DNA of 62,920 nucleotides, counting the filler, from Hausera hauseri (taxonomy: Eukaryota): NCBI GenBank assembly GCA_046269625.1. It is 9 parts of 9 records of this genome, joined end to end, with 100 filler letters (N's around TTAATTAATTAA, not from the genome) between each part and the next. Parts side by side here need not be neighbours in the genome. Positions count along the whole stretch, not along the records: positions 17,088 to 26,801 come from JBJURY010304388.1; 8 more parts are not named here. One strand, 5' to 3'. Below are positions 1 to 62,920 of the stretch, one piece after another; positions within the stretch are counted from its first letter, which is position 1, and every line of letters starts with the position of its first letter. The position numbers were made by a program, and so were the translations under genes. A model generated the notes under the pieces. It had not been told where the DNA came from and did not search any database. It saw only the letters and a list, made by a program, of their open reading frames with translations.

Positions 1-540
1 ACCGTTGTAAACTCAATAATTTGTTATTGACTTTTTTGAAAGATATCAAAAAAGGTCGAGTTGTACCGAATGTCGTAATAAAAGTTAAAGATATTAAGGC
101 ACCACTCTATTTCCTAAGTTCGGCAATCGCTGATTGAGTGTTACGTTTATAGTAGCTGGCAAGTATGAGCAGAGATATGACATGTCTACCGGAGGTCAGA
201 AGATTATTAAAGTTCGCAGATAGACATTTTTGGTACGTTAACGTTATAGTGAATAAATTTGTAAAAATTTGTAAATAGATAATACTGATGAAAAAAAATT
301 GTCGATAGAAGTTTGAAATCAAAATAAAGAAATACAATTCATTCTCTTTTGTTGTTTAACGTATTTGTGGATTTACTTCATTCTGCCTATTTGATCCGCT
401 AATCTAATTATTTACATTGACATTTGTAAAAAAGTAAAGTAAAAATGTCAATTACATAGAGAAAATTTACATAAGACTGTATTGTTTTGAAAAAGAAATG
501 TGACTAGTATAAGGTCACATTTATAGATAATTTTATATGC

Positions 541-700
541 ATGGGTGTGTATCAAAAATGTATGTGTATGTATGTATATAAAAAGTCATGTGTGAATGTG
601 TGTATCAGAAAAATAATGTGTGAATGTGTGTATGCGTGTGTGTATCAGGAAAATAGTGTGTGTGGTTTTATTTTTTTGATGTATGCGCACACCAACATTT
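541..700. repeat. Degenerate (TG)n/(TGTA)n microsatellite
   Basis: Runs of gtgtgt/atgtgt/gtatgt; explains the C/V/M/Y-rich start of ORF 541..972. Confidence 0.65.
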
Positions 701-1048
701 ATGTGTGCATTGGAAATTTACCATGTATTAGTAATTTTAGACCGTCTGCTTTTAAAAGAAGAGGTTCATCAAAAGTATATAAGGCAGTGTTTGTCATTAT
801 TTTGGCATTTTTTCAAGCGCACAAAATGAACACTCAAATGTTAACTGAAGAGTTGAGAGTAGCAGCAGCCGAAAGTGTTAGGAGACAATTGGATGTTGAC
901 AATAAAAGTGAAAATGCAAATGAAAAGCATATTGAAGAAAGTCAAAACACAATAGTGAAAAAAGTTTTTTAAAAAAGGGTTTTAAATTAGTGATATGCAC
1001 CACAACTTCTTTTCCGTTTTTGAGGATAACAGCGTTGTGCGAATGCAA

Positions 1049-1995
1049 CTACACCAATTTATATGGTCCTAAGTACTGTGGCTGGAAACCGCACGGTGTT
1101 TGGTTTTTTAGCCATACAAACTTTGCCGAGTATAAGTCTTCGGGTATGTAAGATTTGTCATTATGTAAAAGCCTGCAAAACAAATCTTTGTTGATTGTGA
1201 CGAAGTGATCCTGTGCTGCTTGTATCCTCTCGTCTATGAAAGTCTCTTCAAGAGCCGTTAGTTCAAACAGTGACCATACAGGAGTTCTGAATAAAGTTTC
1301 CGTTGATGAGCATCCTGTGGAAGTAGACGTAGTGTTCCGCCAGCCAAGCAGAACGAACAGAAGAAGAGTAGTCCAATTGGTGTTTGACTGTGCTAGAATT
1401 CTGAGTGATGTTTTCAAAGTTTGGTGGAAACATTCGAGAAGGCCGTTTGATTGGGATGTTAGGGTGTTGTATGAATGTAGCTTATTCTCAATCGGTTGAC
1501 TAGGGATTTAAACCGATTTGACTCGAATTGCGGACCTTGGTTTAAGATGATATGACGAGAAGACCCGAATCTACTCACCCACGTACAAATGAAAGTATCG
1601 GCTATAGTGTCAGTGTTTGTGCTCCTCAGTGGCATTGCTTCGGGCCATAGTGAGGAACGGTCCATCATGGTCAGAATAAATTGGTGGCCGTTGTCTATTG
1701 GAAGAGGACCGACGATATCTATATGTACTGTTTCAAAACGTGATGTGCAGGGGAAGTAATATAATGGTGGTTTTAAATGTTTTATAGTTTTATATTTTTG
1801 ACAAGCCGCTCACTCTTTAACCCATGCTTGCACATAGGAGCGCATCGACGGCCAAACTACTTGACGTTGAAGTAAACGAAAAGTTGCTTTGGCACCAGGA
1901 TGATGTAACGAATGTACACTATCAAATGCTTGTTTGTGTAAAGATGGGGCAAGAATTATTTTAGAATGCCCTGGTTTGAAAGTATCTAAGGCCAC
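1049..1995 (-). pseudogene. Integrase fragments of A1
   Basis: HHCC zinc region, DRSSLWPEAMPL, QGPQFES and C-terminal GPY motif spread over three ORF pieces. Confidence 0.88.
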
Positions 1996-2248
1996 GCCGT
2001 CAACGATGTGGTGCGACTTGAACGATTTGAGAATATCTTGAGATGGCTTATTTTCTTGGAGTTATGTCTGAGTAAAGATTGGCGAAAAATTGATTGAACC
2101 GACTGATCTAGATGGGATATCGGCAACTAGATTGTCAACACCGTCAATGTGTTTGATATCAAAGTTAAATGTGGACAAATATAAAATTTGTCGTTCCTGT
2201 CCAGTTGAAGGGTGTTTCATTGCCATTATATTTATCAACGGTTTGTGA

Positions 2249-3817
2249 TCAGTCTATACCAAAATGACGAGCTGTAAGTAAGTGAGAAAAATGTCTTAAA
2301 GCAAGAACTATTGCCAGCAGTTCCCGATCGAAAGTTGAATATCTAGTTTCTGGCGGTGTTAATTTTCGGGAAAAGAATTCCAGAGGTTGATTTTCGCCTT
2401 TATACAACTGGTGTAGTACGGCACCTACTGCGATGTTTGATGCATCTGTGGTTAAAATTAGCTCAGCGTCAGGCTTAGGAAATGCTAGTATTTCAACAGT
2501 CTTTAGTCCTTTGCGTAGCCTATCAAACTTATTAACCAGTTGTGGCGTCCACATGATTTTCTGAGGTTTTTTTCCTTCGCTTAAGTGTGCAATATGTGCC
2601 TTGAGTTCCGAATAATATGGAATATATTTGTGAACGAAATGCAAGGTACCAAGAAAACTGCGCATTTCTGTGGTTGTCTTAGGCAGTTGGACATTTTTAA
2701 GGGTCTCAACTCGATCAGACTGATGTGAATGGCTGTTTGATGAGATAATATGTCCCAGAAAATTAATGCGTTTTTGGAAGAAGTCACATTTTGCAAAATT
2801 GATCTGTAGATTGAACTGATTGAGTCGTTTGAAGATAGATCGTAGGTGTTCCTCGTGTTGTTTAACAGAAGAAGAAGCAACCAAGATATCATCAATATAT
2901 GGATGCACGAAAGTAAAGTCTGAAAGAATTGAATCGACGTGTCGCTGAAAATTTTGCGCAGCATTCCGTAGACCGAAAGGCATATACAAGTACTCATAAA
3001 GACCAAAATATGTGGTAACCGCACTTTTCTCGATGTCTTCCGGTGCGACAGGAATCTGGCGGTATGCTTTGGCTAAATCGATTGTTAAATAAACTGTGGT
3101 AGAATTAAGCCGATGTAATATATTTTTGATCAAGGATAGTGGATACGCATTCACTATGGTCAAAGTATTAAGCTGACGATAATCGCCGCATGGTCGGAAA
3201 GATCCATCTTTCTTTTGGACAACGTGGAGGGGCGAAGGCCATGGGGATTTAGATCTACGAACAATACCTGATTTTTCGAGTTCGAAAAATTCCACCTCTA
3301 CCGCCTGCCTGCGACTAAGTGACAATGGAAGAACCTTTTGTCGAATTGGTCTTTGGTAGCGTGTAATTATATGATAGTAAATGTCATTTACAGGAATGAA
3401 ATTCAGATCTTTTTGAAGTATACGAGGACAAGAAGTATTGATGAATTGTTGAAAGCTTACGGGTAGTTGCTGGAATATTGTGAGTGACGATGAACCACGG
3501 CTGTTGGCAGTACTTGGTGTATGTTGATTGATTGTTGGTGAGGAATCGAGTGGAGTTTGAAGTGGAATGGTCGAGTCCGGGACCTTATTTGCGTAAGTGT
3601 AGTTGTTCAATGATTTTACTGAAGATACCAGATCCTGAATGTCGACATTGAGCTGTGACTGACTATCGACGTTGTCCTTTGGGAGCTTACTATGTAAAAC
3701 GTGATAGTTAAGAGAATTAGTATGAGGTATAGATCGTTTAAAAATTGATTGCCTACTTACAGTTGTCTGTGTTGTCGTCGGGGTGCTGTCTATTCCTGTG
3801 CTAGTCTTCAGGTGCAT
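2249..3817 (-). pseudogene. Reverse transcriptase / RNase H of A1
   Basis: SPWPSPLHVVQKKDGSFRPCGDYRQLN, MPFGLRNAAQ, YIDDIL, LTTDASN, YSTFDRELLA. Confidence 0.93.
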
Positions 3818-3878
3818 TTGATTTCAGGTATCGTTGGTTACAATCGACTAGCAAGTTACAGTGTGACAGGAAATTGGA

Positions 3879-5631
3879 TCAAAGTATTGCCGTCTGGACG
3901 TTAGCGACTGTAAACGTCCAATGAAATGATGAGGGAAATTTTGGCAGTGAAAGATAATTTGAAAGTTCCGGCAATATGAAGAGGTTGATCGGAGCAGTAT
4001 ATAAAGGTTTTGTTTTAAGTAGAGAAATCTGAACCGGAAAAGAAAGTGGTAGTAATGAGATCTCTGCGCCGATATCGATGAAAAAGTCTATGGATTGAAT
4101 GTTAGAATTGGAGATAGCAGCTTTTAGTGTAAAGACCGCAAAAGAAGTGTGTCGGTAAGATGAATTAGGTAAGTTTCCTTTGCCAGAATCTGCCGAGAAT
4201 ACTGGCGGTTTTTGGATTGGTGAGTTAGGACGGTTACTGTTAAAGAAACTGGACCGTCTATCAGTGGTGTAGTTATTGTTAGATTTATAGTTACAGTCTG
4301 AAATACAATTCCGAGCATTAGATTCAAATTTTTTATGATAAATGCAAACTATGTTATCTGAGTGTAGATTCGGCGAATAATATCTACACCCTAAACAGCA
4401 TTTATTTGCTTTGTTATTAAATTTGTTATGGTAATAACATATAAATGACCGCGTTGGTGACGGTGTTCGATTTCTGGAAAGAGAACGCGTTCGATGAGGC
4501 GAGGAAGTGTTTCCGTCGATGTAAGGAAAGGTCATTCAGATTATCATTGATGGTGTTGATTGTATGTTGTAGTGCCGCATTTTCGGCGCGTAATTGGTTC
4601 AATTGGTGCTCACTAGATGTATGTCGTTGATTGTCATTGGTCGTAATAGCGGCTGATATGATGGGTTGTGATTGGATATTTAAGACTTCGTGTGCTTTAT
4701 AGGCCAATTCAGCTAACTTATCTAAGGCTTTAGAATCTTCAACAACGGTGAGTAAAGCCCTAATTTGAATGGGTAATGCGTTCAGGAAATATCGTCGAAG
4801 TAAATCTGGGTTGTGTTCCTTAGTCACTCCTAGAGTACGTCAGTGAGCCAACGAGGTACGTAGGAAATCACTAGGTTTTTGTGCCCCCATTTCATTTTAA
4901 TTAAAGAAGCGTTGTATTATCGAATCAATTGATGGTTCTGTCAGTTTTTATACAGCATTGAACAATTGCGTATAAGGGTCAGGGTGTTGAAAGATGTGCA
5001 ATAAGTTATGGATTGAGGCATTTATGGAGTTTGGTAGAAGGTAGAGTAGATTATGGGCTTTGGATAACGAGCCTGTAATACCGCTGGATTGTAACCAGAG
5101 TTGATGAAAGTGGAGCCAAGTTTTGATAGAATTTTCATTGTCTATAAAGTAATCAGAGCAATGTGGGGGTGTAATTGTAAAATTTTTGTGAAAAGAGTTA
5201 GTAGCGGTTGAAGTTGGTGGATGGTTTGATTTGGGATAGTAGAGATTGGATTTGGGTTTTATGGTCACCTTATCTGTGATGTCAATGGTTGGTGAAAAAA
5301 TCATACCGCCGCGGATTTTAGGGTGAATGTGAATACAGAAAAAGCGTTGTGAGGACATGATGTGTGGGCGGTCAGTTAGAATGAAACCATTGTGAGTCAG
5401 ATAGAAATCGCTGAAGGCGGTGATATTATGGATGATGGAATATAATTGTAATGTCTCGGTACGTTGTGTGACGTGTACGGTCTGTATTAAGGTGTTATTG
5501 ACAAAAAGGTAGAAGGAAAACGGTGGTGATACATGGAAAATCGGGTAATGTGGTATCTCGACGTGGTCATTCGAAGTCAAGAGGGTTGCTGTTGCTTTTG
5601 AAGAATCTGACCGATAATTGTGGCTTGACAT
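3879..5631 (-). pseudogene. Ubl-Gag-protease region of A1
   Basis: Ubl ending KIRGG, capsid-like FLNALPIQIRALL, two Cx2Hx9Cx3C knuckles, DIGAEISLLP protease motif. Confidence 0.8.
5305..5520 (-). other. Ubiquitin-like domain N-terminal to Gag (A1)
   Basis: FSFYLFVNNTLIQTVHV...DFYLTHNGFIL...IHIHPKIRGG follows the beta-grasp pattern and di-glycine end of ubiquitin. Confidence 0.7.
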
Positions 5632-6139
5632 TTCATCTGAAACGGATCCAGAAATATTTCTTTGGAATCCTTTCGTTATTCTGCCGCCCTAGATAAATAA
5701 CTGCAATATTTTGTGAATCCAATAACAAGCACAACCATATCCCCATCGTAAAATCTGCACGAAGGAGCCTGCATCAAAAAGAATTTCTTTGTATATCAGG
5801 AACCAATTGTATGATTTAGTTCCTCTGTAAAACGCAACGGAAATGTACAGTTGTTTGGTTCGAGGGGCAAAGGTCTACCACCGAAAAAGATTAAAGTATT
5901 GTTTTCTATTTTACTAAAATTTCCGCACAGAGAGTTAAGATGAAAATATGATCGATCTGTGGACTCCTTATGGTTAATGATTCTATTGCGCATATAACTG
6001 ATACTTACTGAAGAAAGTCGACAATGGCCAGAAGAGAACGGATTTTTTCCATAGTCAGAAACTCTAATCAGATACTCGCTGTCATTAGAAGAATAAATCG
6101 GGCCGACTTTGCAATAGTGTGCCTTACTTCCACCTCGTC

Positions 6140-6239
6140 NNNNNNNNNNNNNNNNNNNNNNNNNNNNNNNNNNNNNNNNNNNNTTAATTAATTAANNNNN
6201 NNNNNNNNNNNNNNNNNNNNNNNNNNNNNNNNNNNNNNN
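6140..6239. other. Assembly spacer
   Basis: N44-TTAATTAATTAA-N44. Confidence 0.97.
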
Positions 6240-7060
6240 CCAGTCAGTTCTCTTGCCGCCTTTTCCCATGGTTTGTCAAGCTCTTCTTTTCTTTGCCTTA
6301 AAGTTTTCAGTCAACTTCTCGGGCTGTTGTTTCCTCATCCTATACCTAGTGACAGTTGATTGCTTTTTGTTCCTATTTGACTGATAACTTTGCGACGTTC
6401 TCCAATTTCTTTTAAGACTTCTTGATTTTTCTCCTTTGCTGTCCATGGGATTCGTTGCATTTTTTTCCTATAAGAATAATATTTCTGCAGCTTCTAGTTT
6501 TTGTTTTTTATTTTTGAATATTCATTTACTGTCCAAATTTCATATGCGTATAGCAGTATATGTTTTATATAGCAGGGTAGTATCCTGTTTCTTAATGATA
6601 CCGCAAGACTTATTTTTGTAATTATCGTCTTCATGATGTTTCTCTTACGCTTCTGCCATCTGCTGTTATTATTCTCGTAAAGTAGACGGATTTATCCAGT
6701 TGTTTGATTGTCTTCCCATGTGCTTGTATGTTACAGTTTGGCATTTTGGCTTATTTTTATATGCTTGAAATGAATTGGCTGTAGAATATGAATTGTCGTT
6801 TCCATGACGGCTTATAAAACTTTTAGACAAATAGTCTTCATAATTGAACACATTTGTTGCATGTAGACTTTTGTTTGTGTACAGTCTTGTTCAGAGCCGC
6901 CGCTCTGTCGCTTTCTACTCGTCCACAGCATTAGGGATTGCTTCCATAAAGTAATCCACTCTACCCGCTGGAATGTTCTCGACTTTCGATGTTTTATTTT
7001 CAGTTTGCCTTTAGGCGTCCACCGGGCTGCTGGTCGTGGTAAAGTGTCCCTAGGCACTAA
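6240..7060 (-). mobile_element. RTE-clade non-LTR retrotransposon remnants
   Basis: LLYAYEIWT...KLEAAE...MQRIPWTAKEKNQEVLK (6400-6560) and LPRPAARWTPKGK (~7040) resemble the post-RT region of RTE LINEs. Confidence 0.65.
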
Positions 7061-7720
7061 TAGGACAGAGTCCTAGATGGCGCCGTCGTCGATAAATTTT
7101 GGGACCCAAGATAACTCGTGTACAACCCAACCAGCAGCGCGACATTTTGGAGTCGCTATTTTAATAGTGCTAACATTTGGGTGAGATGAGCAACTCTTGG
7201 GATTTCTTGACATTGTTAACGTGGGTGGTTTCGAAGAATGTTTTACAGGCTTAGGTTATTTAGATTTTATTCTTTCTTTCTTTCTTTCGTTCGCTGTTTT
7301 CTCCTTCATTACGTTCGTTATGTACATCTCCCGTTTATTCTTCTTTTGTTGCTTTCCGTTTTTTATTTATCCAGTTTTTCTGTGTCAGTTTTTCTACATA
7401 CCCAAAACTGCCGGAAGTCCGTACTTGGAGCTTTGTTGAATTGGTATTGTCCTCAGCTAGTTGCGTTCTAAAATCAACACTGCCTTTCAGCTCTTTTCTT
7501 TCAGTCAATTTGTTTGTATTAGTTTTGCAGTGTTACACAGAAAATCAGTCAAACGTTAAACACCGAAGAAAAAACGATTGAGCAAACACTACTGTCTTAA
7601 AAGTAACAAAATATTTATAGGAATTTTATAAGATAATATATATATCAAATTCAATATTATAGTACAGTTTGTAAATAATTCGCATATTAAACAAAAAACA
7701 ATTTTGACAAGGAATATTAC

Positions 7721-9707
7721 CTTAGTAGTAAGGTAAAATCTAAAATCAAACGAATATTCAATGATGGAATCGCCTAATTTGATGCAAATAGCACCACCTT
7801 GTTTAAATGTCTGTTTCAACAACAGTGGTTCCAAAAGAGGATCCAGTTCTTCACCGACATTTTCTAACAACACTGGTGTACCAAACTGAATACAGTTCTC
7901 CAACGTTCTCACAAAGTCGGAATCTGTTAACTTGATCACCTGAAGATTATTTCTCTTTTCCATATTTTTGATCCATTTATTTGCCTGACCCTGTGGATCA
8001 ATTAGTAGTGGCCATCGACGAGCATTGCTGATTACCATTAGGCTCAATTATTTGATGCAAATATTACCTAATAATAATGCTATTCTCCACCGAAAAATCA
8101 TCAGTTGGAAGACCAAATATATTCCATGCTCTGATTTCAACTGGGTCTCCAAGCGTTAAAACCAGCGAAAATTTATCGGAACAAGGAATATTTTTTTCTC
8201 GAATATTTTTCAACCATTTTTTCGTTTGATCAACTCTAAAAAATGATGTGAATGCACCCAGATATGCTACCACATCACTAGAAAGTAGAATTTCACCAAT
8301 TAAGTTCGTAAATTTAACACCCAAATCTTTTGCAGCTTGAATCCAACGATCTTTTTCACCGCCAAGACCACCAATCAATTGTTCGGCTCGATCCAATTTT
8401 TTCGAGCACCGACCAACATTGTTTTCTAAATCTATTTTTTTCCGTTTATTATTCTCCAATTCCTCTGTGAGTGTTTTTAATTTTTCTTGTACTGCTTTAA
8501 GGGCAGCTCTCTTCTTATTCAATGAATCCATGGCAGCATTATATTCGCCCAAAGCCTTTTCCAGAGCAACCTTTTTTGGAGCTACAACCTTAGCCACTTT
8601 GTCATATTTGTCGATGGCATAAACCCATTTACAAAGACCCTCGGTAGCCGTAGATGCCACTGCAATTCTTTCCGGCTTAAACTCCTCATTCACAATATAT
8701 TTCTCACGTATGACTTTGATATAAGCAGCAGGGATGTTATCTTTGTCATATGTTTTTAAACTTTCTAAGAACTTAATGTCTCCTAGAATTCGTTTTGATG
8801 GTCCCCAAAAGTCTTCTATTTTCTTTCCAGAACCACTTGGATCATTAACTCTGTCGGGTTTAACTCCTCTCAAGACGCATACAGCTTCCATAACCAATCG
8901 AACACCCTTAGGGGTTGATATCATGGTTCTTACAATGGCAATATCAGCAGGTGTCAAGGTTTCCAAGGCTTTAATAGCTGACTCTAAAATTGGTAAGGCC
9001 TCAGCAAGATCACTGTCACATTCATTTTTGATTGCTTCGGCAGCTCTGGCCTGTTCCCCGGCAACTGCTTCATCAGCTTTAACAACTTTTTCTTGCTTCG
9101 CTGCTTCCGTACTTTGTTGCTCTACAATAATCATAGCCTCGTCAACTTCTTTACTGGCTTGCACTAGCTTTGGTTGATAATCTGTGAGTTCTTTTTGCAT
9201 CACAGATATGCCTGAAGCTGCATTCTGTAATTTTTTCAAACCGATTTCATACCGTCTTTTCTGTTTAAGAACTTCTGTTCTCTTTTTTTTCAACAAATTC
9301 ATGAACATATAGATTAGTTCCAAGTAAGACGTTGGTGTCACATAATTATGTCGACTGAGTTCCAACAGAAACTTTTGAGACAGATCTCGAGTAGAAGTGT
9401 GGAACAATTTGCAAAAATCAATGCAACTCATTTTAATTTCACTTTCGAGTTCGATTTCTTCTAAAAATCGAGTAGCCACAGCAGTTAATGCATCTTCTGG
9501 CCAGCTCTGAAACCAATCAATCGTACAGCAGTTGACCAAAGACGGAAATTTCCTCAACCGATTTCTAAATGCATCACCAATAGGACTCATTGCCAATACA
9601 ACGTGCAATTGATCTCGAACTCTCTGAATGAAGAAGTTAAACAGTGCAACCGGAGAACCATCTGTTTGGCGGCTTTTATCTCGCTGTCTATCAATTTGAC
9701 GCATTTC
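7721..9707 (-). CDS. DNAH7: Axonemal dynein heavy chain fragment (DNAH7-like; end of AAA4, stalk/microtubule-binding domain, start of AAA5)
   Basis: MRQIDRQRDK..LHVVLAMSPIGDAFRNRLRKFPSLVNCCTIDWF; RRWPLLIDPQGQANKWIKNME; ends at FRFYLTTK followed by a GT donor. Confidence 0.88.
8028..8067 (-). other. 40-nt GT-AG intron in the dynein fragment
   Basis: AG|gtaatat...taatcag|C; removal restores ENSIIISNARRWP. Confidence 0.85.
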
Positions 9708-11171
9708 GTTATATTCATTGTTATATTTAACCAATGATGCCTCTACTGGAGCTAAATTTTCCTTAATATTAGATACTTTTTCAGAAAGTTTAGCGATCAT
9801 CATTTCCTTTCTCCAAATAAAGAATTTACATTTAAACGGAATATCGCAGCAATTAATAACATAGCGAATTAAAAGTACCTGTTTTAGATAATTCATCGAG
9901 ATTAAATTCCAAATGTTATTCTCAAATTCTTGATTAGTAATATTAGAATTATCAATCACTTCATCATAACTTAAACTGTTTTCTGCATCAGCCCAATTAC
10001 CGGCGGAGTTCCAAGTTCCATTTAAATTTAAAATCGGTTTATCATCAACCAACATTTTCCACGAAGTATTAGTGAAAAACATTAAAGTTTGAGTGAAAGA
10101 TAATTTTTCCATTTTGTAAATATCTTTCGTAAGTACTATATTGCAATGACAAATGTTTGAACCAAATGTCATATTACATGATATTTTACCAACGGTCTCT
10201 GGTTTATTGAAAAATGGATTCAATTTGATGTAATCACAATCATAGTCAAATCTATCATCAAATTGTATTTTAAATTGTATGACCAAACTAACTTCATCAT
10301 TTGTAAATTGTTTTTCAATCTTCGATGGCACTTTGGATATCTTTGAAATTAAACTATCTGACATATCATTCCGAATATTGCCCGATTCAGAATGAAAGAA
10401 ATTGATTTGATCCATATCCATTTTCGTATTTTTCGTCACATTTCCTTTCACTATTATAAATACACACACAATAACTGAACGTGTGCCGGCATCGTCAAAA
10501 TTTTTATACAGATCATTACTCTTAGATAAATAGAGTAAGTTCGGCATATCAATAATCGGATTTATTAAATTTGTAACAATTTCTTTCGCCGTAAATATTT
10601 TTACACTTCTTTTCATCAAAATTAGATCATATCTATAATTTGTTAATTTATCATTTGAACAATATGTGTTCTTTGAAGGGTTATTTGATGACTTTGATGA
10701 AGGATAAATGTAACTGTTGTTAAAAGCTTTATAAATTTTTATCTCGTTTTCATCGATACATTTAAGTTCATTTAATAATTTTTGATCAGTCCGGTAATGT
10801 ATAATTTCGTCTCCGCCGATATCATTTATTATCATAATTATCTGTAATATTTCAACATTATTTTGAACATAGTTACAGTCTTTCCAAACGAAACAGGCGT
10901 GATTGAGACGATAATCGTTAAATCTTCGCATCATCACCTTCCTTTTACAAGTGAACTCTTCCTTTTTGATGGTTTCTCCTTTTCTTATCTTTAAAAGTGT
11001 CCCACCTGAGATGCCATTTGATGTTCGTCTCAGAATAACGTATCTATTCATTTTCGACTCATTTTCCTTTTTATTCGTATCTTTAATTTTCACTTTCGAC
11101 ATCTTTTGACATTGTTGGATAACTTTACATGTATAAGATATATAACTCATCGATTTAACACGGAATCTCAT
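9708..11171 (-). CDS. Unknown ~490-aa N/K/I-rich domain fused in frame to the dynein fragment
   Basis: ~1.46 kb stop-free in AT-rich DNA, no dynein motifs, no AG acceptor at the junction. Confidence 0.6.
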
Positions 11172-11506
11172 CTTTATTTCTAATATCTACAAAGTTCAAA
11201 TTTCTTGACAACGTTTTAAACAAAAACAAAAACTCATAAAGTTTACACAATAAATAAAACTTTACACAATTTACATGATAAAGGTCATCTTGCTTCATAA
11301 TTCCTAGCTACAATTTATTCTTCGTCGATTTGATAGTTACAAGTCATATCTGTTCTGATAACATTTGTTCCACGAGTCTATGGAATTCGTTATCATTAGA
11401 GTTATAGTTGTTTGGCCGAAATCGTGATCTACACCGCGATACACCATCGCCAGCCGTCTCAGCCCCCACCTCTGATTTTAATTAATTATTTTTGATCTAT
11501 ACATTT

Positions 11507-11606
11507 NNNNNNNNNNNNNNNNNNNNNNNNNNNNNNNNNNNNNNNNNNNNTTAATTAATTAANNNNNNNNNNNNNNNNNNNNNNNNNNNNNNNNNNNNNN
11601 NNNNNN
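11507..11606. other. Assembly spacer
   Basis: N44-TTAATTAATTAA-N44. Confidence 0.97.
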
Positions 11607-11639
11607 AGATTTTTCACAGAATTTATTAGGTGATTTTAC

Positions 11640-12210
11640 TGCTTCTTAAGAGAAAATGACAGACAGCTGAAAAAGTGGGGAAATTTGTCTGTCTCAAGAA
11701 CAAGGTAACACCAAATGGCGACCGCGTGAAGGCGCCCAGAAGATGAATGAATCAAGAAAAACAATGGCATGAATATGTGCGGTCTTATCTGGAAATGTAA
11801 AAAGGAAAACAAGCACAGCCTCCAGACTAACATCAAGTTAATGAAGATCAATATACCCACCACCCCTGGGTCATAACGCTGCAAAACAATCACCATTTAA
11901 AAAACTAAATGTTCACGAAGGATTCTGAAGATATTCTGGCCAATGGGGATCTCTATTGATACCATCAGACAAAAAACACAGTTGTTACCGCCTGAGAAAT
12001 CACCAGGAGATGCCGATAGTGATGGTTAAGCATGTCGGCAGGTTCTCCAACAGACAACCCATGGAAACCGAAACGCGGAGACCGGGAGGGTCATGGCAAC
12101 AGAAACATGAGCTGAAAATCAGAAGTTTAATATTCGAGTTGGCTGCATAAACAGTGAAGGACAGACAAAAGTGGAAGGCCATTGATATGGCATCACGAGG
12201 ACTGAGTGAC
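11640..12210 (+). mobile_element. RTE-like LINE 3' remnant
   Basis: Degenerate EKVGKFVCL, RRILKIFWP, RRPGGSW, KDRQKWK motifs. Confidence 0.55.
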
Positions 12211-13072
12211 CCAAATTAACATAGTGTATAAAATACTGAAATACACATTTCGTGCTGTGTGCTTTCAGGGTGTCCGCGTGTCCACCCCGTTCCCCAACCC
12301 AGTAACGGCCGAAAAAAGTACACACTAACTGTCCTAAAGATCTGCTGATGATATGCCCTTGTTGTGTTATCGGGAGATTATGAATTATTCCTTCGCCCTT
12401 AATTACATGTGACCCGACCATTCTTCGTGTACACACAGTTTTTTTGGCTTTCGTAACTTTGAAAAAGAAGATTCACAGAATACATTCAGCTAGCGAGTCC
12501 TGGCATATAATCATTTGTGAAGATCATAGGCGAATTTAGATGAGCACTGAGGGGTTCCCCCCACCCCACAATGTAACCCTCGTTGTTTTTTATCCATTTA
12601 TTAATCATTATAAACAGTTGTAATCATTAAATTTTCTAATGATCAATCAAGTAATCATTCTGTAATTTCCATGGCCGTCAAATTATATATATATATAATA
12701 TTTGGAATTTAGGGAAAAAAAACATTATTTTCTTATAAAATCTATAAATCTCATACTTACGCAATAGGTGTTTTCTCAGTAATACTTTCTTAACATAAAT
12801 CTAAAAAATGATACATATATATATTTAATGCGATACATAGTGAGATCAGATATTATTCAACCCGCTTGGAATATACTGCTGCTTTGATGAGGAAATTCCT
12901 GTGGAATGACATTACTTTAACAATGTTGTGTGGAAATCATGTAATGTTGTACAAATATATGTATTTTATTTTGAAAAATATGTCTTGTCTTTTTACTAAC
13001 AAAGGACGTAAAACAAAAGTAAGAAGGTGAAAAAATTTATTAGCATATATACACATCTTCATATGTTTCAAA

Positions 13073-13477
13073 TCATTCATCATCCCCCATTTTTCTTACG
13101 TTAGAGATTAAGGATACCGACACCATTTTGCCATATGCATTGTAAATGATCACTTTGTCATTTGTCGCATTGCACAGTGCACAAACTGAGCTGTCACGGT
13201 TGATAAAACTGTTTATGCACTCCTTATGTTTTTGGAAACAATTGTATATCTGCACTGAATATCCTGTTTTGCATGTTTCATTTAAATTGTCTATTTCACA
13301 TTTCCTCACAATGGTGCCATATTCATCGTAAACTGCAACAATGCTATCTTCCTTTCGACATAATTGGCATGACTGTTTTGTCCAATTGGTAAAGCAACTG
13401 AGGCAAAATCGATGGATGCGGCTGTTCATTCGGACAGTTGTTGATGTGGTTTCTTCGAAACAAATTGTACAGAACAT
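13073..13477 (-). CDS. Small intronless protein with two degenerate RING-like Cys/His units
   Basis: CTIC..HRFCLSC..W..CQLCR, then C..C..HKECI..CALC; each unit followed by a V(A/I)(V/I)Y-x-x-YG segment. Confidence 0.7.
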   Translation of the reverse strand: MFCTICFEETTSTTVRMNSRIHRFCLSCFTNWTKQSCQLCRKEDSIVAVYDEYGTIVRKCEIDNLNETCKTGYSVQIYNCFQKHKECINSFINRDSSVCALCNATNDKVIIYNAYGKMVSVSLISNVRKMGDDE

Positions 13478-13689
13478 TGTAAAATTTTCACAAAATGTAA
13501 ATATGTACTATGTTTTATATTTTTTGAGAACACAAGAAATAGAAATCAAGACACACATGTGCGTGAAGTCCGTCTTACCAATGTTTACCTGTTTGCTTGC
13601 GTGTGTAAAATATAAGTAATATTTAGCTAATATGAGTAATATGCATCTAATACACGGGGAGTATGAATGTGATATAGAAATTATAAAAC

Positions 13690-14200
13690 ACACAACATAT
13701 ATCTGAGCTATACATTTTCTCAGGTTACTTGCATTTTACATACATGCACATACACACCATATATCTTAATCATTCATTTTCCAAGTTACTCACATTTTAC
13801 ATGCACAGACATGCACCTACACACAGACACATCATATATATCTTAATCATTCATTTCTCAAGTTAATCACATTTTTACTCACATACCATATATCTTAATC
13901 ATTCATTTCTCAAATTACTTACATTTTGCAAGCACAGACATACACACACAGCATATATCAGAGCTATTAATTTTCTCAGGTTAGTTGCATTTTACATTCA
14001 TGCACACATCATATATGCTAATCATTCATTTCTCAAGATAATCACATTTTTACTCACACAAAAACACACACACACACCATATATCTTAGTCATTTATTTC
14101 TTAAGTTACTCGCATTCTACCTCACTCAAACATGAACACACGACATATATTTGAGCCATTCCTAGATTACTTACATGCGCAAACACATATCTGAGCTATA
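13690..14200. repeat. Diverged minisatellite (~55-65 bp unit)
   Basis: Repeated catatatcttaatcattcatttctcaagttactcacattttac + (ac)n. Confidence 0.85.
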
Positions 14201-14780
14201 TATTCCTCACATGTTCCCTCCATATTCCTTATCATCCTAGTATATTCCTTCGCTATTCCTCGTATATTCCCTTCTTATTTCATACAATCCTCCATAATCC
14301 TGATATATTCCTCTTTATATTCCTTATAATCATGATATATCCCCTCTCGATTCCTTCTTATCTTGGTATATTCCTTCTGTATTCCCTACTGTCTTCCATA
14401 ATCCTCATATATTGTCCATAACACTTATTATTCGCCATATTACTTATTATTCACCATATCCTCAATATATGGCATTATGTGGGAAATATGGAACATGATA
14501 TATGTAAATATAGGAAATATGTTGGGAAAATATGTGTAATACAAGTATTACATAGGATATATGTAATATGGGTAATATGTTGGAAATATTATCAAAATAT
14601 GTATGTAAATGTAGGTAATATGGATAAAATTTGGGCATCATGTATGTTATATAGGTGATTTATAGTTAACACAAAGAAAATATATTGTATTAGACGTAGA
14701 ACATGATTAGTATGGAAAATGACATAATAGGCATGGAATATGGTAAGGAAATATGATAAGGGAATATGAATGTGCAAAAG
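14200..14780. repeat. Low-complexity TATTCC tract followed by the complementary GGAAATAT tract
   Basis: Motif polarity flips near 14470. Confidence 0.6.
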
Positions 14781-16175
14781 TCGAGTTAATCCGCGAAATT
14801 CGGAAGTTTGTGACAAATTTAATATTGTGAATGTTGTTAGAAATCGGGTCTTTTGTATGTGTGTGTGTGTATGAATTTGTGTAAAGTAGATTTTTCTTTA
14901 TTTTCGTACTTTAAAATTTATTCGAATAGGATGTATATGGGCAAACAAATAGGATATATGGTCATTCGAATAGGATGTATATAGGCAAACAAATAGGATG
15001 AAAATTTTAATCTTCCTGATATAAAATCTGTAAAGCAATTTATTGAATCGATGCAGTAATGTAAATTATTACAAATATGTTTAATTTGGAAAACTCCATT
15101 ATTAAAAATATTTTGTTATTACATTTATCTCTACACATCTCTACATAGCCATATTACTTCCAAAATATCTGTATGTTACATGGCCCATATCACATATTGT
15201 CTTCATTTCACCCAAACACACGTATTTTACTTACTTTGCCTTATCATATTCCATAAATTTTATATTTTCTATGTGTTACCCATATCACATACATGTTCCC
15301 GTATTTTACTTATATATCATTCATAATTTTTACCTATATTCCCACTTATTTCCAGGGTTTTACCTGTATTTCCTTGATTTGGCCGCTATTTCCCCATATA
15401 TTTCATGGATATGATCCGTATTTACCAATTTCTGTATTTTATCCACATTTTACCTATTTAATGAGTTCAGTATTAGACGGATAAAATACACATCACTAGT
15501 ATTTACACATGAATGATGTGATATTTTAGTGATACATCTGTGAAAATGCATGAAATACATCCAAACCATACAACAAATTCATATGCACATCTATTGAGAA
15601 ATATATAAAGACATGTGAAAATAAAGGGAACATTAAAATAGCTCCTTCTCCAGATTGTCTAGCTTTGAATTTCGATTAAACGCATGTTTTTGGAATATTT
15701 CTTTAACTCTAAGACTGCTTTATTTATGATAAAAATGCATTCTATCAGTCAAAGACAGCCAGAGTTATTCCACCTCTGTTTTCTACATAGAGTTTATTGA
15801 ACAAGTTGATTGTAATTTATTTGTTGGATTCATGTGATGGTACTCAGTGATGGTACACTGACAAACCACTTATATGCAAATACATCATCTCTATTTTGCC
15901 AATATTTTACATGCGTGATGCTTATGTATATTACCCAAATGTCAATCATATTTGACCAATATTTCACTCATATTCTCTGCTTATCATCTTTATTTCATCC
16001 ATATTTATTAGCCATATTTTATATGCATTACCCATTTTCTATTCATATGTTGCCAGTATTGCTCACATAATAATATATTTTACCCTATTTATTTATATCT
16101 TATATTTTACCCATATTTCCTACACATTATCCATATTTTACCTATATGTTCTCCATAATTTACTATATTACCAAA

Positions 16176-16335
16176 ATATTAGCTGTATTTTACATAGATC
16201 ACTCATGTAACTTGCATATTAACTGTATTTTACATACATCACTCATGTAACTTGTATATTAGCTGTATTTTCCATATATCACTCATGTAACTTGTATATT
16301 AGCTGTATTTTCCATATATCACTCATGTAACTTGT
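16176..16335. repeat. 40-bp tandem repeat x4
   Basis: atattagctgtattttccatatatcactcatgtaacttgt with period 40 (16181, 16221, 16261, 16301). Confidence 0.92.
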
Positions 16336-16987
16336 TTATAACCTGCATTAAACTCATATTTCCAACATATTTTACCTTTTATACATCTTATTTTATGCTT
16401 ATTGCATCATATTCTATGCTTATTATGTTACATTTCACGTCGATTACATCATATAATCACACTATTTGTCCCCATCTAATCACACTATTTCGCCTATATA
16501 TTGTCCATGTTTTACCTTTAACAACGGCAGCCAAGTTTCTTTTTTTTCAATCAATATATTACTAAGGTTGAATTTCCTGTTTAACAAAGTAAAATGTATT
16601 CGTCTAATTATCACTAATTTCTTCATTCTATATTTATATTAGGTTTACACATGATTGATGACATGTTATGAGCCAAATATTAGATGAATATGTATTAGGT
16701 TCATAAACCGTAAAGAATGCACAATTAGTTAAATATTAGTTCATGCATAATATTTTCCAAATATGTTAATAAAAGTGTATAAAAATTGCGACATTTTTAT
16801 TTTCTTATACTTTTGTATTATATTACAGAACTCATTATATAGAAAGTAACAGTATAACAAGATTTCCTATCGAACAGCCTCTTATGCAGAAAGTACGCTG
16901 AACTATGTACCCAAACTTGCATAACTATAAAAATTCTGGAAATGCCACTGGACCAAAATATAATTTTAAAGAAATGAATTATCTGTA

Positions 16988-17087
16988 NNNNNNNNNNNNN
17001 NNNNNNNNNNNNNNNNNNNNNNNNNNNNNNNTTAATTAATTAANNNNNNNNNNNNNNNNNNNNNNNNNNNNNNNNNNNNNNNNNNNN
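16988..17087. other. Assembly spacer
   Basis: N44-TTAATTAATTAA-N44. Confidence 0.97.
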
Positions 17088-17845
17088 GCTAATCGCGAAG
17101 TATTCTGATACAAGACCGGAAGGTCTTGTATATAACGTTTTCCTTCGACATTAATCGGTACATCTCTTTTCACACATTAGTAGGTTAATAGGACTTCTCC
17201 CATGACTTCCGAAGATTCTTTCTCTCATTGGAATTGTCGGGAATGCTAATTCAGGATGCATTATCAAGATTGAAGCCTAAAAGTAGTGCTATTACTGCAA
17301 TGAAGAAAACTCAACTCGAAGAGTTAGTATACAGATAACGTGTCTTAACGTTGGACAAAGCAATTAAAATTTCGACAGAGTAGAAAAAGGATAGAGTCAT
17401 ACAGATTTTACTAAGAAAGACGTAATACCAAAATGACGCCAGCTTAAGAAACACTTGCAGAGACATGGACATAAATATTGTGTTTCGGGTGATAAGGATC
17501 ATGAATATATTTTATTTTACGAACGCAAAAGACGAAAATTGATACTAATCCCAAAAGGTTTACGAGCGGAAGTGTTGATGGCAAAACATGACTCATACTC
17601 AGCTTGACACATGCCTTGGAAGAAGACGCTAAAAATAATACTGAATAAATATTATTGGCACGGTATTTACATTGATGTGAAAATTGCGTAAGTACCTGTG
17701 AACTGTGCGCAACCAAACAGAAAAAGGTAAAAAAGATTACGTAGCTGGACTGAAACCAATAAACATACAAGATAGACCCATACAAGCTATATCAATGGAT
17801 ATTGTGTGACCACTGCCTATAACCCACAGAAATAACAAATATATT

Positions 17846-18601
17846 TTGACCAGTATTGATCGACTAACTCATTTCGTGGAGTTAATAGCACTAATTGACC
17901 TTGCAAAAGCCATATTAAGAAAAGTTTTCTGCAAGTATGGACCTCTCGATCAGTCCTTGACCGATCGAGGAAGAAACTTTACAAGTGAATTATTTAATAA
18001 GATTTCTAAAATCTTTGATATCGAACGGTTAACCACTACTGCATATCACTCGCAGTGTAACGGAATGGTTGAACGGATGAATACAACAGTTCTGAGAGTC
18101 TTGTCGACCGTAGTCGCGAAGGACCAAAAAGACTTGGACGAATTCTTAGAAGGAACACAATTTGAGATCAATTCTACCCCGCATCCCGCCACAGGATTTA
18201 CACCATTTTTTATGATGTATGGACGCGAAGCGATATTACCTACGGACTTAGGAATGATTCCGTATTACGCAAATCCAGAAGATTTAGAGCCAAACTTCGC
18301 AGAAGTCTTACAGACGAGATTACAAAATTGCTGGGATATAGCAAAAATGCTAACTCTCAAATATCAAGAGCAGTTTAAAAAACAATATGATAAGAAGGCC
18401 AAATCTCACGATTTAGAAAAAGGAAACTGGATCAATGTGCATTATCCAGTCGCACAGAAAGGTATATCATTAAAACTTACTCGTACCGGACGCGGGCCTT
18501 ACGAAATTATTCGAACCACACCAAACACAGTTTACATTAATAAAAATGGCAAAGAGGTAGTATCCATACAGAGAATCGTTAAGACAGAAATAAGACCATA
18601 A
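17846..18601 (+). pseudogene. Integrase core + GPY of B1
   Basis: IDRLTHF, TDRGRNFTS, TTAYHSQCNGMVERMN, GRGPY. Confidence 0.92.
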
Positions 18602-19985
18602 AAACGTTATAATTTGCGATCCAGCCAAAATCAAGACAAAAGAAAGACAAGGACATCCTCTGTAATCAATAGACCAATATCTTACGTACAGATAATCTTA
18701 GCATTATCGTTAATCGCTTATTATGTTCCCAAGACCCAAGCGCAATGGTGGGACGATAGTGAATCCAGTTTAACGGATATATATATGGAATTAGTAAAAA
18801 TGAAAGGGAAACTAAAATGAGAAAGGAACAGAAACATTTGGAAGGACAAAAAGATGTTGAAAACATAAAAACAATAAAAGCATATGACGCAGATTGGAAG
18901 AAACATGGCATTTGGTTCCAAATCAACAAGGCTATTAGAAAGTATATGAAAATTCGTATAAAGTGCACTGATCAAATTAGTAAAAGGATAAAGGATTGCG
19001 AGTTCGGATATGGAATCTACAGAAAATGTTGAGAACTGAACTTCAAACAAATATATAGACGTGTAGTACTCATGTATTATTACACCTACAAAGTCATTCG
19101 AGCAAACATACGACCATTAGTGGAAATAACTATGTCAAAACAAGCCTTAGCTGATAGCATAAAGTTATCTGACATAGTCCAAAGTACCGATCCTCAAATT
19201 AAGTTGTTAGACAAAAATATAGTTGAAGTTTCCAAGAATTTAAAAGTGCATGCATCCAGAAAAACCTAGAATAAGTTTATCTGAAGCCTACCAGATCTCG
19301 GTTCGATTTATACCATCTAAAAAAACAAATCCGCCGGCAGGATATTGCGCTGTCAGCCGACGGAACCCAGAACCGTACTGTAAAATACCCGAAGGGCCCA
19401 AATACGGAATACAATTCGACCTATATAAGGTCAGACCAAATCAGCCTAGCATATACCTAAGAGGATATCGTCTAGAAAGACAAAATTGGAAGATTCCAAT
19501 CAGTACGACGACAACGACTAGTACCATTACTAAAATCATCACAACGAGTACAAGACACGGAAGACAACCGGGGAGTATTCCTATTAAAAACAAGATATTC
19601 TTTGTCGAGGAAAGATTAAACTACGACATAGAAATATATTTTCGAACCTTATATGATAAACAAAAGGTAATACTTAAAAGGAATACACAACAGACAGAAT
19701 GTCATTCACTAAAATCTCAGACAGAATACATAATACAAATGAATTCAGCAGACAATTTCCTTACGCACGTTAATAGAAAATATTTACCCAGATTCGCAGA
19801 AAAATTGAGACGTAGAAGTTACAAGTACCGCATATATGACAACACAGAAACCAATTGAATTAACAGCGCTACCCATTTTATTAATTATCGGAGTGTCAGC
19901 GTTCGTCCTAATAATATTAATAGCGTCATTTTATGTAACTGCCAAAAATTGTAAAAAACAGCCAAAAATAAAGACGGAGAGATAA
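18602..19985 (+). pseudogene. Env-like type I membrane protein (frameshifted)
   Basis: Signal-like ISYVQIILALSLIAYYVPKTQA|QWW, Cys-containing ectodomain, Thr run, TM LPILLIIGVSAFVLIILIASFYV + basic tail; homolog in B2. Confidence 0.72.
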
Positions 19986-20015
19986 GCGTGGTATACCGAG
20001 TGCTTTATATGATAA

Positions 20016-20045
20016 AATAACCTGACAACTACAGATCGGGTTATT
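20016..20045 (+). promoter_or_regulatory. Conserved stem-loop between env-like ORF and accessory ORF
   Basis: AATAACCTGA-caactacaga-TCGGGTTATT; identical stem at 27795..27824 on minus strand. Confidence 0.65.
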
Positions 20046-20132
20046 CTATTATCAGACAGTGAAGATATTTCGTTTTGAAATACGAATCTGTCTAAGGAAT
20101 AACTTAAATTATTCTTATTTCAGATTAGTATT

Positions 20133-22384
20133 ATGACGAATCAAAAGGAAGGCCACGATCAGATCGACGTCGATGAATTTTTAAAGAGGGACGCAACAAT
20201 TATAACCCCAAATTCAAAAGCCATTTACCAACAAATCCACCTGGAATTACAGAATAAGAAATCGATTGAATATAATAAAGTGGATGAAATACCCAACAGT
20301 CTAAAAGGGATTATTGAAGAAAATCGAGTGCTGCGGTTATACGCAATGCGGAATAATGAAGACTCCCGAGCTTACAATTTAAGTAGCCTATTGACATTCG
20401 AACTAGAACATCACATTGACGTGTATATACATTTAGCAGAAGAAGTTTACTATAGACTGGCTGAAGAAAACTGGGATTCAAACAAAGGACGGCAATATAA
20501 GTTTAGTACTTTTAAGTTGCGTAGAGAGGTTATCCGAAAAAGAAGTGGAATTGAGAATAGCCGCCCTACCCGTAAAATTAATGATAGAAATCACCTGTGA
20601 GGAAATTCCAACTATACCCTTGCCTCCCTTGATATACCATCAATACCCGACGGAAGATCAAATAGACCAACATTTAGGGACGTATAAACTGGTACAAGAC
20701 GGACGGAACGGCGGTATAATTGCAAAAAACTACGGAGAAGGAGACGACGGAATTTCCATTCCCATTGAGGTCTCGATTAGAGACATGAACGTAGTAGAGG
20801 CTTACTGTAGCCTAATCATACCTCGGAAGAGAGTAAGTGAGACGTTTGCGGAAATAACGGGAATCAAAGAAAAGGATTTAATAGATGGAAAAGATGTAAA
20901 AATTGTAGAAATGGCGCTAAATCACTGCTTGTATTGATGTATGATTGCGGGATTTCAAACCCAGGAACAAATTAACAAACTGAAGATAAATTCTAAAATA
21001 TAGCATGAATACGAGAATTTTGGGCTTAACCTAAGATTAAAGAAAAGATGGATAATGTAAACCGACCAATCCCTATGACCATAGAAACACAATTTAAAGC
21101 GATGATAGAAATCATGAATGCAGCCCAATATAGAATTAATCGGCAGTTGTCTCCTGCCAAAAGAACCCAATATTTGCGTGATATTTACGCTATGATCAAA
21201 TGGGATCATGTATGGTCAGCATTAAGTCCCAAAAACAACCTGCAACGCATTACGAACCCACAAGAATTGAATTCTCGTCATCGCAAGCAATTTCACCCAT
21301 ATTCGCCAATACGAATTGTAGAACAAAAAAGGATAATAATATCCAAATTACAGTATCGAATGAAGAGGAGCTGATACAGCATAAATTAAGAAGAGTCACC
21401 TATGGATTCCAAACGCCAAAAGAGACCCAAAAAAGTGAAGAAAGCCGTTTAGGGACATCAACCAAAAAGCGCAAATTGAGGAACCCATCTTCCGAGAAGA
21501 AAACGAAATCAATATTCGGATTCCTAAAGAAAAAAGAAAAAGGATCATCTCAAATCAAACGAATCGAAAACATCCTACCGAAAGTATACCAAAGAAACTT
21601 ATGGAAGTGAATGTTCTTAGAAAGAGAAAAGAAGATAAGAAAATAACAGCGATAGCAAGTCTAGAAGATACGAAAGAATATCCTAGCATCCTAATAATGG
21701 CAGAATATGTAAGCCATGGGAAGATTAAAGAATCGGTATTTTATATCTACACAGTACCAGTGATAGAGATACATGAAAATGCCTATGTACGGATCGACCC
21801 AAAGCTAGGAAGATATTTAATACCGGTATTCAAGTCAAAAATAGGAACTAAGAAAATAACCGTGCCAGTCGACAACCAAACCAGAATAGAGATGAAAAAA
21901 CAATAAAAGAAAATGGGAGTCCCAGACTTAGATGCGCAACCCGTAATTGAATGGACCTTAATAGCTGTTAATGGAGACTTACGAAAAAGTTCGATAGATC
22001 CCGATCAAAAAACAACTACATGGATACCTATATAAGAATCCCAAAGGATTATTATTTCAAGAGATAACTTGGGTGACAGATTGCGATCTGGACAATGATA
22101 CCGGAAACTTTTGCCCCGTGTGCGAGGCTAACTTGTGGCAAGGCTATGTGATTTTAGCAAATAGGAATTGTAGACATCGTCATTGTCGAGACTGCTTGGA
22201 ACAATGGACATTAATTAATGGGAAAACGACATGTCCAGTATGTCGAGCAGAGGCATCTCAGTTAAAATATTTCTCACGTGGTGAAAATAATCGAGTAGTT
22301 GAGATAAAAGCACCTACTGCCTACTACTTGGAACAGAATTTCCAAACAAATACGCGAGTTAACACTGGACGATTCAAAAGATGA
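20133..22384 (+). pseudogene. Accessory ORF of family B: unknown domain, DEDDh-exonuclease-like domain, basic region, C3HC4 RING
   Basis: Six consecutive ORF pieces after a tttcag acceptor; EVSIRD..LIIP..EITGI..L..G; CPVC..CRHRHCRDC..W..CPVCR; N-terminal part conserved in B2. Confidence 0.7.
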
Positions 22385-22482
22385 TTTAAGAGAAAGGCTA
22401 AACGCATTACAACACCCAAATTATAGCGCCACCACTTCTGGTGCTTTAGGCACATCCGAGGGTGTCGCTCAGGGAGGAGAGA

Positions 22483-23227
22483 TGTTATGAAATAATATGA
22501 ATAATGTTCAACCAATTGCTGTACGTAGTAGTCAAATTTGTAACTAAATATTTCATTTAGTAGTATTGATTGGAATTTCAGTAGAAATTAGCAGTAGTCG
22601 AATCATGAAAAAAATAGACATTGACATTTAAAAATTATGAATAGTTAGAACTAATCATTAAGTGTGTCAGAAAATTAGAAAATAATTGGTTTGTGCGATA
22701 GAAAATCGACACTTACGTTGAACCAGCTTATATATAGAGCGAAGTTATACGGAAAGTCAGAAAAATTTTGTCTTCGAGTGTAGCGTCGATTTGAGAGGAA
22801 AGCCGAAACTAATCAGACAGTCTCTTATTGTGGAAACTATTCAAGGAAGTCGATATTGTAAATCAGTGAATCGAAGATAGTTATTAGACATTATCCTTAA
22901 ATTGGTGTTCGATATTATTCCTGGTAAATTTTGTGTTGAATATATATTGTTATTTTAAAATTAATTTCTCTCTATAGTTTCACATCGGCTCTTAAAGCTG
23001 ATTGGCGTCTCACTAAGTGCTAAAATATTACTTAACTTATATAGGCACCAGATTTGTTAACGTACGCACAGGACACAGCATTCGTTTACAAAACGCACGA
23101 AAAATCAACATACTAGGCACATTCGTTTAACGAGAACGTTAAACCGAATTTGCACATTAGTCGATTAAAATTTAAGAGTAACGTTATATATAAGGGGGAG
23201 TGATAAGGGCCACCCTAATATATGACA
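22483..23227 (+). repeat. 3' LTR of B1 (~745 bp)
   Basis: Follows PPT; TG..CA termini; shares blocks with 52972..53736. Confidence 0.85.
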
Positions 23228-24748
23228 CGATTATAGATATTGATAATACTAAAAGGGGGGTTGGAAGGCGGTGGACGTAAAGTGAAATTCGTTAAATTTG
23301 AGGAAATGCTATACGAATGGATCGATAAAGAACGCAAACAAAAGCATCGTGTTACTTGAAAGATAATTAAAATAAAGGCTCCCTAGATTTTTCGATTTGA
23401 GCGTGATGGTGGCGATGTTGTATTCGTGGCCAGGGAAGGATGGTTGTGGCGCTTTATGATGAGAAAAAAAACGAGCTTATGGAGGAAAACTACTGTTTGT
23501 CAAAAACCGCCTTGTAACTGTGTCCCTAAATTAGTGAATTTCGCATTGTTTGTTCGAAATTTAAGTATTTAGCGTAGTTATCCAGAAACATGATTTTTAC
23601 TTGCATAGAAACAGCGGTATGGTTAGATTGCTCAGGATTAACTACAGTGGAGTGCACGAGAAATTTTTATTAAAATCACCAGTCATGCTAAGGCGAAAAT
23701 CAGTGTCATGCTTTGTGCAAAAAGTGATGGAACAAAATCCCGACCTTTCGTTTTATAGGATAGGCAGCGTCAAATTAAACAATTGGAAAATTTTTGCTGA
23801 AGTCTCGAAATATGCTACGCTGGAAAAAGTTGGATGAACAACTACTTAGTTACTGAATTTTTGAAGAAAGTTATCGGTATACCATTATTCCACCGACGTG
23901 TTTTGGTGTGGGATAGTTTTCGTGCACATATCAGTGATGCAACTAAAGCCGAATGCAGAAAGCTAAAAATTGATTTGGCAATTATTCTGGGTGGGTGTAC
24001 ACAATATATACCTACTCCTGATTTTTTATAGAATAAGCCATTCAAAGCCAGGATCTGCGATTACTATGATGAATAAGTGGTAAATGGGTCAGAGGATTAC
24101 ACGAAAGGTGAAAACGTTAAAGTTCCATCATTTGAACTTAGATTAAAGATTCCTGGGAGTCACTCAGCAGAAATACGATCAGCGCGTCTTTCAAGCTCTG
24201 CGGAATTTCGAAAAGTGTGTATGGGAGTGAAAATGACCTGATCATATGTTTTAAAGAAGGAAAAGAATGCGAAAGCAGTCGAAAACTACTTCAAGAAAAG
24301 ATGAATATCAAAGAATATTATGAATCAGAAGAAGCTGATAATATTACTGAGATGACGGATGATACAGTGCTAGAACCCCTGGATGCTGATGAGGTTGAAT
24401 AAAAGACATCTATGGTTTTCTTTTTTTATATTATATATGTAAAATTTTTTCTTAGTTGTGAAAACTTTTCTAAATTACAAGTAGGACGTTTTGGTAAATT
24501 ACATAGGAAAGTTGTCATTATATTCTTGTAGGTATTTTGTTTTTAGCTTTTTATAAATTGCAAAATTTACCTTTAAATAGGTAACTAATTTCAAAAAGCT
24601 TCGTTAAAGGAACGCTTCCAATTCTGCTGAATCAATTTTAAAAGTATAAACGAAGTCTATCAAATAAGAGCACCCATCAAATTAAACGCACTCTTAACGA
24701 CATGTGTGAAAAAATAAACGCATTGTGCGTTTAATTGAGAGAATACTT
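23228..24748 (+). mobile_element. pogo/Tigger-like DNA transposon (CENP-B HTH + DDE), decayed, 5' end cut by LTR B1
   Basis: GGGRK..EEMLYEWI, GWLWRFM, VLVWDSFRAH, GGCTQYI..D..NKPFK; terminus gtgcgtttaattgagagaatac with subterminal taaacgca repeats. Confidence 0.85.
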
Positions 24749-24850
24749 GTTCAATCTTCACTAATTATTTCGGGAGAGGCTTCACTTAAATATTAATTAA
24801 TGGGGAGAACAAATTCGCGTATACCTTACTTAGGTGCAGTAAATGGGATT

Positions 24851-25475
24851 TGTAGAGACAGATCAGTCGAAACTTACCTACTTATTAGTAAGTAATGTGT
24901 GTGGGGCAGTGTCTTTACTTATTATTTAGTTACTAAGGTTTATTTACCTATTGATTTAGTTGAATTACTTTGGTGGTCGTCAGGTCGGGTTAACGTGGGC
25001 GACCAAAACTGCCAATTATTTATAAATTACTTGGTGATTTAACTACTTATAGGCCACAAGTAACTAAAGGAAAAATAAATATAATTGATATTCAAAATGA
25101 TAACAATAATACAAATATTGATAGTGAAAACGTAATCAAACACTTACACGAAGTCATAAATTGTCTTCAGTACGCATTCAAGATGTATTCCGTACGTATT
25201 CCCGTAAAATGTACACAATGTCTCCTTTTTATATACCTAGTATGATTGCAGACTTTGTTCACATTAATTCATAGTCTCAACGATAAAATTCATTAGGTAA
25301 CATAACAAATCACACATGCATAATAAAAATGTCAGTACATAATAAAAATGATAACTAAAAATTGTTAATGCTGTAAGATAATAGTAGATAACAGTTTGTT
25401 AAATTACAGTGCCAATTGTTACCATAAGTTACCATGATATTACAATTCACGATATACTGATGATTAAAATCTACA
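24851..25475 (-). repeat. Probable solo LTR
   Basis: TGTAGA..TCTACA inverted termini, TATATAAAAAGG on minus strand; no TSD found. Confidence 0.4.
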
Positions 25476-25921
25476 CAATATCCACATACTGTATATATTT
25501 TTCTAAGAAAAATAACGAGGTTACTTTAGATTTATTTTAATTAAAAAATGTCCCAAATTGTCTTATTCTGCTGTTGAACATACCCCGAATCTGACCGAAC
25601 CCTTACACAATCCTTACACCGAAGGGTAATAATTCTTACTTAAAAATGAACAACAAACATTTCCTTCAACAATTAAATTTATCTGAAAAAGTAAAAGTTT
25701 GATCCTACATCTGTTAGAGATGAAATTGGATTAAGATTAATAATGCAATTTAAAGATGTTAATGTTAAATTTCCTCACATTACGGAAAATGAAATATGTG
25801 AACAACTTGGAATGAGTGATAAAACTTTTAGAAGTTATATGCAAGATTTAGTAATTCCTTCTTTATATTGACAGAATACATGAAAAATATATTATGAACA
25901 TAAACACGAGTAGGAGAAATG

Positions 25922-26344
25922 AGCATTCGCCATCAGCCCCGGGGGTCTGCACATGTGAAAATCGATATTGCACATGTGCTAATCAATAATGCACCCAGAA
26001 CACTATCTATCGATAAAGTGCTTAGCAACCGTGACAAATGGAACCGTTGCTATGCACACTTGCACATTTCACAAGTCCATCGCTACATATTGCACCCGAT
26101 CGAATCGATTAGCACAAAGTGTTATTCGATAGTGCACGTTGAGGCGCATCGATCTGTACACTGCAGTCCACCTGCACATGTGCATTTGGGTGCAAATCAA
26201 TAATATCGGATTTCCGATAATTTCAATTTTGCTGATTAGGACATTGCACGGGGTGCAATATATTGCAAAAACGGTACACTGTGCGAATCGACCGAATGGT
26301 CTTCGAATAATATCGACTCGAAAGTGCAGGTAGTGGCGAATACC
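25922..26344. repeat. Foldback/MITE-like element built of TGCA/TCGA palindromic motifs
   Basis: Imperfect inverted ends gcattcgccatca / tagtggcgaatac; many tgcacatgtg and atcgat. Confidence 0.45.
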
Positions 26345-26801
26345 CATAGGCTTTTAGGTCCTAAAAGATCAAAATTCGCTATTACGTTCAGCGGGTACAG
26401 ATAGGAAACCGAGTATGGGGATCTCGAATATCGAGTCCGATATTCGAAATTCTAAAAATTTTTGCCCTAATACCAAACTTCGAAATTTTGAAAAAATTTG
26501 TTGACTTCATTCGATTCCCCATGTGCCCAAACCCCTAAATCCATTAGAATTATTTTATGAAAATGTGCTATATAGATATAAAATCAATTAATCGAAATAA
26601 GCAAAACGTGCATTTTAAGCTCAGTGAAGCATGAAATTAATGAACCTAGTAGCGCATACAGATAGGAACCCATAAATGGCGAATCGGAATATGACAACAT
26701 ATTCGAAATCGAGCATCTGACAATGGTATTGGGCTTTACGAAGACTGCATTTAAAAACAGTGAAAATACAGGTGTGCTTCCAATTAAATTGAACAATGCA
26801 T

Positions 26802-26901
26802 NNNNNNNNNNNNNNNNNNNNNNNNNNNNNNNNNNNNNNNNNNNNTTAATTAATTAANNNNNNNNNNNNNNNNNNNNNNNNNNNNNNNNNNNNNNNNNNN
26901 N
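26802..26901. other. Assembly spacer
   Basis: N44-TTAATTAATTAA-N44. Confidence 0.97.
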
Positions 26902-27712
26902 CTATCATACAGCCATAAAGACAATGGTCTAACTCTAAACGGACTTGTTGGATATCTGTCCCTCTTATGAGTTGGTCCCTTCTTAACCCAGTCATCTCTG
27001 CATATGACTCTCGGACATGCTTCCGGGGGTTTATTACTGTGGATTATATTTCAGATCCGTCTCTTTCTCTAATAGATATCTCGATGGGTATTCCATATCC
27101 ATCGTCTACTTTTCCTCAATTCCTTGCTAAGATTCTTATGTTACGTCCATCTTGAACTAATCTATATGATTGCTTATGTTCGTCCTTTTCTACTTCTGTC
27201 GGAGTCCGTTCAAATTCCGAAACCGGCAAACATAAATTGCAGTTCTCTTTATAGGTCACTTCGAACATAGGTTTAACAGGAAGGGCTGCTACTATAAATT
27301 CCAGACCATAGTTGATACTTTCTAAGCCCTGTTTATTTATTCTAAATGTACTAAACCGATAGTGATGCCCTTCATTGGAGTTCTATGGTTGGTCTTCTAC
27401 TCTGTAGTATAGTTCCCCGTCAGCTAGGTGTATGTATACTTCTTCAGTTCTTTTGGTCCGTTTTTGAATCAGTTCCTTTAGTGAGTGAGCTCTTGCTTGG
27501 TCATTTTCACGCATTGCGTATAGGTAAACGGTTCGATTTTCTTCTGTTATACGCTTCAGGTCATTTGGGATCTCGATCACCTTTGAAAATTCGATTGCAG
27601 TTTCGGCTTGGAGGGCTTCCGTTATGCGTCGGTATATGGATTTTGATTTGGGTACTGTCGCATGTTCCTTTAGGAAATTGTCGACGCTAAATCGACTAGT
27701 CATACTTACCAT
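26902..27712 (-). pseudogene. Accessory ORF of B2 (truncated by gap)
   Basis: FSVDNFLKEHAT..EENRTVYLYAMREND..EVYIHLA..LVQDGRN..IPIEISIR..YAEMTGL..LDHCLYGCMI aligns with B1 20133-20950. Confidence 0.8.
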
Positions 27713-27859
27713 TCTGAAAGAAAATACAAAATAAGGGTCAATCCTAAAACAAAGTATTGTTCTAAAAATGAACCAATTCTTTGTTTGATGGTGGAATAAC
27801 CCGATATGTAATTGTCAGGTTATTTCATCATTAATTTTATCCTGTGGTACCATTACCCT

Positions 27860-29240
27860 TAATTCCCTCTCGGTGATTTTATGACGCTTTTTATGACATT
27901 TTCCGGTAATCAATCGACAAAACGAAATAAAAATTATGAGAGCTAATATTGACGTGCCAATAACTGATATTAATGACGACGTTGTCTATTTAGTCAAATT
28001 TTTCGTTTTAACGGTAGTCGTAATCTCATCCTTCGTTTTTTCGTTGATTAATGGCTTTGTTACGACAATCTCGTTTAATGTCCGTACCGTAAATGTTCTA
28101 CTTTGTCTGTTCTCGGCACTCATTTATATTACGTAATCTATTTTGGGTTTCAGACCGGTACATTCGATTCGATAAATACCTCTAGCTAATGTTATTTTTT
28201 ATTATTGTATACTGTTCGACAGTTAATCTTTACGTCGTAATTAAGTGCTTCTTCGACAGCAAAAGTTATTTCGCGCTGTTGTGCCCAATATTTTACAGGA
28301 ATTATTTCTAGATCCCTTTGAGACGATTTATTTGTTGGAATGATTTTGATGAGTGCAGGAGTAGTGGACTTTGTTTTCTTATTCGTTGCTGTTTCGACTG
28401 AATTCGGCTTAATTGGATTTCTAAATCGGTAACTTCCTAGATAAACACTCGACTGGTTTGGTCTGACTTCATATAAGTCTAACTGAATTCTATAATTATA
28501 TTTCTGGGGTAATTTGCAGCATCTGTTCGGTCGCTCGACATCGACTTGACAGTACTGGTGGCTGTAAGCTTGTATGTTCTCTTTCAGAAACCGGACTGAA
28601 ATTACTCGACCGTTAATTAATCGTCATTTTGTGTTTATTTGAACACAATTGTCCCTTGGATTTTCTGTTATACTGGCGAAATTTTCTTCCAGCATCCGCT
28701 TTACTGGATCGACGGACTGGAGCATTTCGTTAGGCTTTATCCCAGAATGCCTGTTTCCGGCAGGGATGACCAATTGGAACTGTGGTTCTATTTCATAGGT
28801 TTTAGATAATTTCGGTGAATACAGTCGATAGGTAAGTTTATAAGTGTGTCCGAAATCCGTATTGCAACACTGTGTATGCTCTCCGGGATCAAAATCACAG
28901 TTCTTTGTTTCTTTTGTCATTACATCAACCAGAACAATTTGAAATCTTCCAGAATTGTAGTGTGGTCTCTGTGCCTTGAATCCCACGCATGACTAGTTCG
29001 GGGAGTAATAATGAATTGTAAGTGATTGTAACGACGTAATATCTTCTTGATTCTGTGTTTCTTCTATTGTCGGTATCTTTTCCGTTTTTCGCGCTTCGTA
29101 TACATTCTTTAGTGTGGATCCGTCGTGCCACCACCGAGCTTGTGTTTTCGGAATACAAGAAGTTATTAATGATAATGCTCAAACTATCTGGACGTACGAT
29201 ATCGGTCTGGTGATAATTGATGAGGTCTTGTTTTCTCGTG
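27860..29240 (-). pseudogene. Env-like ORF of B2
   Basis: RPISYVQIV*ALSLITSCIPKTQARWW; IQLDLYEVRPNQ; TM SLISVIGTSILALIIFISF. Confidence 0.7.
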
Positions 29241-32200
29241 ATCTTAGATTGTAACATTTAACTGGTCTTATATCTGTTTTAACCACTCTTTCGATTGATA
29301 CGACTTCCTCTTTTCCGTTTTTATTGACAAAACTGTGGTCGGCGTTATGCGGATGATTTCATAGGGTCCTCTTCCGGTACGTGTCAATTTCAAGGATGTA
29401 CCTTTCTTTGCGACTGGATAATGTATATAACCCCAATTTCCCTTTTCCAAATCATGAGGTTTAATCTTTTTGTCGTATTGCTTTTTAAATTATTCCTGAT
29501 ACTCGAGCGATAATGTTTTTGCCACTTCCCAACATTTCTGCAATCTTGTCTGTAAGACTTCCGCAAAGTTTTGCTCTAAATCTTTGAGATTCTTTTCGTA
29601 CGGTGTCATACCTAGATCTGTGGGTAAGATTGCCTCTCGTCCATACATTATAAAGAATAGTGTAAATCCTGTTGCTGGATGTGGAGTTGTACTTATCGCG
29701 AACTGTGTTCCTTCTAGGAAGTCATCCCAAATCCTTTTGATCTTTTGCCACTACTGTTGATAGTATGCGAATGACTGTTGCGTTCATTCGTTCGACCATT
29801 CCATTACATTGTGGGTGATATGCGGTAGTAGTTAAACGTTCAATTTCGAATATCTTGGTAATTTTTTTGAATAATTCGCTTGTGATGTTCCTTCCTCTAT
29901 CTGTTAGGATTTGTTCTGGTGGTCCGTATCTGCAGATAATCTTTCTTACCACTGCGTCAGCTAGAGTTTCCGCCTTTTGATCTAATAGTGCCACTAGTTC
30001 GACGAAATGCGTTAGCCGGTCTACACATGTTAGAATGTATCTATTATTTTTGTGAGTTTTAGGCAAAGGTCCTACTATATCCATAGACATGGCTTGCATG
30101 GGCCTATCCGGTACATTTATATGCTTTAATTCTGCTACATAGCCTTTTGTTTTCTTTTGTTTTGTCGCGCAAACTTCGCACGCTCCTACCCAATTCTTTA
30201 CATCAATATAGATGCTTGGCCAATAGTATTTATTTAATATTCTCTCTAATGTCTTCTTCCAAGACATATGCCCGGCTAAATATGAATCGTGTTCGGCCAT
30301 GAGTACATCGATACGTAATCCTTTTGGAATAACTATCAGTCTTCTTTTTTTTCTCTTGTAATATAAAATATTATCTTGATTTTATGCATGATATTTATGT
30401 CCCTGTTTTTGTAGGTGCTTTATCAGCTATCGTCCTTTGGGGATCGTATCATTTTGTACAAACTCGATAATTTGTTGAATAACCGTGTCTTTAACTTGTT
30501 CAGTTGTAATTCTAATCGTTTTATCCGATATTAGAGTTCTTTGTCGCTCAATCAGCTGCTCAAGTTGTGGTTTCTTTAATGTGATGATCGCACTGGTTTT
30601 TGTCTTTAATCTTGACAGTGCGCCAGCGTCGACGTGTTTATTACCTGGTTTATATTGGAATTCAATATTATATCGTGAGATCTCCTCGATCCAACGGTTT
30701 AATCTACATGTTGGGTTATTAGCTCGTCCTTTTAAGGTTGTAACTGCCTTGTGGTCGGTCACTATTATGATCTTTTGCCCGTAGACGTAAGCATTAAAGT
30801 GGCGTAGTGCTTTCTTTACGGCTAACGTTTCTAATTCGGTAACCGAATAATTTTTCTCTGCTTTCTTTAATGAGCGTCCTCCATAGGCTATTGGATGTTC
30901 TAATTCTTCCTTTTCTCGTTCCTGAGCTAATTCGTATCCTATGCTTTCTTTACTTGAGTTTGTTTTAATGATAAATGGTCGATTAAAATCCAAATATCTT
31001 AAAACTGGTTCACTTGTCAAAACTTTCTTCATTTCATCAAATGCCCTTTGTTCCACTTCTGCTCATCTCCACTTAGTTCCCTTTTTAAGTAGGCGATATA
31101 GTGGCGCGTTTATTTTTGAGTTGTCTGGTACATAAGTGGCATAATATCCACATAGGCCTAACCAGTGTCTTACCTCTTTTTGATTCTGTGGTTCCATGCA
31201 ATCGGATATTTTATTTAGCAAGGATTTATCTAGTTTTGATCCTCCTTCTCCAACTATGTGTCCAAGATAGGATACTGCATTCTGTGCCCATTTACATTTC
31301 TTTGGGTTTAGTTAGATCCCTGCTTGTTCTAATCGCATGAGTGTATCCTCAATTTCCTTTAAATGTTCCTCCTCCGTTTTTGATGCTATCATCACGTCGT
31401 CTAAATACTCGCATGCATGGTCAAGTCCCATAAGCATCTTATTCATCATTCTGGTAAAAATAGCTGGTCCTGTGGTGATGCCGAAAGGCATAACGTTAAA
31501 TTCGTATACGCCATCGTGTGTTTTGAATGCTGTCTTATATCGATCTTCTTCTTCGATTTCCACTTGCCAGCATCCCGATTGTAAGTCGAGAGTGGTGAAC
31601 CATTTTGCTCCTGAAAGTCTATCTAATGCCTCCTTTACTGATGGTAGCGGGAATAAGTCTTTCATCATTAGCGTGTTCAATGCCCGATAATCTATACAAA
31701 ATCGATGTTTTGTATTTCCTTTCTATTTACCCATCAGTATGGGTAAGTACCATGATCGGTAACTTGGTCAAATTATGTCGGCCTTTAACATTCGCTCTAC
31801 TTCTTTAGTTATCTCTGGTCTCAATGAGTGAGGAGGCGGACACACTTGGGCATTTTCTGTTCTTCTAGATCGATTTCGTCATTTGAGCCGGGTTTCTTCC
31901 TCAATGGAATTGTTAATCTTAGAGCCTTTGCTCTGTCTATCTTCTTCATTTTGTGCGATTATTGAATTGTACTTGCATAATAGTTCGTAAAACTTACAAT
32001 ATGCTTCAGGAGAAAATTTTGTTTCCACGTAAGGTGGAAATTCAGAACACTTATATGGTTTTTCCTCTATTGTCACTGCCGATACTCTGTACGTGTGGCC
32101 TAAAGTAGTTAAGGGAGTTAATGCATTGTTCACTAATCTGATAGGTATTCGTCCCGTTACTACTCTACACAAAATATTACTAAACATAAGGTTTGGATCG

Positions 32201-32481
32201 ATATTCTCTTGGGCTCAAAGTATACTGGTAAATCCTCGCCCTGTCGGATCTGCGCAAATATTATCATTTCGATTCTAGGCGGAATGTCTTCATCTACTAA
32301 AATCCATACTTCGCCCGATTTCCTTTCTTTTATTACTTTTATCCCATTTATAGGTTCGAGCTTAACTAATTTTCCGCTGTGCACATCGATTGCCATATCT
32401 GGTATCTGTTTCAATATATCGCAACCTAGTACTACATCGTCTGTTAACTGATCCATTATCGCAAATTCGTGTTGAAGTGCT

Positions 32482-32581
32482 NNNNNNNNNNNNNNNNNNN
32501 NNNNNNNNNNNNNNNNNNNNNNNNNTTAATTAATTAANNNNNNNNNNNNNNNNNNNNNNNNNNNNNNNNNNNNNNNNNNNN
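32482..32581. other. Assembly spacer
   Basis: N44-TTAATTAATTAA-N44. Confidence 0.97.
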
Positions 32582-33010
32582 GGAGGAAAATGAGCTTGTT
32601 CCGAGCTAAACCTGTTGAAGAATGTGTTCAGCTCATTTGCTCTCCGTATTTCCATCTATCCAATCCTCCTTTTGCTTTAAGCCTGTGATCTTCTTCATCC
32701 CTGACCACACACCTCTATTCCTCCTCTTTGGTTTCCTCTCCAGCTTCTTTCTATAAACCTTCTGCTGTCTCCGATCTTGACTTTGAGCTGCTTCTGTAAA
32801 CTCTTCAACAACTCCCTGTCTCACTCCCTAAAGGCTCTTTTTTGTTTAACAGTTCCTTCAGCTCACTGGTGGTCCAGGGTTTGTTATTGGGGAAGCAGCT
32901 CACTGTTCTGGTGTGGATGAAGTTTATATAGTCAGTCACACTCAGTTGATGTCGTTTCCATGTGGCTGGCAAAGAGTAAGCCAATGTGTAGCTTCAAAAC
33001 AACCCTATTC
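32582..33010 (-). mobile_element. Rex1/Babar-type LINE fragment
   Basis: TRTVSCFPNNKPWTTSELKELLNK..VYRKKLE..VWSGMKKITG. Confidence 0.78.
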
Positions 33011-34266
33011 CTAACCAATATTCTGTTGGTATTTATGTTTTATCATCCCAGTTTCATTGAATGGTGTTGTACAGTATTTAGTCAGAATTTTCAGGATATC
33101 AGGGTTGAAACTGTTCTCAATCTGGTTGTTTAGAAGTGGTTGTTCAAATCCCCATGGACATAAGTTGTGTGGAAATTTCCTGCTCAGGTGATTTGTGTTT
33201 GTACTGCCACACAGATTTACAGATTATATTGTCAGATTAATTTAGGTGATTACAGGACACTAAGTTTTGGTGGTATGTAAACTTTTTTCTTCACAGTATT
33301 TATTTTACTTCTGTTTGAAACTGTTGCTTGTTGCACATGAACCGTTGTTGAGCCTTGCTATTTTACGGTTTTAAAAGTTTACATTTTATGGAATGTGAGT
33401 TCGTTGATTGTGTTGGAACTAAGGTTCATATACATGATTGTCATTGAACCGTGCTATTGTGGTTGCCACTTAATGTCAATTCTTTGCTTTGTTGTAATGA
33501 TGTGACTTTTTGCCATTCTAATGTGTTGATGATTATCTCGAGGTTTTGAAATGCTCTGTTGAATTTTGATGATACTTTATTGCAACTGTTTGAATGTTTA
33601 TATTGATTGTCGTTTCCATTTTTCATATCTGATGGTCAGTTATTGTAGAGTGATTGTATTTGACTGGGTGACTGAAACTGCTTTGAAATGTTGTGCTGCA
33701 ATGCCATTTTCTTGTTTGATGCTGCTTTGGTATTTTATTGCATGTATTATGCATTAATTTTTTGTGTTGATTTGCAATTTTCCATTTTTGATCTGATGCT
33801 GCTTTGGTATTTTATTGCATGTATTATGCACTGATTGTTTGTGTTCATTTGAAATTTTCCATTTTTAATCTGATACTTTGACATTTTATTGCCTTGTATT
33901 GTGTACTGATTGTTGTGTTGCTTGGCAATTGTTGATTGTGCTTGATTCTGATTTTGTTGAAACTGTTTGGAATTTGCTTGAACTTTGATAGATTGTAACA
34001 TATGACTCTTTTTTTTTTTTTGAATCAACATAGGAAGTTTATATCTGAAGGCAAGATTATGTTTATTGGTATGGGCACAGGACTGAGACTTGTTAGGCAA
34101 AGCACAAGTCTGTTTTTGGGTATAGTAGGGAATGTAGTAGTTTTACTACCACAGAGGAATCGAACCCTAAATTCAAATGCCCAGAATTTTATATTTTAGA
34201 CAGCCTGTGATGACAAAGGGAAGTATGATAAGCGCCTTAACGCTGACTCCTGTTTCACTGACTGAC

Positions 34267-35504
34267 TGTGGACAACACGCGTTTTTGCATGCTCATGTCC
34301 ATGGCAGCCAAGGTCAACTTTTGATTGGACAGATGGCAGGAAAATTCGCATGACCTAAGTTCCAGTCTTTGACCAGGCATCTGCGTCCTTGACAGAATTA
34401 GAATTAAGTTTAGGATAGATGGACGCGATGAGTCACATAGGTCATGAAGAAACGTAGAGCATACGTTGCTAGTAACTATGCATGCATCGTAAGGACCAGC
34501 TAGAACCGGTTCAGATAGAAGGACAAAGAAGAAGCCGGTATATAAGTTAGATCTTTAGTGGGAACGCCCCTTTCTTTGGAGAGAGAGCTAAGCGACACAA
34601 CTGAGGCACAGGTTGTCTCCTTTGCTGACGGCAGAAACACCGGCCAGTCTCGGTAAGACTTGTGTTATTGGAACGTCCCACTATCAGTTATATTTTTGCC
34701 ACCACAGGTAATTGGCCTGTGTGCGGTGAATGAATATCGTCGTAGGCAGTAGTACAGTTATGTGTTTTTAAAATTAACCAGCAATTAATAGCTGTGAATA
34801 CATTCTATATAGCTGACGTAGTGCGTGCAGTCTCCAGTAATTCATCTAACGTCATGTGTTTATTTTTATTAAATTAACCAGCAATTAACAGTTGATAGTA
34901 GTTTCTGTGGAGCTTGAGAAAGAGTTGCCAAAGCAACGCTATAACAATGAATTGATCCTAATAAATATAAACTGTATGGGGAATAATAAAGATAATGTCT
35001 GTGGCTTACTGTGTTAAGTGATGTACCATTTGTGCGCCGCCAGTTTGAAGATTAAGTAGAATTTCAAGCAAAACGAACCTTGGGTATATATAAGTGAATA
35101 GCTAGCTATAGCATTAATTCAGATTTGAAGAACAGCTCAGGAGAAAGACAAGGCAACGATAATTTAGTTAATTAGGACAGTATAAATTATAGGTTGTTGT
35201 GTTTAAACTTAGAGCATTAATAGTTGCAAACTTGTCTTTTTTTTTTGCACTTCTACTATATTTCCTGGACATTGTTTTTTTGATTATTTAAATGTTGTTT
35301 TTCTTTAATAAAACTTAAAACATATTTGGTTTCAGTGTCCAGCATGATTGGTTAGTGTGTAAGGTGTCAGTCTCATCTCCACCTGTTATACCTATTATAC
35401 CTGTCTAGAATAGGAGGAAACCTGGGGTCACTCAACACTTTAGGTCCGAGTGTAACTCCTGTGAAGCAGGTCGAAGCAATCCCCCCACACTACCCCCTTC
35501 CACA
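34267..35504 (+). repeat. Possible solo LTR
   Basis: TGTGGA..TCCACA termini and internal TATATAA; no TSD found. Confidence 0.3.
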
Positions 35505-36879
35505 ATACAGCGAAATAGAAGTTGCGAAGGTGATTTCTACTACAGTAATGGCAGCACGTGTACAAATTGATGACAGTTAAATGTAGTTACTGTGTGGTGT
35601 CGGAGTTTTAGCACTGCCTGAAAGTTGAATAAATGTTGTTGGGTGTGCTTGTCAGGGAAATGGTAGTTTAGTCGAAGGGTCAGCATCTTCGTACATGGAT
35701 GTATGTGTAAATGCTCTGTTCTCCTTTCTGGAGGATCTCAGATCAGCGCACGTGCTTCATTGGGTAGATTTTTCCTAGAATGTTTCCCGGACATCGGACG
35801 TCAGGCCTACTCTTTTTTTATTTCCAACTGCCAATGGATTTTTAATGTGCATGACAATGTATTCGGACATCTGATCTCACTACCCAGACAACTGGAGGAA
35901 TTTTTTACTACTGCTTCCAATTTTGATTTGAACCCTGTACCTCTGGCATTCAAGGTGGATGTTGAACCTCGAGATCATTGAGTCCCTTTTGGAGATAAAA
36001 GCTACAGTGTAATGTTCAAAGGGATTTAACCATTAACTCTTAAACTTGTTTTATTTCCGAGTAGGAAAAATGTAGGTGCTGTGACTGTTTTAGTGACACG
36101 CGGATTTAAACTTCTCACTATGATGCTACAGATTGCAGAAATATGAGATGTAAAGCTTACTGCCAATTGGAGAGCTGTGTGGAGGTGCTGTGAGAGATCT
36201 TGGCAAACCATAGCTGGTCCTTTACCACAGTGTCAGGGGTACTGTCCCATAAAAAGTCAAGACCTTTGACGACCTCCATGTGATTGGTCCTGAACACAAG
36301 AATGTTAATGTTCCAGCCAACAAGCAGAGAATTGATTTAGTTCCCATCATGGTGATGGATCATGTCTAAGAGGTCAGACTTTGTGCTGCATTTTTTGAAT
36401 AATCACTAGTGTGGCAGGAAAGCTCTGTACTCTTCAAATGATGTTTCTTTAGTAAACCTTTTATTTTCGTTTTTGTTTTTAAACATGATGAGTCATCGTC
36501 ATCGCGAGTCTTCTCCACTGCACTTCTTCAACATGACTGCATAATAGTTAGTGCCCTTGCCAGTTGCAAGGTCATGGGATCAATTGCCAGTGGTGGCAGG
36601 TCTAAGTTTTTCAACCAAAATGGCTCAGGGGTCACCCAGCCTTACAAATTGGGTATTGAAAAAATTCCCTACTGACCACAATACCCAGTTATGCATGGTT
36701 GGTTAGTGAAACCTGTGGACATAAGCTCCACACTCTCTTATACATCTTTAAGGATGAACAGGCAGCTTTTTAAATTTGCATTCACATTATTTAAAATAAA
36801 TTTTAAAAATTGAAACACAAAACAGACTTTAAGATGCTCAGTTAAAAAAAAAATAATGCATCATTAAAGGAGGAGGTGG

Positions 36880-37273
36880 GATATGGTGAACCACACTCGT
36901 CATCATCATCAGGTGCCCCAGAGAAGTGTAGGTTGTCATGAAGCTCCATCTCCCACAATGTTTGGTGTCACCAGTCATCTCTGTATTGACTTACTTCTGA
37001 GCAATTCAAGCAGACCATCCGACACTTCATCCCCTTTCGTCCACTTCTTCTTTTTCTTGGTATATTGCCTGTGGTGACAATGTTTTCAAGACTATCTTAA
37101 AACACGACCAATCACAGATGCTTGTTTCTTTCTGTTCTTACTGATAAGCATTCTTCCTGCCTCTGGTTTGTGTAAAACATTTTTTATCCTGCTGTCCATG
37201 GGATTTTCAAAACAGCGTGATGGGTTAATTATGAATTCACGATTTCTGAGTCATTAAAATGTGAAATATACTG
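36880..37273 (-). mobile_element. Possible Tc1-like remnant
   Basis: CAGT start on minus strand and heavily degenerate transposase-like N-terminus; weak. Confidence 0.25.
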
Positions 37274-37469
37274 CTATGACAATAATTCCTGTTGGTGAAA
37301 CACATCATAACTGCAGATTTTCATTACTGATAATGCAGTGATTTGTTGCTTAATGTCTTTGCAAAGGTTGCTTGTCCAGAATGTTGTTGGTTTCCCAGTG
37401 TTCCTGTCCTTGGGGGTGGAGGGGGTGTAGTGTTCATTATATTGCATGTGAAATGTAATTGTTAATAAT

Positions 37470-38010
37470 GGTAGTGTCAACTACAGCATCAGTGTAGTTA
37501 CATGTAAAGTTCTCAATAATTCCTGTGTGAATTTTCAGACAAATTGTACAGTTGTTACTATGTAATTAACTATTGCACATTTAGAGTTTAATAAAATCTA
37601 GAGTTCACATTAATCAATATGTGAAAGTTTTGATGAAATACAGATGTAAATAATTACATTTTTAATTATTTCATGTGTAGACTTTTAGTAATGAAATCTA
37701 AACGTATTAATCACTGCGTGAAAGTGTAGACAAAAAGCAGAGCCCGTAGTAATTATTTTATTAAATATTCTACATATGAAGTTCTCATAAATCATTGTAT
37801 AAAAGTTCAGATGAAATAAAGATGTTAGTAATTATGTAATTGTTTCATACGCAGATTTTAATAATGAAGTCTGCAGTTATAATTAATTGTCAGCGTTTAG
37901 ATGAAATAAAGTTGTAAGTAACTGACAGCTACTTTATATGTAGAGTTTAATAATGAAGTCTAGATTTCTCATTAATCGCTGAATGAAATTTCAGATGGAA
38001 TAAAGTAGAT
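37470..38010. repeat. Diverged minisatellite (~90 bp unit)
   Basis: Recurring agagtttaataatgaagtct..attaatc..cagatgaaataaagatgt. Confidence 0.65.
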
Positions 38011-38110
38011 NNNNNNNNNNNNNNNNNNNNNNNNNNNNNNNNNNNNNNNNNNNNTTAATTAATTAANNNNNNNNNNNNNNNNNNNNNNNNNNNNNNNNNN
38101 NNNNNNNNNN
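38011..38110. other. Assembly spacer
   Basis: N44-TTAATTAATTAA-N44. Confidence 0.97.
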
Positions 38111-41100
38111 AGCCGTGAATATAACAGTTTCGTAGCATCGTATCCAAAATTGCCAAGCTGAACATTGATATATGGATCCGTTGTTTGCTTTCTAAAATGA
38201 GAGAGTCACATGTTGGAGAGATTGCTATTTCCGCTTAAAGTTGAATTTTCGCCTGTGATGAACGAGCTGTGCCTGTGACCGCGGCACCACATCACCCCCC
38301 GTGGCAAGATTAAGACTACAAAGAGAAGAATAAAGAGAGATTGTGGTAGGAAAAAGAAGAACTCATATCTCTTCGGTTTTGGTTCGTGTTAGGCGTTGGA
38401 CTCTATATATGAACTTCTCCCTGCTGTAAGTACTAAATGTCACTTGGTGTTACCTGTTAGATGTTACTGGTGCTTGTGGAGTTGTTTAAGGAGAGATGCT
38501 GTAGATTTTGTGGTGTTCTGGGAGGATGCCTCATGATAAGGTGAAAATGGAGCAGAAGCTGAAAAAAGAAAAGGATCACGTGAAGAAGACGAAACTGGAG
38601 ATAGCAGCAAATCGTGCGATGAAGGTGAAATGAGTAGTGGATGTGCAGGCGATGACGGAGAGGCAGACGGTGAGGGAGCAGTGGATGATGACGGAAACGA
38701 AGAGGGCTGAATGTGACGCGAGAGTGAATGCTGCGAAGGATTAAATTCATCAAGGAAATTAGATGATGGCTCGAGGGTGTAGAAGTTAGAGTTGGGATTT
38801 GAAACAATGCTATTATCCTGGTCATCGTCAACGAAGAAGGCTGGCTTAAGATTAGAAATGTGTACGTTTTGAGGTTTGTCATTGTGTAGAATAGTAGCGG
38901 TGTGTGAAAAAAGGTTCAGTAATTTGTAAGGTCCAACATATTGAGGCCGAAAACCAGAAGGTGACGGATCCTTCAGCCATACAAATTTGGCTGAGTATAA
39001 GTCTTCTGGGATATAAGATTTGTCTTTATTTATAAGACGGACGAAGGTATTCGAGTTGACATCAACAAAGTGGGACTGTGCCGCACGAACAACTTCATCT
39101 GACGGACTTTTATCGAGATTGGAGAGCTCAAATAGTGCACGAACTGGTGTCCCAAAGAGAGCCTCAGCAGGAGCACAGCCTGTGGTGGTGGATAGCGTGT
39201 TGCGCCAACCGAGTAGGACAAGAGGAAGAATTGAGGTCCAGTTATGATTGTTGTTTGCCATGATTTTTAAGGAAATCTTCATGGTGCGATGAAATCTCTA
39301 TTGAAGACCATTTGCTTGGGGATGGTACGGCGTCGTATAGAGATGGACTATCCGCAAGTGCTTCACAAGAGATTTGAAAAGATCAGCTTCAACATGCGGA
39401 CTCTGGTCCGTTATGATATGACGTGGTGAGCCAAAACAGCTGACTCATACCTTGATAAATGCATCTGCTACCGAGTAAGTGTTAGTTGATCGAAGCGGAA
39501 CGGCTTCAGGACAGCGGGAAACACGATCCATCATGGATAAGATATATTGGTAACCATTAGAGGACCCACAAGATCTAAATGCACGGTTTCAAAACGAGAA
39601 GTGCAAGGGAAGTGGTAGAGTGGTGGTTCGAAGTGTTTATTAACCTTGTATTGTTGACATGCTACACATCCCTTGACCCAGATCTGTACATCGGTACGTA
39701 TAGTTGGCCATATAACGTGGTGTTGCAATAGATGAAATGTGGCTTTTGAATCCGGATGATGAAGAGAATGAAAGTGATTGAAAGCTGTCTTTTGTAACAA
39801 TGGAGCAAGAATGATTTTCTTGTTGGTCGAGTTAGAAGTGTCATAAGCGATTCCATCGACGATTTCAACAGATTTAAAAGCTTGGAGAATATCAGATGAT
39901 GGCTGATTGCTTTTCACGACCTCAGGGGAGAAAATTGGCTGAAATGTAATTGAGGTAACCGGCCGCTTAAGAAAATCTGCTGCTAAATTTTCGGTACCTA
40001 AAATATATTTCATGGAAAAACTAAACGTTGATAGGTATGATATCTGTCGTTCTTGTCTGGGTGAGGGCTGTTCCAAAGTCATTATGTGATGTAGAGGCTT
40101 ACAATCGGTTTGGATGGTGAATTTGCGTGAACGAAACTAGTGCTTGAAATGCTTTACCGATAGTATTACAGCCAAGAGTTCACGATCGAATGTTGAGTAT
40201 CAGCTTTCCGGTTGCGTAAGCTTTCGGGAATAGAATTCTAATGGTTCATCGACGCCATTGCATATTTGGTGTAATATTGCACCAGTTGCTGTAGTTAGCG
40301 CATCGGTAGTTAATATTATTTCAGCGTTTGGCTTTGGAAAGGCCAAGATTTCCACAGTTTTCAGACCTTCACGAAGGCGATCAAATTGGTTTACTAGATC
40401 GGGAGTCTAATGGATTAATCGTCTTTTATTCCCAGATGAGAGGTGTGCAAAAGGTGCCATTAGTTCGGAACAGTGTGGTACGTATTTTTGTACAAAATGC
40501 AATGTCCCTAGAAAACGCCTCATATCCGTAGTAGTGGTTGGCAACGTCACATTTTTTAACTGTTGTAAGCGATCGGTCTAGGGCAAGTACCCTTCGGAAG
40601 CAATTATGTGGCCTAAGAAGTTGACGCGTTTCTAGAAAAAATTGCATTTGGCGAAATTAATTTGCAGGTTGCTTTGATGCAATCTGTGGAAGATAATTCT
40701 TAAGTGCTCATGATGTTTTTTGATGGAGCTGGAAGCGATTAATATGTCATCTATATATTGGTGAGCGAAATCAAGACCAGAAAACACAGTGTCAATGTGG
40801 CGCTGAAAGGTTTGAGATGCACTACGTAGGCCGAAAGGCATGAAGATGTATTCGCAAAGCCAAATGGTGTGATGACAGCAGTTTTTGGAATGTCATCAGG
40901 GGCAACAGGAATTTTATGGTAGGCCTTGTGTAGATCAATGGTAGAATAGGTATTGGTGTTGTTGAGGTCATGACGAATATCTTTAATGAGTGGTAGTGGA
41001 TAGGCATCAGTAATAGTTAGATTTTTTAATTGTCGATAGTCGCCACATGGCCTATAGGTATCGTCTTTCTTTACCAATACATGAAGAGGAGAAGCCCACG

Positions 41101-41800
41101 GTGAATTAAATCTCCGAATGATGCCAGACTTTTCCACTTCATTAAATTTCTGTTCCACAGCTTTACATTTGCGTGGCGACAAAGGTCTGACCTTTTGTCT
41201 GATCAGCTTCTGATGCTCTGTTACTATGAGATGATAAGTTGTGGATGGAGGCTTAAAGTTGACGTCCCTTTTAACTATGCCAATGCAAGACGTTGTGACG
41301 TATGATTTAAGATTTGAGTCTAAAGATAAGAATGAATGAGGCATATCATTAGAGAAAACAGCTCCAGTGATTGACGAAAAGCAACTGGCATCTCTACTGT
41401 TAACGCCTAATTTGGCTTTTTGTTTTAGAATAGATTTATGATTGTCGTTCGTAAGTGAAATATTACCATCTTTATTGGAAGTTTTTTGTAGATGACGAAG
41501 CGTTCAACATATTCACAGATGAGTGTAATGAATTTCTTGCTAAATTGTCTTCGAGACACATGTTGCATTCGAGTTCCTGCTTAAAAGACAGCTGTATTTG
41601 AAATCGACCAATAGATCATGTGAGACAAGAAGATCTGAACCTATTAGGGAGATTTAATGTTGGCCACGTGGGACTTCCAGACAAACTTATCTGGCAAGTT
41701 GGCGAATGTGAAAGTCAATTCCGTATTTCCAGCAACGTGCAACAGTTGACTACTGGCAGTGAAAAGCGGTGGACAAGAAATCATAGTCGATGTAAGAAAG
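38111..41800 (-). mobile_element. Gypsy family A copy A2 (protease end to PPT and start of 3' LTR)
   Basis: RT/RH/IN fragments; PPT ggggggtga then LTR TGTGGTGCC from 38291 to the gap; closely similar to A3. Confidence 0.92.
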
Positions 41801-41808
41801 TTAACTAG

Positions 41809-42338
41809 TTATTCAGTACAAGTCATGACATTGAGCAGAAAAGGTCTGGGTCCACTAATATCTTCCGAAATTGCCGATACTAATATCCTCTTACCGCAAA
41901 GACAGATGAGTTCACACGGTGCCCATTTCAGTTTAACAGCATTAGGTCCCGGAATAAACTGTTCAGACTTCAAAGAAATATTTTCTTTATAATCAACATC
42001 ATCATAAATATAGTGATTATAAGACTGGTTCATAGAATATAAATTATTGGTATTATAAGCTTATTTATTAACCGTATTAAGAGAATCGGAAGCTTCATCC
42101 ACATTATCAAAACAACATAACTCAATTTACCATTTTCATAAACTTTTTTGATAACACTCTGTCCGCTTAAAATTTTTTCATAACATTCCTTAGATAATAA
42201 AACTGTATCGGATTCGTTTGGTTTATTATCGTCAACAATACTTACTTTAATTAAACTTTGTTCATCATATATTTCACCGTCATTCATCATGCAATTAAAA
42301 AACAATAGTTTGTAAAAACCGTCTAACGACAAAAACAA
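41809..42338 (-). pseudogene. Non-retroelement cargo, possibly a LITAF-domain gene fragment
   Basis: APCELICLCGKRILVSAISEDISGPRPFLL resembles the first half of a LITAF zinc ribbon; truncated at the A2 junction. Confidence 0.3.
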
Positions 42339-42492
42339 AAGTCCTTATTTATTTACATATTTAAACAAAAATTTTAGTTTTCTAACCAAATCACCCGTTG
42401 GGTGAATGTGTGCACCACAGTCATTACCATCCATTTTTCGGCGTAAAAAATAATTTAAATACTTTGTAAGAAGAAGGATCAGAAGTTATATT

Positions 42493-42507
42493 CCACTTCT
42501 GACACCA
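42493..42507 (-). promoter_or_regulatory. Primer-binding site, tRNA-Leu type
   Basis: TGGTGTCAGAAGTGG 2 nt after the LTR end. Confidence 0.8.
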
Positions 42508-42509
42508 AC

Positions 42510-42941
42510 TGTGGCTGAATAATCCAACTAGAGTGACAATAGTTTTTATTGCAATTCAAGTACAAAATTCTAATCGCTAATTACAAATCAATTCTTCATG
42601 CTATAATATATATGTACATACAATAATAACACGACTATACATATAGCAATTATATAACGAATGTCTTTAGGGATCAGTTCATCTATTGGTAATTATCGTT
42701 TCATTCCAATATTGTCATATATAAACTAATTGGAACCACGATACTCATTGGAAATATTATTTGATTTAACTAACACTCGCATAAATAAAAACGTTGAAGA
42801 CACAAAATTGTAAATAAAAACTATAATACAAGTATAGAGAATTACTAGAATTACATCTACTTGTAAAATTTTACTTTAAAGTGTAGTCATATGGTAGGGA
42901 AAGTCTTCTCACCGGTCCGCTACCCATTCAGTGCGACCACA
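42510..42941 (-). repeat. LTR of a further family (D), 432 bp
   Basis: TGTGG..CCACA termini, TATA-like and AATAAA motifs, followed by PBS; related fragment at 51040-51232. Confidence 0.8.
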
Positions 42942-45900
42942 CTTTAAGCACTATATCACTCCCGTGGGCAAATGAAGATTACAAAGAAAAGAATAAATGG
43001 AGATTATAGTAGGAAAAAGAAGAACTTATACCCATTCGGTTTTGGTACGTGTTAGACGTTGAATTCCATCTATGAACTTCTCCCTGCTGTAAGTACTAAA
43101 TGTCACTTGATGTGATCTGTTAGATGTTACTGGTGCTTGTGGAGTTGTTTGAGGGAGAGATATTGTAGATATTGTGGTGTTTTGTGAGGATGCTTCATGA
43201 AAAGGAGAGAGTGGAGAAGAAGATGAAAAGGGACAAGGATCACGCGCAGAATATGAGACTGGATATGTCAACGAATCGTGAGATGAAGGTAAAATGAGTG
43301 ATGGATGTGCAGGCGATGTCGGAAAAGTCAATGATGAGGGAGCAGTGAATGATGACAAAAGTAAAGAGAATTGATTGTGACGCGAGACTGAATGCCGGGA
43401 AAGATTAAAATCATCAAGGAAATTAGATGATGGCTCGAGGGTAGAGAAGTTAGAGTTGGGATTTGAGACATTACTGTTATCCTGGTCATCGTCAACGAAG
43501 AAAGCCGGCTTAAGATTGGAAATGTGTACGTTGTGAGGTCTGTCCTTGCGTAAAATAGTGGCGGTGTGCAATGAAATGTTCAGTAATCTGTAAGGGCCAA
43601 CGCATTAGTGTTGAAAACCCGAAGGTGACGGATCCTTTAGCCATACAAACGTGGCTGAGTATAAGTCCTCTGGGATATAAGATTTGTCTTTATTTATAAG
43701 ACGGCAGAAGGTATTTGAGTTGACATCAGCAAAGTAGGACTGTGCTGCACGAATAACTTTATCTGATGTACTTTCATCGAGATTGGAGAGCTCAAACAAT
43801 GCACTAATTGGAGTCCCAAACAGTGCCTCAGCTGGAGCACAGCCGTGGTGGTGGATGGCGTGTTACGCCAACCGAGTAGGACAAGAGGAAGAATTGAGAT
43901 CCAGTTATGCTTGTTGTTTGCCAGAATTTTTAAGGAAATCTTCATGGTGCGATGAAATCTCTCGAGAAGATCATTTGCTTTGAGATTGTACGGCGTCGTA
44001 TGGAGATGAGCTGTCCCTAAGTGCTTTACAAGAGATTTGAAAAGATCAGCGTCAAATTGCGGACCCTGGTCCGTAATGATGTGACGTGGTGAGGCAAAAC
44101 GGCTGACTCATATCTTGATAAATACATCTGCTACTGAGTCGGTGTTACTTGATCGAAGCGGAACGGCTTTAGGCATGCGGGACGCATGATCCATCATAGA
44201 TAAGATATATTGATAACCATTGTCGATAGGTAGAGGACCCATAAAATCTAAATGCACGGTTTCAAAACGAGAAATGCAAGGGAAGTGGTAGAGTGGTGGC
44301 TTGACGTGTTTATAAACCTTGTATTGTTGACATGTTACACATTACTTGACCCAAATCTATACATCGGTACGCATAGTTGGCCATACAACGTAGCGTTGAA
44401 TATATGAAATGTGGTTTTTGAACCCGGATGATGAAGAGAATGAAAGTGATTGACAGCTGTCTTTTGCAGCAATGGAGCAAGAATTATTTTCTTGTTGATC
44501 GAGTTGGAAGTGTCATAAGCGATTCCATCGGTGATTTCAACAGATTTAAAAGATTGGAGAATATCAAATGATGGCTGATTGCTTTTCAGGACCTCACAGG
44601 AGAAAATTGGCTGAACTGTAATTGAGTTAACCGATCGCGAAAGAAAGTCCGCTACTAAATTTTCGGTGCCTGAAATATATTTTGTGGAAAAACTAAAAGT
44701 CGACAGGTATGATATCTGTCGTTCTTGTCTGGGTGAGGGCTGTTTCAAAGTCATTATATAAAGTAGATGCTTATGGTCGGGTTGGATGGTAAATTGACGT
44801 GAAAGAAGCAAGTGCTTGAAATGCTTTACCGCTAGAACTACAGCCAAGAGTTTATGATCAAATGCTGAATATCGGCTTTTCGGTTGCGTAAGCTTTCGGA
44901 AATAGAATTCTAATGGTTCATCGACGCCATTGTATATTTGGTGTAATATCGCACCAGTTGCTGTGGTTGAGGCATCGGTAGTTAATATTAGTTCAATGTT
45001 TGGCTTTGGAAAGGCCAAGATTTCCACAGTTTTCAGACTTCACAAAGGCGATCAAATTGGTTTACTAGATCCGGAGTCCAATGGATTGATTGTCTTTTCT
45101 TTACAGATGAGAGGTGTATGAAAGGTGCCATTAGTTCGGAGCAGTGTGGCACGTATTTGTGTACGAAATGCAAGGTCCCTAGAAAACTCCTCATATAGGT
45201 AGTAGTGATTGGCAACGTCACATTTTTTAATTGTTGTAAGCAATCAGGCTAGGGCGAATGCCCTTCTGGAGTAATTATGTGGCCTAAGAAGTTGACACGT
45301 TTCTGGAAGAAATTGCATTTGGAGAAATTAACTTGCAGGTTGCTTTGATGCAATCTGCGGAAAATAATTCTAAGGTGCTCATGATGTTGTTTGATTGAGC
45401 TGGAAGCGGCTAATATGTCGTCTATGTATGGGTGAGCAAAATCAAAACCAGAAAGAACGGTGTCAATGTGGCGCTGAAAGGTCTGAGATGCGCTACGTAG
45501 GCCGAAAGGCATGAAGATGTATTCATAAAGACCAAATGGTGTGATGACAGCAGTTTTTGGAATGTCATTAGGGGCAACAGGAATTTGATGGTAGGCTTTG
45601 GGAAGATCAATGGTAGAATAGGTATTGGTGTTGTTAAGGCTATGAAGAATATTTTTAATGAGTGGGAGTGGATAGGCATGTGTAATAGTTAGATTGTTTA
45701 ATTGTCGATAGCCGCCACATGGCCTATAGGTACCATCTTTCTTTACTACTACATGAAGAGGAGAAGCCCACGGTGAATTCGATCTCCGAATGATGCCAGA
45801 CCTTTCCAGTTCATTAAATTCCTGTTCCACAGCTTTACGACTGCGTGGCGACAAAGGTCTGACCTTTTGCTTGATCGGCCTCTGATGCACTGTTACTATG

Positions 45901-48190
45901 TGATGTTAAGTTGTGGATGGAGGCTTGAAGTTTACCACCCTTTTAACTATGCGAAAGCAAGACGTTGTGACATATGATTTGAGATTGGAGTCCAGAGAGA
46001 ATGAATGAGGCATGTCATTAGAGAGAACAGCTCCAGTGATTGACGAAAAGCAGCTGACATCGCTACTGTCGACGCCTAATTTGGATTTTTGTTTTAGGAT
46101 AGATTGTCGTTTATAATGGAAATATTGGCGACTTTATCGGAAGTTTTTTTATAGATGACGAAGCGTTCAACAAGTTCATAGATGAGTGCAGTGAATTGCT
46201 CGCTAAGTTGTCTACGAGACACATGTTTGGAGTTGCAATTGAGTTCCTGCTTAAAAGACAGCTGTATTTGCAATCGACCAATATATCATGTGCGGCGAGA
46301 AAACCTGAGCCTATTATGGAAAGTTTAATATTGGCCACGTGGAACTTCCAGACAAACTTACCCCACAAGTTGGCGAATGTGAAAGTTAATTCCGTTGTTC
46401 TTGCAACATGCAACGGTTGACCACTGTTAGTGAAAAGCGGTGGACAGGAAATCATAGTTGATGTAGGAACGAAGGACAAGGGAAGGAGCGAAAAGGCAGC
46501 TCCTGAGTCTATAAGGAAGTCTATGTGAAATAACTCTGAATAACACTACAGCTTTTAACAGAATGACTGCAGAGGCGGTGTTGAAACGGCCAAAAGATTG
46601 AGCGATATTGCCTGCGCCAGAATGTGCCGTAAAATCTGGTGGCGTTATTAGTTTTTTGAAGGTTTTGGAGAAAAGGAAGAGCAGGAGGAAAAGCAAGGAG
46701 ATTTATGGTTGTAATGTTTACAATCAGGCACACATGATCTAGCCCGTGACCGAAACTTATTGTGATAGACGCAAATAGGGTTGTCTACAACGTACCGTTC
46801 GCTGTAGAACCGACAACCCAAAAAACATTTCCGAGCATCCCTTCGAAGTCGCGTGTGATAAAAGCAAGTCATGCGTCCGCCAGGTGAAATGGATCGACCA
46901 AAGTGTCTTGAAATGCTTCTCTCCCTTGAAGGTCTGGTTTCACTTCGTCGAAGCCCATTAAGATCATTTAGTTGGGTAGTAATGGTCAGAATCGACTGCT
47001 GCAACTCGTCAAACTGTTTCTGCATCATTTGCAGTTGTTGTGAAAATGATGTATTATCTGTGTGTGAAGGTGTGTCAGCGGTTGCTGCAGCTACTGGTTG
47101 TGAACTATTAGATTGCAAAATGTCAAAACTTTTGTCTGACAATAAGGCGAGCTTTTCAAGGGCCGTTGAGTCGTCTACTACAGTGAGCAGCGCTCTCATG
47201 GAGGTCGGCAAGGATGAAAGAAAATACCGACGACGAAGATCGGCATTGTTTATGGGAGAGACGCCTAAGGAACTCAGTTGAGATATTTCAGTTTTAAGGA
47301 AATCCGATGGTTTTTGATTTCCGATGACATGTTCATTAAAGTATTTCTGAACTATGCTGTCAATGGAAGGGTCGATAATGTGAAGAACTGATTCATAAAG
47401 CATATCATATGGATTTGAAGAGGTTAGTATATCGTACAGATTATTGATTTGCTGCTTGATATTAGCCGGAATTAGTAGCAACAAACTGTTCGCCCGCAAG
47501 AAGGAATCTGTGATATGATTGGCCTTAAGCCATTGCAAATGGAATTGTAACCAGGTACAACTTGAATTCGTCTTGTCGAGAAAGAAATCTGTGCAAGGGA
47601 GATTTGGAAATGTAGTTGGCGTGGGATCGCAGGACGATGACCAGGTCTGGTCTTAGTGGGATTTTCCACAAGGATCGGGGTCCGATCCACCCCGTAGGCG
47701 AGAATGGAGAATGAGACAGGTGTCTGAACGTTCGTGGCATATGAAAGACAAGAGGGAGTCTGAAGGATGTATTATAAGCCCTTGATATGTGAAATAGAAA
47801 TCAGAAGTGTTATATGATGTACACAAAGCGTTACATAAGAACTGTGCTGTCTCATTGGGTGGAGCTTGTAAGTTTGTGATGTGTGGATTGTAGCTAAGGA
47901 CTATGAAAGATAATTGTAATGAGGTCATCCCAAGGGAGCGATGAAATGCACGGGAGGCTTGGGCGATTATCTTTTGGGTTAAAAAGCGGTTCGTGTACAA
48001 CCGGGATAGCGGTGGCAGGTGATGATTGGGATAAAGGAATATCCAAAGATGTTAAACTTAGAAAACCTTTAAAATGAAAAATGGTGTTAACCACGAGACC
48101 TGCATAAGCGCAAAAGGTGGTCGCACTGGTGGGCATGAATCACTGAAAAAAAACTCACCCACCTGAGTCCGAATGTGATTTTTCTGAACG
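42942..48190 (-). mobile_element. Gypsy family A copy A3 (Ubl-gag-pol to PPT)
   Basis: RLRGG Ubl, gag 46648..47538 with two CHCC knuckles, FLIDSGA protease, YIDDIL, TTDAS, integrase, S/P-rich tail. Confidence 0.93.
47686..47930 (-). other. Ubiquitin-like domain N-terminal to Gag (A3)
   Basis: LQLSFIV..NLQAPPNETAQFL..DFYFTYQGLII..TCLILHSRLRGG. Confidence 0.78.
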
Positions 48191-48199
48191 TCACGACCG

Positions 48200-50490
48200 C
48201 ATCCTCATTATGACCTTGACTACAAGACGAGTTTTTTGTAATACATGGAGATGGAGGTATTGCAGTAAGGTCTATTTCACCTCGAGAATCAATAGAGTTT
48301 GATGATACTGTTCCATCAACTTGTTTTCCAGAGCTGAGTCCTTTTATATATTCTAATTCCTTCCTAATGTCATCATTTAATACAGAAGTTCTAACAAATT
48401 CTAACGATGGGTCATGTGGAAATAATTTCTTTCTATCAAGAGACTCGGATTCAATATCCATTGATTCTTGAACAGTCAACCTTTTGGGACCATCTCCGTC
48501 TTCACTATCCGATGTAACATGTTCACCCATGTGTTCAGGTTTCTCCAAAATGACGATTTCTTCTGTTTCTTCCTCTTCAATTTCCCAACTAATTACTTCC
48601 GTTGTAACTTTTCGTAGAAATTCAAATATATTTAAATAATGCTGCCTTCGGGCAATGAGCAGCAGTCCATCCTTGATTATTTTTAATGTTCGGATCAACA
48701 CTTCTATAACCAGAGATACATTAACTGCAGATGGCCTTGTTGTGCGGCCAAATATAGAGGGGTATAACCTAACTCCATTTTTTCGTATAATTCATCCTTT
48801 GACATTAATCCAATAAGATATCGGGAAATGTTTATTTGACCAAAATGAGCAGATGTTTGTAGTGATGTATAACCGGCATTTGTTTTTAAACTGATTTCAG
48901 CGTTTTGTTGAACAAGAATCTTAGCTACAGCTACCTTATCTTCCTGCGCAGCCAGATGCATTGATGTTAGTCCATTCTCAGCTTTATGATTAACATTTGC
49001 TTTATGTTCCAGCAACAAAGACACCATATCCATGTAACCCTCATGACTGGCTAACTGCAAAGACGTAAAACCGTTTCTTGATTCTGAATTTGGATGGGCA
49101 TCGTGTATCAACAAATTGCTTGCAATATTTTGGTTATTCATTTTAGCCGCGATGTGCAATAGAGTATAACCATTAAAAACCTAAAGTTTTGCATTCGCTT
49201 TGTATTCCAAAAGCAATTGGACAATCTTAGGATGCTGATGTGTTGCGACGTGAAAAGGAGTTAAGCCATTTGATGCTGTTTTGTTGGTATCAGCCTTCTT
49301 TTGCAGTAAAACAACAGCAACGTTGAACTTATTGTACTTCGCGGCAATATGTAGGGGTGTATACCCTCTCTTTGTTTTGGCTTCGATGTTTGTTCCGTTT
49401 TCAATTAACAGAGTAGTGACCCCATCTTGGCCTTCCTTTGCAGCTACGTGTAACAGTGTATAGTTGTCATTTGTTTGTGCATTTGGATCAGAACCACTTT
49501 GTAAGAACAATGTCACTAGTTCTATATTTCCGTTTCTAGTAGCTATGTGTAAAGCTGTTGTATCTTCCTTAGCTCGAGCATCCGCTAGTGCACCAGATCG
49601 AAGAAGAATTTTAACATTTTCCGTTTGATTATTTCGTGTCGCTAAATATAGAGGCGTTTCTGCTCTCATTGTACCTTGTTCGATATTAGCTCCTTTTTGA
49701 ATTAACATATTAACTGATTCTTTTGGTCCAACAAAAGCTGCTACGTGGAGAGGTGTTAGGCCAGACTCAGAACTTTCTTCGGTAGTCGCTTCCAAAAGAG
49801 CGCCATAATTTAGCAATAATTCAACAATTTTCACTCGATGTTTTTACAAGAAATATGGAGAGGTGTAAATCAATTCATTTCTCGACTGTTTGGATCACAA
49901 TGTCTAAGGGAACCCTGGCGACTTTTTCGTTGACATAATGGGTTGCTACATGAATAGGTGTTAGAAACTCCTGTTATTTCGTTTATATTGGCTCTACGAA
50001 GAAGCAGCACTCTAGCAGCATCGTCACAATCACATTGAGCAGTCATGTGTAACGGCGAAAGGCCATTCTTTGATTTAAACTGAACGTCAGCTCCATTATT
50101 CAACATGAACAAAACGATATCAAGATGGCCTTCCTGCGCGGCCATGTACAAAGGTGTAAAACCGCTCGTTGATTTATGATTAATATTAGCTCCACTTTCA
50201 ACGAGAATTTTTATGACGTCTAATTTGCCCGATAAACTGGCAATATGCAACGGCGTATTGCCCCTTTTCGTTACAGTGTCAAGCTTTGCTGATCTGTTAA
50301 GAAGTTCTTTAACAACGTCAATGAAAGCATCTTTGGATGCAAGACGCAAAGCAGTCAATCCAATATCATTGCATGTGTTAATATCTGTTCCCGTGTCCAG
50401 AAATTCGATAACTTTCTGTAGATTTCCAGCCCTTGCTGATCTTAGAAGGCTTTGATTTGATTCCGTATTTTCGGCATTCGATTTTGTCAT
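48200..50490 (-). pseudogene. Intronless ankyrin (ANK1/2/3-type) membrane-binding-domain copy, frameshifted, internally deleted, truncated before ZU5
   Basis: LLRSARAGNLQKVIEFLDTGTDINTCN, GNTPLHIASLSG, GFTPLYMAAQE, post-repeat LRKVTTE..PEHM..SDSEDGD. Confidence 0.88.
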
Positions 50491-51022
50491 TGTTGATAGA
50501 AAAAAAAATCCATGAATATTTGGTTGTTTATAGTCCACGACCAAAACTATTTTCATTGTACAATTCTTTTCTTTTTGTATATCCATTATGTACTGATGAT
50601 TTCGAAGAAAATATTTTCCACACATCAATTCCACCGTCAATATGATATGATAAATACTGACCAGTAAAGAAAAGAGGATACCAAAGATTCTCTTTATTGA
50701 ACAAACTTTGAATTATATTTATCTGTGGAACGTGACAAAAGGTCATTAAACTCATATTTTTTGTTAAATCATCCAAACTGATCCAAAATTCAAACTCATG
50801 ATTGAACTTTAAATTAAAACGTCTTCGGACAACATCATTTATAGATTCCCATTCCATTGAGCCAACACTATAGAATCCTTGCCAATCACCATTAGTAACA
50901 TGGATATAATTCTGACACCAATGCAGAGCCAGCATTATATGGGGATGACGTAAATCAAATGATAGCGAAAACTGATTCTGAACAACAATCATTTTGTATT
51001 TTTTAGAAACTCCAAAATTCAA
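50491..51022 (-). pseudogene. Calpain-like fragment (end of protease core + start of domain III)
   Basis: DWQGFYSVGSMEW..EFWISLDDL..TFCH..W..FTGQY..GG..FLRNHQY..GFFF. Confidence 0.72.
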
Positions 51023-51039
51023 TAATAAATCTTTTTTTT

Positions 51040-51232
51040 CACATTGTCATATTTACATAAACATACCCATATATACATATAGATACATGAAAGGTTGCAG
51101 ATAATGTAACCAATGTCCTTAGAGATCAGTCTATGTATTGATAATTATTGTTTCATTCCAATTTTGTCATATACAAGCTAATTGGAATAATAAAATCTAT
51201 TCGCAAGTATAATTATTTCAATGACAAATACA
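51040..51232 (-). repeat. Fragment of a family-D-related LTR
   Basis: aatgtccttagagatcagt..attattgtttcattccaattttgtcatata..ctaattggaa matches 42660-42735. Confidence 0.75.
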
Positions 51233-51332
51233 NNNNNNNNNNNNNNNNNNNNNNNNNNNNNNNNNNNNNNNNNNNNTTAATTAATTAANNNNNNNNNNNN
51301 NNNNNNNNNNNNNNNNNNNNNNNNNNNNNNNN
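51233..51332. other. Assembly spacer
   Basis: N44-TTAATTAATTAA-N44. Confidence 0.97.
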
Positions 51333-51604
51333 AATTCAAGGAGAGGACAATAATTTCCTCTCGGCTGTCTCTCATCTCAACATAGGCGTGGCACAAGATA
51401 AGCCTACCACTGGCGACATTAAAGTATTTACAAAATTTTTGGAAAACAATTGATCATCTGAATCAATGTCATGAATTGTTATAACGTCAGCATCATCTAC
51501 ATGGTTTGAAATTTCAACAGTTTGATAAAGCCCCTGACTTCGTAATGATTCGACAACATCTCATCGATATTTATTGTCTATTATTGGGAATAGTCGACGT
51601 CGTC

Positions 51605-52221
51605 TGTTATGAACTAATTAGAAAACGTGAGCATTAAGCGAAAGAGTTCATTAATAATAGTCGAGAGGACAACAGAAGTAATAAATAAACTAATAAATCA
51701 GATTAAATGTCGTGGTTGAAGCAGAAGACCCACGCACCGATACTGTATAAATACAGATGTGACAAGTGAAAGGACAGTAGCTTCGCACAGTCATTAGANN
51801 NNNNNNNNAAATTCCTAACTGAAGTTGATCGAGATTCGAGTAATTGGAAGTAACTCCAGATCCGAAAGAAATTCAGAATTTTGTGACACTGATTTGCCCT
51901 TAGAAGTACTAATTGTTGTGGTATTTTAGAATAAACTTGTGTTATAAAATCTTTTATATAATTTTATGTCGCCTCTTAAAGGTGATTTGAACTACTCTAA
52001 GTTGTCAAAATCTGATTAAAGTCTATGGTTAAGACTAGAACTATCTAATTTATTGCAAAGGACCGCAAGCACATACCGCACTACTTAGCTCGAAGAAAAT
52101 AAATCGTAAGGTACAATCTGTTTTACCGAAAACGGTAGAACCTAATCTGCATATATTAAAGACAGAAATAAGATCAAGTTATTGTCATAGTGGGAGTTGT
52201 GTAGGGCCCATCCTAACTACT
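51605..52221 (+). repeat. Diverged solo LTR related to family B
   Basis: Starts TGTTATGAA; ctcttaaaggtgatt and gggagttgtgtagggcccatccta blocks echo the B LTRs. Confidence 0.5.
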
Positions 52222-52401
52222 AGTAAGTATTTCTTCAAGTATTTCTTTTCTTTCTGCAAGATTTGCCACCAATTAGCAAATCTTGACTGTTTATTAATAC
52301 ATTTTGAGAGATAAAGAAGTATGAAAAGCAAAACCTCTACAATAGTTTTTACATAAATTTTATCAAAGTTATTTTAATTTTTGAAATTTATTACTCTAGA
52401 G

Positions 52402-52480
52402 CAGTGGTTCTTAAATTATTGATCGCAACCACTTGGGGATCGCGGTGGTTATATTCGGGGGTCGTGAAGAGTAAATAATT
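52402..52480 (+). mobile_element. hAT (Charlie/Buster-like) element terminus
   Basis: CAGTGGTTCTT start with subterminal tcgc/ggggtcg motifs. Confidence 0.4.
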
Positions 52481-52971
52481 TTTGGTTTTGATGAAAATGA
52501 TCCTACAAAGTGTTGATAAATTAAATGTTTGTTCACAAATATTTATTAATAATGATTTATTTAGCTTCATTAACAATTCAATTAAATGAACATTTAAGTA
52601 ATGGAGCATCAAAAATAAATAATACACATATTTATTTTAAAATTGGATTTAAAACAAATGTATTTTAAAATATTTAAAATACTGATTCGAATTCAATTTA
52701 AATTGATATATGCCATAATAAGCTAAGCGCTAATCAGGATTTCGATCCGCAGAACTTACCAAGAAAGGTCATCTTTACTGGCGATCCAACCAGGATCATG
52801 GGACAAGGTAATTCCAGTCCTTCGGATTATAACGAACACTTCTGGAATTATTATGATGCCTCACTTCAACAATTTGATGGTTCATTTACTGATGAAGCAA
52901 AGCGATAGCTGGAAGTTATGATTCATGCAAACAAATTTTTTGACGGCCGTTTGTGAAGCTATGTGAAATCT

Positions 52972-53736
52972 TGTTAACGGAATGTTGTAAATAGCAGTCC
53001 GAATTGTTAGCTTTGTACATAAAGATTAAAGTAAAAATTATATCGGAATTAGTAATCGTCATCTACGTAGAATTTCAATTTAGAATTCCATTAGAATTAT
53101 AATTGATTTGAAATACTAATGTTTGCGAAAACTAATTAAAAAACATAACACGCGTATTACAATCGAAAATTACCATTGAAATTGTAGAACAAATGTGGAA
53201 AATTGACAAGTAATTAAATAATACGAGAAGAAAAACGCCCACGTACAACGATCAGTGAATATAAATACTAATTCAAAAAGAATACATGGCATAATTCTCG
53301 ACTATAGCGTCGATTAAAGCAGAACAATCCAAATTTGACTGTAGCGTTGATTAGTATTGAAAGAAATTCGAAAACAAGATATTCAAATTCAGTTGATATA
53401 GATAATTTATCGGCGGAGATCTGTGATTTTGTGGTGAATATTAAATCGGTATTTCCTATTATTTTCCTTAAACTCTTGATAGTTTTTCATGGGCTCTTAA
53501 AGCTGATTAGAGTGACACTAAGGTTAAAATCATACTGCAACTTGTATAAGTATCCGAACTAGTTAATTAAGCACAGGACACGGCAATCAATTAATCCACA
53601 CACGAAAACTATTACACATAGAGCACATTCGTTTAACTAGAACGTTAAACCGAATCTGCGTAAGACAATAATAAATTGAAGTGTAAATTACTTTATATAT
53701 AGAGGGAAGTGATAAGGGCCACCCATATATATAACA
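52972..53736 (+). repeat. 5' LTR of family B copy B3
   Basis: Homologous to 22483..23227 (ggctcttaaagctgatt, gcacattcgtttaac, gtgataagggccaccc), ends ATAACA; start approximate. Confidence 0.8.
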
Positions 53737-53738
53737 TT

Positions 53739-53756
53739 TGACGACCCCAGCAGGAC
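53739..53756 (+). promoter_or_regulatory. Primer-binding site, probably tRNA-Arg type
   Basis: TGACGACCCCAGCAGGAC 2 nt after the LTR; close to the complement of a tRNA-Arg 3' end. Confidence 0.65.
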
Positions 53757-54081
53757 AGTTTGTGCTTAGCCACATACTACTTAGTGTCAAGTAACGACAT
53801 ACCGGCAATCAGCGCCATCTACATCAAGTAATTGTGAGAAATTTAAAATTTTGTGATACAAGTTATTGAACTTAAACTTAGAGGGATAATTCAGGACGAA
53901 TGCTGACAACCAAGTAAACGATAAAGATAAATCACCTATACGTCAGACACGTAGAGTTATATATAGAGAAATAAATAAACGAACAAATTCTGAAACTAGA
54001 GTTAAATTAACTAACGTTAAGCCAAACGGTGAGTTTAAACTTCCTCAACTTGAGAATAAATCTTATAAGAATAAGATAGAT

Positions 54082-57000
54082 ATGGCAGCAGATAATGCAG
54101 CCGTAGCACAGAAGCTGGACATTTTTACATTTGGTTCTTTAAACCTGCCGGCGTACGATGGTGACACGGACGGATTGAACGATTTTTTGAGAACCTATAA
54201 GTTGCACGCCAAAGGTGCTAGTGCCACTCCTAAAGTAACAATAAAACGTTTATCATTGTACTTAAAGAATTTAGCCGCTGATGCTTATAGCGAGCTCATT
54301 AATGATGAAGAGAAATCTTGGTCCTCCTTGGTAGGAGCCTTAAACCGTAAATTGTTGCCAACGGTAACGCCGCAACAGAAATTCATGGCAATTCAAAATA
54401 GAGTGGAACAAAAGGGTGGATCAGTTACCCAATTTGCATTTGCATTAAAGTAACTCACTAAAAGTTATGTGAGCACTTTGAGAATAGCCAACGTAGCAAA
54501 AGCTAAGACAGACGCAGAACGTGAAGCTGCAGAAAAAGCGACACCGCCGGATTTAGACGTCATGATGACAACTCAGTTAATAAATGGCATATGGTCAAGA
54601 AACCTAGTTAAACAGTTAATTTTAGCCAAACCCGAGAATTTTGAGAAAACGTTACAATTAGCTCAAGATTTAGAAATGACATTAGAGAGATATGCCCAGC
54701 AAGGCGACAAATATGAAGGAAATAATGATCGCAATAATCGGAATAGAAACAATAATCAAGACAACAGACGATTTAACGATAATAACCGAAACCGAGGTTT
54801 TGATAACAGAAATCAAAATGCTCACAATATGAATCAAAGAAACGATAACCGGAATACATACGGCACGAACAATAATAAATCGCGCTATATTTCTGATAGG
54901 AACCAAGGTGGTTACTGATCCAATAATAAATACACTGATAATCGAAATAATGATAACAGATATGACGGAGATAACACGCATATGTTACAGAGTCAGAATA
55001 AGAATACAAACAGAGCAAAATCACTCGTAAATGAAGATGGCCGACAAAGGATCGGTCAAAACGGAAATTTGATCTGCTTTACATATAGTAAAGAAGGACA
55101 TATTGCTAGTTCATGTCCAAATCCTAGGAGTGTCACATTTATTGAACCGAATAAAACAAGTATGATTAGAAATAACTTAGAAGCTATCTATGGTAAACAA
55201 GGTGACATAAGTGTAATCATCGAAATGCAAGATCTACGTAGATCTGTAAGGAATCTAGGAGAAACTACTAATCCTCAGGTCATGAAAGCTAGATAAGAAT
55301 ATGAAGAGAAATTACGATTAATGGAAATCTATCATGGATTAATAGAACCACAAACTGAAGAAGAATGGGCACTGGCACCAAATAATACTAATATGACGCG
55401 CAAGAAGTCTATCCCGCAAGGAATAATCCAATCGGAGAAACCGACGACATCTCAGAACGTAGATTTAGACGCAGAATCCGAGAAACACAAACCAGACGAA
55501 ACAACAAATAAGATCGAAAGTGAATTTATTGGGCCTTTAGTTCTTAAGATAACCAAGAATAGAGGTAAATGCCCATCACCTAAGAGAAAATCCAAGATTC
55601 GTTCACGTTCTCCCATTAAAAAGAACATAGAAAGTAGAGAAGACCTTTATACCGCTATACTAGAAGGAGACTTATCCTCAGATATTTCCACTACGCCTAT
55701 AGGGATTCCAGAAGTGTTGGGAACACCCGAGATAATAAATATTAATGACGAAATAAATGAAATTTGTCCGCTTTCCGCTAGTGAGAAAGAAACGGACGAT
55801 AATAATGATCCTGATGCAAGGAAATAGAAAGGTCGACGTTCATGGAAAAATGCCGATGAATTAAAACGAATGAGAATTAGATATCACGACCCAGAGATAC
55901 TCCAACACAATATAGAAAGGCTTAAACAAATTAGTGAAGAAACAGATATATCTGGCAAAGAACAACAATTTGCGGAAAAATTATATAAAAGCTTAAGACT
56001 ATGCAGCGAAGGAAAGCTCGATGAAACAATTGAAATAAGACAACCTGAAGAGGTGTCGCGAGATAGGTTAACGAAATGAAACCACGAATTAGAGTCATGG
56101 ATCAAAAGTGCAGTCGAATTCTTGGAAGGATGGAGTAAAGACGAAGATAGTATCGGTATAAAAGTCGCTGAAGCGCAAACACTACTATCTACCTTAAAGG
56201 CTAATCCTAAGTTGAATAGAGTAGACAGTAATTTAGAATGCAAGATGGGTGAAGTCCGTTATGCAATAATCAACCGGCTTAGATAAAGACCGGTTGGAAA
56301 TCGAAGAAATATTGATTTGGAAATATTGGGTGTAGACCCGATAGATATTGCCCCTTAATGGAGATGATAAAAATTGCCTTTACCGAGCCCAAACAATATA
56401 CAGATTTAGAAGATCGTATTAGAATGGAGAATGAAAAAAGATCACGCATTAACAGGTTGAAGAATCAAATTATGTTAATGAATAATGAGGAAACAAATGT
56501 ATAATAAAGGCGTGCATCATAGAATTTGATGAATATAAGGACGTATTTAACTATGTTAACCAGATCATGAACTTTACAAAGGGTCCAGACGACGAATTAA
56601 AGGATGCATATAAGATGCTAAACAAAGCAATATTAGCAAAGCCAATAATCCCCAATCAACTGTCCGAATGGTCCGAACTAATAACGGGATTAAGTAAATT
56701 AATAGAAGACCGCAGGGAAGAATTCCCAGAAAGTGAACCATCTGTAAAAAAGCAACTAGAAGAAGTGGCACGTAACTTAAACATCATACAAGCAGAAATA
56801 GACATCCGGACACGGTTCGATTCATTACGACGATTAAATTTTATGAAGAAGAAAGAAACGGCAATATTGGAAGAAGTCTATAAAATGATGGAAGAAATTA
56901 ACTTTACAGAAAAGCGAAATATGACTTGCGAATTTTACTCGAGGCTAAGAAACATCCGACGGAAAGGAATCCAACATTTGACAGAGAAACCTATCGACGA

Positions 57001-57131
57001 AATTTCAATCCAAGGTATCGAAACCTTAGGTATTTGTTCAGAGCATAGAGCAGGTCTAACAGAAGCAGTAAGATTCTTGCATAAACCACGAGAATGGATG
57101 GCCGGTACAGATCAGAACTGTCATACCGAGT
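54082..57131 (+). pseudogene. Extended Gag of B3
   Basis: LPAYDGD..FL..LYLKNLAADAY..W capsid, N/R/D-rich linker, CFTYSKEGHIASSC knuckle, long acidic extension; ORFs 54082-56079 share one frame. Confidence 0.85.
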
Positions 57132-57231
57132 NNNNNNNNNNNNNNNNNNNNNNNNNNNNNNNNNNNNNNNNNNNNTTAATTAATTAANNNNNNNNNNNNN
57201 NNNNNNNNNNNNNNNNNNNNNNNNNNNNNNN
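57132..57231. other. Assembly spacer
   Basis: N44-TTAATTAATTAA-N44. Confidence 0.97.
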
Positions 57232-57825
57232 CAAGTATAGTGAGTAGGCTGGTTGCTCCAATACAGTGATCTGATTCTGAGCCAGGAACTGCCGAATGCT
57301 TAGGCACAGATCTTCCTCATGCCCAAATGTTTAGTGATAATCTTCCACGTATGATCGTTCTAACAGTTAGACGGCGATCGCCACGCACCAGTTCTCACAT
57401 GCTCAATGGTGCCCCCGTTCTGCTGGTTGAGGGCCTTCCGCTCCCGGAGTCGTCTTCCACGTCCTCCCGTCCATCCTTCAACCTCTTGTGCCACTCAAAA
57501 ATACGTGATCTTGACATCGTTTCATCCCCCGTACACTTGATGTAGCATTTCGAGTGGTTCTGATAGTGTTTTTCCAAGACTAACCAAAAATTTCACGTTG
57601 ATTCATTACTCAGCACTCATTGTTATAATTTTCACAAAAGGAACCAAAGAGAGCAGCTGTTTACAAAATTAACACAGAATATTAACAACACAATGCTGCG
57701 AGCTGATAACATTATTGTAAACACACATCATATTATGTGACATGATTACGTTATCAGCTAATCAATTTTCCTATTATAACACACACAGCCCTCGTTGTTC
57801 TGGAACTTTTCTTACATACCTCGTA
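57232..57825 (-). mobile_element. Mariner-like element, internally deleted
   Basis: TIR TACGAGGTATGTAAGAAAAGTTCC; GDETMSRSRIFEWHKRLKDGREDVEDDSGSGRPSTS. Confidence 0.85.
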
Positions 57826-58469
57826 TTATTATGTAATATTTGTTTTAGGAGATTATGTTAACCGAATTTGTGAATTGTGGACGATATCAATATCGACCTG
57901 TTAGCTTCAAAGAAATTCATGAAGATATGATCCAAACATCACAATTGACACATCTAAAGAAAGTGTTTCATTTCAAATAAGCCAAGTTGACCTCAAAGAT
58001 GATCAAACATCATTCTCCGAAAACATGAAAGAGTGTATCCAATTACACTAACAAGGGACACTACTTTACTTCTAAATCCAGTTTTTTATGGAATTCTGTA
58101 TTGTAAGATAATTTTGTACGCTGAATTCAAATATGTAAATCATTTTTGCTCTTATCCAGAATTTCTGAGATGTGGATAATGCTTTGTATATTTCCGGTAC
58201 TTTTAGCATAAACCAAAAATACAAAAAATTATAATGCTTTTTTATTTAATATTGTAATGAGAATATCAAGATCAGATACCACATGCAACTTTATGCAAAC
58301 TATTTCATATATGGAAAGTATTTTTGTTCAACAGAACATGAACTGAATGTTATTTTGAGTTTGATGTTAAACCAAGTAAAAGAGTAAATTTGTATATGCA
58401 AAATTTTCTGATATTATATTGCAAACCAGTTATTAAGAAAATTATTTGGATTATAAATTTCCGACAATG

Positions 58470-59645
58470 CTTTACTATAACTTAAAACCCGCCTACTAGC
58501 AATAAGCAGCTGTAATTTTGACAATCGTCAAATGTTATGTTTGAATAAGGCATCATTTGTACTTTTGACTTTTGTCAATGATATTCAATATATAAAATTT
58601 TGTGTTTGTGACAACAACATAGTCTTTTACTGCAAAGAAAATGTCTGAATTTCAACCAAATAAGCAGCATTTGCGCGAAGCTTTACTTTGAAAAAACTGC
58701 TGCTGAATCTCATAAAATGTTTGCTGAAGCTTATAAGGAACTTCCTCTATCGGAAACAACTTGTAAGAAATGGTTTTGACGATTTAAACTTGGTGATTTT
58801 GACACGATTGGTAAAGAAAGTTCAGGCCAGCCTAAAAATTCGAATATACAAAAATGCAAGCATTGATAGATGAAGATCGGGCCATTTGCAAGCGTTTAAA
58901 AATCATGGGAAATGTATACAAGGAAGTAAGATGGGTGCCATATGAGCTGAAAGAAAGAGACATCGAAAGGCGAAAACCATATCCGAAATGCTGCTAGCCA
59001 GACAAAAAAGAAAAGATTTTTTGTATCGAATTGTGACAGGCAATGAAAAGTGGATATATTTCGATAACCCCAAAAGGGACCCAGGTCAACCATCGACAAC
59101 GACGCCAAAACGAAATATTCAATGGGAAGAAGTCCATGTTCTGTATTTGGTGGAACCAGAAAGGTGTGATATATTATGAGATACGTAAACCTGGTCAAAC
59201 AGTCACAGAAGATCTCTACCAACAACAAATGACTTGTTTGAGCCAAGCATTGTACAAAAAACGATCAGAATATGAGACAAGACAGCATAATGTGATCTTG
59301 CATGATAAACAAACATTGGAAGCACTTCGCTAGGAAGTGCTACTCTATGCGGCTTATTCACCAGACTGTGCCTCTTCCGACTACCACTTGTTTCGGTCGA
59401 TGGCACACGCACTTGCTGACGAACACTTCAAGTCTTATTATAACGTCGAAAAATGGGTCGCTGACTGGATAGTCTCTAAAGATGAGTCGTTCTCTCGCCT
59501 TGGGATCCGCTTATTGCCACAAAGATGGGACAAAGTCATATCTAACGATGGACAATACTTTGATTGATTTATTTTTTTTATTCGTTCCTTTTACAAAGGC
59601 TTAATTTTTGCAAAAATAGGCGGGTTTTAAGTTAAAGACCTAATA
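58470..59645 (+). mobile_element. Mos1-like (mauritiana-type) mariner, decayed
   Basis: WVPYEL, IVTGNEKWIYFDN, YSPDCASSDYHLF; inverted repeats taacttaaaacccgccta (58478-58495) / taggcgggttttaagtta (59617-59634). Confidence 0.93.
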
Positions 59646-60314
59646 CTTCTGACACATTCCACATTTCTGTCATCTAATTTTTCACAAATTTTTTATTTGT
59701 CTCATGCACACAGACTTTTGATATAGAGGGTACATATTTTGCTTAATTTTGTATGCATATACTTAAAATATGATATGCGTACACACATCATTGAAATTAG
59801 ACCAAAGATATACACATGTGATTGAAGTTACATACATCACTAAAATATCAACATTCGATGCAAAATATATTTTCACAAAATATCCATGGAAATGACATTT
59901 ATTATTCAAATACATAAAATAATTCCAATACTTACTAAATATGTGCATTCTTATTACTCTATACATATAGTACTTTAAATTAATGAATCCGTGAAATATT
60001 TATTGTCTCTCCATTATTCAGATTTTCATTATCAGCACTTTCTAATTATAGATGCAAAATCCTGATGACATTATCTACGTATATGAAAACTGATAATTAC
60101 AATGATGGTTCTCTTGTAAGATTTGAGATTGAAGGAAGATCTAGCATTAATGGCACTGAAAATTTAATCACCGGCTTACCTTTCGATATCGCTCTACAAT
60201 GAAGGTACATTTTAAATGTTGAATTTTCCGTAATTATTAAAATGTCTTACATAATAATTGTCAAATTAAAATAAGAAAGATAACAACTGTCGACATAAAA
60301 AATCAAAAATCCCT

Positions 60315-61237
60315 ATGAAATATGCAATCATCGTTATTATATCATGTATAATTAACATGATATCATTGGAATTGCTTCTTCAATCAGTATCGAAGTTTTC
60401 GAATTACCTCACGTTCATTCAATTTCTCTTATATCGATATTCAGCTTTATACTGACCTTCAGAAACGGACTCAGAAGACCGAAAATTCCCATTGGAGACT
60501 ATTTAATAATGTCCTTGTGTTCTGTTGTTATGCAAAAACTGAACAATCTATCACTATCGTATGGCATTTCCGTATCAGTACAGACAATTCTACGATCTGC
60601 ATCATTACCCATCAATTTCGCATTCGGATCCTTGTTTTGTCATAGAAAATATTCCCGACACCAATTTATCGGAACTCTGCTCGTTTCTCTGGGTGTCGTT
60701 TTGGCGAACGTCAATCCCAATGACGAGCAAACTGTTGGCGGGTATTTCAACACGGGAGTTTTGCTGATAATTGTTTCACTGCTATTCAATGCTGTGTATT
60801 CATTCCATCAGGAAATGGCGTTTAAAATATATGATGGACAAACTGATGAATCGATTTTCTTCATTCACGTGCTGTCTCTACCAATATTCTTCTGGTTTAC
60901 GAATGAGATCGTTCAAGAATTCGGATTGATGCACAGCAGTAATGCTGTTCAGATGGGACAGTATTTGTCCATTCCGGTGTGGGCCATTCTCGTAGTCAAT
61001 GTTTGTAGTCAGTTCGTGTGTATTCGAACTATTTTGCAGATTACAACAGTCAGTGGGGTCCTCACACTGACTTTCGTGTTGACTTTGAGAAAATTTATTG
61101 GCACTCTTCTTTCAGCATATTTTTTTGAAAGTTCCTTTACTTTATATCGATGGATTGCAACGATACTTATTATTGCTGGCACCCTAGTTTACTCTAATAT
61201 TTTCAATGGACTTCTGCAGAGTAAAAAACTGGACTGA
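60315..61237 (+). CDS. SLC35B4: UDP-xylose/UDP-GlcNAc transporter (SLC35B4/YEA4-like), intronless, 1-nt frameshift near 60430
   Basis: LTFIQFL, LNNLSLSYGISV..ILRSASL, RKYS..Q, QE..FK.Y, FFIHVLSLP, LTLTFVLTLRKF. Confidence 0.75.
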
Positions 61238-61649
61238 ATAATATCAATATTATACATTCCTATAACTATTCAATTTTAAATCAATATCAATTGCATCTAT
61301 GACAGACAACTCACACCGTATCAAATAATCCTGTAATAACTGTATCGTGTACTATCTTTGACTTCAATGCGGAATAAATAACAAATCTTGTGTTTTCTTC
61401 TTATTGTTACTGTGAGGAGGAAGTTAAACGAATATTGATGTTTGAATTTAATTCAAAGTCAATTAAATAAATAGCCAATATAAAGTCGAGAAATTCCAAA
61501 AAGGATGAAAACAAGACTCATTTAATGAGTGAATGAGCTAATTGTTATATCAACTTTTATAATAAATTTCTAATGAATAATTCAGTCTTACAATCATCGA
61601 ATGACGTTGAGATCGGAATGGTAGATACGCGATCTACTAACAATACCAA

Positions 61650-62480
61650 AATTTGAGCGTCAGAATCCACATTTATCCGTCAATGTATTTTTCCTTCATG
61701 ATGAAATTAACATGGATTTTTATACGTATGTGGTCAAAAATCCTTTTACTGATGTAACCTATAGGTCTCGAAACGGCAACGGTACCCAGGTTAATTTATT
61801 ACTGATAGAGAAAGAAAATTGCCACCATTTAGCAGCAACTAATTTGGAACGGCTTTTAAATTTATAAAATTCCAAGCATTGGTACCATAAATACCTTCAT
61901 GGTTTTAGGACAAAATGTGGTTATGATAAACATTTCCCCATGTGCTTCGGCCACTTTGTCGAACACATGATATAAGATGCCTTTAGAAAAATATCGTGAA
62001 TTTAGTGATTGGGCTAAGTCAATTCCCGGTCAATTCGCAGTATGTGCAGACTTCGAATTCATTCTTCTACCTCATACGAAATATGATACAATTCATCTGC
62101 CTGATTCTGTAGGATTAGTTTCAGTTTCAGAAGGTGAAGTTACATTACACGATCAATTTGTTGCAGATAATTGTGTAGTAGATTTTTAGAGAGCATAGAA
62201 GACAGAAAGAACAATTGTTCTACTGTAGTGCTAATAAGCCTATGTTACAGTTAAAATCCGCCGAAGGGTTTCAATTTGAAACTGCACGTGTCTGTTATCT
62301 GTGTGCGAAGCCAGAGAATAAGTTCGTGAGAGATCATTGCCACATTACTGGTAAGTTCCTCGGTCTTGCCTGCGATAAATGTAATTTCTCACAATAGATT
62401 AGGTGCAACTTGCTGATAGGTTTTCGTAACCTGCGAGGATATGACATGTATCATATCCTCAAACATGCTAAGGGAAAATT
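61650..62480 (+). mobile_element. Polinton/Maverick-type protein-primed DNA polymerase B fragment (exonuclease region), decayed
   Basis: AVCADFEFIL, CYLC..VRDHCHITGKFLGLACDKCN, FRNLRGYD. Confidence 0.82.
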
Positions 62481-62920
62481 TAAGCATTTGGAGCCAAGTT
62501 AAATTCTTTAGTTCGGTTTTATTAGTTTGGTTTTATTAAGTGGAAAATTTAAAAATGCTACCGAAATGTAAATAAAAAATTATTAAGTAAAATTTGAAAT
62601 AACCGCCAAATTTAAACAAAATAAATAAAAATCTAACATAGAACAATAAGTATGTATTGTGTAATCTGACCATGCATGTGGGTAAGAGCATGCATCTGTC
62701 ATGCACAAAGCAACAGGTGCAGTTATTATCAGTTATGATGTAATCTAAACAGGTGAATCGTTGTCAGCAACGGGTGAATTATTATGTACAAGGGTATGGG
62801 GCAGACATGATAAATCCTACTACTCATACACTAACAGCTTATGCTAGCTCATTTGGAGCAATTGTATGACACAAAGCCATGTACCTCAAAACAGAACAAG
62901 ACACCATGCCATAAAGCAAG

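What the first reader, a model, noticed from the sequence alone, without database searches (positions are those of the whole stretch)
18560..19985. Env-like protein appears to be in frame with Pol and released by an internal signal peptide
Seen: B1 reads KTEIRP*KRYNLRS..RPISYVQIILALSL in one frame; B2 reads KTDIRPVKCYNLRS..RPISYVQIV*ALSL. Each stop is private to one copy, so the ancestor likely had a continuous Pol-Env ORF. The ~430-aa ectodomain + TM + basic tail shows no baculovirus-F-type motif that I can recognise, so it may be a different fusogen or surface protein.
Basis: partly seen in the sequence, partly recalled or inferred. Interest (0 to 1): 0.7.

Follow-up and report, generated by a model that had tools for sequence, protein, structure and literature searches.

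The report
Gypsy Pol fused to fibronectin-type protein
A decayed, many-copy family of jumping genes carries, where a viral envelope gene would sit, a membrane-protein gene predicted to be built from fibronectin-type domains rather than a fusion protein; it was likely made in one piece with the element's enzymes and then cut free, and it may have served to stick particles or cells to a target cell.

Summary
B1 and B2 are separate, decayed, diverged copies of a Ty3/gypsy LTR element. In both, the integrase frame runs without a Met into a signal-peptide-like stretch.

B1's stop is not the family state. In the one run that holds the family, 64% of the depth at that codon (37 contigs) reads as a sense codon, and no frame break is common there. 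Differences across the junction are mostly synonymous in the Pol frame.

The 'Env' does not look like a fusogen. Two unbroken relatives exist among 1.84 billion proteins. Their models give two clear fibronectin type III (FN3) domains (Z 9.4; TM 0.76 to fibronectin), and a third likely one by internal repeat. A Thr-rich stalk, one membrane helix and a basic tail with YxxI follow. There is no furin site and no fusion-peptide-like stretch.

Best reading: a Pol-(signal)-FN3 glycoprotein polyprotein whose membrane product acts in attachment or targeting. Against: the full-length relative has its own Met just before the signal; splice acceptors are possible; there are no RNA data; function is untested. 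I found no FN3-type ORF in a gypsy element in print. New variant of a known kind; interest 0.6.

The parts
17402..18598 (+). B1 integrase of a Ty3/gypsy Pol (decayed; core and GPY region open from 17810)
   Evidence: Pfam rve E 1.4e-5; 72-76% aa identity to B2 integrase, which hits Integrase_H2C2 and rve above cut-off
18599..18601 (+). Stop codon of copy B1, one codon before the conserved RYNLRS; not the majority state of the family
18602..18685 (+). Basic integrase-tail linker (RYNLRS ... RPISY), same frame as integrase, no Met
   Evidence: a similar [RK]Y.LR sits near the C-terminus of 2 of 28 gypsy Pol relatives
18671..18742 (+). Predicted internal signal peptide (RPISY, hydrophobic core, ...KTQA; predicted cut after 18742)
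   Evidence: hydropathy; 18 of 29 positions invariant in B1, B2 and P0032; cut site inferred from the -3/-1 rule (recalled)
18860..19140 (+). Domain 1, likely FN3-like (internal repeat of domain 2, same four-Cys pattern); stop at 19030 in B1
   Evidence: hhalign D1 vs D2 score 23.3 against a shuffled maximum of 14.1, n=40; mapped with P0032; only partly folded in the model
19210..19500 (+). Domain 2, predicted FN3 fold
   Evidence: P0032 model, pLDDT 76-82 over residues 191-260; best of 48,161 chains is human fibronectin FN3, Z 9.4, rmsd 2.2 over 85 aa
19500..19570 (+). Thr/Ser-rich stalk
   Evidence: 38% S/T in P0032 286-322; disordered in the model
19570..19790 (+). Domain 3, predicted FN3 fold
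   Evidence: P0033 model pLDDT 75-84 over residues 41-100; Foldseek PDB rows all FN3-type, 6msv TM 0.76, rmsd 1.9 over 83
19869..19940 (+). Single transmembrane helix
   Evidence: KD19 3.05; helix 430-458 in the P0032 model
19941..20025 (+). Basic cytoplasmic tail ending in YxxI-T; broken by a frame change in B1
   Evidence: indels listed in other contigs at 19962-19998
20130..21000 (+). ORF X, shared with B2, unidentified
   Evidence: no Pfam, PHROGs or PDB match
21050..21905 (+). ORF Y, broken, unidentified
21998..22384 (+). RING finger ORF
   Evidence: Pfam zf-RING_2 E 1.1e-7, above cut-off
22471..23227 (+). Polypurine tract (22471-22482) and 3' LTR (22483-23227, TG...CA)
   Evidence: its 3' part matches 53426-53736 at 74%
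29209..32479 (-). B2 Pol (protease end, RT, RNase H, integrase), decayed
   Evidence: Pfam RVT_1, RT_RNaseH, RT_RNaseH_2; best PDB match Ty3 RT E 3e-78, foamy virus 4e-30
27815..29208 (-). B2 copy of the FN3 membrane-protein ORF; stop in the hydrophobic core at 29181-29179
   Evidence: 35-39% identity to P0032 and P0033
53426..55224 (+). B3: 5' LTR end, primer-binding-site-like stretch and gag-like ORF of a related copy
   Evidence: gag call by eye (position, degenerate zinc knuckle); no Pfam hit

Best explanation
This is a decayed Ty3/gypsy LTR retrotransposon family whose integrase frame runs on into an ORF predicted to encode a type I membrane glycoprotein of FN3 domains, which was likely co-translated with Pol, likely released at an internal signal peptide, and likely served as an attachment or targeting protein rather than a fusogen.

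Shown: element type, frame continuity in most copies, selection in that frame, no Met, two hydrophobic stretches. Predicted: FN3 fold of domains 2 and 3, and of domain 1 by repeat. Inferred: the ribosome finishing Pol exposes the hydrophobic stretch, the chain docks on the ER, signal peptidase cuts after KTQA, the ectodomain is glycosylated, and the YxxI tail sorts it through endosomes. Integrase would stay tied to the signal remnant until a protease trims it. Inferred, weakest step: on the cell surface or on vesicles that carry capsids, the FN3 domains bind a host surface protein and aim uptake, as fly Sas does for dArc1 capsids.
For: Frame: at 18599, 37 contigs holding 686 of 1073 depth differ from B1, no indel reaches 40%, and no row creates B2's stop (421 contigs laid). 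In the Pol frame 12 of the 19 listed differences are synonymous, 6 change a residue and 1 removes the stop; the other frames give 4 and 3 synonymous, and 23% of all single changes would be synonymous. B1 vs B2 over 18652-18756: 16 of 26 differences at third positions, 12 synonymous and 10 changed codons, against 2/19 and 2/20 in the other frames. No in-frame ATG in either copy. None of 28 other gypsy Pols has such a hydrophobic tail, so it is not a generic integrase feature.

Fold: Z 9.4; 40 of 50 rows are animal FN3/receptor or FN3-binder entries, 10 are bacterial Ig-like; 43 of 43 rows FN3-type; a few, such as monobody chains and irisin, named from recall. Atlas features point to FN3 at 0.87, a lead only. 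No R-x-K/R-R site, ectodomain KD15 at most 0.65, and 4 N-glycosylation sequons in P0032.

Precedents: the single Gag-Pol-Env ORF of Atlas virus; Sas, with three FN3 repeats, one TM and a tyrosine-motif tail that binds dArc1.
Against: P0032, the only full-length unbroken relative, was called as a separate 479-aa protein with Met 11 and 2 residues before RPISY; its DNA context could not be seen. No fused Pol-FN3 protein turned up among 4232 longer candidates (weak test) or among 28 integrase hits. 36% of the depth at the stop codon is unresolved, and run X1 may be the window's own sample. Two YAG sites with 9-10 pyrimidines in 15 nt are shared by B1 and B2 at the junction. The models are shallow (mean pLDDT 57 and 59.5; one model of five clearly best), domain 1 is only partly folded, and D3 does not match D1 or D2 above shuffles. 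A shared fold shows no function. Sas is an analogy, not a homologue: no sequence link was found.
Confidence: 0.55

Rival explanations
1. The FN3 protein is real but is made mainly from its own message (spliced from the 5' LTR/gag start, or started internally at its own ATG); continuity with Pol is incidental or limited to this subfamily.
For: P0032 has its own Met before a complete signal peptide. Shared YAG sites at 18670 and 18689. Oikopleura Tor elements use spliced env mRNA or an internal promoter. A review says gypsy env is otherwise a separate ORF.
Against: No ATG in B1 or B2 and none created by the majority differences. With no stop, Pol translation must run into the signal stretch. Junction conservation is at protein level, with third positions varying.
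Confidence: 0.2
2. Same polyprotein route, but the product is a host-modulating decoy or receptor mimic (cytokine-receptor-like), acting with the RING ORF on the host cell rather than on particle delivery.
For: Many fold matches are cytokine receptors (IL20R2 Z 8.4, TSLPR 8.2, IFNGR 8.0). The element also carries a RING ORF. Planarian Burro elements carry ubiquitination and apoptosis domains.
Against: Those Z values are tied with fibronectin within about 1 and do not pick a subfamily. There is no ligand evidence. Position right after pol is where transmission genes usually sit (recalled).
Confidence: 0.15
3. A real stop separated Pol from the membrane ORF in part of the family and was read through at low rate (as recalled for SIRE1).
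For: Up to 36% of the depth at the B1 stop is unresolved.
Against: The majority and B2 read through. The stop sits before the conserved RYNLRS, not at the signal boundary. B1 has many other random breaks.
Confidence: 0.05
4. It is a novel viral-type fusogen.
For: Env-like position and type I topology; a helix at residues 42-74 of the model.
Against: FN3 matches; no furin site or fusion-peptide-like stretch; smaller than the roughly 600-aa F-type Env of rotifer TelKA.
Confidence: 0.05

Closest known systems
Errantiviruses with F-type or HSV/gB-type Env (Chary and Hayashi, PMC13524379)
   Same: Ty3/gypsy Pol followed by a signal-peptide + ectodomain + TM ORF before the 3' LTR; many copies.
   Different: The paper sorts all its Env into F or gB fusogens. 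Here the ectodomain is predicted FN3, lacks a furin site and fusion peptide, is in frame with integrase, and three more ORFs follow.
Atlas virus and related nematode belpaoviruses (PMC9094657)
   Same: Membrane glycoprotein at the C-terminal end of a Pol-containing polyprotein in one frame.
   Different: Belpaoviridae with a phlebovirus-like GN/GC class II fusogen; this element is Ty3/gypsy with FN3 domains.
Planarian Burro giant gypsy elements (review PMC6431247)
   Same: Gypsy element with an env-like region inside a polyprotein, plus RING and other host-type domains.
   Different: Burro env lies between gag and pol and is homologous to F-type fusogens; here the ORF follows integrase and is FN3-type.
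Drosophila Sas with dArc1 (bioRxiv 10.1101/2022.09.06.506798)
   Same: Three FN3 repeats, one TM, short tail with a tyrosine motif; targets vesicles that carry Gag-derived capsids.
   Different: Sas is a 1693-aa host gene with VWC domains. No sequence homology shown here; functional analogy only.
Rotifer LTR-element ORF3s (PMC5408684); MDG1-group sORF2 (PMC11952523)
   Same: Gypsy-like elements with non-canonical extra ORFs, some with membrane helices, some enabling Env-independent spread.
   Different: Those are 210-230-aa TM proteins, GDSL or DEDDy enzymes, or short FAST-like fusogens; none is reported as FN3 in the passages or abstract I read.

Membership tests
Ty3/gypsy (Metaviridae) LTR retrotransposon | Pol order protease-RT-RNase H-integrase | tested here: met
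   B2: RVT_1, RT_RNaseH, Integrase_H2C2, rve in that order; protease end seen by eye
Ty3/gypsy (Metaviridae) LTR retrotransposon | RT closest to Ty3-type rather than retroviral RT | tested here: met
   Ty3 RT E 3e-78, next 4e-54, foamy virus 4e-30, HIV 3e-9; no tree built
Ty3/gypsy (Metaviridae) LTR retrotransposon | LTRs (TG...CA), polypurine tract, primer-binding site | tested here: met
   B1 PPT and 745-nt TG...CA repeat; homologous LTR end followed by a PBS-like stretch and gag-like ORF in B3; no single piece holds a whole element
F-type (baculovirus/paramyxovirus-like) errantivirus Env | Furin site followed by a hydrophobic fusion peptide | tested here: not met
   No R-x-K/R-R in P0032, P0033 or the three window pieces tested; ectodomain KD15 maximum 0.65
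F-type (baculovirus/paramyxovirus-like) errantivirus Env | Class I fusion fold or Pfam match | tested here: inconclusive
   Not listed; an absence from fold lists does not exclude it, but the folded parts match FN3
HSV/gB-type errantivirus Env | Five-domain class III fold | tested here: inconclusive
   Not listed; the model is small beta-sandwiches on a stalk
Fibronectin type III domain | Seven-strand beta-sandwich superposing on FN3 | tested here: met
   D2 and D3, on predicted models of unbroken relatives
Fibronectin type III domain | Same fold for domain 1 | tested here: inconclusive
   Repeat of D2; partly folded; some rows span D1+D2 on tandem FN3 with rmsd 7-13
Fibronectin type III domain | Pfam fn3 at curated cut-off | tested here: not met
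   P0033 13 bits, E 0.12, cut-off 25; P0032 no fn3 hit. Fold-level likeness only
Pol-Env polyprotein with internal signal | Open frame from integrase to the signal in most copies | tested here: met
   (one run; 36% of depth unresolved)
Pol-Env polyprotein with internal signal | Translation as one chain and cleavage by signal peptidase | not testable with these tools
   No RNA, proteomic or SignalP data; no unbroken fused protein found
Sas-like vesicle-targeting ligand | Tail binds Gag capsid; ectodomain binds a cell receptor | not tested
   Architecture only

The most novel reading that the evidence does not exclude
A Ty3/gypsy lineage replaced the viral fusogen with a captured host-type FN3 receptor module, fused it to Pol through an internal signal peptide, and used it as its own targeting ligand on capsid-carrying vesicles: a third, non-fusogenic class of 'Env', and an element-encoded counterpart of the fly Sas-dArc1 system.
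Probability: 0.3. Interest if true: 0.8.

Novelty: new variant of a known kind. Interest (0 to 1): 0.6.

Why it matters
Surveys of envelope-carrying gypsy elements sort Env into two fusogen classes (F and gB) and would miss this gene. A selected, family-wide FN3 membrane protein in the env position suggests that LTR elements can gain cell-surface functions from host-type receptor modules rather than from viruses. It gives a testable case of Env-independent spread or host modulation. The Pol-signal fusion also predicts an unusual integrase that is born membrane-tethered.

Tried and rejected
No whole genome is held. Pfam found nothing for the window's ectodomain pieces. PDB sequence searches with P0032, P0033 and alignments A2 and A3 gave no meaningful hit. 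PHROGs was blank. The Atlas first suggested legume lectins for one B1 piece at 0.89 or less; rejected, since it is under the tool's lead threshold and the folds say FN3.

Searches for loci were empty: JGI metagenomes and IMG/VR. Word-index searches found no fused form and only P0032 itself. Foldseek on viral models gave only weak whole-chain matches (TM 0.1-0.2: phage tail repeats, a carp herpesvirus ORF) and no row named as a fusion glycoprotein among 50; this absence excludes nothing. No RNA holder was listed.

My by-eye idea that ORF X holds a DEDD exonuclease got no support. A paper search for the integrase-tail motif found nothing usable, so that label rests and recall. Earlier scan notes: none. 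No complex prediction was run, as no partner is known.

Full report
What the window is. The window is stitched from pieces joined by N-linker-N spacers. B1 lies on 17088-26801 and B2 on 26902-32481 (minus strand), so they are not neighbours. No genome is held. Other pieces carry dynein and ankyrin fragments and further gypsy elements, so the host is a eukaryote, likely an animal (inference).

The element. B2 shows RT, RNase H and integrase in gypsy order, and its RT is closest to Ty3 among solved structures (E 3e-78). After integrase, B1 continues with the ORF in question, ORF X (shared with B2), ORF Y, a RING ORF (E 1e-7), a polypurine tract and a 745-nt TG...CA LTR. A related LTR end at 53426-53736 is followed by a primer-site-like stretch and a gag-like ORF. 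One run holds the family: 6051 contigs lay on B1, most under 95% alike. It is an old, many-copy family.

The observation. Both quoted readings are exact. The two-copy argument alone was thin, because both copies are full of breaks and only 71% alike over integrase. The corrections on the ORF's end (likely 20025) and size are given in the observation check.

Is the frame continuous? Three tests say yes for this family. First, of 421 contigs laid on 18500-18780, those covering the first base of B1's stop differ there in 37 contigs, 686 of 1073 depth; no indel reaches 40%, and B2's stop does not appear. The other 36% was not resolved, because only differences of 40% or more were listed, and the run may be the window's own sample. 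Second, 12 of the 19 listed differences are synonymous in the Pol frame, 6 of 8 within the signal stretch, against 4 and 3 of 19 in the other frames and 23% expected. Third, between B1 and B2 the RPISY-signal block has 16 of 26 differences at third positions and 12 synonymous to 10 changed codons, like the integrase control (50 to 28). Neither copy has an in-frame ATG there. None of 28 other gypsy Pols has a hydrophobic tail after integrase; 2 of 28 carry a similar [RK]Y.LR near their end, which fits RYNLRS being integrase tail.

Evidence against fusion. P0032, the one full-length unbroken relative, starts at a Met shortly before RPISY on a 4939-nt ENA contig that I could not read. It may be a separate gene in that lineage or the tail of a broken pol. 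No fused protein was found (weak tests). B1 and B2 share two possible splice acceptors at the junction. Tor elements show that spliced or internally started env messages exist (PMC4402516, passages).

What the protein is. phmmer over 1.84 billion representatives found two relatives: P0032 (479 aa, 38%, E 7e-55) and P0033 (189 aa, E 4e-5). P0032 has a signal-like stretch, a helix, two repeats with the same four-cysteine pattern (hhalign 23.3 against a shuffled maximum of 14.1), a 38% Ser/Thr stalk, a third domain, one membrane helix and a basic tail ending YDRIT. It has four N-glycosylation sequons, no furin site and no internal hydrophobic peptide. D3 did not match D1 or D2 above shuffles. The P0032 model (mean pLDDT 57; 76-82 over most of domain 2) matched human fibronectin FN3 best among 48,161 chains (Z 9.4, rmsd 2.2, 85 aa), and 40 of 50 rows are animal FN3/receptor or FN3-binder entries. 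The tool warns that Z under 8 is common; five chains reached 8. The P0033 model gave FN3-type chains in all 43 rows shown, best superposition TM 0.76, rmsd 1.9. Pfam fn3 stays below its cut-off, so this is a fold-level call on shallow models, and domain 1 is only inferred.

How it likely works. Shown: open frame, selection, topology signals. Predicted: FN3 domains. Inferred: Pol translation runs into the internal signal, the rest enters the ER, signal peptidase frees a type I glycoprotein, and a protease trims the signal remnant from integrase (by analogy with flavivirus capsid-prM; recalled). Atlas virus shows a glycoprotein at the end of a Gag-Pol-Env ORF (PMC9094657, passages). With no fusion machinery the product most plausibly binds something. 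Fly Sas has three FN3 repeats, one TM and a tyrosine-motif tail, binds dArc1, and aims capsid-carrying vesicles at receptor-bearing cells (bioRxiv 10.1101/2022.09.06.506798, passages). That is my model for function, as an analogy only. A decoy-receptor role is the main alternative.

Comparison and novelty. The metazoan survey reports F and gB Env only (PMC13524379: abstract, part 1 of section 5, passages). Rotifer elements carry varied ORF3s, with no 'fibronectin' in the text (PMC5408684, passages). Burro has in-frame env between gag and pol, and the review says other gypsy elements keep env separate (PMC6431247, passages). MDG1-group elements spread by a short fusogen (PMC11952523, abstract). 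Searches pairing FN3 with gypsy or retrotransposon terms and pol-env or extra-ORF terms listed no paper whose listing describes an FN3 ORF in such an element. Most were seen as listings only; supplements, Repbase and subscription journals were not seen and could hold this family.

Verdict. New variant of a known kind; interest 0.6.

Noticed in passing
window 20130-21000 (+) and 26903-27730 (-): ORF X, about 280 aa, conserved between B1 and B2 (33-48% identity) and unidentified; its C-terminal half looked DEDD-exonuclease-like by eye but no library supported that.
   Followed up: partly
window 21998-22384 (+): RING finger ORF inside the element, just before the polypurine tract (Pfam zf-RING_2, E 1e-7).
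   Followed up: partly
window 54082-57131 (+): B3 gag-like ORF has an Asn/Arg-rich stretch and continues for about 1.9 kb of charged coding sequence with no pol reached before the piece ends; reminiscent of the long Gag extensions of giant gypsy elements.
   Followed up: partly
window 8064-11186 (-): A 1040-aa stop-free frame whose C-terminal 600 aa is an intron-less dynein heavy-chain segment (AAA_8, MT, AAA_9) joined to an unrelated N-terminal part; possible captured or processed gene.
   Followed up: partly
window 49870-50712 (-): Ankyrin-repeat ORF next to the gypsy elements at 38-48 kb.
   Followed up: partly
window 1023-5700, 38284-41798, 42948-47650 (-): A second gypsy family: three copies, two in tandem 4.67 kb apart at 87% identity.
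   Followed up: no
window 23280-24400 (+): Decayed pogo/Tigger-like transposase right after B1's LTR (by eye, recalled likeness; not tested).
   Followed up: no
window 32582-33000 (-): Fragment resembling a Rex1/Babar non-LTR element (by eye, recalled likeness; not tested).
   Followed up: no
window 16136-16375 and 13688-14160: 40-nt and about 70-nt tandem repeat arrays.
   Followed up: no
ESM Atlas first hit for P0032: An unnamed 433-aa arthropod cluster of 166 members scores 0.88; it could be a distant relative or a similar receptor-like protein.
   Followed up: no

Follow-up and report, generated by a model that had tools for sequence, protein, structure and literature searches.

The window, as the whole stretch of 62,920 nucleotides analysed here is called, consists of nine contigs which are separated by linkers composed of N44, a 12-base linker with stops in all frames and again N44 (6140-6239 and seven like places). 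Contigs lying across a linker, those of the elements B1 and B2 included, are hence not true genomic neighbours. B1 is a decayed env-bearing gypsy-type LTR retrotransposon with ORF4 as its last gene (Table 1), and B2 is its counterpart on another contig, whereby the 5' halves of both are cut off by contig ends. The features identified are those of Gypsy/Ty3 elements, namely the order of reverse transcriptase, RNase H and integrase in B2, whose pol was found by Pfam to encode RVT_1, RT_RNaseH, Integrase_H2C2 and rve in gypsy order, and a polypurine tract followed by a TG...CA LTR in B1. Over the pol DNA, B1 and B2 are 71% identical. In one public sequencing run (X1) the family was found to be present in many copies, with 3343 contigs aligning to 18600-23300.

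Downstream of pol, ORF3 is 39% identical between B1 and B2 over 136 aa, and its label as env-like follows from position and topology only, since no Pfam match was obtained for it in B1 or B2. A hydropathy scan of B1 gave means of 1.57 for the hydrophobic N-terminal stretch and of 3.05 for the transmembrane stretch, with 2.58 at 27973 for the B2 counterpart. Overall, ORF3 (located at about 29260-27830 on the minus strand in B2) resembles a type I membrane protein of roughly 450 aa. The hairpin stem between ORF3 and ORF4 recurs in B2 at 27823-27796 (-) and in no other place of the window, the folding z-scores being -3.8 and -3.5 in the two copies, for each of which none of 200 shuffles was as stable. 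This hairpin is the most conserved non-coding stretch of B1 and B2, the depth of run X1 peaks there, and with its position about 80 nt upstream of the acceptor-like site it could regulate splicing, packaging or translation. The acceptor-like arrangement itself was also identified in B2, where it ends at 27714, and ORF4 is probably expressed via splicing. At the 3' end of B1, the LTR part 22928-23227 is 74% identical to 53426-53736 on another contig, a stretch followed there by a PBS-like site and by a gag frame that includes a CCHC knuckle. The region 51333-57131 around it represents the 5' half of a related element, with this LTR end, the PBS-like site and a long gag frame possessing one CCHC knuckle and an Asn-rich stretch. 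Just past the B1 LTR, at about 23230-24400 (+), decayed frames are located which we take to resemble a pogo/Tigger-type transposase.

Table 1. Position of B1 features and of the B2 ORF4 within the window
Feature	Position	Strand	Remarks
pol 3' end of B1 (RNase H remnant and integrase core, decayed)	17088..18601	+	Pfam rve at 17810-18598
env-like ORF3 of B1, broken	18602..20010	+	hydrophobic N-terminal stretch near 18662; transmembrane stretch 19869-19925
Hairpin between ORF3 and ORF4, 9-bp stem (with G-U pair), 10-nt loop	20017..20044	+	conserved
T-rich tract ending CAG, 9 nt upstream of the ORF4 ATG	20106..20123	+	likely splice acceptor (predicted)
ORF4 N-terminal domain of B1, fold without known match	20133..20712	+	47% identity to B2; aligned to P0003 and P0004
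DnaQ/DEDDh-like domain of B1, without catalytic acids	20713..21210	+	ExoI strand 20716-20736; ExoII position 20968
Likely ExoIII helix of the DnaQ/DEDDh-like domain, B1	21147-21190	+	
ORF4 basic linker and second conserved domain of B1 (fold without match), broken	21211..22111	+	
C3HC4 RING finger of ORF4, B1	22112..22243	+	Pfam zf-RING_2 E 1.1e-7, above cut-off
Polypurine tract, overlapping the last ORF4 codons	22471..22482	+	sequence
3' LTR of B1, TG...CA	22483..23227	+	
ORF4 of B2	26903..27721	-	N-terminal domain and first two thirds of the exonuclease-like domain

Domain architecture of ORF4 and its relatives

A HMMER search over 1.84 billion protein representatives identified two relatives of ORF4 only, namely P0003 (870 aa, 45% identical to B2) and P0004 (333 aa, 41% identical), each being a single-member cluster with ENA as source; three word-indexed searches and three contig scans revealed no relatives beyond these. 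The family as known comprises four members (B1, B2, P0003 and P0004), which may all stem from a single host lineage. P0003 has an open frame over its whole length and matches every piece of B1 in order, i.e. the N-terminal domain, the exonuclease-like domain, the linker, the second unmatched domain and a C3HC4 RING at 747-790, and its last six residues are the six residues which B1 reads across the polypurine tract. Considering the open frame, the ordered matches, the RING and this shared C-terminus, P0003 very probably represents ORF4 of a related element in intact form, and as its layout is found within one frame, exonuclease-like domain and RING are parts of one protein. In B1, ORF4 is broken by a frame change near 20526-20545 within the N-terminal domain, which forms a single frame in B2. 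The B2 ORF4 covers about the first third of ORF4, carries three stops and is cut by the contig end. Neither the N-terminal domain (P0003 55-235) nor the second conserved domain (P0003 590-735) gave a Pfam match, and for the former no usable ESM Atlas match was obtained either. In the broken linker and second-domain part of B1, 21439-21903 and P0003 534-676 share 37% identity (E 3e-24), while the RING region is 56% identical to P0003 710-820. In both B1 and P0003 the eight zinc ligands are present with RING spacing and are matched above cut-off by Pfam zf-C3HC4 and zf-RING_2, hence the ORF4 RING is a predicted ubiquitin ligase.

The peptide on which the original prediction had based a DEDDh-like domain was found at 20758-20955 (+), with a stop at 20935-20937, and its reported conservation in B2 was confirmed: 26903-27304 (-) is 48% identical over 134 aa (E 5e-36), the match between B1 and B2 being gap-free from 20545 to the end of the B2 contig. 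The extent proposed for the domain was 20690..21125; its end likely lies farther downstream, at about 21210, because the piece following the second frame change still matches P0003 (38% identical to 366-450, E 5e-18). The B1 copy of the domain is interrupted several times, namely by the stop at 20935, by a change of frame near 20995 and by additional stops. Of these, the 20935 stop is specific for B1: the frame is open at this place in B2, P0003 and P0004, and in run X1 the stop base of B1 is replaced by another in 39 contigs, which make up 465 of 472 depth units.

Ancestry of the exonuclease-like domain

There is high confidence in the prediction that the ORF4 exonuclease-like domain possesses a DnaQ fold, whereby homology is detectable for the core from the second strand to ExoII by matches which are individually weak and jointly concordant. 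The original prediction had described the domain as DEDDh and REX4/ISG20-like, and these concordant matches support DEDDh/DnaQ-like ancestry but not the narrower label, since the named matches listed are all of DnaQ, PolC, DinG or phage type or generic RNase_T; neither REX4 nor ISG20 was present among the PDB matches, i.e. the single one of B1 and the best 60 of 114 of P0003. In the PDB, P0003 246-345 matched 8h18 (DnaQ, E 8e-4) and 2p1j (PolC exonuclease, E 0.003), the latter also being the sole match of the B1 piece (E 0.43). All five NCBIfam matches of the B1 piece locate to the exonuclease-like stretch, with four of them named DnaQ, PolC or DEDD exonucleases and one 'hypothetical'; the best named match has an E of 0.0057 and all are far below the cut-offs. 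For P0003, five of six NCBIfam matches locate to the same stretch. Among the PHROGs, phrog_192 (exonuclease) was matched with E 1.1e-4, and a tblastn search of plasmids gave an RNase_T protein, aligned over 105 residues, as its only match. In the ESM Atlas, RNase_T was found in 21 of 30 matches and the ten best family-bearing matches all belong to the same family or clan. The best Atlas score of 0.93 (169 shared features) lies within a range reached by 4 to 10 of 100 shuffled proteins, a calibration not made for protein parts.

The profile comparison with DEDDh enzymes came out in favour of the fold assigned originally, as hhalign against seven enzymes gave a probability of 78.5 and an E of 1.7e-5 over 84 columns through ExoII, with the probability being 52.3 when B1 and B2 alone were used. 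An HMM of the seven DEDDh exonucleases placed the B1 stretch on top of 840 six-frame pieces of the window (E 0.55) and matched the two intact-frame relatives with E 9e-6 and 6e-5; the P0003 domain scored 24.8 bits as compared to 7.4 for the best of 1000 shuffles, whereby all of these HMM, shuffle and hhalign values lean high because the templates were reached via the P0003 match. Two AlphaFold models had a mean pLDDT of 32.8 and 33.5, which is too low for informative fold searches.

A chance resemblance, meaning that a hairpin-and-helix stretch of another fold scores weakly on DnaQ profiles, would be consistent with the matches all being weak and confined to about 60-100 residues. It would likewise fit the silence of Pfam, by which no exonuclease match, PF00929 included, was obtained at E up to 10 in any of the four members, and the PDB profile searches, in which the unrelated FixL PAS and Cdc15 score equal to or above 2p1j. 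For P0004 no PDB match was found, and neither P0004 nor B2 gave an exonuclease match in NCBIfam or PHROGs. However, five libraries and the Atlas agree on family and place, the alignment is almost gap-free and none of the 1000 shuffles came near, which renders a chance resemblance very improbable.

Loss of the catalytic acids

As stated in the original prediction, the words at the ExoI position are GIIAKN in B1 and RILARN in B2, and the acids expected there are replaced: the strand preceding a conserved P-I-E reads h-h-A-x-N in all four members, with neither Asp nor Glu in either register. The ExoII Asp is absent from both members covering this site, P0003 possessing Met (330) and B1 Gln according to a near gap-free profile alignment, with a Glu one position before the site in B1. 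P0004 ends earlier, as does B2, which is no witness for ExoII or ExoIII since it reaches the contig linker before ExoII. For ExoIII, no His with an Asp five residues on was found within P0003 346-430 or the corresponding piece of B1; at the best fit of the ExoIII helix (P0003 395-407, register by spacing) Leu and Cys occupy the His and Asp places, in B1 Leu and Arg. The ExoI and ExoIII registers were placed by spacing because neither motif aligned locally in any profile comparison. In the reference enzymes D-x-E, the ExoII Asp and H-x4-D are intact in seven of seven.

The ORF4 exonuclease-like domain is under purifying selection. Over 84 codons the comparison of B1 with B2 gave a pN of 0.31 and a pS of 0.75, and for the X1 copies, of which 40 of 105 differences are listed, third codon positions account for 23 of these 40 (p 0.0014) and, when the zone around the frame change is left aside, for 21 of 37. 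As the loss of the acids is common to all covering members and goes along with purifying selection, it is taken as a trait of the family and not as decay. One could nevertheless assume that neutral decay has removed the acids in these particular copies and that the exonuclease of the active element was functional, given that both B1 and B2 are decayed by stops and frame changes. This assumption is largely refuted and deserves hardly any credence, because the same ExoI Ala and Asn are found in all four members, which are only 43-49% identical and include the open 870-aa P0003, and because none of the 40 listed X1 differences (40 of 105) falls on the ExoI Ala, the ExoI Asn or the ExoII site.

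Acids invariant in the family do occur outside of the motifs (D240, E263, E273 and D305, with E382 and D414 common to P0003 and B1), and a shifted active site is therefore possible. Together with the B1 Glu next to the ExoII site and the second ESM Atlas match (0.91), an arenavirus nucleoprotein whose exonuclease resembles Maelstrom (PMC7968707), these acids speak for an atypical active nuclease in which the metal ligands have moved or other chemistry is used and which trims the ends of element RNA or cDNA, as proposed for the DEDDy ORFs of rotifers. However, all three canonical motifs are without acids, and E263 corresponds to a Glu that is invariant in the seven reference enzymes yet resides outside their catalytic motifs. 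Nor is a Cys/His set for a Maelstrom-type ECHC site conserved: no Cys is common to all four members in 235-345, B1 possesses residues other than Cys in place of P0003 C368 and C400, and H315 is the only invariant His in 235-345, with only H415 shared beyond. An active nuclease is thus considered quite improbable. The motif loss suggests that the ORF4 exonuclease-like domain is likely devoid of nuclease activity, and, lacking the residues that define DEDDh catalysis, it is best called a DnaQ-derived pseudo-exonuclease, as far as can be judged from its sequence.

Comparison with known systems

Exonuclease ORFs (with intact DEDDy) and RING domains are already known, each separately, from gypsy elements of invertebrates, and DnaQ-like exonucleases are listed among the known accessory domains (PMC6338049). 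The LTR retrotransposons Juno and Vesta of bdelloid rotifers possess a DEDDy exonuclease as ORF3 (Rodriguez et al. 2017, PMC5408684); these exonuclease ORFs are RNase D-like with intact catalytic residues, replace env, are typically made from spliced messages and were suggested to function in 3'-end trimming (PMC5408684). Like in Juno and Vesta, a DnaQ-like exonuclease ORF is located downstream of pol in a gypsy-type element; unlike in these, B1 matches the DEDDh type, the acids are absent, a RING is fused and an env-like ORF is present in addition. Judged by motifs and named matches, ORF4 shows neither the intact DEDDy/DEED residues nor the RNase D homology that characterise the rotifer ORF3. 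The best sequence matches of ORF4, from the second strand to ExoII, are DEDDh exonucleases of the bacterial and phage DnaQ/PolC/DinG type (Pfam RNase_T), active enzymes with motifs intact in all seven aligned, whereas in ORF4 the acids are absent.

The combination of domains within ORF4 recalls PML isoform 1, which is composed of RING, B-box, coiled coil and a pseudo-exonuclease (PXL) binding nucleic acid (PMC13659232, PMC10123124). In both cases one protein unites a RING with a DEDDh-fold domain which is catalytically dead, for ORF4 by prediction. Differences are that PML acts in restriction on the side of the vertebrate host and shows a TRIM layout with the RING at the N-terminus, whereas ORF4 is borne by a retroelement and its RING is C-terminal, and that PML is absent among the matches listed. 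Burro, a giant gypsy element of planarians, shows env homology and carries ubiquitin-related accessory domains including a RING-type motif (PMC6431247); unlike in ORF4, these reside within a 4,900-aa gag-pol polyprotein, and no exonuclease domain is named in section 7 of that report (PMC6431247). Maelstrom possesses a DnaQ fold without DEDD and binds RNA in transposon silencing (PMC7968707), and together with EXD1 it represents the dead DEDD derivatives which keep RNA binding (PMC5408684, PMC7968707). Maelstrom and the arenavirus nucleoprotein exonuclease share an ECHC zinc site, for which ORF4 has no conserved ligands, and neither has a RING; the arenavirus nucleoprotein, unlike ORF4, keeps DEDDh (PMC7968707). 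In the full-text literature searched, no LTR element was described in which a RING is joined to a dead domain of DEDDh type; Repbase reports, supplements and most subscription papers lie outside of this body.

Proposed function of ORF4

Considering that the catalytic acids are missing and that one protein combines the domain with a C3HC4 RING, the exonuclease-like domain would likely serve as a non-cutting recognition module which brings the predicted ubiquitin ligase to its target. For the steps that would follow, a tentative model is suggested by analogy to PML, Maelstrom and EXD1, which is credited with a little less than an even chance of being correct. Here, ORF4 would be translated from a spliced message and its RING would recruit an E2, while the dead exonuclease fold would determine the target, in that it grips either the end of a nucleic acid or a host factor sitting on it. 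A host protein acting in silencing or restriction would then be ubiquitinated by the RING and turned over, whereby the element RNA or cDNA would be protected.

In the original prediction, the domain was put forward as an RNA-end-binding fold which might mask RNA or recruit substrates for the RING. As it is charge-neutral (24 K/R and 24 D/E), binding to protein is no less conceivable than binding to RNA, and the dead DnaQ fold may instead bind a protein, i.e. mimic or dock on a host DEDD-fold factor or its partner in silencing or deadenylation for the RING, or serve as decoy. The loss of catalysis together with purifying selection would be in line with this, as would the fact that the host pseudo-nucleases Maelstrom and EXD1 act in piRNA silencing (PMC5408684, PMC7968707). 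On the other hand, five basic positions are kept in four of four members and the dead members cited keep nucleic-acid binding, so that binding to protein is regarded as somewhat unlikely, yet as a strong alternative, ahead of a shifted active site, chance resemblance and decay. As compared to this, the preferred recognition of nucleic-acid ends, or of a factor bound to them, can be extended to a bolder and rather unlikely proposal: an env-bearing gypsy lineage might have built a PML-like protein in reverse, with end-recognising pseudo-exonuclease and RING forming a nucleic-acid-guided counter-defence ligase that destroys the silencing or restriction machinery of the host. Lentiviral accessory proteins borrow host ligases. 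If the proposal holds true, the ORF4 ligase would be their self-contained counterpart.

ORF4 bears on the function of the extra enzyme-like ORFs in invertebrate LTR elements. A domain kept under selection after it had lost the canonical motifs, and fused to a RING, implies that binding and host-protein turnover, and not cutting, can be the selected function. With P0003, one intact natural protein is on record, which makes the idea directly testable, while with four sequences known its importance is restricted.

Further elements and host gene pieces

Another gypsy family was identified at 38111-51232 and at 1-6139 (-). It comprises tandem pol copies at 38284-41798 and 42948-46469, which are 87% alike, and a third relative on the first contig, with ankyrin-repeat frames at 48707-50640 upstream in the family that recall the ankyrin-bearing Burro elements. 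A small separate ORF at 13073-13477 (-) opens with a RING-like finger (Pfam E 4e-4) and adjoins short tandem repeats at 13688-14160. Host gene pieces, which mark the source of the window as a eukaryote, locate to 8064-11171 (-) and 60509-61237 (+), namely a dynein heavy chain frame of 1035 aa without interruption and a frame for a nucleotide-sugar transporter of the UAA family.

Follow-up and report, generated by a model that had tools for sequence, protein, structure and literature searches.

A predicted ubiquitin-like domain with a conserved di-glycine tail precedes Gag in a CsRN1-like lineage of Ty3/gypsy retrotransposons

We analysed a stretch of 62,920 nucleotides from Hausera hauseri (GCA_046269625.1), hereafter the window, which is made up of nine contigs with N-padded linkers between them; coordinates count from its first letter. 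The minus strand carries three Ty3/gypsy copies that are related to one another: A1 (about 1000-5600), A2 (38284-41798) and A3 (about 42950-48130). In Pol, A2 and A3 are 87% identical, and A1 is about 64% identical to both. The features of the three copies, and of the sequence around A3, are the following:

4516-5304, minus: A1 Gag, with three in-frame stops and then a change of frame near 4513-4499
5305-5631, minus: A1 leader, 109 residues from its Met, with a ubiquitin-like core at about 5532-5305 and the tail HPKIRGG; open into Gag
38284-41798, minus: A2, cut inside the protease, without gag and without a leader
42497-42507, minus: primer-binding-site-like 11-mer TGGTGTCAGAA, presumably a tRNA-Leu site
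42508-42963, minus: purine tract (42963-42959), then an AT-rich LTR-like stretch with TATATA and AATAAA; inferred boundaries
43026-46545, minus: A3 Pol, with protease, RT, RNase H and integrase core; spread over several frames with stops, decayed
46648-47685, minus: A3 linker and Gag, in the frame of the leader; related to DUF7041-type Gags
46651-46657, minus: A_AAA_AAC heptamer at the end of the A3 Gag; the frame one base back runs towards the protease
46866-46813 and 46773-46720, minus: two CX2HX9CX3C (CHCC) knuckles in the A3 Gag
47653-47655, minus: in-frame stop, ten codons past GG, inside a variable linker
47686-47928, minus: A3 ubiquitin-like domain, 81 residues from the Met at 47928 to the GG ending at 47686; tail HSRLRGG
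50490-48707, minus: decayed ankyrin repeat region, a candidate captured host piece upstream of A3
about 50890-50732, minus: C-terminal part of a calpain protease domain, a candidate captured host piece upstream of A3
50970-51226, minus: second LTR-like copy, cut by the contig end; the TGGTGTCAGAA 11-mer occurs again at 50920-50910

Judged by its sequence, A3 derives from a CsRN1-like Ty3/gypsy LTR retrotransposon and has decayed; CsRN1-like here denotes resemblance and not membership of the clade. The order of the Pol domains was taken from Pfam matches, of which the one to the protease (RVP) was weak (E 0.15). The heptamer at the end of Gag is likely to be a -1 frameshift site; among the best 150 of 2,816 matches in the search for relatives described below, 33 of 45 lineage Gags end in KN or EN. 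The CX2HX9CX3C knuckle was defined for the CsRN1 clade, in which gag and pol overlap in the -1 frame (PMC2582038). Our elements resemble members of that clade (CsRn1, PwRn1, AgCR and Kabuki; PMC2582038, PMC6238403) in this knuckle, in a DUF7041-related Gag, in the Pol order protease-RT-RNase H-integrase and in an apparent gag/pol -1 overlap. Unlike the clade as described in these two papers, in whose main text the word 'ubiquitin' is absent, the A3 lineage has a doubled knuckle, a ubiquitin-like spacer and a long open leader before Gag.

The original prediction placed a divergent ubiquitin-like leader ending in RLRGG in front of the A3 Gag, and a leader of this kind is present there, 81 residues long on the minus strand (47928-47686). 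As had also been noticed, its counterpart in A1 carries the same SDFY[LF]TxxGxI motif, and the two copies are indeed well diverged, with 42% identity in Gag and 24% in the leader. Alignment of the two leaders, proposed at the outset as a check, gave a score of 63, which none of 5,000 shuffles reached; without the last five residues the score was 46, reached by 39 of 5,000. The two domains had been called same-sized, which holds for the folded core (about 76 residues) but not for the length from the first Met (109 residues in A1, 81 in A3). There is no stop inside the domain in either copy.

A frameshift had been suspected just downstream of the A3 leader. None is found: leader and Gag have one common frame, with a single in-frame stop (47655-47653) that we read as decay of this copy. 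Programmed readthrough or an altered genetic code at this stop was considered and rejected, because the junction is open in A1 and in relatives, the three stops of the A1 Gag are of two kinds, and the window has a 1,040-codon frame that is open under the standard code. Leader and Gag are in open frame in relatives, among them an open leader-Gag protein with 45% identity from the first search (P0002), which speaks against a stop or constant frame break between RGG and Gag.

Relatives were gathered with a four-row profile against 1.84 billion representatives; this returned 2,816 matches, of which the best 150 were examined, and the profile contained the domain and may enrich for it. A tree of Gag alone was built from 84 of 152 rows, comprising all rows with GG, all rows with two knuckles and one third of the remainder. 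It contained a group of 46 rows (support 96) that includes A1 and A3 and is marked by the doubled CHCC knuckle. Among the best 150 of 2,816 matches, the pattern x[LIVA]xGG occurs before Gag in 34 of 34 informative rows of this lineage and in 3 of 34 rows outside it. The 34 lineage rows are 32 database proteins together with A1 and A3, each with at least 50 residues upstream of the conserved Gag Trp; the remaining lineage rows are seven fragments without this Trp and five that are too short, one of which nevertheless has RLRGG. Ordinary relatives are without the ubiquitin-like domain. They include the other 31 of the 34 outside rows (best 150 of 2,816 matches) and three leaderless elements (L001-L003) found in metagenome scans, which gave no lineage locus. 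A profile search of a word-indexed collection added one leaderless Gag only.

All 36 aligned rows have the di-glycine where the last strand ends; in the residues before it, position 72 is Arg or Lys in 30 rows and position 73 is Leu or Ile in 34. The domain diverges faster than Gag (mean identity 16% versus 30% over 590 pairs), and the hydrophobic pattern of its core is retained across the lineage despite this low identity. The prediction that the di-glycine is under selection, made from two copies, is thereby supported at the level of sequence for the whole lineage: GG is kept in 34 of 34 informative rows (best 150 of 2,816 matches) of a domain with 16% mean identity. At position 44, 28 of 36 rows have Thr, Ser or Cys, and no more than a few have Ile; Arg42 persists in 4 of the 36. 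A3 has no Lys, and it has Thr at the Ile44-equivalent and Tyr at the Arg42-equivalent position (numbered through P0034); it does not show the hallmarks of ubiquitin proper, namely the Ile44 patch, Arg42 and chain-forming lysines, all of which have functional roles in ubiquitin. Because many deubiquitinases use the Ile44 and Arg42 surfaces, which are mostly lost here, the identity of the putative cutting enzyme is uncertain. Proline directly after GG blocks deubiquitinases. It occurs at this position in 0 of 37 rows, as compared with 41 of 333 residues (12%) over the nine positions that follow (nominal p 0.008, with rows that are not independent).

In P0034 the domain is a near-canonical ubiquitin (Pfam E 3.7e-23). 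It sits among sisters with which it shares 53-64% identity in Gag and only 22-24% in the domain, which suggests that the domain was replaced in this branch by re-capture of host ubiquitin and points to ubiquitin itself as the donor there. P0069 and P0077 group in the tree with single-knuckle Gags that have no leader, which suggests a second, independent gain of the domain; a single origin that includes them is not rejected (p-AU 0.148, 35 rows). In another relative with a single-knuckle Gag, P0103, the place of the ubiquitin-like domain is taken by a DVELNPGP motif of the 2A type upstream of Gag, together with a 400-residue leader.

Taken alone, the A3 leader matched no Pfam family and no PDB sequence, and A1 likewise had no match to Pfam ubiquitin (PF00240). 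The single-sequence model of A3 was poor (pLDDT 47), and its VIA matches were weak and unrelated (best Z 4.7). With a 36-row alignment, which includes one near-canonical ubiquitin, the model reached a pLDDT of 83.7 and had strands and helix in ubiquitin order; since A3 by itself matches nothing and its single-sequence model is poor, the fold prediction depends on the alignment. Foldseek returned ubiquitin, SUMO, ISG15 and FAT10 as top rows for this model (TM 0.72-0.77 in the first nine rows). VIA gave Z of about 10 and rmsd of 1.7-2.4 over 72-76 residues, and it ranked beta-grasp domains that are not cleaved (PB1, midnolin, UBL) as high as modifiers. ESM Atlas features, which we treat as a lead only, put the A3 leader in ubiquitin-like clusters at 0.89-0.92 and domain plus Gag in DUF7041 clusters at under 0.9. 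The A3 domain is predicted to fold like ubiquitin, as a beta-grasp, and this predicted fold and the open leader-Gag frames of relatives support the original reading of a ubiquitin-like leader joined to Gag.

Affinity to ubiquitin was also seen in profile searches. Of the 36 family rows, 13 matched Pfam ubiquitin with E no higher than 1, and three rows (P0034, P0101 and P0077), but neither A3 nor A1, passed the PF00240 cut-off; a three-row profile against P0034 was not significant. Against the PDB, the family profile ranked ubiquitin chains first, and they made up most of the best 60 of 424 rows; ubiquitin-eS31 and eL40 fusions were among the matches of this profile. With regard to a closer affinity to NEDD8, FUBI or SDE2 than to ubiquitin, the only ubiquitin-type families among the best 25 of 51 in Pfam were ubiquitin and Rad60-SLD. 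A profile of 31 relatives outside the A1/A3 subgroup, whose rows had been co-aligned with A1 and A3 (a mild circularity), gave 42.9 bits for A3 and 31.5 for A1, and 30.4 and 22.4 bits, respectively, when the tail was removed (0 of 2,000 shuffles each). When the same profile was run on 1,057 six-frame segments of the window, A3 and A1 alone were found at E under 1e-7, the next segment being at E 0.019.

The window holds a second, unrelated gypsy family (17425-22384, plus; 27383-32525, minus; 53426-56258, plus) with extra ORFs after integrase, one of which (21998-22384) includes a RING finger; this family gave no strong match to the ubiquitin-like profile. A small ORF on the minus strand (13073-13507) encodes a RING-like finger and appears to be internally duplicated. 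At 13688-14385 and 16136-16375 there are degenerate AT-rich repeat arrays, among them a tandem unit of 40 bases, and an uninterrupted ORF of 293 residues (60356-61237, plus) encodes a nucleotide-sugar transporter of the UAA family.

The idea of a leader needs one correction: the domain is usually not N-terminal and lies inside the frame, as a spacer that separates Gag from a longer stretch upstream. Among the best 150 of 2,816 matches, 26 of 31 complete-domain rows lack a Met where the domain begins, and 20 of 35 database relatives have an open upstream frame of 100-876 residues, which in 12 of the 35 extends to at least 240 codons. A random 300-codon frame would stay open with a probability under 1e-6. 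Identifiable host pieces were present in 8 of the 20 long upstream frames, all 20 having been searched against Pfam and three against the PDB. The pieces were Rrp44 with CNOT1, SCC3, histone H2A, 5'-nucleotidase, RING, Hsp90, Arp8 (E 0.001) and LRRC47/PheRS beta. On sequence comparison, such pieces turn over between near-identical elements: P0011 and P0012 are 92% identical in Gag and 78% in the domain, and their upstream frames are unrelated.

These long ORFs are unlikely to be spliced gene models, because they nearly fill their contigs (for example, 1,323 residues on 4,274 bases). Three leaders recur on second contigs (P0006/P0154, P0015/P0155 and P0025/P0158), each pair possibly from a common source. 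Nineteen of the 20 relatives that were looked up come from ENA, JGI/IMG or Logan assemblies. Assembly joins do occur in the collection, as P0004 illustrates, in which a lineage Gag is joined mid-domain to an unrelated PF19089 protein, probably through an assembly join in the public collection.

Upstream of A3, the calpain and ankyrin pieces share the strand of the element and resemble the mosaics of relatives. They are out of frame with the A3 leader, and the 600 bases between the ankyrin piece and the leader gave no matches, also when the frame was searched; we liken this frame, as an assumption, to an ankyrin linker. The ankyrin piece is collinear and intron-free over 374 residues, as a retrocopy would be; the DNAH7-like axonemal dynein piece elsewhere in the window is also unbroken, over 556 residues, and the host may have long exons. 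Ankyrin and dynein pieces alike suggest that the host is a ciliated animal. That dynein piece, together with about 480 further residues, forms the 1,040-codon open frame at 8064-11186 (minus), which with 7589-8047 (minus) is possibly another host-gene mosaic; two GTAATATT donor-like sites come after the frame at 8064-11186. The LTR-like copies on either side of A3 are 75% identical over 246 aligned bases (compared with 42775-42507; 0 of 500 shuffles reached the score), and the TGG-starting 11-mer comes after both. While these copies differ by 25%, the A3 leader and Gag contain one stop in 426 codons, with 3 to 6 expected at 5-10% divergence. Because the pieces are out of frame and 600 bases away, the LTR-like copies are divergent and the host may have long exons, we lean only slightly towards the calpain and ankyrin pieces belonging to A3 as cargo. 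A tRNA-Trp primer site, as in the CsRN1 clade, was not found: TGGTGAC, which we take to be the pattern of this site, did not occur upstream of A1 or A3, and the true 5' end is uncertain. Searches of the window gave no tRNA genes and no Rfam families.

From run X1, which may be the source of the window, 11,802 contigs lay on the stretch. Their summed depth, which is not copy number, was in the thousands inside the element, 1,507 and 755 over the leader bins, and 54 at 48239-48400; we read from this that the A3 family has many copies, with the leader in common and a variable upstream part. The high-depth part of A3 is flanked on both sides by an inverted repeat of 16-17 bases (48113-48128, minus, and 42929-42945), which can be extended to about 30 if gaps are allowed. 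In the region 38111-42960, A2 stands in tandem after A3, behind the LTR-like stretch, the primer-site-like 11-mer and about 700 bases, and the sequence after the A2 purine tract departs from that of A3 within about 11 bases.

From the sequences, the predicted structure and analogy with known systems, we consider it probable that the domain is a spacer that a host deubiquitinase would cut, freeing Gag from the variable leader. We infer five steps. Ribosomes would begin translation well upstream of the domain, within a leader that picks up and exchanges pieces of host mRNA, and would read through the domain into Gag. A host protease that reads the tail would then cut after GG, so that Gag and Gag-Pol gain a fixed N-terminus. 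As the cut would make Gag assembly independent of whatever precedes it, the lineage could tolerate captured sequence in frame. The domain would be selected for fold and tail only, and not for conjugation or receptor binding, and the stop in A3 would be decay that followed insertion and not recoding.

Host fusion precursors such as ubiquitin-eS31 and ubiquitin-eL40, to which FUBI-eS30 and SDE2 can be added as ubiquitin-like examples, also have a beta-grasp domain with a di-glycine tail ahead of a partner protein; they are host genes with the domain at the N-terminus, whereas the retrotransposon domain is mostly internal, and mobile. In cytopathic pestiviruses, ubiquitin inserts are cut by cellular C-terminal hydrolases to give the authentic NS3 N-terminus (PMC8310069). 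The pestivirus inserts (BVDV Osloss, CP Rit; PMC8310069, PMC13517609) are likewise captured, in frame and immediately in front of a viral protein, in many cases with further captured pieces ahead of them, and they act as a processing signal cut by the host, as proposed here. The retrotransposon lineage shows the same layout, with an in-frame ubiquitin-like unit directly before Gag and a residue other than Pro after GG. As described in these sources, the pestivirus inserts are recent, near-exact and found in single strains, whereas the domain reported here is fixed in a deep lineage, at 16% identity, before a retroelement Gag.

Other mobile elements offer partial parallels. LTR-mediated retroposition yields spliced host mRNA pieces, sometimes of several genes, in LTR element sequence, with microsimilarity where they join it and often in frame (PMC5131818); the retrocopies described by Tan et al. 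2016 (PMC5131818) are chimeric and their elements discontinuous, whereas here the pieces precede a retained Gag with a predicted cleavage unit between. The 2A/StopGo sequences of retroelements, reported mostly in non-LTR ones, act by co-translational skipping without a protease (bioRxiv 10.64898/2026.09.24.754024, PMC5009743); they too separate an upstream from a downstream polypeptide in one frame, and a motif of this type is present in P0103. Ginger, Mutator and Helitron transposons, in which Ulp1, OTU and USP domains occur, similarly borrow parts of the ubiquitin system, but as described they carry the protease, whereas the A3 lineage carries the substrate (PMC2836005). We found no report of a ubiquitin-like domain before a retrotransposon Gag in the full-text literature, with subscription journals, Repbase, GyDB and supplements outside the scope of the search. 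The type of element is known and the proposed mechanism is known from RNA viruses; the ubiquitin-like spacer before Gag would be a new variant.

Several alternatives to a host-cut spacer were weighed. The released domain might have a role of its own, either being conjugated as a modifier or decoying host ubiquitin enzymes that would otherwise restrict the element; its free di-glycine tail and Arg/Lys72, both retained, would fit this. Transposons do engage the ubiquitin pathway, given that some carry Ulp1, OTU or USP domains (PMC2836005). However, the surface is not conserved (16% mean identity, Arg42 in 4 of 36 rows, Ile44 in few rows, and an A3 domain free of Lys), the domain would stay attached to a variable upstream polypeptide in most relatives, and the 2A-type motif of P0103 separates without yielding any modifier, all of which makes an independent role improbable. 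We find it just as hard to credit that the domain is never cut and is a folding, solubility or binding module on Gag. Loss of the Ile44 patch would fit such a module, as would the VIA ranking of non-cleaved PB1, midnolin and UBL domains level with modifiers, but if GG were a flexible hinge, the fixed [RK]-[LI]-x-G-G register and the absence of Pro after GG would be unexplained, as would particle assembly with up to 876 variable residues in front.

A third alternative, somewhat less improbable than these two though still unlikely, has the cleavage step in common with our preferred reading. Here the domain and its cleavage are real and the host leaders are artefacts, arising from assembly joins or from insertion of elements beside host genes, so that what remains is a simple fusion with ubiquitin at the N-terminus, which raises expression or determines the residue with which Gag begins. 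P0004 is such a joined product, the A3 domain begins with a Met of its own, and the fall in summed depth from about 1,500 over the leader to 54 at 48239-48400 is in keeping with it, as is the single stop in 426 leader-Gag codons (3 to 6 expected) beside LTR-like copies that differ by 25%. Against it stand the improbability (under 1e-6) of an open random 300-codon frame, the recurrence of three leaders on second contigs (which may share a source), ORFs that fill most of their contigs and leave little room for spliced models, and the lack of a Met at the domain in 26 of 31 rows. By far the least probable is that ubiquitin was captured once and now drifts without function. Both A1 and A3 are decayed and the domain diverges faster than Gag, as expected of a relic, but GG is invariant, the core holds on to its hydrophobic pattern throughout a deep lineage in spite of 16% identity, and no stop falls within the A1 or A3 domain.

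If the domain is indeed a spacer cut by the host, an LTR retrotransposon would mature its Gag through host deubiquitinases and not through its own protease or start codon. This would explain how an autonomous element can carry in-frame host cargo without poisoning particle assembly. The lineage would also provide a natural series of ubiquitin folds at 16% identity with the tail kept, a test set for what the cleavage of linear fusions needs. More tentatively, and with somewhat less conviction than doubt, we suggest that a captured, host-cleaved ubiquitin may serve as a universal adaptor between Gag and a fast-exchanged, translated leader of host fragments, leaving the two uncoupled; this adaptor would have been renewed from host ubiquitin on one or more occasions, would have been acquired repeatedly and could be replaced by 2A. 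Such elements would be standing factories of in-frame chimeric host proteins, and may offer a route for the expression and shuffling of chimeric host-gene fragments in animals.
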